From assembly GCA_001606155.1 (NCBI GenBank), contig LODT01000028.1, forward strand, positions 406,735 through 470,734: a DNA stretch of 64,000 bases, given 5' to 3'. How positions within the stretch are numbered: the first letter of the stretch is position 1; every line of letters starts with the position of its first letter. Of the stretch, positions 1 to 64,000 are shown piece by piece. Made by a program: the position numbers and the translations under genes. The notes beneath the pieces were generated by a model that saw only the letters and a list, made by a program, of their open reading frames with translations, was not told the origin of the DNA and searched no databases. The DNA comes from Tieghemostelium lacteum (Eukaryota).

Positions 1-86
1 CATGTTCTAATTAATCTGATTTTATCTTTATCACTATGTAATAGTTTTACAATCTTTTGTATTACTAGATAATTATTATATGACAT
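1..86 (-). CDS. N-terminal fragment of an unidentified gene that continues past the left edge
   Basis: A minus-strand ATG at 86..84 is followed by an open frame to position 1 (MSYNNYLVIQKIVKLLHSDKDKIRLIRT..). Only about 28 codons are visible, so no family can be assigned. Confidence 0.3.
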   Translation of the reverse strand, partial: MSYNNYLVIQKIVKLLHSDKDKIRLIRT

Positions 87-331
87 GATATTACTGCAAT
101 TTAAAAATAAATCAAAAAATGATAAAAATCCAATTTCATTTTCAATAAAAGTAAAAGAAATTCTATTTAATAGCCATTGGCTCTGGATTGAAATTCAAAT
201 GGACAATAAGATTATATACTTGAAAATTTAGTTTTTTAAAAACACTCGGTCGTTTTCACTGTTAATAAATTATTTAATTAAATTTTATTATATTTTTTTA
301 CAAAAAAACGAAAAACAGATACATTTAAAAA

Positions 332-1192
332 ATGATTAGAAGAAATGCAAGATTAAGACAAGAATATTTATATAGAAAGAGTTTAGAAGGAAAAGAAAAA
401 GATATATATGAAAAGAAGAGAAAAATTAAAAAAGCATTAGATGAAGGTAAACCAATTCCTACAGATTTGGTAGATTTTGAATTCCAAGTTAGAGATGAAA
501 TGAAATTAAATGGTGATGGTGAAGTTAAACCACCATCTATAGATGATGAATACGCAAGATGTGGTATTGTAGATCCAAAAGTTTTTATTACAACCAGTAG
601 AGAACCATCAAGTAGATTGACACAGTTTGCTAAAGAGCTCAGAATGATATTTCCAAATTCACAAAAGATGAATAGAGGTTTACACATTTTAAAAGAGTTG
701 GTGGATGCATGTCGTGCTAATGATGTCACAGATTTGATTATTGCACATGAACACAGAGGTGAACCTACAGGTATCATTATATCACATCTTCCATATGGTC
801 CAACAGCCTATTTTGAAATTAAGAATTGTGTGATGATTCATGATATTCAAGATTCAACCCCACCCTCACTTGCATTCCCACATTTGATTTTTGATAATTT
901 CACAACACCTCTAGGTGAGAGAACAATGAATGTACTCAAATATCTCTTTCCAGTGCCAAAAGATGACAGCAAACGTGTCATTACCTTTGCCAACAATGAA
1001 GATTTTATTTCATTCCGTCATCACATTTACGAAAAAGATACTTATAAAAATGTAATACTAAAAGAAGTTGGTCCCCGTTTTGAATTAAAACTATACAAAA
1101 TCCAATTGGGAACTGTAGATCAAGAGGAAGCTGATGTAGAATGGGTATACAAACCATACATGAATTCTACTAAAAATAGATTATTCCTTTAA
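332..1192 (+). CDS. imp4: U3 snoRNP protein IMP4 (Brix-domain ribosome biogenesis factor)
   Basis: Single 286-aa ORF. The N-terminus MIRRNARLRQEYLYRKSLEGKE and the Brix blocks (KVFITTSREPSSRLTQFAKEL, GPRFELKLYKIQLGT) match the conserved IMP4 pattern. Confidence 0.9.
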   Translation: MIRRNARLRQEYLYRKSLEGKEKDIYEKKRKIKKALDEGKPIPTDLVDFEFQVRDEMKLNGDGEVKPPSIDDEYARCGIVDPKVFITTSREPSSRLTQFAKELRMIFPNSQKMNRGLHILKELVDACRANDVTDLIIAHEHRGEPTGIIISHLPYGPTAYFEIKNCVMIHDIQDSTPPSLAFPHLIFDNFTTPLGERTMNVLKYLFPVPKDDSKRVITFANNEDFISFRHHIYEKDTYKNVILKEVGPRFELKLYKIQLGTVDQEEADVEWVYKPYMNSTKNRLFL

Positions 1193-1235
1193 GATAATAA
1201 AACCTAGTTTCCTATACAATGTTTCCTTTATTTTT

Positions 1236-2303
1236 TTATATCATAAAAGAATCACGATCGAATAAATAGACTAACCATTGAATTAAATATAAAATGATTG
1301 GGTTCCAAACTACTAGATATCTAACAGAATCCAATAAGGATCCCCAGATAAAAGTTTGTTTTTCCCATGGATTATCAGAGAGTTCACGTAGGTTTACTTT
1401 TTCGTTGCAGTGTGGACACATGTTCTTTTTACCTACCAATGACCAACCTCTAATACACCATTCGTGAAATACATGTTTGCATCCTGGTAATTCAACTGGT
1501 TTCTTACTAAACAATTTATTCATTACCCAATCCATTTTAGTTTCAATCGATTTATCTCTACTGCTATTGTTAGCTGCATTACTACTGTTATTGATACTTG
1601 ATAATAATAGATCTGATCCGACTGAATTTGATGTACTGGATGCAATAGGTTTTAAATTATTTGTACAAATAGCACAATAGCTATTCGATATTGCAGTGAA
1701 GGGAAGTCTTGATCCACCAAGTCCTAAAATGGTTGCAATTCTATCAGAACACAATTCTGCGAAATCTCTTCCTAACAAACCAAAATAGAGTCCATAAAAG
1801 ATTATTGTAGCATAACCATCTGTTGATCCAGGTAAGAATATCATACCCAAAAATCCAATAACTGAAATTATAAAACTGATAATATAGATAAAATAGAACC
1901 AAATGAATACGATCTTTGGTGTCTTTCTATCCAATGGATTCTGAGTAGATAATCTGTAGAGGTAGACAAGTGCTCCTGAAAATGCACTCCATATCAATAT
2001 CATTCTGACATGCTGATAATAGAGTGAGAAGACTATAGGGAATACCCAAAGACCTAAAAGTGAAAGTCTAAGGAAGGATCTTGGATATTTATTCCTCCAT
2101 ATTAGTAATAGAAACTGAGAGACTACCATTACTAATATTACACCTAATGTTATCATTCGGTGTAGTTCATTGTGTCCTGGGTGGTTTATTATTCCACTGT
2201 CATCGGCATTGTGTGAATGTCCGTGTGCTTGACCAATCTTATCTTGTGTTAAATCTTGTTGGTGTTGTTGTTCTATACCACTATCTTCATTTATATTCAC
2301 CAT
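1236..2303 (-). CDS. Multi-pass membrane RING-finger E3 ligase, RNF121/RNF175 family
   Basis: 355-aa ORF with several hydrophobic segments (RDFAELCSD block). These are followed by CAIC...CKHVFHEWCIRGWSLVGKKNMCPHCNEKV and DSVRYLVVWNP, colinear with metazoan RNF121. Confidence 0.85.
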   Translation of the reverse strand: MVNINEDSGIEQQHQQDLTQDKIGQAHGHSHNADDSGIINHPGHNELHRMITLGVILVMVVSQFLLLIWRNKYPRSFLRLSLLGLWVFPIVFSLYYQHVRMILIWSAFSGALVYLYRLSTQNPLDRKTPKIVFIWFYFIYIISFIISVIGFLGMIFLPGSTDGYATIIFYGLYFGLLGRDFAELCSDRIATILGLGGSRLPFTAISNSYCAICTNNLKPIASSTSNSVGSDLLLSSINNSSNAANNSSRDKSIETKMDWVMNKLFSKKPVELPGCKHVFHEWCIRGWSLVGKKNMCPHCNEKVNLRELSDNPWEKQTFIWGSLLDSVRYLVVWNPIILYLIQWLVYLFDRDSFMI

Positions 2304-2671
2304 CCTCTGACCCCCCTTACACTATGTATAACCCTAAGATTAAATGATAAAAAAAAGTGAATAAAAAATTAAAATTAATTTAATTTTCAAAAGTGGTGGG
2401 GTAAAATGAGTGGGTTTTATGTCCCTAAGATTTTATACTGACTTGTATACACATCGATTTAAACTAAATTTTCACTGATATTATACCTTTTTGATTTTTT
2501 CATTATTATTTTCTTTTGATTACAATGCAAATACAAAACTCTACAACTATATTTTGACCAATTGGAAATCTATTGAAAAAAGACATAAAGAGTATAATAT
2601 ATTACAATTTTTAAATGGAATTAAAAAGTTATTTATTTTGTTTTTTAATTAACTGCCCATTAGTAGTAACA

Positions 2672-4931
2672 ATGAAATCCATACTAATTACAATAATTTG
2701 TATATTTCTATATTGTAGTATATTAAGTGTTGATGGTCAAGAAGAAATAGTTTTACAATCAATAATCAGAGATTTGACTCCATCGACCAATCCAGATTTT
2801 GAAATTGCTGGTTTAAATAAAATAATTAAAGGTCTTGTTAAAAGAAGACTTGGTGCTGATAGGAAACCAGTATATTCCTATAATTCACTGCCTGCTGAAT
2901 ATTCTGGAAATGTAATTATTCACAATCAAACTACTTTTTATTCATGGTTTCATAATGAACCTGGTGTATCAATTCCCATATCCATGCCAATAATTTTAAC
3001 CAACAATCAAACTTCAGAAGACCCTAGAATCTTTACTTACAAAAATCCAGCCTTTTTCCCAATTGATAACAAAGGTTGGGAGAAACCAAGTCTTGTTCAA
3101 AATTCCAATCACAAACTATACTATGATAAATATGAAAATGTTCATAACTTTCATTTTTGTTTGGAATTACATTCAACTTTTACCTACCAAGGTGGTGAGT
3201 TCTTTGAGTTTATAGGTGATGACGATGTGGTATGTATATTTAGGAATTTTAGGGATGTTGATAGAAATTCATAGACTAATTACATTGTTATTCGAATAGT
3301 GGGTTTTTATAAATAATCTATTGGTATTGGATTTAGGAGCACCACATGATACTATTGGAACTAATGGACATGGTTCAGTAGATTTGGATAGTTTAGATGG
3401 ACTGAAAATTGGTAAAGATTATCCATTTGATTTCTTTTATTGTGAAAGAAAATCAACTGAATCTTATATTGAAATTTCAACTAGTTTGAAATTAAAATGT
3501 AAATATCAGGATTACTGTGGTGTGTGTGAAGGTGATGGTTCTAGTTGTTGTAATGCTGAGGATAATTGTGATGACTATAATCCATGCACAATTGATAAGT
3601 GCCCACCTCCACTAACTAAACGATCTAAAGGTCAGTCAATTGATGAGATTTGCATACATGAACCTATACAATGCAACAGTACTGCTTGTGGTGAATATGC
3701 ATGTAATCGTAAATCAGGTCAATGTGAATTGGTCAGTGAAAAACTATGTACCTATAAAGACTCTTGTCAAATTGGTAAATGCCAAGAGAAGTTTGGTGGA
3801 TGCACTTATGACTCTATAAAATGTTTGGATAACCCATTATGTTCTGTTGGGCAATGTATGAATGGAACATGCCATTATACACCAATTACATGTGAAGACA
3901 ATAACAAGTGTACCATTGACGAATGTAACGATAAAATTGGATGTACCCATAGACTTTTGGATTGCAATGACCATGACCATTGCACAACAGACAGTTGTCA
4001 TAAAGATAAAGGATGTGTGCATACACCAATCTCACATTGTATTCCATGTTCAAATTCCACAAAATGTGAAACTAAAAATCCTTGTGTAAATATAGAATGT
4101 GATCCTGAAGCCATTGGGAAGTGTGTTAGTAAACCAGTGGTTTGTGATGACTTGAACAAATGTACAAATAATCAATGTGAAGTTGATCCAAAGACCAATC
4201 AACCATTTTGTAAGTTTACACCTATAGAGTGTCCCCAAACCAGTCTATGTGAGATTACATATTGTAATAGCACTCTTGGAAAATGTCAATCTATACCCAT
4301 GTCATGTGATGACTCTAATCCATGCACCATTGACTTTTGTGTTGATGGTCAATGCGAACATGTTTTGGATGCTTGTGATGACGGAGACAAATGCACAGTA
4401 GACCAATGTATAGTCGACAAAGGAGGATGTGTAAACTCTCCATTAGATTGTAGAGCTTCTTTTAACAGTAGCGATATATGTACAGAATTCACATGTGATT
4501 CACAATTGGGGTGTATACCAACACCTAAAATCTGTCCACAATCTGAGAGATTTTGTGAGATTTCACAATGTGATATAGTGGCTGGTGGTTGTATTTACTA
4601 CAACAAAACATGTATTACTGATAATCCTGATTGTGAATATGGACAATGTATTGAAGAATCAAGGTCATGTGAAACTAAGAGTTATAAACCTCTACCTTTT
4701 AAATGTTCTGGTGCTGCTAAAGCTGGTGTGGCAATTGCTGGTGCTGCTGTTGCTGGTATTGTCCTTGGTGGTGTTGCTGTATTATTATTGGCTGCATTTG
4801 GTGCCAAAAAAGGATTTGAACATTGGAGAGATTCCTCTAACCAACGAATGACACAAGTTCATGCTAATCCTCTATATGTCGAAAATCCTAATGTACAACA
4901 TAATCCTTTATATGTATCATCAACCATCTAA
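2672..4931 (+). CDS. Secreted/type-I membrane protein: fibro-slime (PA14-like) domain, many Dictyostelium-type Cys-rich repeats and a C-terminal TM
   Basis: Exons 2672..3229 and 3300..4931, with an alternative upstream ATG at 2615. The intron 3230..3299 runs GTATGT..TAG. Splicing restores the fibro-slime motif GDDDV|WVFINNLLVLDLGAPH. The signal peptide is MKSILITIICIFLYCSILSV. There are about 15 repeated C..D.C....C blocks, and the TM segment is GVAIAGAAVAGIVLGGVAVLLLAAF. Confidence 0.8.
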
Positions 4932-5124
4932 TACCTAAAAACCTAATTTATTAAGAACGTATATTTCCAAAAATAAAATCTTAACATTCACTTATTCTGG
5001 TGTTTGCAAGAAATAATTATAAACAATCTAAAAAAAATTTAAATTTTTTTATTTTGATATAAACACAGTCTTACCCACACACAAATAAAACCATAAAACC
5101 TTATTTAGGAAATTATATAATGAA

Positions 5125-5321
5125 ATGATAACCTGTAGGGATTTATCTGATAAATATTTTCAATTTAGAGAAGTTGCAAAACAAGAAAAAAAGAAAAGAG
5201 ATCAGCAAGAATTCCTTACATTTGTTCAAAACAGACCTATCACAAAGTCACCAAATAATGAAAATAATTCAAGTTTCTCCAAATTTCCAAATATATTTAT
5301 CAATAAAACACCTGTATCAAC

Positions 5322-5352
<31 letters not shown>

Positions 5353-6372
5353 CCAGTAAATGGTAATCTTACAAATCTTCCACATTGTAGCAGTTGTGGT
5401 AAAGAATTTGGATTATTTACATCAAAGATAGCATGTGATTTGTGTTATATAAACTTTTGTGAAAAGTGTGTAAAAAAGATAACTAGTAAAGATATAACAG
5501 GTGTATTACGTGAAGGTCAAGTTAAACAGTATTGCTCAAAATGTGTATTTATAGTTACTAGAGAAGAGAGTAAAAGGAGATTTGAATTCTCATGTAAAGC
5601 CTCTCTTTCTGATCCTCTACTTGTACTATTTCAAAAAATCACTGATATAAAGGATCTGATACAATCGAGAATACCAAATTTTGAATATCTCGGATCGACA
5701 ATAACTGATTTCAATAAGGTAAATGCAAAGAACAAAGAGGCATTCATACTGGTCTATGGAGAGGTTGTTAAATTTCAAAATGAATTACAACAATTATTTA
5801 TGGAATTTGATAAACATTTTAAATTGATACAGGCAGTACCAGTGGTAAAAGGTTCGTCTCAAGAAAAAGTACATGGAAATATGAAACATGTATACGTAAC
5901 CTTTCTCCAACAACATCTACCAAAATTCAATAATCTAAAAGAACAAATACAGCATTTGGAATTGAATACAATAACGAATATATATATTATCCTATGTAGA
6001 GTTTCAATGGATAATCAATTACATCGTGAATTTTGGTCCAAGTATCAAGTGGAATTCCAAACTGCCATCAAAAGCATTCGAACAGAACTCTTTAATTCCA
6101 CATTAAAGTGCGGTGAAAACTGGGATAAACATAAGAGTTTTATAGATGAGATGATATGTGCTACTGAGAAATCACATTTAAATATCGATGGTCATCCATC
6201 AAAAGAATTTGAAGGTACACTATTGCGAAAGAACAAAGAGATTATTCAAAAGATTCAAGAACAAGTCCATATGCGTACTAAACCAGATGAACTACCACAA
6301 TCTAAACAGTCCTTACAACAACTAGCTGGTTATTTAAATAGTTCTTATCAGTCAAGTATGATTTTTAAATAA
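5125..6372 (+). CDS. Cys-rich (FYVE/RH-like) zinc-finger protein with a helical C-terminal region
   Basis: 415-aa ORF containing CSSCGKEFGLFTSKIACDLCYINFCEKCV...YCSKCV after a poly-Pro/Thr linker. It lacks the basic RHHCR patch of true FYVE domains, so the family assignment is tentative. Confidence 0.55.
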
Positions 6373-6399
6373 AATTCAAGAAATAATAATAATAAGCAT

Positions 6400-6717
6400 T
6401 TATTTTTTTTTATAGTGTGAGAAATATTCTTCTACCCATTTATTATGTTTATCATCTGTTCCACCTTCCAAATAAGATTTGAAAACTAGAATTCCAATAT
6501 TATCCTCTACATAATTTCCTTTAAAATCGTGGAATTTGAAATAACTCTTACAAATTTGGGCATATTCTATAAGATCATCATATCTTTTTTCCATTAAATC
6601 TTTACAAGACTGGTTACATGATGAAGTAATAGGGCTTATATCTAAGTCTGTCAACACCTCATACCGTCGTATTCGGTTACATTTAACATAATATTCATGG
6701 TTTGGACAGGGTTGCAT
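6400..6717 (-). CDS. Small hypothetical protein (MQPCPNHEYYVKCNRIRRYE...)
   Basis: The ATG at 6717 lies inside track ORF 6400..6777. The part of that ORF upstream of the ATG translates AT-rich filler (FIYFIYVVIFILL). A 5' exon may be missing. Confidence 0.3.
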   Translation of the reverse strand: MQPCPNHEYYVKCNRIRRYEVLTDLDISPITSSCNQSCKDLMEKRYDDLIEYAQICKSYFKFHDFKGNYVEDNIGILVFKSYLEGGTDDKHNKWVEEYFSHYKKK

Positions 6718-6855
6718 ATTATTTTGGATATCAATTAAAAGAATAAAAATAACCACATAAATAAAATAAATAAACACACAAATATTTTTTTACTGGAAAA
6801 CAATCAAGTATTAATATTGATTTACCAAAAGATAATAAAACTCCTAATTGTAAAT

Positions 6856-7240
6856 TTATTTTAATAAATTGTCTTTGGTTTTATATACCAAATAGGCATA
6901 GATTTCATATTTATTAATCAAAGTATGTGAGAAATTTGTCAATATTGCCAACTTTTTTGCCACTAATAATGTTTCATCCTTCGATGTAACACCTCTTAAT
7001 CTATCTGTTTTACCATTCATCGCTGAAATGGTGTTATGTATTAAATTATCACTACAACAAACCCTTTTGAGCTTTAAAGAGGCTGTTTTATAAGACAAAG
7101 TTAGCCTTTTTAACTTTTCTTCTAATTTTTCAAAACCTATCCAAGATGTTATGTACTTCTTGTTATTATTTGAGTTATGGTGATTTATTTTTAATTTTAG
7201 GTGGACATATTCAATGAGAAAATAAAAATTTATTTAATTA
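6856..7240 (-). other. Open frame of about 128 codons with no ATG (possible exon or gene relic)
   Basis: The frame of track ORF 6856..7098 stays open upstream to about 7240 (..IEYVHLKLKINHHNSNNNKKYITSWIGFEKLEEKLKRLTLSYKTASLKLKR..). There is no in-frame ATG and I could not place a splice acceptor. Confidence 0.2.
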
Positions 7241-7654
7241 TTTAATTTTTAAGTAAATTATTTTGCACTAAATAGCTTTAAATCTTCCTTAGTGTTCGAT
7301 TTAGCTGTCAACCAGCATTAAATTGTAGATATGTTAATTAAAAAGGGTAAGAAAAAGGTTTTAAAATCTTATTCACTAGAGGTAGCGGGATTAAACCCCA
7401 AATATGCAGAAGATATCAAAATATATTTAACTAAAATTTCTAATAAATTGAACAACCTCAAATACAATCAATAAGTCTAACAGCTCTTCAGCAATAGTGA
7501 ATAACAACAATTTGATGAATTTTTTAAAAGACTTTAAGATTCATTTTATTTTTTTTTTAAGTTGCTAAGAAAAATATCTGAAATTTGATTACTTTTTAGA
7601 AGGAAGAAGGACAATCTTTCGAATTTTTTTTTTTTGATATTTCTTCATTTTAAA

Positions 7655-9181
7655 ATGAGAATAGTAAACAGTATTTTAGTTTTACTGTTTATATGTATTG
7701 TTGTCAACCAATGTATTGGTAAAACTATAGAAGTTCCAACTACTCAAAGACATTCTACAGTTGTGTCATCAGGACCATATGACAGTGGTTCAGGTGAAAA
7801 CTCTGCATCTGCATCAACAGCAACTGGAACTGGATATCAAACTACTAGATCTTCAACCACTGAATACACCACTCGAAGCAGTGGTCCATATGATAGTGGT
7901 TCAGGTCAAAACTCCGCCTCTTCATCAGGATCATCAGCATCTGCAACAGGATATCAAACTACCAGACCTTCAACCACTAAAAGATACACAACTCAAAGCA
8001 GTGGTCCATATGACAGTGGTTCAGGTCAAAACTCTGCCTCTTCATCAGGATCATCAGCATCTGCAACTGGATATCAAACTACCAGATACGCAACTACTAG
8101 AACCACCGAAAGCAGTGGTCCATATGACAGCGGTTCAGGTAAAAACTCTGCATCAGCCTCGTCAGCATCATCAGGATACGGTCCATATGACAGCGGTACA
8201 GGTAAAAGCTCTGCATCATCTTCAGCATCTTCTGGAACAGGATATCAAACTACCAGACCTTCAACTACTAAAAGATACACAACTCAAAGCAGCGGTCCAT
8301 ATGACAGTGGTTCAGGTAAAAACTCTGCATCTGCATCATCTTCAGCATCATCAGGATACGATAGCACAACTAGAAGATCAACTGATACATCAGGATTTGA
8401 TAGTGGAAGATCATCAACATTTAGACCACATAGTAGTAGTGGTCCATATGACAGCGGTTCAGGTCAAAGCTCTGCCTCTTCATCAGCCTCTTCAGATTCC
8501 GGAACAGGATATCAAACTACCAGACCTTCAACTACTAAAAGATACACAACTCAAAGCAGTGGTCCATATGACAGCGGCTCAGGTAAAAACTCTGCATCAT
8601 CATCAGCCTCTTCAGATTCTGGAACTGGATACCAAACAACAAGATATTCAACTACTAGAACCACAGAAAGCAGTGGTCCATATGACAGCGGTTCAGGTAA
8701 AAACTCTGCATCAGCATCATCTTCAGCATCATCAGGATACGATAGCACAACTAGAAGATCAACTGATACTTCTGGATTTGATAGTGGAAGATCATCAACA
8801 TTTAGACCACATAGCAGTAGTGGTCCTTACGATAGTGGTTCTGGTGGATCATCTGCATCAGGAACATCAGGATCATCATCAGGATATGACACAACTAAAA
8901 AATCCTCAGGACCATATAGTAGTGGATCATCAGGTGATATTCCAAATCTCCCAATTCCACCAGCTTCATCAACTCCACAACCAACACCAACTCCAACCCC
9001 ATCACCAAGTACTGTTGTAACACCACCAACTGAATCTGCTGATGTTTCCAACTCCAATTCCGAAGAACCTCCAACAACAACAGTTGGTATAATTTTTGGA
9101 TTCATTGTTTTCTCAACATCATTAATTTTCACTAGCATTTTCTTTAAAGCTATTTTTTGTAATACTTTAAATCAACATTGA
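7655..9181 (+). CDS. Secreted Ser/Gly/Thr-rich tandem-repeat protein with a hydrophobic C-terminus (GPI-signal-like)
   Basis: The ATG at 7655 starts the signal peptide MRIVNSILVLLFICIVVNQCIG. The unit SSGPYDSGSG[QK]NSAS..GYQTTRPSTTKRYTTQ is reiterated. A Pro/Thr linker (PQPTPTPTPSPS) and the hydrophobic tail FGFIVFSTSLIFTSIFFKAIFC follow. Confidence 0.75.
   Translation: MRIVNSILVLLFICIVVNQCIGKTIEVPTTQRHSTVVSSGPYDSGSGENSASASTATGTGYQTTRSSTTEYTTRSSGPYDSGSGQNSASSSGSSASATGYQTTRPSTTKRYTTQSSGPYDSGSGQNSASSSGSSASATGYQTTRYATTRTTESSGPYDSGSGKNSASASSASSGYGPYDSGTGKSSASSSASSGTGYQTTRPSTTKRYTTQSSGPYDSGSGKNSASASSSASSGYDSTTRRSTDTSGFDSGRSSTFRPHSSSGPYDSGSGQSSASSSASSDSGTGYQTTRPSTTKRYTTQSSGPYDSGSGKNSASSSASSDSGTGYQTTRYSTTRTTESSGPYDSGSGKNSASASSSASSGYDSTTRRSTDTSGFDSGRSSTFRPHSSSGPYDSGSGGSSASGTSGSSSGYDTTKKSSGPYSSGSSGDIPNLPIPPASSTPQPTPTPTPSPSTVVTPPTESADVSNSNSEEPPTTTVGIIFGFIVFSTSLIFTSIFFKAIFCNTLNQH
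7766..8850. repeat. In-frame coding tandem repeats (~120-nt unit nested in a ~390-nt higher-order unit)
   Basis: GGTCCATATGACAG[TC]GGTTCAGGT[CA]AAAACTCTGC recurs about 10 times. The block YDSTTRRSTDTSGFDSGRSSTFRPHSSSGPYDSGSG occurs twice about 390 nt apart. Confidence 0.85.
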
Positions 9182-9479
9182 ACATTAATAAAATCGAATT
9201 TTTGTGTATAAATTCATTCTCAGTGAATACCCATAGGAATTGATTCGGTGTATTTACTTTATCGATTCAATTGAATGACATATTTTTCAAAAATTGAGAA
9301 AAATAAAATATCATAAGATTTGCAGGAATTGCAAATTAATTAATAGGGTATTAATTTATTTTAATTAAATATCTGGATATTATGAATAAAAATTTCAGTT
9401 CTCTGAGGTTTCAATTAAAATTTCTGAAAAGGAATTTTATAAAATCTTGAATAAATTAATAGTTCCTTATTATAGAAGA

Positions 9480-10464
9480 ATGATATCCAAGACTACAAGT
9501 ATTATCTGTTTAATTGTTCTAGCTATCCAATGCTCTAAATCAGAGATATGTTTTGTTTCTAAGGTCTCAAATAACTTTGCCAATGTAAATTCACAAGATA
9601 GTATTGGGAAATGTTTAACCTACCTGGAAAGAAATTGTCAGCTATGTATGGAATTTGGAATCTATATTAAGGAGTCTGAATTGGAAATTTCAGAGACTGA
9701 AAATGTAACCTTCAATAAAGCCAATATGATCACCATTGAACCATATGATTTTTCAACACTCTTAACTATTAAATTTTTAAAGAATGTTAAAGTATTCATC
9801 AACCTAACCAGAGACCAAGTATCAAGTTCACCAACCACTATTTTCTTTGAAAATATAATTTTTGATGGTGGAAATAAAGAATATGAATCATCAGCCGTAG
9901 TTTACAATTCTGAAAATTCATTTCATTATGATAAATTACTCTTTAAGAATTGCCAGTTAAATAATTTCAAATCTGATGTTTCAGTTGTTTCTAAAAATTC
10001 CATTGAATTTCTAAAGCCAGTTAAATTTGTTAAAAAATTGGAATTTATCAGAGACCCTCATTATCTAGTATCTTCTGGAATTGGGAAAACTTTTTCTACA
10101 ACAAAAACTGATGGAAATGTTGATAGATGTATAACCGATTGTATTGGTAGAGAGGATTCTGATGAAGTTTATCAAATTGCTGAAGTAGCTCATCTGAAAG
10201 TAGTGAAATATCACCAACTACAATAACAACATCGTCACCAATGCCTGTAGTACCAGTTTCCGTAATCCCAATGAATCCAGTAGCGTATCAACCAATACAA
10301 ACATTTTCTCCAATGCCAGTATTCAAGTATCTGATTCAAGTTCTTTTGAATCAACTCCAGAGAAAGTAAATGTAAAATCTTCAATTAGTTCTATTCTATT
10401 AGGAGCATTTGCTTTTTCATCATCAATCTTATTAGCCATATTTTTTAAATCACTATTTTGTTAA
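9480..10464 (+). pseudogene. Secreted-protein gene whose C-terminal third is in the +1 frame (frameshifted paralogue-like neighbour of 7655..9181, or a sequencing error)
   Basis: The ATG at 9480 gives the signal peptide MISKTTSIICLIVLAIQCSKS, and this frame stops at 10226. A second stop-free frame runs from 10207 to 10464 (NITNYNNNIVTN...SSISSILLGAFAFSSSILLAIFFKSLFC). It ends with the same type of hydrophobic tail as the upstream gene. The two frames can be joined by removing one A from the AAA at 10206-10208. No intron of plausible length fits. Confidence 0.5.
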
Positions 10465-10632
10465 CAGTCAAAGAATGATAAAATTTAAAAATAAAAATCA
10501 ATAAATATTTATAAAGAATTGATTTTGAGCTTCCTTACTTTTAAAGTAAAGTTATAAATATTGACAATTGGTCAATTGAATGCATTTATTGGTTTAATAA
10601 TAATATATAATAGATACAATTGAGATAGATAG

Positions 10633-11527
10633 TTAAGAAACCATCTCATTATCAACAAAAGATTGATATCCACCAATTGGCATTGGATCTCTACAATGGT
10701 TGTTTCTAAAGAGTTTTTTAGGAGAAGGGAACGCAAATTTTGATGGTTGATTATTTTCACTATTACTCGCACATGACAATGAAGATGACGATGATAGACT
10801 GTGTTTGACAGGAACTGGTTTAATGATTGTAGACTTAGATTCACTATGAATGCTATTGGTAAAAGTAGGATTCTGATTTGGTGTACAAGTTGATTCAAAG
10901 TCACTAATTTGGCTATTGGTTGATGATGATCGAGAGTGGGAAGTAGATCTTGATGGAGAGGATCTTGGATATCGAGTGGATTTCTTATTATTTTTACTCT
11001 CTGGGTAAGTAGGAGTTGGTGGTAATTGAACTGATAGTTCATGTTGTGGGAAAATACTCTGGTCAATTTTTGGTCTTGGTGATGGTGTTCGTATTCTCCA
11101 TGATTTTCTTTTTGTCGATTTTCCAGAATTACTAAATGATGAAGCACTACTGGTACTACTAAAACTTGAATTTAAACTACTATTACTACCAATACTATTC
11201 ATAAAATTATTATTTAAATTGCTACTGTTTGAACTGGATTTTGGATTATAATATGACGAAGTAGTGGATCCTATATATTCACTGTACATTGAATTGGGAG
11301 AGCGATTCGAATATTGTGATGAACTACTTGTCGATGAAATTGATGAACAAATTGAACTATTGGATGATATTGAGGAACATGATGACATATTTGAATAATC
11401 AAATATCTGAATATTGTTTTTGTCTACTTGTTGATCGTTAACAAATTGTTGAGACACCTGAATTTCCTTTTCTTTCTTTAATTGTTTTTTAATCTTCTTA
11501 TTTAATTTCTTATTTTTCTTATTTTTC

Positions 11528-11584
<57 letters not shown>

Positions 11585-11791
11585 TCTACAGAAGGAGAAT
11601 CAATCTCTGATTCCCCATAATCATCTTCTTTTTTACCTTTTTGTAAAATTACCCATAGTCTAAAAAATTAAAATAAATTAATATTAATCTTTTGGATTCA
11701 TCATAGTTATAGATGGTACATACCCAAGTTTTTTAAAATGTAGACATTTATTAGGGAAAGAATTGGGTATGTAAAAAACCAAAACTTTCAT
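10633..11791 (-). CDS. Ser/Asn-rich low-complexity protein, two exons
   Basis: Exon 1 is 11724..11791 (MKVLVFYIPNSFPNKCLHFKKL), followed by a GTATGT donor. The intron is 11660..11723 (64 nt) and ends TTTTTTAG. Exon 2 is 10633..11659. The phase was checked (68 nt plus phase-2 continuation). The track ORF 10633..11457 is its 3' part. Confidence 0.6.
11528..11583. repeat. (ATT)n microsatellite, read as poly-Asn on the minus strand
   Basis: About 18 perfect ATT units lie inside exon 2 of the 10633..11791 gene. Confidence 0.9.
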
Positions 11792-12196
11792 TTCTACATT
11801 TATAAAGTACTTTTTTTTTTATCGATTTGGTAATATAATTAATATTTAATTTGGTTGTATTATACAATATATATATAAATAAAAAAACTAGATAGAATGA
11901 GATATGGATAGAGTGATTTAGCTGTTCATTATTTTCCAAAAATATAAAGTGTCATAAATTATAGTATAGATAGAAATTGTATATATAAGAAACAACTTTT
12001 AAAAAATAAACTAGTACTAGTTTTGAAGTTATTTTTTGTTGTTTTTTCGTTTCAAATTGATTATTACTACTGATAAATAGTTAAATAAATTATTGGATTT
12101 TGGTTGATTATTATTTGTTTTTTGTTTGTTTTGCTTGTGAAAATAATAGTATTTTTTAATATATAGGGAGAAAGATGGATTTAAATAACAGTACTA

Positions 12197-13153
12197 GCGT
12201 GGTGTTGTGGTTAAAGATGAGTGGGGATGGATAGAAATTATATAAAAAATGTTTAATAAGATGTAGGAATAAATTCCATTGATCTAAAAATTATAATAAT
12301 TTTTTTTTGGGATATTGATGTGTGACTACTATCACTTATTTAAAAAAATTACTATTAGGAATCGAAATTTAAGATCTAAAAATATAACTCTATAACACAC
12401 TCTCCACTAATTTAACCCCACCCCAATTTTCACACTAGACATTATTTTTTCGTGTTTTTTTATAGCACTAAATCTCAATAGAGGGAGATGAAATCGGTAT
12501 ATAAAAAATTATACAACTACTAATCATCCACAATAATAAAAATATTACAACAACAAAAACACAATCATTATAAAAACAGAAATAAAATCACATAAAATTC
12601 GAAATTAAACACAATTAAAACAAAATAAATCTGATTTTTTAACAATTAAAAAAACAACTGCAATAACAACAACAACAACAACAATCAAAAATTGCAAGGA
12701 TAATATAACTAAAAATAAATCAAAAATCATGCTGATTAAAATAAATTGATACTTACAATTTATCTAAATATATACTTTAAAATAATCTAATAATAATGAA
12801 TAAATTGATTACAGTGAAGAATCAATATTAATATAAATTCTTTATATTTATATTTATATGAATAGGTACATTGAATATTGTAACCTTTTAATCCAATAAA
12901 CCAAATTTTAAAAAAATAAATAAATAATTACCTGTACCACAACCAAATAAATATATTTCTAAATAAAAAAATGGTGTAGAAGAAATTGTTAAAAGTAACT
13001 TAAAGTAGAATTACTTTTAAGTAAATTTCTCTTGTTTTAAAAAGTGAACATGAGTAATCAATTATGAATTCGTATCACTGTTTATCTTTTTATATCAAGT
13101 TATATAAATATATCAAGTAATTTTTTAAAATGTGTGTGGTGTGAGTGTGGTGA
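12197..13153. promoter_or_regulatory. Intergenic region with GT-rich/CA-rich G-box-like clusters
   Basis: GCGTGGTGTTGTGGTTAAAGATGAGTGGGGATGG lies at 12197-12230, ACACACTCTCCACTAATTTAACCCCACCCCAATTTTCACAC at about 12405-12437, and TGTGTGTGGTGTGAGTGTGGTG at 13131-13153. These stand out in otherwise more than 80% AT DNA upstream of the 11791 start. Confidence 0.35.
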
Positions 13154-13192
13154 TATTTAAAAAAAAAAAATTATACTAATAATGTTATTCTA

Positions 13193-13624
13193 TTAACTAT
13201 TTTGATATGCAATTATTAATTGTTGAGTGTCATAAAGTGGAATAGAAGAGAAATTGACATAGGTTGTAGTTGTAATACTACTATTTGTTGTAAATGTGGG
13301 ATTGTTTTGATTGTAGCTTTTAATTTCATTCAATAATTGAAATTGAATAAACATTTGGTCAATGTGGTGTCTTCTTTGAATAATGTCATGTTTTAGCAGA
13401 TTAATGTCAACCAAAGAGACATTAGTTTCTATTGATTCAATTTTTTTTGGTTCAGATAATTTGAATAGTTTTGACTTAACATTTTTAAAAGATTTTTCTA
13501 TTTTAGTTTTTGTTATCTTTTCTTTACCTATTTTATATATTTGGATAAGAATTAGAATTTAAAGTAAATTAGTAATATAATAATACATACTTAGAACTTT
13601 TGGATTTCTTTTATTTGAATCCAT
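13193..13624 (-). CDS. Small (122 aa) hypothetical protein, two exons
   Basis: Exon 1 is 13591..13624 (MDSNKRNPKVL) with a GTATGT donor. The intron is 13528..13590 (63 nt) and ends AAAATAG. Exon 2 is 13193..13527. The total is 369 nt, or 123 codons. The track ORF 13193..13414 is the 3' part. Confidence 0.55.
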
Positions 13625-13747
13625 TGTTACCAATCTATTTAAAAAGGGGTAGAGAAAGAGTAATGACAATACATTTGAAAATTTGGAAATTTCATATTGT
13701 TTTATTCTATCCTATTTAATTAATTATTATATATTATTTGAAAATAC

Positions 13748-14962
13748 CTAATCGAGTGTTGATGATTTTTGTTTAAGATCAATAGTGTATTTTTTGTCAA
13801 CCCCACTCACACCGCTATCAGTAGTTGAGGTAATATCTGATTTGGTAAAACTTTTATCATTAATTTCTTGATTTTGCTTTTCAATATTATCAGTTTCCTC
13901 TTTACTTAGTTCTTTAAATTCTATAACATTCTTTGTCATATCAATTTCATTGGTTGTAGTAGTTGTAGTAGTTGTAGTAGTAGTTTTATCATCAGTTTTA
14001 GTTTTCTTATCAGCTAATGATAAAGCTTCCATATCTTTAATAACTACATCAAATGAAAACTTTTGTGGGTGATGATTAAACAATTGTAAATGTTGATATT
14101 TACTATCATCAAGTAAATACATTTGTGTTTGTTGATATAAATAATTGGCCTGAATAGAATTCAAAACCTCACTATATGACAGCAGAGTGTTAGTATTACA
14201 AACCAACCTAATACTAAAAAGAATATATAGGTGTACATACAAATTTGGATCAGCTCTCATTAAAACTATACCTTTGGAATCGATAAGATCTGTATAATGA
14301 GTTGCAGTTAACCAAGGTACAGCATTTACTGAATACTTTTTATATTGTTCTAAATAGGTATAAACAAAATGGTCACCTTGATTCTGGTATAGAATGGAAA
14401 TGTATCCTTTGTCACCTGGTAATGGGAATACAAATAGTGGGTTTTGTTTGGCTCTATCAATCATCTTTCTATAGGTTGCAGCTGGAATGACAGCACATAT
14501 ACAATCCTTTACAGAATGATACTGAATCCATAGATCTTTAATAGTTTTTACATCCTCTTTCATAAGTTTCTCTAATTTAACAACTTCATTCAAAGTTGCA
14601 GGTGGTCCCACATATTGTTTACTCTGAGATGAGTATCCTGGGTTGGTTGTATAGTATCTGTTACCTGCCAATGCCTCTGCACATTGTGAAATCTTAATAG
14701 ATGGTTGCATTGGTTTCTTTGTTCCATTATTATTATTATTTACTAATGTATTTTGATTCTTTGTTGTTGTTGAACTAGTGCTATTGTTTGTAGTTGTGGT
14801 TGTGGTTTTTATAAATTTATTACTATTATTAGAAATAGATGGACTTTGTCCACTCTGATTCTTTAATTTATTAAATAATGTTGATTGTGACATAATTTTT
14901 GAATCTCTAACAAATTTTAATAATGAGGTACTGGAATTTTGTATCAATCTACTTGAGATCAT
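13748..14962 (-). CDS. Mitochondrial F1-ATPase assembly factor ATP11 (ATPAF1)
   Basis: Conserved ATP11 core: LNEVVKLEKLMKEDVKTIKDLWIQYH...AVIPAATYRKMIDRAKQNPLFVFPLPGDKGY...TYLEQYKKYSVNAVPWLTATHYTDLIDSKGIVLMRADPN. A likely in-frame intron lies at 14172..14240 (69 nt, GTATGT..TACTAAC..TAG), giving exons 14241..14962 and 13748..14171. Confidence 0.8.
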   Translation of the reverse strand: MISSRLIQNSSTSLLKFVRDSKIMSQSTLFNKLKNQSGQSPSISNNSNKFIKTTTTTTNNSTSSTTTKNQNTLVNNNNNGTKKPMQPSIKISQCAEALAGNRYYTTNPGYSSQSKQYVGPPATLNEVVKLEKLMKEDVKTIKDLWIQYHSVKDCICAVIPAATYRKMIDRAKQNPLFVFPLPGDKGYISILYQNQGDHFVYTYLEQYKKYSVNAVPWLTATHYTDLIDSKGIVLMRADPNLYVHLYILFSIRLVCNTNTLLSYSEVLNSIQANYLYQQTQMYLLDDSKYQHLQLFNHHPQKFSFDVVIKDMEALSLADKKTKTDDKTTTTTTTTTTTNEIDMTKNVIEFKELSKEETDNIEKQNQEINDKSFTKSDITSTTDSGVSGVDKKYTIDLKQKSSTLD

Positions 14963-15271
14963 ATTTAATCGAAAAATAAAAAAAAAATTAAAATTAAAAT
15001 GAATTCATTTTATTTATACCAGATAGAATAATATTATAGTAAAGAAGTATTAAACGATAGAACATGTATTTGATAATGTAAAAGAATTTCAGAGTAAACA
15101 CATAATTACAATAAAAATATTTATTTACTAAGAAAACCTTAAGATGGTTTTGGTTTTTTTCTAAATTATTTTTTTTACAGTTATTCCATCATCCAATCAT
15201 TTTTTTAAAACTCAAAAAATCCACCCTTTTTTTCTTCATTTCCTTAATTCCTTTTTTATTATATATCGAGA

Positions 15272-16972
15272 ATGACCCATACTAGAGAGGAGCTCGAAAA
15301 GAAACTCTACAAAGAGATTGTAGCTATAGCTAAATCTCTTGAAGTCAAGGCATCTGGTAAAAAAGATGAAATAATAGATAGAATTTTATCTAGTGGTTCT
15401 GAGGAATCAAGTGAAAAGACTACAACTACCACTACAACCACCACTAATACTACAAGTACACCTTCTACAAAGAAACCAGCACCAAAAAGAAAGTTAGAGA
15501 CAAAAGAAGAATCTGAGGAAGAAGAATCTGAAGAGGAAGTTGTTGAAGAAAAAGTAAAGAAAGCTGCCGCCAAACCTAAACCAGCTGCCAGTAAGAAGAA
15601 AGCTGCTGCTAAGAAAGCTACTACTACCCGTTCTACTAAGAAACATAAGAAAGAGGCTGAAGAAGAAGAAGATGTTGAAATGGATAAAGAAGATGAAGAA
15701 GAAGATGGTGATGAAGACATGTCAATTGATCCAAATAATAATAATGTAAAGTCAAAGTCTCCAGACGTAAAACAAACTGTTTCTGCTAAGAAAGGTCCAA
15801 AGAGTTCTATTGAGCTAAAGAAATGGCATACTAAAGGATCTATTGTCTACTACCTTGACGAATATATCAGTAAACCAAAGATTGCTGGTTTCGATTTGGA
15901 TTACACCATTGTCAAGACTAAAAGTGGTAATGTACATTCTATAAACGCTAATGATTGGTTATGGTGGAACACTGTAGTCCCAGAGAGATTAGTTGAAAAG
16001 TACAAGGAAGGATACCACATTGTCATCTTTTCTAACCAAGGTGGTATTAAATCAGGTTCTCAACGTGATAATGTGAAATACAATGCCATTACTAAGAAGA
16101 TCTTGGCCATTGCTGATGAACTAAAGATCCCAATTGGTTGCTTTATAGCCACTGATGATGATATCAACAAGAAACCAAGCAAGAGCATGTGGGATTTCAT
16201 GTTGGAGGAATGTACCGATGGTTCTGATATACCAATTCAAATATCCGAAAGTTTCTATGTTGGTGATGCTGCTGGAAGACCAGAAGGATGGAAACCTGGT
16301 GCCAAGGCTGATTTCTCCAATTCTGACTCAGGATTTGCCAAAACTGTTGGTATGGAATTCCAGACCCCAGAGCAGTTTTTTCTCGACGAGCCACCTTTTG
16401 AAGTAAACCTTTCTGAATTAATTCCTGCTGCACCACGTACTGGTGCAGTCGTTGAAGGTGGCTCGATTACTTGTAAGGAATTTGAGATGGTTATCTTTGT
16501 AGGGTTCCCTGCCAGTGGCAAATCCACATTTGCCCGAAAACACTATGAACCTGCCGGCTATGTCATTGTCAATGGTGACACACTGAAATCAAAACCTGCA
16601 CAGATTAAACTCGCAAAACAAAGCTTAGCAGAAAAAAAATCTGTTGTAATTGATAATACCAATGGACTGAGCTCCACCAGAGCTGAATGGATTGCATTAG
16701 CAAAACAATATGGTGCTTCTATTAGATGTTTTAGATTTAGAACCTCCTATGATTTAGCTATGCATTTGAACTATTACAGGGAGAGAACATTGAATGTCAA
16801 ACACATCTCAGAGATGGTCTATCGTATTTTCAACAAAAACCTTGTAGAACCAACCCTTTCTGAAGGTTTCAAAGAAATCAATTTTGTAAATTTTATTTTA
16901 GATATAAAACCAGAACAAGAGTCCCAATATTTCATTGCAAATCCCAAAGCAAAATCAAAAAAAACTAAATAA
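15272..16972 (+). CDS. pnkp: Polynucleotide kinase 3'-phosphatase (PNKP) with an N-terminal SAP motif and a Lys/Glu-rich linker
   Basis: HAD phosphatase motif FDLDYTIVKTKSG..FSNQGGI..VGDAAGR, followed by the P-loop kinase VGFPASGKSTFARK. The N-terminal LYKEIVAIAKSLEVKASGKKDEIIDRILS fits a SAP helix-extended-helix. Confidence 0.9.
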   Translation: MTHTREELEKKLYKEIVAIAKSLEVKASGKKDEIIDRILSSGSEESSEKTTTTTTTTTNTTSTPSTKKPAPKRKLETKEESEEEESEEEVVEEKVKKAAAKPKPAASKKKAAAKKATTTRSTKKHKKEAEEEEDVEMDKEDEEEDGDEDMSIDPNNNNVKSKSPDVKQTVSAKKGPKSSIELKKWHTKGSIVYYLDEYISKPKIAGFDLDYTIVKTKSGNVHSINANDWLWWNTVVPERLVEKYKEGYHIVIFSNQGGIKSGSQRDNVKYNAITKKILAIADELKIPIGCFIATDDDINKKPSKSMWDFMLEECTDGSDIPIQISESFYVGDAAGRPEGWKPGAKADFSNSDSGFAKTVGMEFQTPEQFFLDEPPFEVNLSELIPAAPRTGAVVEGGSITCKEFEMVIFVGFPASGKSTFARKHYEPAGYVIVNGDTLKSKPAQIKLAKQSLAEKKSVVIDNTNGLSSTRAEWIALAKQYGASIRCFRFRTSYDLAMHLNYYRERTLNVKHISEMVYRIFNKNLVEPTLSEGFKEINFVNFILDIKPEQESQYFIANPKAKSKKTK

Positions 16973-17113
16973 TAATAATACCCATTTACACATTTATTTA
17001 AACAACAAATAAACACTTTTATCTCTTTGCTAAAAAAATCATGTTATTACATTTTTTGAAAATATTTTTTTTTTTTTTTGAAATCAGATTACAGTGATCG
17101 TGTTTGCATAAAA

Positions 17114-17844
17114 ATGAATTTCCTTGGTCACTTATCCAAACTTTCATTTAATATCTTAACACAAGTACCAGTTCAATTAAACCATGTTGTTAAAAGAGGT
17201 TTATTTGTTCGTGGTAAAAATATAGTAAGAGAAGTAGATCCAAATGCACCAAAGTAAATTTCATATCTATTTGACCATATTAGACATTCATAGACCAAAC
17301 AAATATTGATGATTATCTGTAAATATATAGAGTATATAAAATCAGACATATCTACTGTGAGAATCGTATAGTTAGAGGAAAAGCAGGTGTAAAGAAATTA
17401 AGATATTTAGATTTTGTACCAGCAACTATATCAGGTGGTGGATTGCCATATCAACATATAACAGTAGAGTGGAATAGAATCTCTGGTTTACTTCAAACCA
17501 ACAACTTTTATAAAGATAGAAAGTACATTTTGAATATTGGTGACAAAGAGAAAGTTGTCGGTAAATTGGCATTTGCTCAGTTGCATCCAACTACCGAGAG
17601 AACTTTATTTATTAAATTTACAAGAACCACTGATGACCCTACAACTCTTTTAGAAGAAACTCTACCTAATATTGTAGAACAAAAACAAAAAGATGAACAA
17701 AACATGATCAGAATGGAAAAAAGAAGACAAGCTAGAGCACTTCAGAATATTGACTTGTCATTTAAACCATCTATTAAAAAGAGCGATTTACAACAACAAC
17801 AACAAGAACAACAAAAAAAATCAAAACCTTCTACTAAAAAATAA
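17114..17844 (+). CDS. Hypothetical basic protein, two exons (function not assignable)
   Basis: Exon 1 is 17114..17253 (MNFLGHLSKLSFNILTQVPVQLNHVVKRGLFVRGKNIVREVDPNAPK). The intron is 17254..17330 (GTAAAT..ATATAG, 77 nt). Exon 2 is 17331..17844. The phase agrees with track ORF 17443..17844. Confidence 0.6.
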
Positions 17845-18008
17845 ATTTCAATAATATATATATACATAGAGACACTCAGTAATAATAATAATTATAAGAA
17901 TGAAGATTAAAAAATGTAATTATAAATAGGTATAGGTGGGTGGGGGTTGGTAATTTATTAAAATTTGGTTATGTGAATATAGGGAAGGATATTTATATAT
18001 GTTTTTTT

Positions 18009-20325
18009 TTACAATTGCAATTGCATAGTGGTATCAGCAACTTTATCATTCATTATCAAATCGTCATCATATTGGTGGTTTGAGACTATGGATTCATTAT
18101 GTTCATTATCATAATTATGGTGATGAGATGATTTTAAAGCTGAATTGAAAATTGGTTGTTGAAGAGGAGATGTGTTTCCACTACTACTACTACTACTACT
18201 TCCACTAGTTGAACTAAAATTACTGTGAACTGAACTTGTTGAATTTATAGACAACTGAGATGGCATTGGTTTTTTAAGATTACTATTAGTGTGCACTGAA
18301 TGTATTTGATTGAATTGGTTGATATTGTTTTCCTTGTTTTGCTTTTTCTTTAGTGCTGATGAACTGGTCTGGGTCTTCAAATGTGTAAGTTCAGAGATAA
18401 TAGGTTGTTTCAGTTTCTTTACAGCTCTTGGTGAGTTGTTATTTATAGGAGACAATGGGAACCGTTTCTTATTAGCTGTATTCTGTATCATTTTACCATA
18501 GGGTGAGGAAAGTAATTCTTGTTGTTTCAGCATTTGTATACGAGATGTTGGGGTTTTTGGTGTAGATGGTGTAGTAGTTTGTTGTTGTAGTTTCTTTTGT
18601 GGAGTTTTATTACCACTAGTAGAGGATGATGTACTAGTTTTATGTGAATTATTATTGTTACTGTTATTTTGACTATTACTACCATTACTAGTAGTAGATT
18701 GTTTATGATTTTGTAATAGTTTCTCTCTGTCTTTACGGATCTTTTCAGATTCTTTTAATTTTTTTTCATGTTCATATTGTTGGTGCATTAATTCCAAATA
18801 AGGAAACCCTTCATAACAAAATGGAGTTCCACGAGATTGATGCCATTGATGTAACTGTTTTTTCAGAGTCTCTTCAATTTGTGGGAGTTTCTGAAAGGTT
18901 TTTCTGAGTTTTTCTTCCTGGATAAATCTACCTCTATCGAATTTCTTGGAGAGTAGTCTTTCCTTATCACCAATAACAGTCTGTTCGTATTCAATCTTGT
19001 CATTTCTAATCTGTTCTCTCTTTTCAATGAGTGCTAACAGAGGTTTGGAAACCTCTAGAATCTCTTCAACTCTTTCCACTTCTCTCTCGTAGACTTCGAG
19101 TAACTCTTCACTTTCCTCCTCACAATTATGATTCTCATATATTTCATTTAACTGGTCCAGTGGTAAATGTAATTGAGCGTATATAACATGAATTCTTGAG
19201 ACTGCTCTGTTAATGTACTGACTAAGAGTAGCTTTTCTCAAATCGGATACTCTCTGAAGTTCCTCTTCACAAGCTTCGATGACATCGTATCCAAGTCCTG
19301 CTGTCTTTGAGAAGAATGATTCACGTTCGTCTTCAGGTACCTCTAATTTATCCCATAGTGATGTGATCTTTGTTGCATATTCTTTTACTATAATTTCATG
19401 TTCATTCTTGATTACTATTAATTTATCTCTCTTTTGTTCCAAAGTAGTCAAAGTACCCAAACTCAGACTTATTGGTGATTTTACATCTAAACTGTCTACC
19501 TGTGTCATCAAAAGTATTGATTGTTCAAATTCAGTTTCTGGTGAGAATCTTAGTTCTTCCCATAACTCTAATATCTCAATTGACAATTCCCTAATTGAAT
19601 TAAATTGTGTATCCTATAATATCATATTCCAAATATATTAGAAAATATACAATTTCCATCCATTCCTATACCCCCTATATTTACTCTTTGAATCTTTGTT
19701 GTATTTAAAATTTTTTGAACAGAAGATATTCTTTCCATTGAATAATCATTATGCATAGTGTCATCATGTGAATGTAAATTTGATTTCATCTCCATCTCTT
19801 GTGAAAGTTCATCAATTTTTGATTCCAAATCATCTATAATAATCATTCTATCTTGAATTCTTTTTCTCAATTTACTTAATTCTGATTCAATATATTGTGA
19901 TCTCTGTAATAAATTCAATGATGCCAATGTTTGATGACACTTTTTAAACCATTGTTAATATTATCCATAAACTATTCCAAACCATTACAAATCAACTAAA
20001 CCTACCTCTTTAACAGTCTCGCCTAATTCAGTAGTCATTGTACAAAGTGTTTCAAGTCCATTTATAATCTCTTTCACTATATCATCTTTCTTTTTCTCCT
20101 CACCTTTTAAAAGGTCAGTATAGATATTTAAAACCTGTAATTGAGCTCTGTTAATTTAAAACTAATGTTAATACCTAATGAATTTCAAATAATTATTCAA
20201 TCTATAATATGAGAGATTACAAACAAATCACATAATGATTTTCTATAATTTTGGTCAAATCCAATCTCATCCCAAACTCTAACTGTTTTTGTTAAGAGAT
20301 CTTTAATGTCCAATTCTATACTCAT
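18009..20325 (-). CDS. Microtubule-bundling protein of the PRC1/Ase1/MAP65 family, four exons
   Basis: Proposed exons are 20221..20325, 20006..20134, 19685..19939 and 18009..19613, with introns of 86, 66 and 71 nt. The last two junctions are phase-checked against the track ORFs. MAP65/Ase1 signature blocks are present (SLWDKLEVPEDERESFFSK, spectrin-like helical region), followed by a basic S/T/N-rich tail. The exon 1/2 junction is less certain. Confidence 0.75.
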
Positions 20326-20510
20326 TTTCAATAATTAGAAAACTTTGAACAATTAAATGTGGTTGTGTTTTAATCAATTTAATGAAAAGAAGTGTAATTT
20401 CAAAAAAATTTAATCTAACGGTCATTAATTTTTTGAATTTTTAAAAAAGACCGCAATATTATAATAACTTCAATAATTCTTTGGACATTTTTAAAATGGT
20501 GTATTAATAC

Positions 20511-20529
20511 AAGGCGCACTAAAATAATA
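20511..20529 (+). promoter_or_regulatory. AAGGCGCACT + AAAATAATA motif, copy 1 (186 bp upstream of the PRC1-like ATG)
   Basis: An isolated GC-rich 10-mer in AT-rich intergenic DNA, identical to the one at 23626. Confidence 0.4.
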
Positions 20530-20557
20530 CTAAATAAATGATCTTTTTACTAATACA

Positions 20558-20758
20558 TTACAATGTATTATAAATATATTTGTAAAAAATCTCTTTTCTT
20601 ATTTCACTAAATGGAAGTTTATCAGAAGTTTGGATTTGTAGTATATCAAATAAATTAATTGGCAAAGATGGTGCTGGATCTTGTTTAAGAATTTCTTCAT
20701 GTAAAGAGTAATGAAAATAAGTATCACAAACATTAGGTTTACCTTTTCGAGGGAAAAT
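20558..20758 (-). other. Coding-looking 66-codon open frame without an ATG (possible unannotated exon)
   Basis: IFPRKGKPNVCDTYFHYSLHEEILKQDPAPSLPINLFDILQIQTSDKLPFSEIRKEIFYKYIYNTL* lies between the PRC1-like and DBR1 genes. The only nearby ATG (20806, MAERNKG*) cannot be joined by an intron of realistic length. Confidence 0.2.
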
Positions 20759-20965
20759 CTAGAACATTTTAGTTCAACCTTTGTTTCTTTCTGCCATGCA
20801 CACCTTCCTCTAGGTTTATGATGGTAAATAAAGAAAATTTCTTTTAATAAATTAGATTTCTTTTAATCTTAATTATTTAGATGAAAATGTTATTTTTCTG
20901 AAAAAAATCACTATTTAATTAATAACTTCAATTTTTTTTTTATTCTTCATTGATATAATTAAAAA

Positions 20966-22395
20966 ATGAGAATTGCAATAGAAGGTTGTTGTCATGGAGA
21001 GGTAGAGACTATATATAATTCATTAGTTCATATAGAACAAAAAACCAATTCAAAAATAGATTTATTACTTTGTTGTGGTGACTATGAGGTTAATATTTAA
21101 AAACTCTACCATTTGAAGATTCAAATATATATATTAATATGATACTAAATGATTTATAGGCACTTAGAAATCAGAGTGATTTAAAGTCATTAGCAGTTAA
21201 AGATAAATATAGACAAATGGGATCATTTTATAAATATTATAGTGGTGAATTAGTTGCACCGATATTGACATTGGTAATTGGAGGTAACCATGAATCTAGT
21301 AACTACTTTTCAGAGTTACCAAATGGTGGTTGGTTAGCACCAAATATATATTATATGGGTAGAAGTGGTGTTGTGACTTTTGGTGGTTTACGTATCATGG
21401 GAATTTCAGGTATTTACAAACAATATGATTATCAAAAAGGTTATTATGAACGTAAACCTTTTTCAGAGGACCACATACGTTCTATATATCATGTCAGAGA
21501 AATGGATATACTTAAACTATCTGCATTGTCTGTGCCTAGACTAGACATTGCCTTTTCGCACGATTGGCCACTTTCCATTGTAGAATATGGAAATAAAGCA
21601 AAACTACTAAAACAAAAGAAAGGTTTTGAGGAAGACATAAACAAAGATGCTTTAGGTAATCCAGCAACTTTACAATTACTTAGACTTCACAAACCAAAGT
21701 TTTGGTTTTCAGGTCATTGTCATGTAAAGTTCCCAGCAGTTTATCCACATACCACTAAACAAGATCAACAGAATTCCAATGAAAACCTAACTGCAAACAC
21801 ATCTGATAATGATGATAGTAACAATGTGTTGGAAACCAGGTTCTTGGCATTGGATAAAGTACTACCAAATAGAGATTTTCTTCAAGTTTTAGATTTTGAA
21901 GCTAAAGGCTCACTAAAACTATGTTATGATATTCAATGGTTACTGATACTTGCCAAAACACAAGCACAAGTAAAACAACATACAAAATCTACAGCATCAC
22001 CATTGAACCCTAATGACTTTAAAAACCTCTATACTGTAGAGGAAATTGAAAGATTTGAAGGTAGATTTGAACTATTACATCAATTAAAAAACCCAAACAA
22101 CAATAATAAGGAGTTTAGTAAACAAGATATTCTTGAAATACCAAAGAATTTTGTACAGAATGCTTATTGTCATAATGCAAATGATCTAAAGAATATATGC
22201 GCATTTGATGATCCATATTTTGATAACCCACAAGAGATTGTTTTGAATAATTTAATCAATGTTTTATCGAGTAACACAGAAATCAATGAAGAAACACTGA
22301 AACAATTAAATGTAGAAACCTTCTCCAAATCAGTATCTCAACAAAATAAGAAAATTAAATATGTTGATGATTCTGAAATCAATATAGATGATTAA
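20966..22395 (+). CDS. dbr1: RNA lariat debranching enzyme DBR1
   Basis: Exons 20966..21088 and 21160..22395, with intron 21089..21159 (GTTAAT..TTATAG). Metallophosphoesterase motifs are present: MRIAIEGCCHGE, LLLCCGDYE, VIGGNHE, FSHDWP, SGHCH. A DBR1-type C-terminal domain follows. Confidence 0.9.
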
Positions 22396-22471
22396 TAAAA
22401 GTTACACCCCCCATCCTAATATATTTATATTTTGTATAAATGAAACCTGTTACAGTATTCCTTTTATTTTA

Positions 22472-23501
22472 TTATTTAGATTCAGTTGGTGGTGTAGTAG
22501 TTGTATTAGTTTGTGGTACCACTGGTGCTGGTATATTTAAAAGTTTTCTCTTTTGTTCCCATTCATCGGTTTCTCTCTTATTGGTAGTATTCAATGGTTT
22601 ACCAGTTTGAATAGCTTCGATTTCCAGTCTGGTCAATTTAATAGATTCATAAGAGTAATCCATAAAGGCTTCACAAGCAACTGGTACAATTTTTCTAATG
22701 AGAGCAAAAATAGTATTGGCATAATCTCTAATTTCCTTTTGACTGTGTGAGTCCATACGCAATTTAAGGAAATGGAAGAGATTGTGTAAATCAATTTTCC
22801 AGTACCATTCAGTGTATACACTAACTGGTAAACCAATTCTACCAAGTTCTCTACTCAAGCCCTTATCCAAAAGTTCATTATAGGTCTTGTAAGAGCTCTC
22901 TACTTGATCCAAATAGGCAAGAAATTCTTCTGCAGTCTTAGTTTCGAGTTGTTCCTCTCCACCTTGTCTGTTGCTAGCTGATTGTTTTCTGACATCTTCA
23001 ACTTTGGGATGATAAAATTTGTCTGGCATAACAGAATATCTAGCAGAGTATTCGTTAACATTAGCAGTTCTATGTCTAATCCATTGTCTAGCAATGAAAA
23101 CTGGCATTACACAATGAAATTTAAATTCAACCATTTCAAATGGTGCTGTTATTTAATGAGTATAAAGATACTTGGTATTAGTATACAAAGGGATATAATG
23201 TTATATTATAGTGTAAGATTAACATACATGTATGTTGATGTCTGAATAGGTAACGAATTAAACCTTTATCTTCGGAGACTTTTTTGGTACCTGCACCATA
23301 GGAGACTCTTGCAGCTTGTACAATAGAGAAATCAGCAGTTTGACCTACTGGTGCAAGTCTTGGCATACAATCTACCAATGCTACACTTCCATGATCGTGT
23401 ACTTTTACTTCATGACGATGGCTTCCACCCATAACATCATAGTATTCACATTCTGGTTTAGTAATATTAATTTGAATTTGATCAATTTCGTTTTGAATCA
23501 T
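22472..23501 (-). CDS. thyA: Flavin-dependent thymidylate synthase ThyX (Thy1)
   Basis: Exons 23228..23501 and 22472..23145, with intron 23146..23227 (82 nt, GTATGT..AACAG). Splicing gives ..LFRHQHT|[11 protein letters not shown].. followed by the ThyX motif [18 protein letters not shown]. Confidence 0.92.
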
Positions 23502-23625
23502 TTTTACTTTGAATTTTTAATATAATAAATATTTATATAAATAAGAATTATAGATTAGATTATACTGTACACAATAATGAAAATTTAAAAAAAAAAAAAG
23601 TTAAATTAGAATCAAATAAAAAAAA

Positions 23626-23649
23626 AAGGCGCACTCATAAAAATAATAT
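23626..23649 (+). promoter_or_regulatory. AAGGCGCACT + (CAT)AAAAATAATA motif, copy 2 (125 bp upstream of the ThyX ATG)
   Basis: The same 10-mer as at 20511, in the same orientation, preceded by an A-run. Confidence 0.4.
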
Positions 23650-23864
23650 AAAAACTGGTTTCAATTGAATACAGATTTTAATCATGAGTTATATAATCAA
23701 ATAGTTAAATTTTTGTAATTCATTTAACAAAAAATAGATAATATAATAGTAAGAAATTAATTGAATCATTCTATATTTTTAAAGAGAAAATACATCTAAA
23801 TTGATAGTGAACAATAGATTAGATAAGAGTAAATGCAAAGTTTAAACCTGTAGAGGTTGGAGAA

Positions 23865-24866
23865 ATGAAAAAAAAAGCTGGATCTATAGGTACCACTTTT
23901 GAAGGATGCCTAAGTATGAGTAGTTTTGCTGTAAATGAAATGATATCATATATTGAAAGACAACCAAATGAACCCTCTGATTTACACAAAGAGCATCAAA
24001 TTAAAGATTACAAAATCTCAGTTGGAAAAGATTCAAATTGTAACGTAAAATATCTCACTGGTAAAATTACATGTCCTAGACAGAATGCATCTTCTGGAAA
24101 TAGATTTCCATGTGCAGAAGACATTAGTAAACTTGTTAAATATTACCATCATCCAAGTCTAGATATCACCAATAACAAAAAAGAAACTATTCAAATACTA
24201 AAAGAAAACCATTATATTTGGCCTACTATTAGACAAGATTGTGAAGAAAAAATTAGTCATTGTAAACAGTGTATAAATCCAGTTCAAGAACTACAATCGG
24301 TAACAATACCTATACCCAATGTTCCTCCCACTCAAAGTTCCTCACCTCCGCATGCTGCTAATAACTTTATAGTCACACCAACACCAACATCACCCACCAA
24401 ACCACTTTTTCCAATAAAACCATCAATACCCATTAAAAATGAAATTACACCAGACCCTTACAATAATAGATATCAACCATATATAACTACACGAAACAAC
24501 CAACACCAACTTATGCAATCAACATCTTATAGACACAATCCAAATGACTTAAACCCAATGCCACATCATAACTATCCTCTTTATTATCATCCTAGTAACC
24601 ATAACAATAATAGCAATGGTTTTAGTGGAACACCTCAGAGACAGGTAAGGTCTCAAACATCAACAGAAATGCCGTTAGCCTATGTTGATGATATCAAAAG
24701 AAAGGTAAAAGTGGAAGTGGAGGAAAAGATGAAAGAAATCTATACTGCCAAGACCAAAATTCACATGGACAAGATTATTTCTCTTGAAAATCAAAATTCT
24801 CAACTCAAAAAGAATCTAACTGTAAAATTAGAATTATCAGAATACAAAAAGATATCAATAACATGA
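23865..24866 (+). CDS. Hypothetical protein with a degenerate retroelement integrase-type (H2C2-like) zinc-finger region, a P/N/H-rich linker and a C-terminal coiled coil
   Basis: 333-aa ORF. ISKLVKYYHHPSLDITNNKKETIQILKENHYIWPTIRQDCEEKISHCKQCIN follows the integrase N-terminal pattern H..H..KT...L...Y.WP....D.......C..C. No RT, RNase H or integrase core lies nearby. Confidence 0.45.
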   Translation: MKKKAGSIGTTFEGCLSMSSFAVNEMISYIERQPNEPSDLHKEHQIKDYKISVGKDSNCNVKYLTGKITCPRQNASSGNRFPCAEDISKLVKYYHHPSLDITNNKKETIQILKENHYIWPTIRQDCEEKISHCKQCINPVQELQSVTIPIPNVPPTQSSSPPHAANNFIVTPTPTSPTKPLFPIKPSIPIKNEITPDPYNNRYQPYITTRNNQHQLMQSTSYRHNPNDLNPMPHHNYPLYYHPSNHNNNSNGFSGTPQRQVRSQTSTEMPLAYVDDIKRKVKVEVEEKMKEIYTAKTKIHMDKIISLENQNSQLKKNLTVKLELSEYKKISIT

Positions 24867-25094
24867 AAGATGCATTTAAAGAAATATCTAAAATAGCTCT
24901 AACAGGTACCACCAACTCCAAAAAGGGTGCAAAAGGTAAATCTAAAAAATCAAAACATTAGCTAATATGTTGTCAAAATAAATAACTATTATTATAATTA
25001 TTATAAGTATTTTTAGTTGATTTAATCTAATTGCAGAGATAATTTATACAGCTTATTTATAGTATCCCTATTGTTTATAGAATGTTAATATATA

Positions 25095-26324
25095 CTAATA
25101 TAAAGAAACCCAATATAGTAATACAAACATTAATAATTCTCTTTTTACAGTACTAAAATAATTATAAAATTTACTGACAATTCCAATAGCCAAAACTGAG
25201 AATCTACTGAAATGCAACCTTTTTAAATGTGCCGCAATTACATTTAAACTATTTATCATCGAAGACAGTAACACTTCATTAGGTAACCAATATCTATCAT
25301 AGATATGTAAAATTATCAATTGAATAAAATCTTTGTTAATAACTCTACTTTGATTACTATTATTATCTATTGTGTTGCTTTCATTTTTCTTTTTGGATTT
25401 TGTTGTTTGTTGTTGTGTTACTGTGGTTTTTACAGGAAAGTCTTTAAATATAACTTTGGATTGAAAAGTTTCGGTAAAATTCTTTATATTATCTTCATCA
25501 GTGAAGATTGAATTTATCTTGCTCTTCACCATTGACAAATATTTAAAATGTATAAATTTCTTGTGCACTATTGATGATTTGGACATAAATTTACTATAGA
25601 TTTTCATTTCATCTCTCAAATCAACAGGAGCTCTATGACTTGTAAAATCAGATAACACATTGTTTATCATTGTCAATGTCTCTTCTAATTTACTTTTTTG
25701 ATCACTACTGTAATTTCTATAAAATGTATCATAACTTGTAATATTATCTATTGATATATACCCATTCTTTTCAAAAAGTGACTTAATTGAATGTATATTA
25801 AAAGTGAGTAGATTCTCTCTCTTTTGCATATATATATCCTGTTCCATTGCTTTCTGTTCCTTTTGTTGTTTTTCAGCAGTCTCAACTTTCTTATCAATTT
25901 TCTTGTTTTTTGGTTTATTCAATTGTTTCTCAATTTTGGTTTGTACATCTTTAGCAGTAGGCTTTCCTTTCCCTTTTCCATTAGCAACCTTACCGAATAC
26001 TCTATCACCAGAATTCTGTTTTCCTTTTATATGTTCATGTTTTTTTGGTACTTTTTTATCAAATTGTTTTTCTTCTGTTTCTTTTTGTTTCTTTAGTTTT
26101 GCATGACTTATTTTTTGATCTTTATCCTGTACAATTGATTTTACCTTTTTTGGCGTTGTGTTATCGTCATTTTCTGTGTTGGTGGTGTTTATTGTGCTAT
26201 TTTTGATTTTATCGTCTTTATCTTCTTTTTCATTAACAGGTTTAAACTTTTTTACTGGTCTATCATCGTCTTTGTTTTCTTTATCTTTTCTTTTTACTTT
26301 TTGTTGTTCTTTTTTATGATTCAT
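25095..26324 (-). CDS. Lys/Glu-rich (nucleolar-type) hypothetical protein
   Basis: The first true ATG of track ORF 25095..26345 is at 26324 (MNHKKEQQKVKRKDKE). The N-terminal half is highly basic and the C-terminal half looks globular. No family was recognised. Confidence 0.55.
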   Translation of the reverse strand: MNHKKEQQKVKRKDKENKDDDRPVKKFKPVNEKEDKDDKIKNSTINTTNTENDDNTTPKKVKSIVQDKDQKISHAKLKKQKETEEKQFDKKVPKKHEHIKGKQNSGDRVFGKVANGKGKGKPTAKDVQTKIEKQLNKPKNKKIDKKVETAEKQQKEQKAMEQDIYMQKRENLLTFNIHSIKSLFEKNGYISIDNITSYDTFYRNYSSDQKSKLEETLTMINNVLSDFTSHRAPVDLRDEMKIYSKFMSKSSIVHKKFIHFKYLSMVKSKINSIFTDEDNIKNFTETFQSKVIFKDFPVKTTVTQQQTTKSKKKNESNTIDNNSNQSRVINKDFIQLIILHIYDRYWLPNEVLLSSMINSLNVIAAHLKRLHFSRFSVLAIGIVSKFYNYFSTVKRELLMFVLLYWVSLY

Positions 26325-26562
26325 CGATCTGAAAATATTTTTCAATTTTAATAAATAAATTCAATTAATTTTTTTTTTTAATTTTTCATATTTATCATTC
26401 TGACTTCTACCACACATTTTGATATTTGTAAATATACATTTTTCAATTTATTATAACCAACAAGTGTGTGAATTCTTTTTTTTATTTTATAAATATATAC
26501 ATATAGATTTTTTGTACATTATTTTACTATTTCCTAAACTATAAACAACATTACATATAATC

Positions 26563-27952
26563 ATGAACACAATGAAACACATCCTTTTCAATCAGAGATC
26601 CCACAGCTCATCTCTAACAGTATCAATTAAAAGATACTATTGCACAAATAACAAAAATAATAACACAACCATCAGTAAACTCAATAATATACCATCATCT
26701 CCTTTGAATTCCATTCTAAAATACACCAAATCAAAACCTACCAAAAATATAATAATAAACGGTCACAATCAAATCTATAAAAGCAAAGAGCTAATAGAAA
26801 GGGGTTACTACAACAAAGCAGAGAAAAGTATATTATATGGATTTAGATATATGCAGAGGTAAGAAATAAATTATTTCCCAAAAAAAAATCCCATACAAAT
26901 CTCCCACCAAAAAATTAAAAGATTTTACTAACATTATTATATGATATTTTGTATTTAGTCGTGTTAACCCTTTATCATCAATATTTACTATTCCAAATCA
27001 TGCTGTAGGCCTGGTGTCTTACAAGATGGGTAAATTTTCAATAGGTGAACAATTTCTAAAATATTCTTTGGATAGAAAAGATGATGACACTGAGAAATCT
27101 ATATTTTTCACAAGACACCAAATAGGAGCTACCAATGACTTGGGTTTGACATTTTTGAGACAAGGTAGATCTCAAGAGGCTGAGGAGACATTGTTCAAGG
27201 CATTGGACATGGCTAACAAATATGAGTTATTCGATTTACTACCTACAATATATTCAAACTTGGGGGAATTTTATAAGGAAATGTGCTATTATGATAAAGC
27301 TGCTGAATATCACGGTTTAGCACATAGTCAAGCAAACTATAATAAGGATCTTATTAATGGTGCTGATATTGATATTTCCAGAATCTATTTGAATCGTGCA
27401 CAGATTCTCAGAATTTCAGGATCATTAGAAGAATGTAAGGTATTCTATGAACAGGGTGTAAAACACATGTTACAGTATTTTGACAAGATGGGGTACAGTA
27501 AGAATAGAGTACCCAAACACAATGACTGGGCAAAATCATTGATTGAGTTTGGTCATATCTATTATCAGGAGGGACAATACGAAAAGGCATTGTTGAAATT
27601 CCAAAATGCCAAAACTATCTTTGAGGAGATGGGTAATGCCAATACACTAGATGCATTGTTTAATCAGTTGAATATTGCATTGATTCTCAAACATTTCAAT
27701 CCCACACAATTAGACTCTAATGTGCAATTAGACAATATTCAACAGATTCTACAGAGAATTGAAAAACCTTATCAAGAGTTGAAACGTGAGAAATATATGT
27801 CACGTTTCAATCGTATCGATACTGTTATTCAATCTCTAAAAGAACAAAAATTCTTTAACTCTTTAGGAGAAAATATTGCTGCAAAAAAGAATTCAGAGAA
27901 AAACATTAAATTAATTGAACCACAACATTTTCAATTAACTTGTTTCAAATAA
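26563..27952 (+). CDS. TPR-repeat protein (kinesin-light-chain-like TPRs), two exons
   Basis: Exons 26563..26858 and 26959..27952, with intron 26859..26958 (GTAAGA..TATTTAG, 100 nt). The phase was checked against track ORF 27014. TPR-like repeats include ATNDLGLTFLRQGRSQEAEETLFKAL, IYSNLGEFYKEMCYYDKAAEYH and EFGHIYYQEGQYEKALLKF. Confidence 0.7.
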
Positions 27953-28067
27953 TAACAACCTGATATAGAACATATACAAACGCATTTGTAAATAGAATAG
28001 AAATAAATTAATAGTAATTATAGTTATTATTAGTTTAAAATTCATGTATTTTAATTAATTTATTGGT

Positions 28068-31000
28068 TTAAATTAATAGTTGTTTGAATTTTCCAGCTGT
28101 GATAATTAATTTAATTAGGTGGTCTTGAATGTTCAATTTACTAAGAGCAATTCTAGCTTCAGAGATTTTAAGTTTGGAAAGAAGTTCAGTAATCTGAGTT
28201 CTTGGTTGTTTTATATTGCTAAGGAAGACAAAGACTAGGAGAACTAATAGATGAGATAAGTTGGTACCTTGGGTTGCAGCAGGATTAAGACCGATCAATT
28301 GAGCTTCAGTAATACCAATGTTATTGTACAATGTAGCTTTATAGATGACTGGGAAAACACCATTTGCTAATATACTCTTAAGAGCAGTAGCTACAATTAA
28401 CTGTTGTTTTAGGTGTTCTGGATCTATTTGTTGTTGATCAGATGCTTTAAGAGCTGGTACCACTGGGGCCTTCATTGAACCTGATGCTCCAAATAATGCC
28501 TGTTTGAATGATAAACCCTCCGATGATGAGATAGAGGAAGATAAGGAAGATTTGGAGGAGGATGGAGTTGGAGCTTGTTGGACCTTGTTGAGAGACCATG
28601 ATCGCATTTTGGGTTCTTCCTCCTCCGGTTCCCATTTTTTTGACTTTGCAGCTTTGGAGTGTTTTTTATTCTTTTTTTTGGAGGTTTTGAGTTCTTCTTC
28701 ATCACTTATGTCATCACCCCAATTGTTTTTGAATATATCAAATGGTTGATCTTTTTCTACACTTTTTTTCTTTTGATCTTTTTCTATACTTTTTTGAACT
28801 GGTTCTTCAAAACTATCAAATAGAGAGAATCCCATGTCTTCATCGGAAGATTCTATCATTCTTTTTTCTGATTGTCTCATGGATAATGGCTGAGCTGGTT
28901 TGCTTGTTGATACAGTTGTTGGTGTTGGTGTTGGTGTAGTAATTGGTTCCAATGGATAATAACCAAATAAATCACCATCAGCGAATCCCATGTCAGATTC
29001 GTCTTCTTCTGGCATAGATTTTGCATAATGAGCACTTGTTGATTCTTTAGAATTGGTTCTTGAAACTGGCATACTGTAACCTCCACCATCGTCTCCAAAT
29101 AAGGAGAATCCCATATCATATTCTTCATCTTCTTCCTCTTCTAAATATTTTTCTTTCACCTCCTCTTGTTTAGCTAAAGGTTTTACAGAAGCAGCAGCAG
29201 AATAGACAGTACCTGATATTTTCGAATCAGATCTACCTCCGAAACCACCTTCACTATCCCAGTCTTCATCGTCGTCATCATCATCATTTTCTTCATTACT
29301 GTCATATTCTTTTCTGACAATAGATAGTCTTCTTGTTGACAATCTTGAAGAAAGAGTATCCATAAGAGCTGTTTTGAAAGACTTGTCATTTTCATTTTTA
29401 ACTTCTTTTGGAACAGATTTCAATGTCTGACCAGATTTAATAGACGATAATAGAGATTCAGTTGAAGACTCTTTTTTATCTTCAATAACTTTAGTTGGAA
29501 ATAAACTACCATGTTTCTTTCCACCACTTGGGACACCGCCAGTTGTAGGAGGTGTAATAGAGGATGATCTAGGTGATGGTGTGGTTGAAGAAGATGGTGG
29601 TGGAGGTGGTGGATATGATTGTCCTCCTCCGCCTCCCATGAAATACATAGCACCAGGAGCCATAGGTGGTGGTGTTGGTGATGAGTCCCAACCTATATGA
29701 GCTGCATTTTGGAATGAAGTTGGTGCACCAATTACTAAATCTTTATCATTTAATTTATCTTTCATAAATAGATCTCTCTTTCCCTTTTCTTGTTTAACTG
29801 GTGCCATTTGTTTTGGTGGAGGTGGACCTGAACTTACAGATGGTCTTGGAGGTGGAGTTGATGGTAATGGAGTGAGTGATTGTTGTGGTAGACCTCCAAA
29901 GGATGGCTTTGAATTACCAACTGAATAGAAAACTTGTTGAAAAGATGGTGTCTGTGGTGGACTTTGTACAGATTGTTGCTGTGGTAGACCTCCAAATAAT
30001 GACGTTGAAGGAACTGGGGCTCCAAATGCACTTGTTGATCCAAATTTTCCAGTAGCAGTAGAAGTTGAAGCTGATTGTACGACTGAGAAGCTTTGTTTCT
30101 GTAATTGGTGTTGTTGTATTTTTTGTGGTTGTGGTTGTTGCTGATATTGTACAATTGGAGTAGTTGGTGTATTATAAGGAAGTTGTTGCACAGTTATTGG
30201 TGATGGAGATGGAGGTGGAAGTGAGTTTGTAGATAATTTCTTTTTAAATGAAACCATTCCACCTTTGGATTTACTAAGCTTTTCTTTGTCAACAGATCTT
30301 TCTAAGACACTAAATGAAATATCACTTTTGATATCATTATTGTTATTATTATTGTTATTGTTATTGTTATTGTTATTGTTATTGTTATTGTTATTGTTTG
30401 AAAAATTATTTTTTAAATTGTTGAATGCTTCTCTTAAATTATTACTAAGTGATCTTTTTTTTTCTCCACTTTCTCTTGATCTGGAACCTCTACTTTCGCT
30501 CTCTTTGGGACTTTCATATATCTTTTTATCAATAACCTCAAGCTCACCAGATCCTAAAATGTCATCAACACTATTTTGAGGTGAATATCTAGAAGCACCA
30601 TTGCTCATAGTGGAACCTATTGTACCACCTCTACCTCTAGATCTACCATTGCTGCCACCTCTACCTCCATCTTTACCTCTTAGACTTACATTATCTCTAA
30701 TAGCATTTCTTGAATTTAATGCACCTGATAAATAAGAATCAAGCTCAAGGTCTAAAGAGTCAAAATGTTGATGTGCTTCTAATGATGGTTTTTCATCAGA
30801 TATGGGAATGTTTAATTCAATTGCACATAGTGATTCACTTTGTTCTTCAACTAGGTTTGCTAAATCTTGGAAAATGTCTTTAATTCCAGACATATCTGAT
30901 TGAAGTTGGAGGAGAGATTCATTTCTTTCATGGAGAATTTCATTATAATCCAACTCTTCTTTAGAAAGTTTGTAGGGTCCATATTCTTTTTCTACATTTC

Positions 31001-34000
31001 CAGTTGGATGAGGTCTATTAAGTTCCTTTACAGTTGGTGTGACCGTTTCAACTTTAAAAGTTACGGATGGTTTCATTGGAGATTTAATCCATTTATCTAG
31101 ATTGTTCTTTAACTGTTCTTGTTCATGTTCCTCATTTGAATCTCTGATAGAGGAACGTTCTTGTTCAGATTTCTTTCTTTCCAAACTCAACTCCAAGAGC
31201 TCTTGTTCATTTACAATAGTTGTAAGATCATCTCTAATCTCTTGCATAATCAATGTACTATCTGTATAAGAGTCCTCAGAAAGACTATCCAGTTCTGAGA
31301 TGGCATTGTCAAATGCCTCTTTAAGAATATGAGTTGATTTCTCAACTTGACCTGTTCTCTTATAGAATTGTCCTGCAAATTTACTAGCCCTTAATCTGTG
31401 TGGATGTGTTGATGGTAATGAAGAGAGTTTAGATAAGAGATTGTCAAGTTTTCCCGAGATCTTCTCATCCAATGATTTCTTGGCAATATCATTTTCTTCA
31501 AATTGACTTTGAGTGTCATAGAGTTGACACTCATCTTGAATTAAAGCAATTAGATTCTCATCAACTGCTTGGTTCTTTGGAACGGATTGTTCTATCAATC
31601 TCAATAGACTCTTAACCTGATAGATTAAATCAGTCTTTATCTTCAACTGACCTCTTTGAGCTTGTTTTAATTTTACAGGTGTCAATTTAGTTGGAGTTGA
31701 TACTTTAGTTGGTGTCTTTTTAGGTGTTGAAGTTGAGGGTTGTTGTTGTAAAAATACAGTTGGATCAAATTTAACTAATTCAATCTTGTCAAGAACCAAG
31801 TGTTTAATAGTTTCATTGATCATTTTAATCTCCTCTGTAGTATATTCTCCAAATTGTTCAGTAATTTGGTGGAAAATATTGATTGAATCTTGGTATTGTC
31901 CATTGGCATGCATGGATTTAGCCACATGAACTACTTGGTCTCTCTGGGAGAGTAAAGTGGAATCATTTGGATCTTGATCAGAGCCCTCAGCTTTTTCTTG
32001 CCATTGAATGTATGGTAATGTATCAATAACAGTTTGACTGACAATCTCTTGAATGGATGGTATATCTTTACGTTGAATTTCATTCTTTTCACGTTTTTCA
32101 ACAGCTACAAAACTGGTGAATTGTGTTACAATGGAATATTTAATACTGAGATTGATGATATCTTGTTTCTTTCCAAGTTTAATAAGGTCATTATCAAATT
32201 TTGAATTTGAATAGGTACCATCATTGTATTCTCTAATCATAGATCTTGCTGCTAATCTATGTATAAGACTACCACGAATGAAACCAATTTCAGGAGTGTG
32301 AACTGAATTTGTGATTAATCCACCACCTGGAGCTTGTGCAACGAGAGTAGCTCTAGTAGCAATTCCAGAGAATGCATATATCACTTGTCTTTCTTTCTTG
32401 AAGATTGAAGTAATGATATTAGGTGACTGAATAATCTTATCTGTAGAATCAAATTTAACTGAAATATTTGACATGGATGGTTGTAATGTTCTCTGAAGTT
32501 GATTGATAATCTTTTTTGGATTAGGTCTTTTGTTTGGTACAACAAACTCTGAATAACCACCACCTAGACGAGAGATGGATTTGATGAAATGTCTAGAAAC
32601 ATTTTCACCAATACCAAATGTAAATAATTTACAATAAGGTGATGCCTTTTTAACAAGTTCTTGCACTAAAGTTTCATTGGCAACGTTACCATCACTGTAT
32701 AGAATGATATTGTGTGGATTATTAGGTTTGGCATTCTCAGCTAACAAGAATAGTGATTGTAATGGTTGATGTAGTTGTGTGCCACCATAATGAGGTTTCA
32801 AACGATTGATATGATTCCAAGCCAATTGTAGATTGATTTCAGTTGGAGGTACATCTTCAACGAATAACCAATCAAATTGGTCACCAAACTGGACAATGTT
32901 AAAGAGTACTTTGAAACCACGAAGATTGGAAACAGTGAGTCTAAGAGCTCTTAACATATCCTCAAATGCATCACCAGCCATAGATGCTGAGAGATCAACA
33001 AGTAATGTCAAATGTGTTAGAGAATCCTTGTCATTGTCGATATCTAATTTTGGATAGAATGCCAACATGGATGCATGGTGACCTTGATCATCAACTTCCA
33101 CCCACATTCTAGGTGAATATGGTTCCTCAAGACCAATAAGTAACTGGAAGTTCTTACCAAGACTACTGTCTCCACTTGTGAGTTCAACAGTAGCTTTAGT
33201 GTTAGTCTTCTTTACACGAATTGGATGAGTTGGAGATGTTAATTTAACTATATTATAAGGCATTTCAACACCAACTTGTAGAGTCAAATCAAGGTTTTTG
33301 TCATCACCAATATGGGTAGTAGAAGTTGTGTTTTGAGTTACAGTACTACCACTTTTAGCACGTTGTTGAGGACTGATAGATGATGGTAAAATAAATGAAA
33401 TATCCAAACCATCCATTGACAGCTCTGTTATATAAGTTATCTTTATCAATACATCAGCTTGTGGTGGAAGATTACCAACTGAAACTGAGAAAACATCTGG
33501 TTTATCTTCATCCATTAAATAAGCACCATCACCTCTTTCAACAGCTTCCCTATACTCTCTATGTGCTTTCTCTTTCTCTTTACATTCACCAACTACATGT
33601 TTACCATTGATGAATGCTTCGAAACCACAAACTGCAGCCATTTCATCTAAAGGAAATACATATTTTGCCTCAATTTGAGAACTTGATGAATTCTTGTAAT
33701 GTTGATAGATAACAACCTCACCAATTAAATCCAGAACTTTAGCACGTACATGAACATCTTTTAATGGAATATCAACTTTTCCACCAGATGCAATAAGACC
33801 TACTTCCTTAGGTTCCTCTTCCATATCCTCAGGTTTAGAAGATGGTTGGATCTGGTCACTTACCTTGTCTTGTGGTAATGTTAGTTTTGGAGCACTTTGT
33901 GCACTAACTGCCATAGCTTGAGGTACTGCCAAAGGAGTTGATGTAGTTCTTGCATCAGGCATCTCAAATTCAACTAGATACAAGAGTTTTTGTTGTTTAG

Positions 34001-35935
34001 GATCATAGATTACAATTTCATCATCCTGGAAAGCACTTTGTACAGCAGATGTTGATGCAACACCTTGTACACTTTGGTAGCCTTTTGGAGGGCTGTCTAA
34101 TTGGTATTGATGTTGAGTGTATTTCTTTGTGTTACCCAAGGCAGCTTGGCATACAAACATGTATTTTCTTTGTGAGAAATCGGATCTCTTACAGTACTGG
34201 GTTGAAGTTGAACTCTTTAGACCAAAGTATATACCACTACCAAGGTAACCAATATCTCTTCTGCCTGTGGATAGAGATGTTGATACATTAGGTGTAAGCA
34301 AACCTCTTGACAAAATACCCAAGACATTACTAGGGTTACTACCATGATAGAGTGTCTTAATGTTAGGAATGGAGAACTGAAGATTCAACTCTTCGTTTCT
34401 CTGTGTTGAGTATATCTCCTTGATTACAATATCAGGATTCTGTTGTTTAATCTGGTCATAGAGTTTCTTGTGATCCTTGGAGTTATCAGAAAGACATTGA
34501 ATATTACAACGTAATGCACGATAACGTGTATCCACTATAGAGGTTGAAGAAACACCCAAAGACTCACCAACATTCAGTATATCCTTAATCAATTGAATGC
34601 AATCTTGAATATCCTGAAGTTCAGATACAATCTGAGGAAGATTTCCAGAGGCTGTCAACTGAGCAATCTTGCATTGCTTAAGTTGAGGTAAAGCCTGATA
34701 GACTTCATTGAATAGTTGTACAGTTGTTGGTGATGACAAAAGTGGTTTACCATTATCGGTTTTCATCAGAGTTGCCAATTGGAAGAGTGACAATTCAGCC
34801 TTCTCCACTTGAACCAATGTTATATCACCAAGGTCAGATTTGATTGCACCTTCAGGTGACAATGTCAATTTAGCCTTACACATCAGTTTAGTACCTAGAG
34901 TTGACATGGCTTCCTGATAAATACGTTCAATAAACTTTTGAATAGGTTCGGGAAGTGATGATTTCCCAGAAGAAGACTGTAAATTTGAACTTTGTTGCAG
35001 TCGATCTGAACCTACTCTAGCTGAAGAAACTTGAATTTTAGTGTATTGTCTATTGGAGGTGTACTCTAAAAATATTTGATTATAAAGTTTGAGAGCATCT
35101 TCAATGGTAGATGATGAAACCCATTCTTTAGTTTGATCAACACTACCAGTTGTACCATAGTGCATAAATACTCTATAGAAACTTGGTAATCCTGAATCTG
35201 AAGATCCACTATCACCTCCAAGTGATATAAGTGACAATGCTTTACCAGCTACGTGCAACTCCAAACACATAAACTCTTGTGTATCCAATCTATGAAGGAT
35301 ATTGTATTTAATAATGTGGTATTTATCTTCTGGAAATTGTGATCCAAGATCACTGGACTGCACAGCATTAGGTTGATATTTAACTTTCTTTAACTGTTCT
35401 AATGAAAAACCACTACTACTCTTGTTGTCACCATTTTCAAGAATATCAGAGAAATTCAATGACTTGTAATGAAACTCTTTAATATTATATTGAGATACTA
35501 ATGAATACTCACTAGTTGACAATAAAGTTCCAAATGAAATGGAATCATCAAGATATCTCTTTGAAAGTATTGGTATATTTAATTTTATAGCTTTTTTGAT
35601 ATTAAATGATAATGAATCCACATTTATATCTTTTTTATCTGAATCTGTTTCAGATACTTCTACTTGTTGTTGTTGTTGTTCATCTGCTTTAACTAAATCA
35701 TCAAAATCACCATTATAAATAAAGTAATTAACCTATTGTAAATTAAAGTATTAGTAAAGTAAATAAAATGGTCATTTTCAATGGTGTGTTGGTTCTTAAG
35801 TTAACTTACTTTATGATTTAAAACTGCAGAAACTGTTCCTTTATATTTTAAAACAAGATCTTGTAAAGCTTTTTTAGCTTTGTAACCTTGATTGGTACAA
35901 TCTAAAAAAAAGGTTTGATGTTCAAATATTGACAT
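28068..35935 (-). CDS. Giant (~2,596 aa) vault-PARP/PARP4-like poly(ADP-ribose) polymerase (BRCT-WGR-PARP-VIT-vWA) fused to a long C-terminal extension carrying a WASP-like CRIB/Pro/WH2/C/A module
   Basis: Exon 1 is 35810..35935 (MSIFEHQTFFLDCTNQGYKAKKALQDLVLKYKGTVSAVLNHK, BRCT start). The intron is 35733..35809 (GTAAGT..CAATAG). Exon 2 is 28068..35732, one uninterrupted ORF. The WGR domain is at about 35030-35330. The PARP catalytic domain is at about 33960-34370, with the H-Y-E triad in LYHGSNPSNVLGILSRGLL, GSGIYFG and DDEIVIYD. The VIT domain is at about 33400-33790 and the vWA domain (LLVDLSASMAGD) at about 32480-33020. The C-terminal motifs are listed under findings. Confidence 0.85.
30336..30398. 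repeat. (GTTATT)n microsatellite encoding a ~24-residue poly-Asn run in the PARP gene
   Basis: Perfect hexamer repeats on the plus strand, translated on the minus strand as NNNNN... within SNNNNNNNNNNN..DIKSD. Confidence 0.9.
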
Positions 35936-36294
35936 TTTTATATTCACTACTGATCAAGTAATAGAGAATAACAATAAGATATTTACAAATACTATTACTA
36001 ATTATCTGATCAGAAAAAAAATCTAATCAGTAAATTTGAAAAGTTTGAAAATTTATTAAAAACAGGATATTTTTTATAGAATTTTGTTGGAAAGCTCATT
36101 TATCTCAACATATTAAAAGATTTTTCATTTCTTTATTGTAATTCTCAAAATGAAATGTAATAAAATATGATAATATTATAATATATTTTAATATGTGTGG
36201 TTCTAGTTCTAACAATGTTAGACTATTTTCACCAATAAAACCAAAATTCAAAAAATCTAAAGTATCTAAAGAATCTTCTACTCTGAAATAACTC

Positions 36295-37885
36295 CTACAT
36301 ATCGTAAATGGATGAGTTTATTATGACATTATATTTGGAGAATACATCTAATAAATCAAGTTTAATTTGAGTTAAACGGTGTTCATTAGATAAATTAAAA
36401 CAATTCATTTGTTGAATTGTTGTATTGATTCTAAAGAGTTCAATAAATTCTTTTACTATATCAGTTGTGAATTCAAAGGTATCTGCCCATGGAGGTGGAA
36501 GAATAAATGTATGAAGAGTTTTGTTGATTGTTAGAATTTTAATATATAGTTCACAATGATTATAATTGATATTACGGCTGTACGAAAAATCCTCTATAAC
36601 TAACGCTGTTAGTGTGGTGTTGTGAGATAGTGATTTTATAAACAATGTTAAATCATTTTCAATACTATTTTCATTGTGATGGAGATAGTATACTATATCT
36701 TTGAATATTTGGATGTGGAATTGACAGAAGTTGATTTAGAACACCAAAATCCAATTCATAAAAATCAACAGTATGAAGATTTTTATGTACTGATATATCA
36801 TTAATCCTCATTGAGCTTGATAAATCATGTAATGTGAGATACCGTAGATTTTTAAATTCTTTAACTTTAACCGTATTTTCATTGGGTGCGAAAATGGATT
36901 TTATATTATCTTTGTGTTTCCATAACTCTAATATTCTGTCATTATTTGTTGTGAAAAGTTCTAGAGAATGTATCAATTGGTTTGTTATGTTATCTGATAA
37001 TGTTTCATTGTTCCATTTTAAAGAAACTAAAATTAGAGTACCAGTTTTGATATTGGATAGAAAATCAACAACTATTTGATGTGAGGTGGTAATATTTGAC
37101 ACCACTCTCAAACGTTGCAGATTCATTGATTGTGAAGAGTGATTTAATATTTCCAAAACTTTATCGTATTGGTTTTTATCTTCATTTAAGACTATATTCT
37201 CTATCTCTAGATTTTGGCAATTCAAAGAGTTTTCCAAGAGAGACTTTAACATCCATTGTGACATTGTAATTCTATCTAAACTTATTTTAGTTAGAGAATT
37301 GGGTTGAAAAGAATTATCATTTTCTCCAATAAAGGTAAAAAAACCAAACCCTAAGCTGATGACTCTTCTATTTTGAATTAACTCTCCAATTCTATTAAAT
37401 TCAATTTTGGATTGCCCTACACTCCAGGTCCAACTCCAACTTTTAATGTGGATGTCAACGTTTGATAATGATTTTAGTTTGTTGAATAGAAATTCTTCTG
37501 AATCTGAAAATGAGGTTTCAACAACTATAGATTCTAAATTCTTGAAATGAGATATTGATTGATCTAAAGTTTTATTTTGTTCATCTTTGATTTCAATCTG
37601 ACTAACTTGATCGCTAATGATTTCATTTAAATGTTTAACTGCATCAGTTGAATATCTAGGTAAAATGAATCTATAATTATACCATTTATATTTATTTGCA
37701 AGTGCTATGAAATCAGGTAATAATTTAATTGTTTTTGATAAATCATTCACATGTCTATATCGTAATTTTACAATTATTGATTGGTCCATTCTTTACTGAT
37801 CAATGTATATTTTCGTAAAAACATATAAACGTATTCAATATCTATTGAATGATTTAGAATTGGATCTAAAATATTAATTACAGAT
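36295..37885 (-). pseudogene. Decayed copy (A) of the F-box-like/LRR-like gene at 40395..41984
   Basis: Colinear with copy B but split into two ORFs (36671..37789 and 36295..36645). There is a 1-nt deletion at 37785 (TTGGTCC versus TTGGTTCC in B), which frameshifts the N-terminus. The start-codon region is replaced at 37880/37881. Confidence 0.7.
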
Positions 37886-39667
37886 ATTGATATACCAAAG
37901 GAACATTGGGACAATGAATCAGTTCAAAAATGGTGTAAATTCCAATGAATTTACCTGAAAAGGATTTATTAATTATTAATGACTTAGATGGATTTTGTTT
38001 AGTATATTTTTATCAATGTGGAAATTTAATAAAACAATTAAGGGATTTTGGTGTATCCCTCCCTTCTTCACATAGAATTCTTACAAAATTCAATCCACCA
38101 CAAACACAATGTAAACTAAACATCTATCATAATCTAACGCTTTTTGTTCATTTTAACTTATATTTTTTATATAAAATTCAACACAATTAAAAACCTGTTG
38201 ACATTCAACTACACTATAGGGCAGCAGGGTATGTAGATTGCTTGAATAATGTAAAGTATTTAGGTGTTGAAACTAGATATTAACTTAGTAATAATTAGCT
38301 GATAAAAGTTGGACATTTGTAAACCCAGTAAATCAAGGAAATTATTACCACATTGATCCAAAAAATTTACAATTATAAAAAAGCAATCCAAGGTGGGAGT
38401 TGGTTAGTTCAGGGGTCATATAGAAGTGGCAAAACAACCCATATGATAGCACTTGAAAAACAAATCCAAAAACAATTTTTTCCATTCATTTTCACTTTGA
38501 ACCCTTATATTGACATTTGGAAAAATATATCAGGTACAATCTCAATAGATTACCCTGATTGTGGGCCTATTAAAGATGTCAAGGAATTTAGAGACAAGTT
38601 TCTAGCCAATAAGAAGTATTTTGGAGGGAAGAATGTAGTTTTATTATTTGATGAGTTCCAATGTTTACTTGATACCGAAGAGTACTTTGTATTCTGCTCA
38701 GAAATGAAAAATATAATGGATAACAGAGCCACTTATAACATACAAGCCATTTTTGGTTTCGGGACATTTCAAACTACTAAATTGGCAAAAATAGATAGCA
38801 AAAGCACTTTTAGTCCATTTCATATGCCAGAAACAACTATTATAGAACCACTTCCAGAGAAATTGGTATATATACTACTCAATGAATGGGCAAGTACTAT
38901 AGGAATGGTAATACCACCTTCAATTCTAAAAGATATATATATAACTATTGGTGGGTATGCAGGTATTCTTGGACTGCTTGGATTAGCTCTCCAGAGTTCA
39001 ACTAGTATAACTTAAGTCTAGCCATAATAAAAATATGACAATGAACCAGTGGATGTTTATTCGTGAACAGACTTCTAGTAATTTACAAAAACAACCTCAT
39101 TCCAGAAATTAGTATTAATAATTTCAAGTGACGAGAAAATTTCAAAACTTGCAGAATATATTTTATATGGTCCAGAACCATTTTTTTTCTCACCAGAAAA
39201 TATTGAATATATGATGACGCTTTTAGATTATGGGTTGTTAAGACAAGATAGCAAAAGCAACAAATTTTATCTTTCCTCTCCATTAGTTAGAGAGTTCTTA
39301 TTAGCTAAATACTATAGAGAGGTTAACTCCATATATTATTTCAACAGAAGTTAAAACAAGTGTTATCGGAAACAGAAGAATAGATATTTTGGTTAGAAAT
39401 GGAAAAAGAATTATATTTGAATTGAAATCTGATTTGAAATGGGAGATTGCTGATTTAGCTCAACAATCTGTAATACAATTTGATAGAGATGCAGAGGATT
39501 TTCAAGTTCATACAGCCATTATATTAAATTTAGTCCCCAATGGATCAAAATTTTCTCATATAGAATTTATCCATAATCAAGTTAAATATTTTATATTCGA
39601 GGTAATTTTTGATGGAAACACATTCACACTCAACACAAAAGAAAATATTGAAGCAACTTTGAAATAA
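37881..39667 (+). pseudogene. Frameshifted gene encoding a SAM-like domain, a P-loop (Arch_ATPase/AAA-like) NTPase, a winged-helix region and a PD-(D/E)xK nuclease-like domain
   Basis: The pieces lie in different frames. The SAM-like part is HWDNESVQKWCKFQ* / MNLPEKDLLIINDLDGFCLVYFYQCGNLIKQLRDFGVSLPSSHRILTKF. SWTFVNPVNQGNYYHIDPKN follows. The NTPase part is ORF 38353..39015, with Walker A GSYRSGKTT and Walker B VVLLFDEFQ. The winged-helix part is KLAEYILYGPEPFFFSPENIEYMMTLLDYGLLRQDSKSNKFYLSSPLVREFLLAKYY. ORF 39389..39667 carries RRIDILVRNGKRIIFELKSD (D..ExK). The gaps between pieces are too short to be introns. Confidence 0.55.
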
Positions 39668-39774
39668 ACAATTTTTTTATTCCCATCATTTCCTATCTCT
39701 AATATCAATCAAAACAAATATCTCATAAATACCTGAATTACAACCTCCAATAATATTAAAATCTATTATTTACT

Positions 39775-40110
39775 TTTTGTAAATGGATGAGTTTATTATG
39801 ACATTATATTTGGAGAATACTTCCAATAAATCAAGTTTTATCGGATTCATCTGATAAATGAAAACATTTCATTTTTTGAATTGTTGTATTGATTATAAAG
39901 AGTTCAATAAATTCTTTAACCATATCAGTTGTGAATTCAAAGGTATCTGACCATGGAGGTGGAAGAATAAATGTATGAAGAGTTGTTGATTGTTAGAATT
40001 TTAATATATAGTTCACAATGAATATAATTGATATTACGGCGTAATCCTCTATAACTAATGCTGTTAGTGTGGTGTTATGAGACAGTGATGTTATAAACAA
40101 TCTTATATCA
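39775..40110 (-). pseudogene. Truncated third copy of the 3' end of the LRR-like gene family
   Basis: Strongly similar at the nucleotide level to 36295..36650 (AAATGGATGAGTTTATTATGACATTATATTTGGAGAATAC...). It has several indels and stops and no upstream continuation. Confidence 0.65.
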
Positions 40111-40394
40111 TTTTTTGTAAGACATCAATATCTAATTGTAAGACATCGATATCTAATAGAGTCTTATAGTCAAAGTATATATATATATATAGTTTTCCTA
40201 TATATAGAAGTATTCTTAGAGATCTTGAATCTCTTAATAATCTTATATAATATTATTGTTGTGTATGATATAGTTCAAGAGATAACAATAATATAGAACT
40301 ACGGTAAAGAGTAAATATCTTTATAATTTTCGTAAATATCTCTTTAGAAATGAAATGTAAAGTTATGTTGGTAATAAAGAATTTACATTTACAT

Positions 40395-41984
40395 TTAGTA
40401 AATGGATGAGTTTATTAGAACATTATATTTGGTGAATACATCCAATAAATCAATTTGAGTTAAACTGGGTTCTTTAGATAAATCAAAACAATTCATTTGT
40501 TGAATTGTTGTATTGATTCTAAAGAGTTCATTAAATTCTTTTACCATATCAGCTGTGAATTTAAAGGTATCTGACCTTGGAAGTGGTAGAATAAATGTAT
40601 GAAGAGTTTTGTTGATTGTTAGAATATCAATATATAGTTTACAATGATTATAATTGTTATTAAACATATACGAAAACCTTTTTATAGCTAACCCGGTTAG
40701 TGTGGTGTTGTAAGAGAGTGATGTTATAAATATGCCTAAATTATTTTCAATACTATTTACATAGGAACGGAGATCGTGTATATTATATCTTTGAACACTT
40801 GAATGTGGAATTGACAGAATTTGATTTAGAACACTTATATCCAATTCATAAAATTCAATAGTGTGAAGATTTTTAAGTGCAGAAAAATCATTAATCCCCA
40901 TTGAGCTTGTTAAATCTGGTAATGTGAGATACCGTAGATTTTTAAATTCTTTAACTTCATATTTACTAGCACCACTTACCCAAATGGATTTTATATTATC
41001 TTTATGTTTCCATAACTCTAATATCCTATCACCCTTAGTTGTGATGATAAGTTCTAGAGAATGAATCCATTGGTTTGATATATTATCTGGTAATGTTTCA
41101 TTGTTCCATTCTATATAAACTAAAATTAGAGTACCAGTTTTGATATTGGATAGAAAATCAACAACTACTTGATGTGAGGTGATTATATTTGCTGAGTCCA
41201 CCCTCAAACGTTGCAGATTCATTGATTGTGAAGCATGTTTTAATATTTCATAAACTTTATCGAAATTGTTTTCATCTTCATCTAAGACTATACCATGAAT
41301 TCCTAGATTTTGGCAATTCAAAGAGTTTTCCAAGAGAGACTTTAACATCCATTGTGACATTTTAATTCCATCTATAATTATTTTAGTTAGAGAATTGGGT
41401 TGAAAGGAATTTGTATTTTCACCAAAACAGGATAAAGACAAAAAATGTATGCTGATAACTCTTCTATTTTGAATTAACTCTCCAATTCTATTAAAATCTT
41501 CTAATTGTGGCACCACAAAAATTTTAATATTGATGTCAATGTTAGATAATGATTTTAGTTGGTTGATTAGATATTCTTGGGATTTTAAAAATGAAGTTTC
41601 AACAACTATAGATTCTGAATTCTTGAAATGAGATATTGTTTGATTTATATTTTTTCTTTGTTCATCATGGATTTCAATCTGACTAACTTGATCTCTAATG
41701 ATTTCATTTAAATGTTTATAATAACAATTAGGTAAAATGAATCTATAATTATACCATTTATATTTATTTGCAAGTGCTATGAAATCAGGTACTAATTTAA
41801 CTGTTCTTGGTCTTTGTAAATTATTAACATGTCTATATCGTAATTTTACAATTATTGATTGGTTCCATTCTTTACTGATCAATGTATATTTTCGTAAAAA
41901 CATATAAACGTATTCAATATCTATTGAATGATTTAGAATTGGATCTAAAATATTAATTATCAGATAATTAGGTATCATCGCCAT
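40395..41984 (-). CDS. F-box-like / leucine-rich-repeat-like protein (intact copy B)
   Basis: 529-aa uninterrupted ORF. The N-terminus is F-box-like (IPNYLIINILDPILNH..LISKEWNQ). Irregular LRR-type periodicity follows (NLRYLTLPDL, LKNLHTIEFYELD...). Confidence 0.7.
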   Translation of the reverse strand: MAMIPNYLIINILDPILNHSIDIEYVYMFLRKYTLISKEWNQSIIVKLRYRHVNNLQRPRTVKLVPDFIALANKYKWYNYRFILPNCYYKHLNEIIRDQVSQIEIHDEQRKNINQTISHFKNSESIVVETSFLKSQEYLINQLKSLSNIDINIKIFVVPQLEDFNRIGELIQNRRVISIHFLSLSCFGENTNSFQPNSLTKIIIDGIKMSQWMLKSLLENSLNCQNLGIHGIVLDEDENNFDKVYEILKHASQSMNLQRLRVDSANIITSHQVVVDFLSNIKTGTLILVYIEWNNETLPDNISNQWIHSLELIITTKGDRILELWKHKDNIKSIWVSGASKYEVKEFKNLRYLTLPDLTSSMGINDFSALKNLHTIEFYELDISVLNQILSIPHSSVQRYNIHDLRSYVNSIENNLGIFITSLSYNTTLTGLAIKRFSYMFNNNYNHCKLYIDILTINKTLHTFILPLPRSDTFKFTADMVKEFNELFRINTTIQQMNCFDLSKEPSLTQIDLLDVFTKYNVLINSSIY

Positions 41985-42222
41985 GCTTTAAAATCATAAA
42001 GTGTGTTAATATTCATTTAAATATCTTTAATCAATATTTTTGTTAATTTAAAAAATCCAGTAAATTTCGTTGAAAAAAATTCAAATCAATGATATAAGTT
42101 AGACTTGTAAAATAACACTTTATTTGAAACTTGGATTGTATTTAATTTTTTTTTTTTTATTAATTTATTTTTTTTGTAACGCTGACCAAATTAAACCGAT
42201 ATATTTAATTTCAGGGTGATAG

Positions 42223-45200
42223 ATGGAAGACTTAAAAATCACATCTGAGATTAAGGAAGAAAAAAACACAGATTCTTCTACTAATACCAAAGAAGCAACA
42301 GACAGTAAATCAGTCAGTGATACATTAATTAATCCTATCACAAATGAGCAGTCATCATCATTATCATCTACAGATAAACCTCAATCACCACCACAAAAAA
42401 CAGATGATGATATTGTAAATAATAATATTAATATAAGTATTAGTAGCAGTGGAAATGAAAGCACTGATACATTACTGAATACAGTAAAATCTAGTATAGA
42501 TCAATTACCAGATAAAGAAATTAAAGATAAATCTAATAGTAATGAGTCCAAAAATAGTAGTAGTAGTAATAATAATAATAATGGATTTGAATTATTTTCA
42601 AATGAATCCATGGCAATAACTGAAGTAACTACCTTACAGAGATCTAGGTCATCTTTGATTTCCTCTGCCAGTTGTATACCTTTAAAGACAGGAAATAACA
42701 TTTTATTAAATTCTGATGAAAATCAATTGGATTCTGTACAGAAAGTATCTATTAAGTCCACTGGACCTAATGTTGATCACAGTTTGAATATAAATAATAA
42801 TGAAAAATCACAGTCCAATGAGAAAAAAGTTAAACCTGTAAAATTACATTTATCTGATAATGCAATACCTACAATATCAAGTTCATCTTCATCGAATGTG
42901 GCCAATAGCAGTGGTGCTACTAGTGCACCTGTTGTAAAATATTTCCCATTGACTCCTTATCTATCGAAATTGGATCAAATTAAAATTGTTTCAGATACTC
43001 TGTCGAGTGCAGATCAAAAGTCACCTCAACAGTCACAAAAAGCATTGGAAAGTCTGTTAATTGAAAATAAAAGAGGAACTTCAGATATGACATCCCTAAT
43101 AAGTCAAGCTGATTCTGATAACCCTCAAACCAATACAACTTCAATTCCAACCAATGAAAACTCATCAACATTGGGATTCTCACAAGACTCCATAGACGAT
43201 GATGAGTTGTCATTTGATGATTTAAATAGTTCTTCAAATTTAACACCACCAACATCTCCAATTCCAATTCAGTTACCTCCCACACCTAACACCACTCCAA
43301 TTTCAAGTCCAATCAGATCATCCATTCTCACCAGTGAATTACTTTCATTTGCATCTGAAACACCTCAATCTAATACCCAAACCATTGAAAAACCAATCGA
43401 AAATGAACCAATAGAAACTGAAATTAAAAAAGTTGATATATCAAAAGAAGAAGGTAAAGAAGAAGTAAAACCTTCACCATCTATAGCATCATTAGTTAAA
43501 TCTGAAAAACCATCAACTCCAACTACCTCCACTGACACAACTAACACTAATACAACACAACCAACAACTCCAAAACAACCAGAATCACCAACTAAAAACA
43601 CTAATAACAATAATAATAATAATAACAACAATAATGGTAGTAAAGATGTATTTGATCAATTTAATGATCATAGATCATCACTACAATTTTGGAAAGAGAT
43701 GTTTAAGAAGAAGAAGAGATCTAATAAGATTGAACATGATAATGCAAAAATACAGAAAGCTAAAGAACTTGAAAAGAAACATAAAGATGAATTTGATAAA
43801 AAAGGTCCACAAATACAATACAAGAAACAATATAAACCTAAAGAAAAGGATGGTGCAAATAAGACTGATGATGATAATGATTATTTTAATAGAGTTATTG
43901 ATGATGGTTTTAAATTGACAACTCTACCTACTGAAGCTGAAGATGATGGTCATGTATTTATACTCTATGGAAATTTGAATAAATTAGTTGTTGATGTTAA
44001 AATGGTACCTTGTGGTAACCATGTAAGTTCATCAGTTGCACTTAATCATTGGTTGAAACATGACTGGGCACAGTTTCCACCTGATATCAGAAACAATATT
44101 CAAGTTTCAACATCACCAGTGGATTTCAAGAGAGGTAAAGATAGAGTTTATAAATTACAAAATTGGCCTACACAGTATCCGAATATAAGTCAACCTTGGT
44201 TTTGTAATGTTGTGCCCTCATTCTATCCATACCCTATTAAAGCTGAATGGTATGTCAAAGGTGCTCAAGAGTATTTAAATAAGGTTGGTGAAGATCTCCG
44301 AAAAACCAACCCACCAATTAAAAACGGTCGTGCAAAGTATCTTATATCACTTCCTATTGTTGGAACTGGTGGAGGTGGTGGTAGCTATCTAGCTGGTGAG
44401 ATCCTAACACTACTCATTAACGAACTCTATGCTGCATCTAGAAAATGGAAGTATGATGTAGTTTTAGTAACCAACGAGATTTCAATGTACACTGCTGCCA
44501 TAAACAAGAGAAATGAGCTAATTAGTAAAAACAAAACATTTAGCTACAATTACAGGACTTTACTAGGACCTTTAATGGGAAAAGCAGAGTATCTCTCCAA
44601 GTTGATAGATAAGGATAAACTGGCGTCTTTTGTAGGAAGTGGAATGTCAATATGTGCAGGGTTGCCTAACTGGCAGTACCTATTACAAATGTTGGGTGAG
44701 AAGTTGGGAATGTCAAAAGAAGAGATTAGGTCAATGGAACAATTACATTATCTAGATAGAGCAACGGTTTTGGAAGGTCGTTGGAAGAAGGCTTTGGCGA
44801 AATACCATCCACCGGATTTAAGTTCATTCAAGTCGCTGTATAATAGTAATAATCCAGATGAACAGTCTCAGGAGGAGGAATCGAATATTCAAATTAATAA
44901 GTTTCATCAGATGCATAAGGATATTTATAAGGAGGTTAATGTACCTATGCAAACAGAGATTGCAAATCTTATGAAGGTCTCACATGCAGGTTTAACTCAC
45001 TTCCTACTTACAAGTACAAATATTCAAGAGTTTATCACAACAAACTATGATGAGTGTTTGGAGATTGCCAGTAAGTCTATTGATAGACCTGTTTGTGTTT
45101 TACCTTATGAAAACCCTACATTGTCTAATAAGAGATGGGTATTGAAGCTTCATGGCTGTGTTAAACATCCTCAAGATATTGTCATTACACGTGAAGATTA

Positions 45201-45849
45201 CATTCGTTATGGTGATAAGAAAGAAGCACTTTCTGGAATTGTACAAGCATCTCTTTTGACTAAACACCTTTTATTTGTAGGCTTTAGTCTGGTAGATGAC
45301 AACTTTTATCAAGTAATGTCAGCTGTCAAGAAAGTAACCAACAACACTCAGAAAAAGAAATATGGTACCGTTTTATTCATTCAAAAGAATGACTTAATGT
45401 GTGAACTCTGGGGTGAACATCTAGACATTATCTGCTTTGATACCAGTACCAATGGAAAGTCACAAAGTATTGCAGAGTGTGCTAGAAAACAAGAAATATT
45501 CCTAGAGTATTTGGCATCACTATGTTGTGTCAATAATCATACTAGTCATCTAATGGAAAAAAGATTTGATTGTCTTCTATCGGAAGGTGAGAAAATATTT
45601 AGAGATAAAATTATATCATTTGTAGATGATCTACCTCAAGAAGCAAAAGAAACTCAAGCATTTCATAAATTCCAAGAGTTTCTCGACCAAATTGGTTACA
45701 ATTATGGTGGTTATCAATATCTTCATCAAATACAAAATATTCAAAAATCTTTTCAAAAACCAAAATGGAAGACTTTTGGTGAACCTTCCAATAATAATAA
45801 TAATAATAGTAATAATAATAATAGTAAATCGAACAGTAAAAAGCAATAA
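42223..45849 (+). CDS. Large protein with a low-complexity N-terminal half, a macro-like domain and a SIR2_2 (ThsA/FAM118-type) NAD-binding/NADase-like domain
   Basis: 1,208-aa ORF. The macro-like segment is at about 43950-44480 (HVFILYGNLNKLVVDVKMVPCGNH ... ISLPIVGTGGGGGSYLAGEILTLLINELY ... YDVVLVTNE). The SIR2_2 motifs are at about 44620-45500: FVGSGMSICAGLPNWQYLL, FITTNYDECLE, LKLHGCVKHPQDIVITREDYIRY and LLFVGFSLVDDNF. Confidence 0.8.
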   Translation: MEDLKITSEIKEEKNTDSSTNTKEATDSKSVSDTLINPITNEQSSSLSSTDKPQSPPQKTDDDIVNNNINISISSSGNESTDTLLNTVKSSIDQLPDKEIKDKSNSNESKNSSSSNNNNNGFELFSNESMAITEVTTLQRSRSSLISSASCIPLKTGNNILLNSDENQLDSVQKVSIKSTGPNVDHSLNINNNEKSQSNEKKVKPVKLHLSDNAIPTISSSSSSNVANSSGATSAPVVKYFPLTPYLSKLDQIKIVSDTLSSADQKSPQQSQKALESLLIENKRGTSDMTSLISQADSDNPQTNTTSIPTNENSSTLGFSQDSIDDDELSFDDLNSSSNLTPPTSPIPIQLPPTPNTTPISSPIRSSILTSELLSFASETPQSNTQTIEKPIENEPIETEIKKVDISKEEGKEEVKPSPSIASLVKSEKPSTPTTSTDTTNTNTTQPTTPKQPESPTKNTNNNNNNNNNNNGSKDVFDQFNDHRSSLQFWKEMFKKKKRSNKIEHDNAKIQKAKELEKKHKDEFDKKGPQIQYKKQYKPKEKDGANKTDDDNDYFNRVIDDGFKLTTLPTEAEDDGHVFILYGNLNKLVVDVKMVPCGNHVSSSVALNHWLKHDWAQFPPDIRNNIQVSTSPVDFKRGKDRVYKLQNWPTQYPNISQPWFCNVVPSFYPYPIKAEWYVKGAQEYLNKVGEDLRKTNPPIKNGRAKYLISLPIVGTGGGGGSYLAGEILTLLINELYAASRKWKYDVVLVTNEISMYTAAINKRNELISKNKTFSYNYRTLLGPLMGKAEYLSKLIDKDKLASFVGSGMSICAGLPNWQYLLQMLGEKLGMSKEEIRSMEQLHYLDRATVLEGRWKKALAKYHPPDLSSFKSLYNSNNPDEQSQEEESNIQINKFHQMHKDIYKEVNVPMQTEIANLMKVSHAGLTHFLLTSTNIQEFITTNYDECLEIASKSIDRPVCVLPYENPTLSNKRWVLKLHGCVKHPQDIVITREDYIRYGDKKEALSGIVQASLLTKHLLFVGFSLVDDNFYQVMSAVKKVTNNTQKKKYGTVLFIQKNDLMCELWGEHLDIICFDTSTNGKSQSIAECARKQEIFLEYLASLCCVNNHTSHLMEKRFDCLLSEGEKIFRDKIISFVDDLPQEAKETQAFHKFQEFLDQIGYNYGGYQYLHQIQNIQKSFQKPKWKTFGEPSNNNNNNSNNNNSKSNSKKQ

Positions 45850-45938
45850 CATCAAATAAATAATTTTAAATTGAGAAATGGAAGTATATTCAAAATTTTA
45901 TCAAAGTGCATTATATATTGAATGTAAAGGTCTGTCTT

Positions 45939-46245
45939 TTAGTAGCAACCACCACCTCTTCCATAACCACTATAGACATTGACATTTCCATAGATATTAA
46001 TATCAATATCAGCATAAACTATAGTGTTATAGGTATCACCACCACGACCACCATATGGACACCAACTAGCAGATTTCTCATTTGATTGACCAGAACTAAG
46101 GATGGGACCACTGCTTAAAGATGCATTGGTGACTGATTTGGTTGGGTTTCCGAGAGCTGAGATGGTTTCTATAGAAATTATTTAGAATGTTAATAAATAT
46201 TCTTTATTATCAAATATTTTTATAATATTTACTTAATAATGTCAT
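45939..46245 (-). CDS. HssA/2C/7E-family small Gly-rich protein (80 aa), two exons
   Basis: Exon 1 is a 13-nt micro-exon at 46233..46245 (ATGACATTATTAA) with a GTAAAT donor. The intron is 46169..46232 (64 nt) and ends CTATAG. Exon 2 is 45939..46168. The product is MTLLKTISALGNPTKSVTNASLSS...YGNVNVYSGYGRGGGCY. It is not in the ORF track because it is spliced and short. Confidence 0.7.
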
Positions 46246-46350
46246 TGTTGAATGATGATGAAGTAAAATTTGAAATGTATTTATACGAATTTAAAAGATT
46301 TAAATTAACTGAATGAAGTATTTCCATATTTTATTTTGATATATAATTCG

Positions 46351-46435
46351 TGTGTGTTTCTTTTGGTGTGTTGGGTTTTTTTTAGAAAATATACAAATAC
46401 AGGAGAGTGACGCGAAGTACACACCCCACACACTC
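46351..46435. promoter_or_regulatory. GT-rich and CA-rich G-box-like pair upstream of the HssA-like gene
   Basis: TGTGTGTTTCTTTTGGTGTGTTGGGTT lies at 46351-46377 and ACACACCCCACACACTC at 46419-46435. Confidence 0.35.
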
Positions 46436-47979
46436 TAATTGATTTTTATAATTACTTTTTTCTTTTTTTTTGATTCTCTGATGATGACATTATTATTGAA
46501 AATTGGATTATAGTTTGGTGGTATACCATTTTTATAGTATGCCACTCTTTTTACTTTGGGATTTTGTAAATTTGGTATATGTTCACAAGTTAGATTATAT
46601 TGACCAAAGTTCTTGATAATTTTCATGTCCTTATCAGGTGATGGTACTGAATATTCAATGGAAATACCTAGAAGTTTAGGAGCACCTTCTGGTAAATGTG
46701 AGAAGAGTTTCTCAATGCTATTCTCTTGACTTAGATAATCAGGTGTAATCAAGTGTAATTGTTCTAGTGATTTACTCTGTGATATGGCTTTTGAAAAACA
46801 CCATCCTAATGATCCGTATAGTTCATATCTTGTTATATTCATTGTAAGGATTCTCAGTGACTTACAATCAGTTAGCATGGCTTTAAAGTTTGTACTGGTT
46901 GATAATGAACATTCTTCAGATAGTGTTAGGTTATCAATACGAAGATTTACCAATGACTCTGATTTGTTATTGAGATGTAGATAACTTTCAATACATCCTT
47001 GAAAAGCATGTATAGTAAATGATGTAATATGTTTCAGAAATATCCATCTAGCAAAATAATTTTCATCAGTTATCCAATAAAGATCCAGTGTCTTTATATT
47101 TTCATATTTGTTTAAAAGTGGGAATAGTTCGTTTAGTTCTTGGTATGCATGAACCTTCAATGTCAGAGTAGACAGATTTGTAAGAGAATCAAACATCAAA
47201 AATACAGAAGAAGATATATAACTAATAGTCAGATTCTTTAGTGACTCTACCTGGTTATTGATAATCCTTGGATCCATAGTATAATCATCTGAGATAAACT
47301 TTAATCTCTCTAATCTATTTGGAGCATAAGTTGACAAAAAGTCAATTGAAGTCAATTTACTAGTTGGATGGTGAAAGTTAATTAAACTGGTTGTATTGGG
47401 TTTCTTGAATTCTAAGTGAAATGATGTTATTGATTTTTCAACTGCCAATAACAAAACTTTAAATGTGTCAACATGGTCACGGTTATCGAGTGTCAGAGTA
47501 AGATGTTCTAGATTTGGTATAACCATTGTAGATTGAAAAGGTGGAAGTAAACCATTTATACCAACACTATTCAATTTTAGAGTTTTTAACACAGGAAAGT
47601 TTTTTACAGATAACAAGTTGTGTGATAATTGATTGTAATGGATATCTAATGACTCTACGTGTACAAATAGTGTTGATAAACCTTTAACGAAGGTTAAACC
47701 TGCCATGTTATTTACTGCCATATTTGATATTATCAATGAGCTAGGTAACCCAAGTAAACAGTAAGGACTACGTAAATGTTCAACAGCTTCTCTAATATTA
47801 CCATTATTTTTCATTAAATCCCAAACTGATATAAATTTGAAATAGTGTTTATGTAGATATTCAAATAGTGCCTTATTGACTAACCCTAAATGCATCTTAT
47901 ATCTAAAATCATAATAATCTGTATCAACTACATAATGAATAATTTGATACAACAATACATGAGGTATTGGAAAATACAT
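46435..47979 (-). CDS. F-box-like / LRR-like protein (a family distinct from 40395..41984)
   Basis: 514-aa ORF. The N-terminus FPIPHVLLYQIIHYVV is followed by repeated L..L.L/N-type segments (LKTLKLNSVGINGL, LEHLTLTLDN, LKNLTISYIS, LSTLTLKVHA...). Confidence 0.65.
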   Translation of the reverse strand: MYFPIPHVLLYQIIHYVVDTDYYDFRYKMHLGLVNKALFEYLHKHYFKFISVWDLMKNNGNIREAVEHLRSPYCLLGLPSSLIISNMAVNNMAGLTFVKGLSTLFVHVESLDIHYNQLSHNLLSVKNFPVLKTLKLNSVGINGLLPPFQSTMVIPNLEHLTLTLDNRDHVDTFKVLLLAVEKSITSFHLEFKKPNTTSLINFHHPTSKLTSIDFLSTYAPNRLERLKFISDDYTMDPRIINNQVESLKNLTISYISSSVFLMFDSLTNLSTLTLKVHAYQELNELFPLLNKYENIKTLDLYWITDENYFARWIFLKHITSFTIHAFQGCIESYLHLNNKSESLVNLRIDNLTLSEECSLSTSTNFKAMLTDCKSLRILTMNITRYELYGSLGWCFSKAISQSKSLEQLHLITPDYLSQENSIEKLFSHLPEGAPKLLGISIEYSVPSPDKDMKIIKNFGQYNLTCEHIPNLQNPKVKRVAYYKNGIPPNYNPIFNNNVIIRESKKKKKVIIKIN

Positions 47980-48290
47980 GTATTTATAAATAAATATCTA
48001 ATTTTTCAATCAAAAAATCGATTTTAAAACTGATCAAAAATATTTTTTCAAATATAATTAATAATTTAAATTCAATTAATTTATAATAATTGAATTATAA
48101 ATAAAATTTGTATTAACATTGGTATTTAAGTAACTAGATTGGGGAATGTGGTTTTCAAATTCCCAATTTCACAAGAAGGTCAATCGAAATTTTTTTTTTT
48201 TTGATGGGTCCGTTATTTTTTTTGGTCATACAACTTTTCTGTCAGTTTTTTGTTGTTATTGCACAATAATTATATTAATTCTATTTAAAA

Positions 48291-49008
48291 ATGGGTATGA
48301 TGATGAAAGCTGTAATATTACTCTTGGTAGTATTTTCATTAGTATGTAATCAAATGTACAGTTTTGGGTACCCATAGGTAATGAAGATTTAGAGTCTAAT
48401 TTAAAAGTGAATAGATATCAAGTATATCTTTGGCAGGATATTCATTTACACAGGTACAAAGTAAAGAATTAGGAGGAATTAACATATGTGAAGCTAATAA
48501 TGTGCAATTGAATTTCCCAATTCGAATATATTCTAATAGCACACAAGATGGAAAGGTTGTTGAGGTGTATGGACAGTGTCCATGGGCAACTAAAAACAAT
48601 GCTATTAGAGTTGTAATTGGAATTGTAGGGTTCCTACTTTCATGTGTATTGGGAATTATGGTTGTCAAGGGTAAAACTGGACGTAGTATCGTCTTGGCTG
48701 TTTTGTTGTTGGGTTTAGGTGCAGCAGGTATATACAGTGCCATTATTGATGGTATGAATCTAAAGGATTCGGATTCATTCTGTGAAACAGCTGGAAACTG
48801 TACCACCAAACCATTCATTATCACCATCCTATTGGATGTTTTAAATGCAGTTTTATTAGCTGTATCAGCAATTGTTTTAATTAGATTCAGAAAGAATATT
48901 CATCATCACCATCACCATGAAGATGAAGTTATTCCCGGTAGTGTTGATGAAAAGATTGAAACTACTCCTTTGGTTGGAAATGATCATTCAGCTTCCAATG
49001 CCATTTAA
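48291..49008 (+). CDS. Small multi-pass membrane protein with a His6 run, two exons
   Basis: Exon 1 is 48291..48341 (MGMMMKAVILLLVVFSL) with a GTATGT donor. The intron is 48342..48414 (73 nt) and ends AATAG. Exon 2 is 48415..49008, in phase with track ORF 48430. There are three or four TM segments and the run NIHHHHHHEDE. Confidence 0.65.
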
Positions 49009-49234
49009 AAATATAGAGATAGACATCAACCAACATTCATTTTATATATATTTAAACCTAACCCACACACAAATATCATTAAAGTTTTTTTTTAATTTTT
49101 TATTTTGATTATTCCTTTAATAGAACTTAGAAGAGTAACTATATAATATATACTCTCAATTCATTAATTCCCTCACCCAGATTATTTTTTTTATTGTTTT
49201 TTTTTTAGTTTTTGTTTATTTTTGTAAAAAGGAT

Positions 49235-49500
49235 GAATCCTTCAACAAATCTACAATCACGATGAGAAAATGGATTTGGTCTTTTCTGGAGTGAACCTTT
49301 TTAATGAAAAACTGTTATTAGGATCTGTAGATTAGTGGGAAGAAGAGATATTATCCAATTAGGAATTACACCATATTTATTGGATGTTGCCAAAAACTTT
49401 TCGAATGCCAAACGGGTCAAGTCTATGGTGTAAAAGTTTAAATCTCCACAAATTAATAAATTTGACCAAAAAACTTTTTGAAGATTACTTCAAATTATAT
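49235..49500 (-). mobile_element. Possible relic of an endonuclease/exonuclease/phosphatase (APE-type, non-LTR retrotransposon-like) domain
   Basis: One minus-strand frame reads SNLQKVFWSNLLICGDLNFYTIDLTRLAFEKFLATSNKYGVIPNW...*...NPFSHRDCRFVEG. The GDLN and S.RD.RF spacing resembles the EN-domain GDFN ... SRLDRF motifs. The frame is interrupted by stops, and no RT domain follows. Confidence 0.25.
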
Positions 49501-50114
49501 CAAAGGGGAATTACAAAAATGCATATATTACCAATTTATTAATGTTTTTCCTACATAAATATCTTATGGGGTACTTGCATCCAAACCGAACTGGAGTATA
49601 AAAAAAAAAAAAATAATTTAGTTCCTTCTATTTCTTTTTTCTTTTAATTTAAATAATTTCAATCTAAATCGAACATCATTTATTTCAAAAAAAATTATAA
49701 ATTTTTATTCAATTGTAATTTTATTATAAAAATATTTTAAAACAAATCCTTATTTGTATTTCTATTCTCAAATTAAAAAGAAAAGGTTAAATTTCTTATT
49801 CTTTTTAATATAAATTTTAAATTAATTAAAAAACAATCAACACCATTAAAAAGGTTAAAAACAACACTTTTTATTGTATTTTAGGATCTTTAGGAATTTT
49901 GTGATTCTATTTCAATATCACATCAACGAACATTATAATCAAATTTATTTGTAAGTATATATATATGTCTGAAATTCACTACCCCCACTATTTACAACAC
50001 CACAATAGAAGACCTATTTTAATTACCCTCCATATATCATTAAAACCCAAATTTGTCATTTTCAAATGAATAACCTATTTGTAAACTAGTTTTAACATTA
50101 TGATAAAATGCTTA

Positions 50115-50246
50115 TCATACACACACACATCACCACATTTAATCAAAACAAATATCTTTTTTTAAAAATTTTTTTACAACTTTTTTTTTTATTAATACAA
50201 TAGTTATATGACGTTGATGTAATGGTTGAGTGTGCGTGTGTGTGTT
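50115..50246. promoter_or_regulatory. Inverted (CA)n / (GT)n pair
   Basis: CATACACACACACATCACCACA at 50115-50137 faces GGTTGAGTGTGCGTGTGTGTGTT at 50224-50246, across about 85 nt of A/T runs. A further CA-rich block lies at 51381-51420. Confidence 0.3.
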
Positions 50247-50379
50247 TTATTAATGTCAAATTTTAGTGGTTCTTATTTTTAGAGTAAAGAAACTGTTGTT
50301 GTTATGTTTTTTTTCATTAAAACTTTGAAAAATTACTCAAATTAGAGTAGTCTAATAATTGATCCACACCAAGTAAATA

Positions 50380-50535
50380 CAAATCCTAGAGCAACCGCTA
50401 TATGATAATGGAGCTAAATTCATCAGAATTGCACGGGGTTTGCTCTGAAATTGGGCAAGCTCCAGTGCTGTCATTTCATAGGCACCATTTATAAAATGTG
50501 GTGTAACAATCAGGCCAAATCCAAAAATTTTTTTT
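50380..50535 (-). other. GC-richer island with a 57-codon ATG-less open frame (orphan exon or pseudogene fragment?)
   Basis: FGFGLIVTPHFINGAYEMTALELAQFQSKPRAILMNLAPLSYSGCSRICIYLVWINY* lies inside a 2.8-kb region with no other ORF. The local composition is clearly unlike the flanking AT-rich DNA. Confidence 0.2.
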
Positions 50536-51892
50536 TGTGATTCTACAATTTTGTGTCTATAAATATCAAATCTCTCTAGCAGGAAGTGTGATTTTTTTAA
50601 TATATTAAAAGTGTAATAATGGGGGTTTTATTTATAATTCTAAACTGTTTATCTTTTTGTGATTTTTCATTGTAATCAATGATTTAAAAAAAGTCTCTAC
50701 ACTCTTTTTTTAAAATTAAATCATTGCTTTATAAATCTCAGTTTTCTTGTTGTTATAAATATAAAAACAATTAATAATTGAAAAGACAATACTCAACTTT
50801 CTCAATTATCTAATTTAAATAATATTCTTTTATTTTTTTTTTCAAATAAATTTCATCGTTTATATAATACTTCAATTACTTGTATATACTCACTTCACCA
50901 ATTGAATTATATATGACATTTTAAACACCTTTTGTACAAAAATTTTAATAATTATTAATATAATATATATATATATAAATTGTAAATTTAGATATTTGAT
51001 TTCCACATTTTAAATCAGAGTTATTATTATCATTTTTAATTGAATTGTAATTATAACTAAACCGCTGTGACAACAACTACACCAGCACTATCTTTTTTGA
51101 TTTTCAAATTCAACTACTTTCCAGAGTAAACCCCTCACACTAAAAGGTAAATAGATCATTGTGAATTAATTGGTTAATCTCATACTAACATGTTTCCATT
51201 CTATTAAAAACTGATCAAATAACACAACAAAAAACCTATCTTTTAATTTGCTGTTTGTTTGTTAACTTTTAATTTGCTCTCTTTATGAAATCAGATTTCA
51301 TCACCACTTAACATTCCTATCAAATTTGCAGCAGTAAAAACATCAACACCCAAATACTCCCCACTCCTTTTTTTAAAAACCACTACCCCCCATAAACCCA
51401 CCACACACTGACTCACACAAAAAACTTTTAAAATTATATTTTGGGTGTCATTTTAATTTGAATCAAAGTTGTTTAAAAGAAATTTTAAAATTCATCCCTA
51501 TCACATTTTAATATAATTTGCTGCTTGTTTGTTGCTGTTGTTGAACAAATTCTATTTATAACTCGATTATTTATAGAGTAGTTTTAGTAACTTTTTTTTT
51601 TTTTTATACTGTTTTACTCCTCTATTTGTTTGGTTATGATCTATTGATTTACATCAATCAATTATTACAATAACCTAAACCATTTTATTCTAAATAACAA
51701 AACTAATTTATCCGATTTTCAATTTATATACATATAAAAAAATATATTCAACATCATTCCAAATTTTAGAATTTGTAGTAAATTATTTAATTTTAATTTA
51801 TTAAAATATATTTATTTCCTTATTTATATTTTTCTTTGACATATTATATATAAATATTGTTGTATTATCCTATATATAAAAACTATTACAAT

Positions 51893-52802
51893 ATGGAATC
51901 CTATCGTCAATCAACTCTATTAGAAAATATAAAATCTTCAATTCCATCTAGAGAATTTTCTGAAAAAGAAAAAGATAGTTTATTGTTAGAGATTTTAAAT
52001 CAATGTATAGTAAACTTGGTTAAAATTGGTGATAAAGTATGTATTGTTGAACTTCACTAATTGTCATATTATACATAATAAATATTAATATTTAATTATT
52101 TAATAATTTCAGAATGGAAGAGATACACATGAACAATTTATGCCACCAAATAAGAAATTACCAACCATCAGTATTAAAGATTATCTAGCAAGATTAATGA
52201 AATATTCTCCATGTTCCAAAGAATGTTTTGTAGCATCTCTATTGTATATGGATAGATTAACTGTAGAATGTGGTTTGATATTAAACTCATATAATATTCA
52301 CAGAATTCTTATTACAACTGTATTAATTTCAACTAAATATATGGATGATATGTAAGTTGTTTATTATAATATTGTAGTTCTATGAAACAAATCAAATTCT
52401 AATAACTTTTTTATATATATTAGATTTTATAATAATGAATTTTATTCACAAGTTGGTGGTATAAGCCTAAAAGAAATGAATAATCTAGAATTAGAATTCC
52501 TTAAGCTTTTGAAATTCTCTGCATTTTGTTCAGTTCCGATCCTAAATGATTATCAAAGAGAAATCGAAGCCTGTAAAGACAGATATCTATCCTACCTTAA
52601 CCCAAGCAGTGTTGGTAAACTGTTGATAATTTCACCATTAGAATACTCCCCTTCTAATTTGTCACCTAGAAGAACTCATTCACCACAAGTACCAAACTCT
52701 GGTCCATATTATCAATCATCTAGAAGAGGTTCATGTGATTATGATCCAAATTTTCGAGTAGTTCCAAACAATAACACAATCAATTCAAATTGTGCTGCCT
52801 AA
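51893..52802 (+). CDS. PHO80-like (cyclin U/P-type) cyclin, three exons
   Basis: Exons 51893..52036, 52113..52351 and 52424..52802 (762 nt, 254 codons). The introns run GTATGT..TTTCAG and GTAAGT..ATTAG. The spliced product reads ..ISTKYMDD|IFYNNEFYSQVGGISLKEMNNLELEFLKLLKF.., the PHO80-cyclin signature. Confidence 0.8.
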
Positions 52803-53569
52803 GAAAGTAAAAAAACAAAAATAATAATAATAATACCTCAACTAAAATAATATAATATCTCCTGATCATCTCTATCATACCTCTCCCCCTTTGGTTTGAT
52901 CAACCAAATATAGAAAAAATATTTTTAATTTTTAAATCTATTATTTGTAATAATAGAACAAAGAACTCAAACTAATAATGAAAACAACAGATTTTTATAA
53001 TTAAATAAATTAATCATAATGTGATTTTAAATGTACATACCTCCTTAAAGAACAAGAATAGAAGAAATTCTCTGCACATAGTCATTTCTGTCTTTTCATT
53101 TAATTTATAAAGTCAATTTTAGATGTTTACACTATTTTATGTCGATATTACCCAAAAATAAATACAAAAAAGAATTTAATTTATGATGAGATTACATTCA
53201 ACATAAAATCCCCAACTCGAGCAGTAAATTTCTTTTTTTTTTAAATTTATTTTTTTTTTTTTTTCTCATTCAATTCAATTTCGTTAATTTCTTCCCTTTC
53301 CCGACCACATTTAATTATCACACCACACTTCTTTGTTTTTTAGTTGTTTTTGTTTTTTTTTTTTAATTATATATAATTAATTTATCTATTTGTACAACTA
53401 TATTCTCAATTTTTCAATTTTTATTTATACAATCAAGTAATATCTAATCTCAAAACTATTATTTGTCCAAAAATTTTTTTTAAAAGATATATTACCACCT
53501 TTCACAAATTACCAATACCAAAAAGAAATATTATAATTTGATTTTAGATTTTTAGATATATTAGGAAAA

Positions 53570-54601
53570 ATGTGTAGATTTATATATTATCTAGGACCAC
53601 CAACCAAGTTATCTACAATTATATCAGAGCCATCACACGGATTGATTAATCAATCACTGCATTCTACATGTCCAGGATTAACATTGAATGCTGATGGATT
53701 TGGAGTTGCATGGTATAACGATTTCTCTGCAATTCCTGGTGTATTTAAAGATATTACACCTGCATGGTCAAATATAAATCTGCGACAATTGGCAAAGAGT
53801 ACCAAGAGTTCATGCATTATGGCACATGTTAGAGCTGCCTCTGCAGGTGCTATTGTGAATACCAATTGCCATCCATTCACTTTTAAAAACCTCTCCTTTA
53901 TGCACAATGGTACCATTACCTACTTTTCTAAACTAAAGAGAAGCATTCTATCTATGCTCTCTGATACTGCTTTTGAAATGATAAAAGGTACTACCGATTC
54001 CGAAGTACTATTTGCACTATTTATTACAAACTACGAAAAAGAGATAAAATACGTTCAAGAACAGGTTAAACCCTCCGGTGCTGTTTATTACAGTACACAC
54101 TGTCAATTGGAGATGGAGGAGAAACCATACCCTCCAACAGGTATTGATGTTCTTCCCAAAGTTCTAAGGGAGACCATTCAACAGATACACAGATTGATTC
54201 TGGAATTTGAAATTCAACAGGAAATTTTACCAAAAGACTATCAAGTCGAATCTGGTGCCTCTATGAATCACACTCATACATGCTCTAAATTGAATCTGGC
54301 TGTTACAGATGGTGTAAATGTAGTTGTGAGTCGTTATGCAACTGGACAAATTGAGAATGCACATACACTCTATTGGTCAAGAGGTACAACTATTCAATGT
54401 GACTCTGGTCACTGTAAAATTGGAAGATCTTGCGAACTATCTCCAATGTCTTTACAATACGGTCAAGGAAATACAATTCAACATTCTCTAGTCATAAGTT
54501 CAGAACCACTAGCTCAAGATTTCAAATGTGAAGAAGTACCAATCAATCATATGGTGATAGGTAATTGTCATGGTGGATTTTCAATAGACGCAATAAATTA
54601 A
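53570..54601 (+). CDS. Class-II (Ntn-type) glutamine amidotransferase-like protein (YafJ/EgtC-like)
   Basis: 343-aa ORF starting MCRFIYYLG, so Cys2 is the nucleophile. It also contains DGFGVAWY, MAHVRAAS and NCHPF..FMHNG, typical of the GATase_4/6 families. Confidence 0.75.
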   Translation: MCRFIYYLGPPTKLSTIISEPSHGLINQSLHSTCPGLTLNADGFGVAWYNDFSAIPGVFKDITPAWSNINLRQLAKSTKSSCIMAHVRAASAGAIVNTNCHPFTFKNLSFMHNGTITYFSKLKRSILSMLSDTAFEMIKGTTDSEVLFALFITNYEKEIKYVQEQVKPSGAVYYSTHCQLEMEEKPYPPTGIDVLPKVLRETIQQIHRLILEFEIQQEILPKDYQVESGASMNHTHTCSKLNLAVTDGVNVVVSRYATGQIENAHTLYWSRGTTIQCDSGHCKIGRSCELSPMSLQYGQGNTIQHSLVISSEPLAQDFKCEEVPINHMVIGNCHGGFSIDAIN

Positions 54602-54669
54602 CAATTCTAGAGATACCCACTTTTTATAATATATATATATATTCCTCATATACCCAAAAAACACTTTGT

Positions 54670-57600
54670 TTATTTAGTTTTTCTGAGATTATCTTTGGTT
54701 TTGTAAAATTGAGAAAGTGATTCTAGGGATTTAGTGCACTTTAAGTTATTTTGTAGACATACTCTTGCCCATTTTGATAGTTTTTCACTGTACAATGATT
54801 TTGAGTATCTTTCATCAACTAACAATATAGAACCATAATCATTACGATGTCTGATACATCTACCTATAGCTTGATTGAGTGCACGGAATGCTTGTAAATT
54901 GTACCAATAGTGTCCGTCAATGGCCTTCTGTTCTTGTTGTTTTATAGTGTCATTATAAGCTTTCTTTAATTTAACCTTGATATCACCAAGATTCGGATAT
55001 GGAATACCAACTACTATAACACCTCTGGCATATTCATCAGAGAAATCAATACCTTCTGAGATCTTTCCTCTGCAGACTGCCATCAGAATGGCACCGTCTC
55101 TACCAGGTGGATTATCTCTGATGGTTACATAGTAGTCTGATAGAGTCTCTTTAAAGTTACTAGAACGTTCTCTAAAGATTTTCTTTACATTATTCAAACG
55201 ATCATAGAGTTTAGTGGATTTCCAACGTGCTTCAATTTTATCTAAAAAACCATAGGATGGGAAAAACAAAAGGACACCATGAGGTATAAGTTTACAATGC
55301 TCCAGAATAGCCTCTCCAAGTGCATCTTGAAATTGTAAAGATTCTGAGGGTTTGGAAGTACAATCCATTTTGATTTGATCATTTTGACCTGCGAAACCTA
55401 GGGTGTTGATCCAAACTCTAGATTTAATGTCACTGAGATTTCCCAGTTCAGCAGTGATTGGAAATGGAGCTGAGAGTTCGAATGCAAAACTATTCAATGG
55501 CGTAAGGGTACCACTGGTCAATATAACAGTTCTAACCTGATCGAATATTAATGATGAAAACGCCACCCTAGGTGACATTGCCCAGATACCCAGTGTATGA
55601 GCCCACTTTGTTCCACTCTGTCCTTTACCAGTTGGCACAAAAACAGAGTTCTTTTGAATGACCAATTTGTAATCTTTCAGAAATGTATAATCTCTCTCGA
55701 ATATAAATTTTATAGATTTGACAAAAGAGTCCAAGAGAATAACAGTTTTAGGTGACACAAATTCATAGAGTACATCACCCTTATTTCCAAAAAAGTCATC
55801 ACCTTTCTTAAGATCTAGTTCACTGGATAGCATAGCAATGTTGGTTTCCAGATCGGGAAATGTAAATTTAGAAACACCCATCTCTTCCAAAGCACTTAAT
55901 ATATCATCCTTTTTCTCTAGAACCAATGCATATTTTTCAAAATCCACTTTCTCTACAGACGCTAGTTTCTTCTTGAACCATGTATTTATCTTCTCCAATT
56001 GTCTAAATATATAGGTCATCGATTGTAAACGTGTGGGATGTTTGGTTGTTAAATCGTTGTATAGTGTAGGGTTCTCCAAAGTACTTCTAATCTGTTGATA
56101 GGATTCAAATAGTTCTTCAAGAGACACATTAAAACTTGCAGCATCCATAAATGCATCCTCTACATTATGTGCCTCATCAAAAATCACAATGGAATTTTTC
56201 ACCTTTTTTTTAAATGCTTTTCTAATGGAGGGATCAATGAGATAATTGTATGGACAGAATATCAAATCTGCAAACTCAATCATATCCTTACTGGCAAAGA
56301 ATGGACATTCTCTAGTTTTCTTTCCTTCCAATATAAGATCCTCTATATCCCATACTGCCAATTCACCACCAGCCTTAAACTTTGATGATTTTGCTATAGA
56401 ATATGTATTTTTTACAAATTTACATCCACTGTCTCTTATCAATTTCATACATCTTTCTTTTTTCTTTGCAATATTCTTTAGTTCTGGATTGACACAATAG
56501 TGATCTCTTGACCCCAACACCAACATATTAGGTTGATAAACTGTCTTTTTTAATTCCTTTGTCAACTGTTTAATTTGTGAATGTGTTCTACTACAATAAA
56601 ATATAGTTGGAACTGGTGGTGCCTTAAAACTATCTTCGTTATCTTCTATATTATCAACATTACCATTTCCATTATTATTATTATTATTATTTTCATTATT
56701 TTTGTTTGGATTATATTTATATTGTGAAATAAATTCATCAAAATCATTGTTCATATTATTATTATTTTCATTTTTGATTTTGTTTGGATTATATTTATAT
56801 TGTGAGACGAATTCATCAAATCCATCATCCATTGTTTTTCGTTTTAATCCATTTGCATTGTCATTGCTATTATTATTATTATTTAAATGTCCAAATCTAT
56901 TGAGTGCATCTTTAAATTCTACAAAATCAGTTTGTAATTTATCTGCAAGTTGTTGTGATATTTGACTAGTTTGTAAATCGTCTAGAGGTGTAGTGGCGGA
57001 GGCTTGTGGGTCAATTTTAACTTTTTTTTGTTGGTTTTTCATCTTTTCCATGAGCTCTGTTTCTTGATGCTTTAGCAAGTTCTTTTGCTTGCTCTAATAA
57101 CTTATTTGCCTTTTGTTTTTGAGTGAACTGCCATTCCAATGTACTTGCCAAGAGAGTTAGTGTTTTTCCAGTGCCTGTTGCAGACTCCAATACACAATGT
57201 GTAGAGTTATCCAATGATTCCAATATATGAGAAATCATTGTTGACTGACATTCATATGGTTCATATGGGAATTTAACTTTATAACCTTTGATTAAATAGG
57301 TATTATCACCTAAATTCGTACATATTGGTGTTTGTATTTTTGGTGGTGATTTACTAGTATCATTATTATTATTGTTGTTATTTTTGTTAAGATTTAATTT
57401 AAGTGTAGATGATGATGATGATGTAGTGGTTGTTGTAGTTGTAGTGGTAGGTTTTTGAGGGAGTTTTAATTTCAATGTCAATTTAGGTTGAGAATTTTGA
57501 GATGAACCTTGTGATGAGTTTTGTAAATTTTCAGTTGGAGTTGGGGTTGGAGTTGGGGTTGAGGTTACTGTATCTTGAGATTGTTGTGAACATTTTGAAG

Positions 57601-57712
57601 AGTCTTGTGTATTTGGTAGAGGTGGTGGATTCAAATTTTGTGATGCATTTTGAGTGGTGTTTTTATTTAGTGAGAGTTTAAGTGCTGGTAATTTTAATGG
57701 TCTTTTGTCCAT
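54670..57712 (-). CDS. Fe-S DEAH helicase of the XPD family, most similar to FANCJ/BRIP1 (RTEL1 not excluded), with an apparent frameshift near 57022-57029
   Basis: Motif I is FPYEPYECQSTMISHILESL..CVLESATGTGKTLTLLASTLEW, in ORF 57017..57712. A spacer of about 180 aa follows. ORF 54670..57078 then carries IFYCSRTHSQIKQL, four Fe-S cysteines (YCVN..RCMKLIRDSGCKF..ECPFF), DEAH (VIFDEAHNVED) and WYNLQAFRALNQAIGRCIRHRNDYGSILLVDERY. The two ORFs overlap by 62 nt in different frames around an A8 run. Confidence 0.8.
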
Positions 57713-57970
57713 TTTAATTACTTTACTCCTATTATTGAATTTAACTTAATAAGAGATAAAGAACAAAAGAGTAGAGATGCACCAACTGGATACGAATGAT
57801 CAAAATATGTCAGAATTAATTTTTTTATTTTTTTTTTTTAATTTTCAAAGTATTTTTGGACCATACATTACTCTTTTATTTTCTTCTTTTACGTTATATT
57901 TATTATTAGGGTTTTAAATAAGTAATTTGAAAACTCAAATTTAGATATTTAAAGGAAATTAAACTAGAGA

Positions 57971-59301
57971 ATGTCATCCAATTATAATAACAATTGGTAC
58001 TTTACCAAAAAACAGGTACAGAAACACTTTGGAGATTCTAAACATGAGATACTCTACAGAAGATCTTCTGCAACTTTTATTCAAGAAGTTGGAATAAAAT
58101 TGAAATTGTAAGAACCTTCTGATACTGGAAATTGAGTATTATAAAGGTTTAGTGTACTAATAACTATAATTCAGACCACAACTTACAATAGCTACAGCTA
58201 TAGCATATTTTCATAGATTCTTTATCAGACATCAATTAAAAGATCATGATAGATATGTACGAAATCTTATTCAATTCAGATCTAAATTGTCAATCTATAG
58301 AATGATTTTTTTATTAATCTCAAAACTCTTTATTGTTATTTAGATTGTTTCAACAGCTTGTTTGTTTTTAGCTGGAAAAGTTGAAGAAGCACATAGAACA
58401 CTTGTCGATGTTATAAATATCTCCTATAGAATAAAGAATAAGATTACAACACCAGGTTATGAAATGGATAAAAATGTATTTATATCTCCTAATCTACTAG
58501 ATTTTAAAACCCCCTATAGTGTATACTAACATGAAATTACTAATACCTCAGGAACTTGATGATATAAAAAGAAAAATTCTAGTTAGTGAACATCAAATTC
58601 TAACAACCATTGCATTTGATTTGGCGGTCGAACACCCATACAAATGTCTATTGGAATATATTAAACATATAGGAGGTAGTAAACATCTGTGTCAAGTAGC
58701 ATGGAATTTTGTTAATGATAGGTATGATATTATTATGATAAGTATATTCTTAGGAATGGACATTTATTAATATTGAAAAATGTATAGTTTAAGAACAACA
58801 TTATGTTTACATTACCCACCAGACTTGATATCATATGCATCGGTGTATTTAGCAACTAAATTCTTAAACTTACAATTGAGTTCTGGTGGTGATGTTAAAA
58901 AACAGTGGTGGGAAATTTTAAATATAAAATTAGAGGTATTAGAAGATATCTCTAAACAGATTTTGGATTTATACGAACCAGTTCCTAATGGAAATGCAAG
59001 TGCAACTAGTGGTACCTCTACTTCTAGTGCACCTCTTACACCAAATGGAAAACATAAAGAAAGTCCTTTGAAATCGGAGTCTTCCGCATCTAATGGTGCT
59101 GTAACTCCACAAATGGAAGTAACTATTCAACCACTAAAAACAGAAACTACACCAACTATAACAGATAGAGAAAGTTCACCAAATGCCAAAAGATCACAAC
59201 CTCCCTACAATTTAGAAACTAATCAACCTAAAGACAATTTGTATACTCCCTATAAGAAACCACATAACAGTGAATCTCCAGGATCTTTGAAACAAGAATA
59301 A
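57971..59301 (+). CDS. Transcription-type cyclin (cyclin K/T/L family), five exons
   Basis: Exons 57971..58107, 58175..58256, 58344..58475, 58552..58721 and 58788..59301 (1,035 nt, 345 codons; all junctions GT..AG and phase-checked against the track ORFs). The product contains NWYFTKKQ..., PQLTIATAIAYFHRFFIRHQLKDHDRY|IVSTACLFLAGKVEEAHR and a second cyclin fold, followed by an S/T/P-rich tail. Confidence 0.8.
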
Positions 59302-59574
59302 TAAGATTCATTGCCAATGAAGAATAGTAGTAGTAAATTATTATTTGTTTTTTTTTTTTTTTTTATTTTTATCTTAATTTGTATATTGCCCGAACATTTA
59401 TACACACACTTCACACCTTTTTGATGTACAAATAATAATATTTTTTTTATTATCATAATTTTTAATATAATCTCAGTAATTTCAACTTAAAAAACCTTAA
59501 AGATCAACAAACATATACAAACATATACGCAATCATGAATAATGGTGATAATATTTTAGATACTTTTATTGGAA

Positions 59575-60113
59575 ATGAAGATATATCAGGTACTATAATT
59601 GAAAAATTTCCAGTTGGTATTTTCATCATTTTATATATATATAACCAATAAACAAAAAAAAGAAATGAAATAAAGAAAAATTTAATATTTACTCATTTGA
59701 TTGTTTAATTATAGGATCAAACCTCTAATACAGTAAGAGTTGCTTTGGTAACTAATGTTAATTCATATACCAAGAATCTTACTATACATGTAAATAGAGA
59801 TAAAGTTTATACAATCTATTGTGGTTACAGAAATGGTTATTCACATAGTGGCGGAATAAAATATAATTACACTAGTTTTGAAATTGATGAATCCAGACCA
59901 AATTTACTTTTGAGTTTCTGGAAAGCCAAAGATTTTGGGTTACTTGAAAGAATCACTGATAGAAATTATCCAGTGTCATCTGTGCGTGGTAATACCTTGG
60001 TTGTCTCTTGGCCAAATAAAAATAACCATAAACAGTTTTTATCAAAATCTAATAGATTAACACCAACACAATTGGGATTGTTCAATCCCTATATGTCAAA
60101 TTACATTGGATGA
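59575..60113 (+). CDS. Small hypothetical protein, probably with a 15-nt first exon
   Basis: Track ORF 59745..60113 stays open upstream to an acceptor (TTATAG) at 59714. The only phase-compatible start is ATGAAGATATATCAG|GTACTA at 59575..59589 (MKIYQ). The longer ATG at 59535 is out of phase. Confidence 0.45.
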
Positions 60114-60315
60114 AAGTACAGTGTCTCCACTGGTGAATTACATTTACATTACCTGAATTTCAAAATTCAGATAATTTAATAAATTGTTGAAGATTATTCA
60201 TTAAATTATTATTTAAAAACTATTCATATTAAATTTAATGAATTGTAAGCAAAAGTGTAAATTTACCATTTTGTTTCAAGAAAATCATTGTGAGAAAGAA
60301 AATTCAATTTTTAAA

Positions 60316-60498
60316 GGTGTGGTGGTGATAGTAACATTGTGTTGATATTAAATTATATAGATAGTAATTTTATATATCAACCTCTTAATTAGTAGATAGT
60401 TTTTTTTAAAAAATGGTGTGGGTAGTGTGTGTTAATAAAAGACAATAACCACAAGTGACAAATCCAAAACCACACCCACAACACACCACCACACCTCA
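60316..60498. promoter_or_regulatory. GT-rich / CA-rich G-box-like cluster in the 1.7-kb region upstream of the 61800 gene
   Basis: GGTGTGGTGGTGA lies at 60316-60328, TGGTGTGGGTAGTGTGTGTT at 60413-60432, and AAAACCACACCCACAACACACCACCACACCTC at 60465-60498. More lie at 61193-61213 and 61535-61554. Confidence 0.35.
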
Positions 60499-61799
60499 AC
60501 AAACTCTTTAATAGTGTTATTTAGAGAATAGGAAAAAAGGGGTAGAGACATGTGGAGAATTGATTAGTTTAGATTTTATTATTTTCTATCTATTTATTCA
60601 TTTTCCATTTCACATTCACACTCTATTTATATTTTAAACCAATTTAAAAGTAAACGTCTGTCTATCTTTCCATCTGTGACTTTTCAATTTTTGACCTAAA
60701 AGTAAATATCAATTATAAAAGTTAAAGTTTATTCATATAATCTAGTTGTAGAACCTCTTCATAAACTGAAAAGTTATCACATCAAAAATAGCAAGTATAG
60801 TTATAATGCAATGATTCTTTAATCACCACATTTAAAGAGTTGGTTTATTAAATTAAATTTAATGGGTGCATTAAAACATTTAATATTATCCCTGCCTTTT
60901 TAAAAACTCATAGAGATCATCATTGGTGTGGTTATTAATTAAAAACTATATGATATACATTATATTTTATACACATTGTAATGCATTATAAATTTTGTTG
61001 ATCACTTTTTGATTTTTTATAATCATTTAAAGAATGATTAAAGATAACTGACGAACCACCCTCCACCACTACTATTTTTTTAAATGTATTATATGTGATT
61101 ACTAATGATTAATAATAACTTTTAAAATGCTTGATTGTTTTTAATATTAAAATTGTTTATAATGTTTTTTTAATTTAAATTAAATTTTAAGAGATTGTGG
61201 TGTGTGGTTGTTGATATTTTTGATCATTAGATAGTATTGTGTTAGTTTACTAGGGTATCTGCAGTATAATATTTACCATCGCTCTATAAAATTTTAACCA
61301 ATTTTGGTTGAATTAAATTCAAACAGTACTGAAAATTATTTATATATAGAAAATATATAATGTAAACACTTTGTTTTAAATATTTCAAAGGCGTTTAAAG
61401 AGATATTCAGAATCATTATTCATTTTTAAAAATTAAAAATAATTTCTGTTTAACTTTAAATTTGTTGTGTATTTTTTTTACAGTATAGCTGACAATTGGA
61501 CAATCAAAAACCATTTGTAGAGTGACCCTAGAGAGACACCAACCCACACAACACTAGCTTCATTCAACTTCTTTTTTATATTTTTGTGATTCAATATAAA
61601 TTTATCAAAAATTTCATTTCATTATTAATCAAATTTGTACATTATTTAATTAATCTAAAAATATTAACTTTGTTTACTATTTTTGTATTATAACCATCAA
61701 CAGCAGTAGTAATAATAATCAAGGACCTTTTTTGTAAAATATATAATTTATCCTTAATTTTTATATATCATATATAAATATCCGAATTAGTAATAAAAA

Positions 61800-63260
61800 A
61801 TGATGTTAATGAACCAGTCACTTGCCGAAATTGTCAAACAAGGTGCTGTAGCAGTTGAAGAAGTTAAAGTTGCACAACCTAAACACCAAACACCTGGATC
61901 TACTAATAGCTCGCCAAAGAAGTCTAATCAGACACCAAATATAACTTCAAATGGGTCCAGTGACACCTACCAATACCAGTCTATGAATCCATATTATATT
62001 CAACAGACAATGTATCATGGTCAACAACCAGGATCATTTATGAAACAGATTCATGTCGTCGTCAAAAACACTCCATTTGGAATCACATTGAGAACTAATG
62101 ATATCAATAGACTGAATTTTCATAATTATGTAGTTAAAGCTACTCTTTTATATGATTCTGATCCACCAAAGTACGTAGACTTTATTCACAATGAACCATT
62201 ACAATATGTAGCTACTGTATCTGAAGATGGATCTGAAGTTACCGTTGATGTAAAAGTTGGAATATTGTCAAGTCAACACCAAGGCTCATTATTCATTGTT
62301 GTTTTGTATATAACCTATGTCAATACACCATCACCATCAAACAACGAACCAATTCCAAATATTTTATCACAAATCGGTAACAATTCCATACATAGTCTGT
62401 CACTTCAGAATCTTTGTGCAGTTTCACATCCAATTCGTATAGTTTCTAAAGTTGATCATGTAAAGAAAGAAGGTATTCCCATTTTGAAAAAGAAAACATT
62501 CCATGAGATTCTAACAGACAAATTAAAGAAACTTCAAAAGTCACAAGAACACCAAAGTAAATGGATAAAGAATCTCTATGATCAACATCACATTAGTTTT
62601 GATATGGTACCTTATAGTAGCAACCAGTCACCAACTCAACTGGGTTCCACTTTACTAGTTGCAGCCAATAGCAGTACCACATCCACTCCATTATCAGTTA
62701 AAGGAATTCAAAATAACTCATCAACATCCACACCATCATTTGACAGTATATGTCACCAAACCATGATTAAAACTGAATCTTCTGATGAATCTCAAGATTC
62801 TGATTGTGGACAACAAGATAATCAATCGACACTTGACTATTCACCATCCGTTCACCATCCCAACCCATTTTCCCATTCACCTATATCCACCGAAACCAAT
62901 TTCCAAAATTCCTTTAATCGTGTTGTAGAAGCATACAAATCAGTTCCATCCGATCAGAAACTTCAACAAATTAAACTAATGGTCAGCCTCTTAAAATCAG
63001 AGGATCTAAGTCAACTTGTAGCCACATTTATGGACGAATTAAACAAAACCCCAAACCAAACCGATAACCAACAACAACAAGTACAAAACGAAAATGATTG
63101 TCAATGTCAAGAATGCCCATCTCGATTGGAATTAGAAAAATTCCAAGGTCTTTGTATGAATTTCTTAGTACCACCAACCAACACTATTTCTCTGGGCACT
63201 AATCCATCTTTGTTGATACATGACACCAATGATTATTTGCAACTGCCAATTCAGCTATAA
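61800..63260 (+). CDS. Hypothetical protein with a structured N-terminal half and an S/T/Q-rich C-terminal half (regulator-like)
   Basis: 486-aa single ORF. The beta-rich block HVVVKNTPFGITLRTNDINRLNFHNYVVKATLLYDSDPPKYVDF...VKVGILSSQHQGSLFIVVLYI is followed by low-complexity Q/S/T sequence. I cannot assign a family from reading alone. Confidence 0.6.
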   Translation: MMLMNQSLAEIVKQGAVAVEEVKVAQPKHQTPGSTNSSPKKSNQTPNITSNGSSDTYQYQSMNPYYIQQTMYHGQQPGSFMKQIHVVVKNTPFGITLRTNDINRLNFHNYVVKATLLYDSDPPKYVDFIHNEPLQYVATVSEDGSEVTVDVKVGILSSQHQGSLFIVVLYITYVNTPSPSNNEPIPNILSQIGNNSIHSLSLQNLCAVSHPIRIVSKVDHVKKEGIPILKKKTFHEILTDKLKKLQKSQEHQSKWIKNLYDQHHISFDMVPYSSNQSPTQLGSTLLVAANSSTTSTPLSVKGIQNNSSTSTPSFDSICHQTMIKTESSDESQDSDCGQQDNQSTLDYSPSVHHPNPFSHSPISTETNFQNSFNRVVEAYKSVPSDQKLQQIKLMVSLLKSEDLSQLVATFMDELNKTPNQTDNQQQQVQNENDCQCQECPSRLELEKFQGLCMNFLVPPTNTISLGTNPSLLIHDTNDYLQLPIQL

Positions 63261-63588
63261 AAAACCTAATAATAAATTTACAATAATAAGATTATTTATT
63301 AACCTCCAAAATACTCTAATTTTCCATCACAAATATGTGTTATTTTTAAGAATCTTCAAAGTTCTTTTAAAAACTTTAGTTGTTGTAACAATCTATAACA
63401 TAAAAAGTTTCAAAGAAGATATTTCACAACAAAAAAGTTAAAAAAATATTTTTTTTTTTTGATCACACATCACCCCCTTATCCAAAAATAAAAATTTTTT
63501 TTTATTTGTGAATATTTATCTCTTTTGATATTTTAGTGTATATATTTAGTAAAGGGGTATATATTTCAATATATATAAAAAATAAATC

Positions 63589-64000
63589 ATGACAACTCTT
63601 AGTGATTTAATTAATGAATTAATTAAACAAAATATCTCATTGGATGAGAAAGAAGGTTCAGATAACCATCACAGCAATAATAACAACAATGGGAATACCA
63701 ACTCTACAATTGATAATGAAAAAACTTTTAATCAATTGTCAACCTATTTACCAATCATTCCAATAAAGAACCTTGAATCATTTATTGACGACACCAAAAA
63801 TAAATTTCATGAGATTGAAAATTATTTAAATAGATCAAACATTAATAACAATAATAATAATAACAATAGTACAATTAGTAAAGATGTAAATAAACTCATT
63901 AAACAATTCTATAGAATCAACAATTCATTTTATGATACAATAAATGAATCGTCTTTAAAATATAACTCAATCATTAGAAAACAGACAACTAGTAGTAATA
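63589..64000 (+). CDS. 5' part of an unidentified gene that continues past the right edge
   Basis: The ATG at 63589 opens a frame with no stop to position 64000 (MTTLSDLINELIKQNISLDEKEGSDNHHSNNNNNGNT...). It is absent from the ORF track because no stop falls inside the window. Confidence 0.5.
   Translation, partial: MTTLSDLINELIKQNISLDEKEGSDNHHSNNNNNGNTNSTIDNEKTFNQLSTYLPIIPIKNLESFIDDTKNKFHEIENYLNRSNINNNNNNNNSTISKDVNKLIKQFYRINNSFYDTINESSLKYNSIIRKQTTSSN

Follow-up and report, generated by a model that had tools for sequence, protein, structure and literature searches.

What might an amoeba do with a polypeptide in which a macro domain stands in front of a sirtuin of the type that serves as an anti-phage effector in bacteria? 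The question is raised by DLAC_05565, a gene of Tieghemostelium lacteum lying within a 64,000-nucleotide stretch of contig LODT01000028.1 (positions 406,735 to 470,734; the window). The gene corresponds to KYQ92964.1 and to EP00025_Tieghemostelium_lacteum_P004824 (P0179 match: 100% identity, 1208 aa). We suggest that its product may be a ThsA-like sensor and effector in one polypeptide, with a macro domain in the place of SLOG and NAD+ hydrolysis gated by a ligand, a reading to which we give an even chance.

Published clade and domain layout

The architecture, the clade and the protein itself are already in the literature and are not a discovery of this study. Table S4 of Bonhomme et al. (bioRxiv 10.1101/2024.09.18.613514) names the protein of KYQ92964.1 as a member of Clade C, in which SIRim is fused to Macro in 83 eukaryotic species and which branches with ThsA-like prokaryotic sirtuins. 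A sequence-only reading of this DNA had held the arrangement to be new for an amoebozoan protein, a claim that fails because both protein and architecture are catalogued in that 2024 survey. DLAC_05565 has the SIRim plus Macro architecture of Clade C and does not differ in kind from the other proteins described there; its placement within the clade is that of the published table and tree. This study adds the confirmation, from structure, that the upstream domain has a macro fold, and finds that macro and SIR2 are strictly coupled, that a TIR partner is lacking, and that the gene has an ADP-ribose-processing neighbourhood in Actinomycetota; these additions narrow the range of candidate ligands. 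The features are collected in Table 1.

Table 1. Features of DLAC_05565, with positions counted from the first letter of the window
Feature	Position	Strand	Basis or remark
DLAC_05565, whole gene, single exon	42223..45849	+	1208 aa plus stop; ORF list
Low-complexity N-terminus, aa 1-573	42223..43941	+	Composition per 50 aa
Conserved short motif KYFPLTPYLSKLDQIK, aa 239-254, within the probably disordered region	42937..42984	+	
Macro domain, aa 574-772, divergent subtype outside Pfam coverage	43942..44538	+	
Asp591	43993..43995	+	Aligned to D of macroH2A1.1 'RCDAVVHP'; Asp of the 'CDAVV/VDAIV' strand
Gly-rich loop PIVGTGGGG, aa 711-719	44353..44379	+	Aligned to TTHA0132 'FPLLGTGVGG'
SIR2_2 (SIRim) with C-terminal helical extension, aa 788-1158	44584..45696	+	Family-profile envelope 788-1158
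GxGxS...AGLPxW NAD-binding motif, aa 804-817	44632..44673	+	Aligns with 'GAGLSIPAGFCSW' of SeThsA
Dictyostelid-specific insertion in SIR2 domain, aa ~857-907	44791..44943	+	Alignment columns 801-900
Catalytic-type Asn941 in TTNYD	45043..45045	+	Aligned to ThsA TTNYD motif
Catalytic-type His977 in KLHG	45151..45153	+	Aligned to K(L/M)HG of ThsA
Asn-rich C-terminal tail, aa 1177-1208	45751..45846	+	Translation

The SIR2_2 and macro domains

The SIR2_2 assignment is firm, as Pfam PF13289 matches with 104.4 bits against a gathering cut-off of 24.5 (E=7e-30; core aa 936-1057). The Asn/His pair that had been proposed from the letters alone is retained throughout the family, with Asn941 found in 162/162 members, as is D943, and His977 in 161/162. 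The NAD-binding motif is nearly as constant (G805 160/162, G807 161/162, W817 159/162). An AF2 model of the two domains (pLDDT 87.4, pTM 0.88), which ends at aa 1176 directly before the Asn-rich tail and falls below pLDDT 50 at model residues 616-624, has KomC, BcThsA, SeThsA and DSR2 as its top Foldseek matches (E~1e-11). The 8bto chain of BcThsA carries an N-to-A substitution at the position equivalent to Asn941. The canonical SIR2 family PF02146 gave no match in DLAC_05565 at E<=1, and aa 790-1060 hold no CxxC pairs of the kind that make up the Zn-binding Cys tetrad of deacylase sirtuins. We infer that the domain would perform NADase instead of transferase chemistry.

The domain had initially been described as ThsA/FAM118-type, and here only the first half of the label stands. 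Type I Thoeris ThsA (BcThsA 6lhx/8bto, SeThsA 7uxt) supplies the best PADLOC and Foldseek relatives of DLAC_05565, shares with it the SIR2_2 subtype together with the GxG, TTNYD and K(L/M)HG motifs, and likewise fuses a nucleotide-binding module to the NADase. FAM118B/SIRanc is also a eukaryotic protein of SIR2_2 type with bacterial-defence ancestry, but it belongs to Clade A of Bonhomme et al. and has no macro domain; no FAM118 chain was found among phmmer matches at E<=1 or among the top 50 Foldseek matches. The module carried by type I ThsA is a C-terminal SLOG (STALD), whereas the putative sensor of DLAC_05565 is an N-terminal macro domain. In keeping with this difference, the PADLOC ThsA1 matches end at about profile position 230 of 478, and the region after SIR2 in the AF2 model is helical and not SLOG.

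The macro-like domain proposed directly upstream of SIR2 was borne out by both profile and fold. Structural comparison supports a macro fold for aa 574-772, rather than SLOG, LOG, TIR or an unrelated fold, and the nearest structural relatives include Af1521 and the macro domains of PARP9/PARP14, which are readers of protein-linked ADPr. Sequence comparison reached the domain by a single route, a family profile that finds macroH2A1.1 with E=1.3e-4. None of the Pfam Macro families matched any of 34 members at E<=10, and a direct sequence search of the PDB with this domain returned only noise (MHC chains, E>0.1). Because Pfam gives no match and the family profile alone reaches macroH2A1.1, we regard the domain as a divergent macro subtype.

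Residues expected to contact a ligand are conserved in this subtype. The Asp of the 'CDAVV/VDAIV' strand of macro domains contacts adenine N6, and the position of Asp591 is D in 158/162 members. By alignment, the PIVGTGGGG loop is equivalent to loop 2 of macro domains, which binds the diphosphate, and it is highly conserved (P711 160/162, G714 161/162, G718 150/162, G719 157/162; GTGxGG 90-99%). On a reading of the family consensus only, the loop-1 Nx6GG[VLI] motif of MacroD-type hydrolases is not visible after the CDAWLxP strand; judged from its missing motifs, the domain is unlikely to be a hydrolase.

These observations bear on a possible writer-eraser pair, in which SIR2 would ADP-ribosylate either itself or a target, and the macro domain fused to it would take the modification off again. 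SirTM-macrodomain systems and the fused fungal Mfs1 (8rsn) offer a precedent, as there too a macro domain is physically or genomically tied to a sirtuin. SirTM, however, is an ADP-ribosylating sirtuin of another class, whereas DLAC_05565 matches only the ThsA-type PF13289, its close solved relatives are all NADases, and no loop-1 catalytic motif is visible in the macro consensus. We therefore consider a writer-eraser pair unlikely.

Bacterial relatives, genomic context and the proposed switch

The macro plus SIR2 unit, about 515 aa long, is widespread in bacteria, with examples in Arthrobacter and Polyangium, and the whole two-domain unit is of bacterial ancestry. Among the best 150 representatives of 1585 family matches, this macro subtype is obligatorily coupled to SIR2_2, and the proteins of greater length either repeat the Macro-SIR2 unit in tandem or have extensions; the idea of a promiscuous sensor that also serves other effectors found no support among these 150. 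The phyletic distribution is patchy. In a rough NJ distance tree the dictyostelid proteins are monophyletic (100/100) and the deep branching is unresolved, so we make no claim on the number of transfers into eukaryotes.

In Actinomycetota, the Macro-SIR2 gene adjoins genes for NrtR, an ADP-ribosylglycohydrolase-phosphatase and ARPP-1, a conflict-like ADP-ribose context that we predict to be an ADP-ribose-centred conflict system. These neighbours are the hallmark genes of the ARG-centred ADPr conflict system, in which Macro is a variable accessory and which was defined as having no coupled sirtuin (Iyer, Burroughs & Aravind 2022, PMC9503650). Unlike that system, DLAC_05565 has no NrtR, ARG-phosphatase or ARPP-1 neighbour in the window; the genes immediately beside it lack Pfam domains and show no paralogy among themselves. 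Bacterial homologues also co-occur with genes for NERD-helicase, HNH, Fic and SocA, and many loci resemble ordinary chromosomal neighbourhoods. When 392 neighbouring ORFs were clustered, every family was confined to 13 or fewer of the 80 loci, and in four bacterial contexts the ORFs lying downstream (387, 121 and 227 aa) had no Pfam or PADLOC matches and were not shared. Type I ThsA stands beside a TIR gene, thsB, but no ThsB/TIR recurs near the bacterial Macro-SIR2 homologues: TIR is not one of the Pfam families that recur among 115 close neighbours and is missing from four inspected contexts, and neither TIR nor another candidate signal synthase recurs beside the 80 loci.

A sensor-effector logic is a reasonable reading of this protein. 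Bonhomme et al. compare the Clade C architecture to type II ThsA (10.1101/2024.09.18.613514), which is in fact TM plus macro, without SIR2. In type II Thoeris (EcThsA 8v6q) the macro domain is a receptor for an ADPR-derived signal, but the effector is transmembrane, whereas in DLAC_05565 it is SIR2_2; PADLOC gave no match for the macro part of DLAC_05565. For the ThsA-like switch, we infer ligand binding, the nature of the ligand, activation and an immune role in the amoeba. The macro domain would bind a ligand containing ADP-ribose, which might be free ADPR, a His-ADPR-like conjugate or an ADP-ribosylated macromolecule. Binding would alter the protein's conformation or its oligomeric state, for which filament or oligomer formation in ThsA, KomC and FAM118B offers a precedent, the altered state would switch on NAD+ hydrolysis by SIR2 via Asn941/His977, and the lowered cellular NAD+ would constitute a stress or immune response. 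If true, this would be a third wiring of the Thoeris-type NADase, in which SLOG gives way to a macro sensor, and it would be conserved across bacteria, amoebae and many protists.

A SIR2 NADase itself yields ADPR as its product, and hence the macro domain could serve product feedback and not sensing. The protein would then be an enzyme of NAD homeostasis, its macro domain binding ADPR from its own SIR2 in a feed-forward or feedback manner and acting in ADPR/NAD+ metabolism, not immunity. Linkage to NrtR, an ADPR-responsive regulator of NAD metabolism, fits this idea, as do the several bacterial loci that lie among housekeeping genes and the lack of a dedicated signal generator beside the bacterial homologues. 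However, a NADase that lacked regulation or amplified itself would be toxic. Conflict systems better match the patchy distribution and the NERD-helicase, HNH, Fic and SocA genes that accompany the bacterial homologues, and Bonhomme et al. group the clade with ThsA-like defence sirtuins (10.1101/2024.09.18.613514). We judge product feedback to be quite improbable.

It would also be conceivable that the macro domain reads host proteins modified by a pathogen ADP-ribosyltransferase, upon which SIR2 would remove NAD+, the substrate of the toxin. The gene in Actinomycetota adjoins an ARG-centred system predicted to counter viral ADP-ribosylation (Iyer et al., PMC9503650), and the PARP9/PARP14 and Af1521 relatives point in the same direction. 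Yet this context comes from one bacterial phylum only, and our results fit protein-linked and free ligands alike; we hold such a detector to be very unlikely.

The ThsA-like switch can be taken further, albeit tentatively and with rather low expectation, to a self-contained, TIR-free innate-immune switch of bacterial origin in which the macro domain would detect ADP-ribosylation or ADPR-type metabolites derived from an attack, NAD+ would collapse, and the actinomycetotal protein would provide the ARG/NrtR/ARPP system with its effector arm. ADP-ribosylating effectors of intracellular bacteria, Legionella among them, in amoebae and phage ARTs in bacteria are example triggers. Were the mechanism true, Dictyostelium, whose D. 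discoideum orthologue is EukProt EP00023_P001125, would provide a tractable model for the carry-over of bacterial NAD+-depletion immunity into eukaryotes.

Features particular to dictyostelids and to T. lacteum

Composition agrees with the earlier description of the N-terminal ~560 aa as low-complexity. The region (aa 1-573) has no Pfam match and is probably disordered. In the alignment, the long N-terminus is confined to dictyostelid members, while bacterial homologues begin at the macro domain (GHVF); this dictyostelid-only stretch of ~570 aa probably adds eukaryote-specific regulation or localisation. The insertion in the SIR2 domain is likewise missing from bacterial homologues and is modelled with lower pLDDT (64-81). 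Within the macro domain, T. lacteum carries N584 and V590, where 148/162 members have D and 147/162 have C, respectively, and its macro domain may therefore be functionally relaxed. The short motif within the N-terminus is kept in P0001, Heterostelium P0003, D. discoideum and C. fasciculata.

The SIR2 domain and its ThsA-type relatives

The Macro-SIR2 gene (DLAC_05565) is an uninterrupted reading frame in AT-rich DNA (GC ~30% in the window). The sole Pfam match of its product is PF13289 (SIR2_2; E=7e-30, aa 936-1057). The top PADLOC match is to the SIR2 half of the ThsA1 model (E=5e-34), followed by PDC-S25, LmuA and Dsr2, and NCBIfam gives a partial Dsr2 match and nothing else. By sequence, the nearest solved chains are SeThsA 7uxt (E=5e-20), BcThsA (6lhx/8bto), DSR2 and KomC, in alignments that span the GxG motif and the TTNYD...K(L/M)HG...FxGFSxxD core, and in a Foldseek search an AlphaFold model of both domains (pLDDT 87.4, pTM 0.88) comes closest to KomC, BcThsA, SeThsA and DSR2 (E about 1e-11). 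The sequence-only reading of a SIR2_2 domain, which had staked itself on the catalytic Asn/His pair not being lost in an alignment, was right: N941, like D943 and G978, is present in all 162 aligned family members, and H977 in 161. Given these matches and this conservation, the domain is an intact ThsA-type SIR2. Its sequence holds no CxxC pairs, and thus lacks the Zn tetrad of deacylase sirtuins. Judging from its relatives, the domain is most likely an NADase. One rival explanation, a writer-eraser pair as in SirTM-macro, is disfavored because the sirtuin class and the closest structures are NADases.

The macro domain and a possible sensor role

When aa 553-799 alone were compared with PDB sequences, only noise was returned, and Pfam has no model for this half. 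A homologue search recovered many ~515-aa proteins that cover the region from GHVF to the SIR2 end at 93-95%, with an identity of about 30%. A profile built from the N-terminal domain, excised from the alignment of these proteins, matched macroH2A1.1 (E=1.3e-4), TTHA0132 and macroH2A.1 in the PDB, with the 'CDAxxxP' strand and the 'LPxxGTGxGG' loop lined up. The AlphaFold model of the domain alone is confident (pLDDT 87.3, pTM 0.87), and the macro assignment of the sequence-only reading now has strong structural support. Among the 162 members, the putative adenine contact Asp591 is kept in 158, the Gly-rich loop is 90-99% conserved, and H577, R703, D745 and R763 are conserved as well. In the family consensus, no canonical loop-1 hydrolase motif is apparent, which suggests a binding module. 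Two T. lacteum residues depart from the family: N584 (window 43972-43974) is Asp in 148 of the 162 members and V590 (window 43990-43992) is Cys in 147, other dictyostelids included in both cases. The conserved Cys adjoins Asp591.

By analogy, the best-supported reading is that the protein would be a ThsA-like effector with a macro domain, not SLOG, as its nucleotide sensor. It is plausible that an ADPR-type ligand would bind the macro domain, and that the ligand-bound domain would release the NADase activity of SIR2. In type I Thoeris, 3'cADPR is bound by SLOG and SIR2 is activated, whereas here the macro domain would take the sensor role; in type II Thoeris, a macro domain binds an ADPR derivative. 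Rival explanations would assign Macro-SIR2 to product feedback or NAD homeostasis, or make it a detector of protein ADP-ribosylation.

Coupling, phylogeny and previous record

When the macro alignment served as the profile in an exhaustive search, 1585 representatives scored E<=1e-3, 1181 of them E<=1e-10. Of the best 140 of the 1585, 97 exceed 450 aa, and every one of these 97 has both domains; macro plus SIR2_2 is one evolutionary unit. The longest of these 140 are tandem (Macro-SIR2)x2 proteins or carry N-terminal extensions as in dictyostelids. Two units per polypeptide are found in four homologues, P0133, P0139 (Thecamonas trahens AMSG_01600), P0225 and P0132, the last with additional partial macro matches. 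None of the PADLOC models spans the whole two-domain architecture or its macro portion. In a rough NJ tree that does not resolve deep branching, the dictyostelid proteins form a single clade (100/100), at a distance of about 1.2 from prokaryote-type sequences vs 1.5-1.6 from diatom, MMETSP and Thecamonas members. Their disordered N-termini are otherwise unalignable. A short motif there is common to T. lacteum, D. discoideum, C. fasciculata, Heterostelium and the homologue P0001, and is followed by a weaker island, LE[AS]LLIE[NK].

The window protein is identical over its full length (100%) to P0179, which is publicly recorded as KYQ92964.1, 'hypothetical protein DLAC_05565 [Tieghemostelium lacteum]', and as EP00025_Tieghemostelium_lacteum_P004824. 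The gene is thus an already annotated, single-exon dictyostelid model with no function assigned. All motif strings cited in the sequence-only reading are present, with residues as stated, but its proposal of a new arrangement for an amoebozoan protein does not hold. In a survey of SIR2_2 ('SIRim') proteins across 985 eukaryotes, Bonhomme et al. (bioRxiv 10.1101/2024.09.18.613514) list this exact protein (start MEDLKITSEIKEEKNTDSST) under Clade C in Table S4, together with D. discoideum P001125 and members from D. purpureum, C. fasciculata, Acytostelium, Synstelium and Thecamonas. With this catalogue entry in place, the finding has little value as a discovery. A literature search found no experimental work on Clade C.

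Gene neighborhoods in prokaryotes and in the window

At least 374 matching stretches were confirmed when species-representative prokaryotic genomes were scanned. The top 80 of these, all full-length, belong to Myxococcota (Polyangium, Bradymonadia), Planctomycetota (Gemmata), Gemmatimonadota, Actinomycetota (Arthrobacter, Pseudonocardia, Microbacterium, Bifidobacterium) and others. Neighbor clustering of these 80 loci revealed no universal partner and no recurrent TIR; the only recurrent theme is ADP-ribose. NrtR (NUDIX plus NrtR winged helix) is present at 13 loci, a fusion of an ADP-ribosylglycohydrolase with a dual-specificity phosphatase (DSPc) at 12 and ARPP-1 (PF20208) at eight, all actinobacterial with one exception (L051, L054, L055, L058, L059, L070, L071, L073, L075, L084, L087 and L088 have such flanks). 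These three are hallmark genes of an ARG-centred conflict system predicted to counter viral ADP-ribosylation (Iyer, Burroughs and Aravind, PMC9503650). In that paper Macro is named as an accessory, and the system by definition has no coupled sirtuins. Actinobacterial Macro-SIR2 genes adjoin its hallmark genes. This actinobacterial neighborhood and the lack of a recurrent TIR partner among the 80 loci are modest additions, which could steer ligand choice. Further neighbors include NERD-UvrD helicases, HNH nucleases and DUF7255. In the Fimbriimonadaceae island, a 227-aa ORF with no Pfam match overlaps the 3' end of Macro-SIR2. Upstream of Macro-SIR2, Polyangium and a single Planctomycetota MAG encode a large protein that, going by its sequence, could be a STAND-like partner. 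Read by eye, it runs from a Ser/Thr kinase (HRDVKPANL, DFG) through a P-loop (GPPGTGKS) to helical repeats. In Polyangium it has ~1300 aa and lies 12 bp from Macro-SIR2.

Features of the Macro-SIR2 gene, its surroundings and prokaryotic loci (window positions unless a locus is named)
Feature	Position	Strand	Remarks
Macro-SIR2 ORF	42223..45849	+	1208 aa
KY[FL]PLTP[YH]L.K[LF]DQ[IL]K motif	42937-42984	+	aa 239-254
Flanking ORF	40395-41984	-	~520 aa, no Pfam domain
Flanking ORF	46435-47979	-	~520 aa, no Pfam domain
Gly/Tyr-rich short frame	45937-46170	-	intergenic, just downstream of Macro-SIR2; seen on reading the sequence
Vault-PARP (PARP4)-like ORF	28068-35621	-	2517 aa; PARP catalytic (PF00644), VIT, VWA, 14-3-3-like region
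Class-II glutamine amidotransferase-like	53570-54601	+	ordinary gene
XPD/RTEL-type helicase	54670-57078	-	ordinary gene; DEAD_2 + Helicase_C_2
Fimbriimonadaceae island	L008 1-5600		SocA_Panacea, Fic, HTH_17 excisionase-like gene, HNH protein
Upstream protein	L013, L014, L017, L064 (about 1000-5010); L043 (1605-5048)	same as Macro-SIR2	1150-1350 aa; ends 12-50 bp upstream

In the window, the immediate neighbors of the gene have no recognizable domains, and no relationship is detectable between the two flanking ORFs. The PARP4-like ORF lies about 6.6 kb away, which places an ADP-ribosyltransferase close to an ADP-ribose reader; this proximity is probably a coincidence in a eukaryotic genome.
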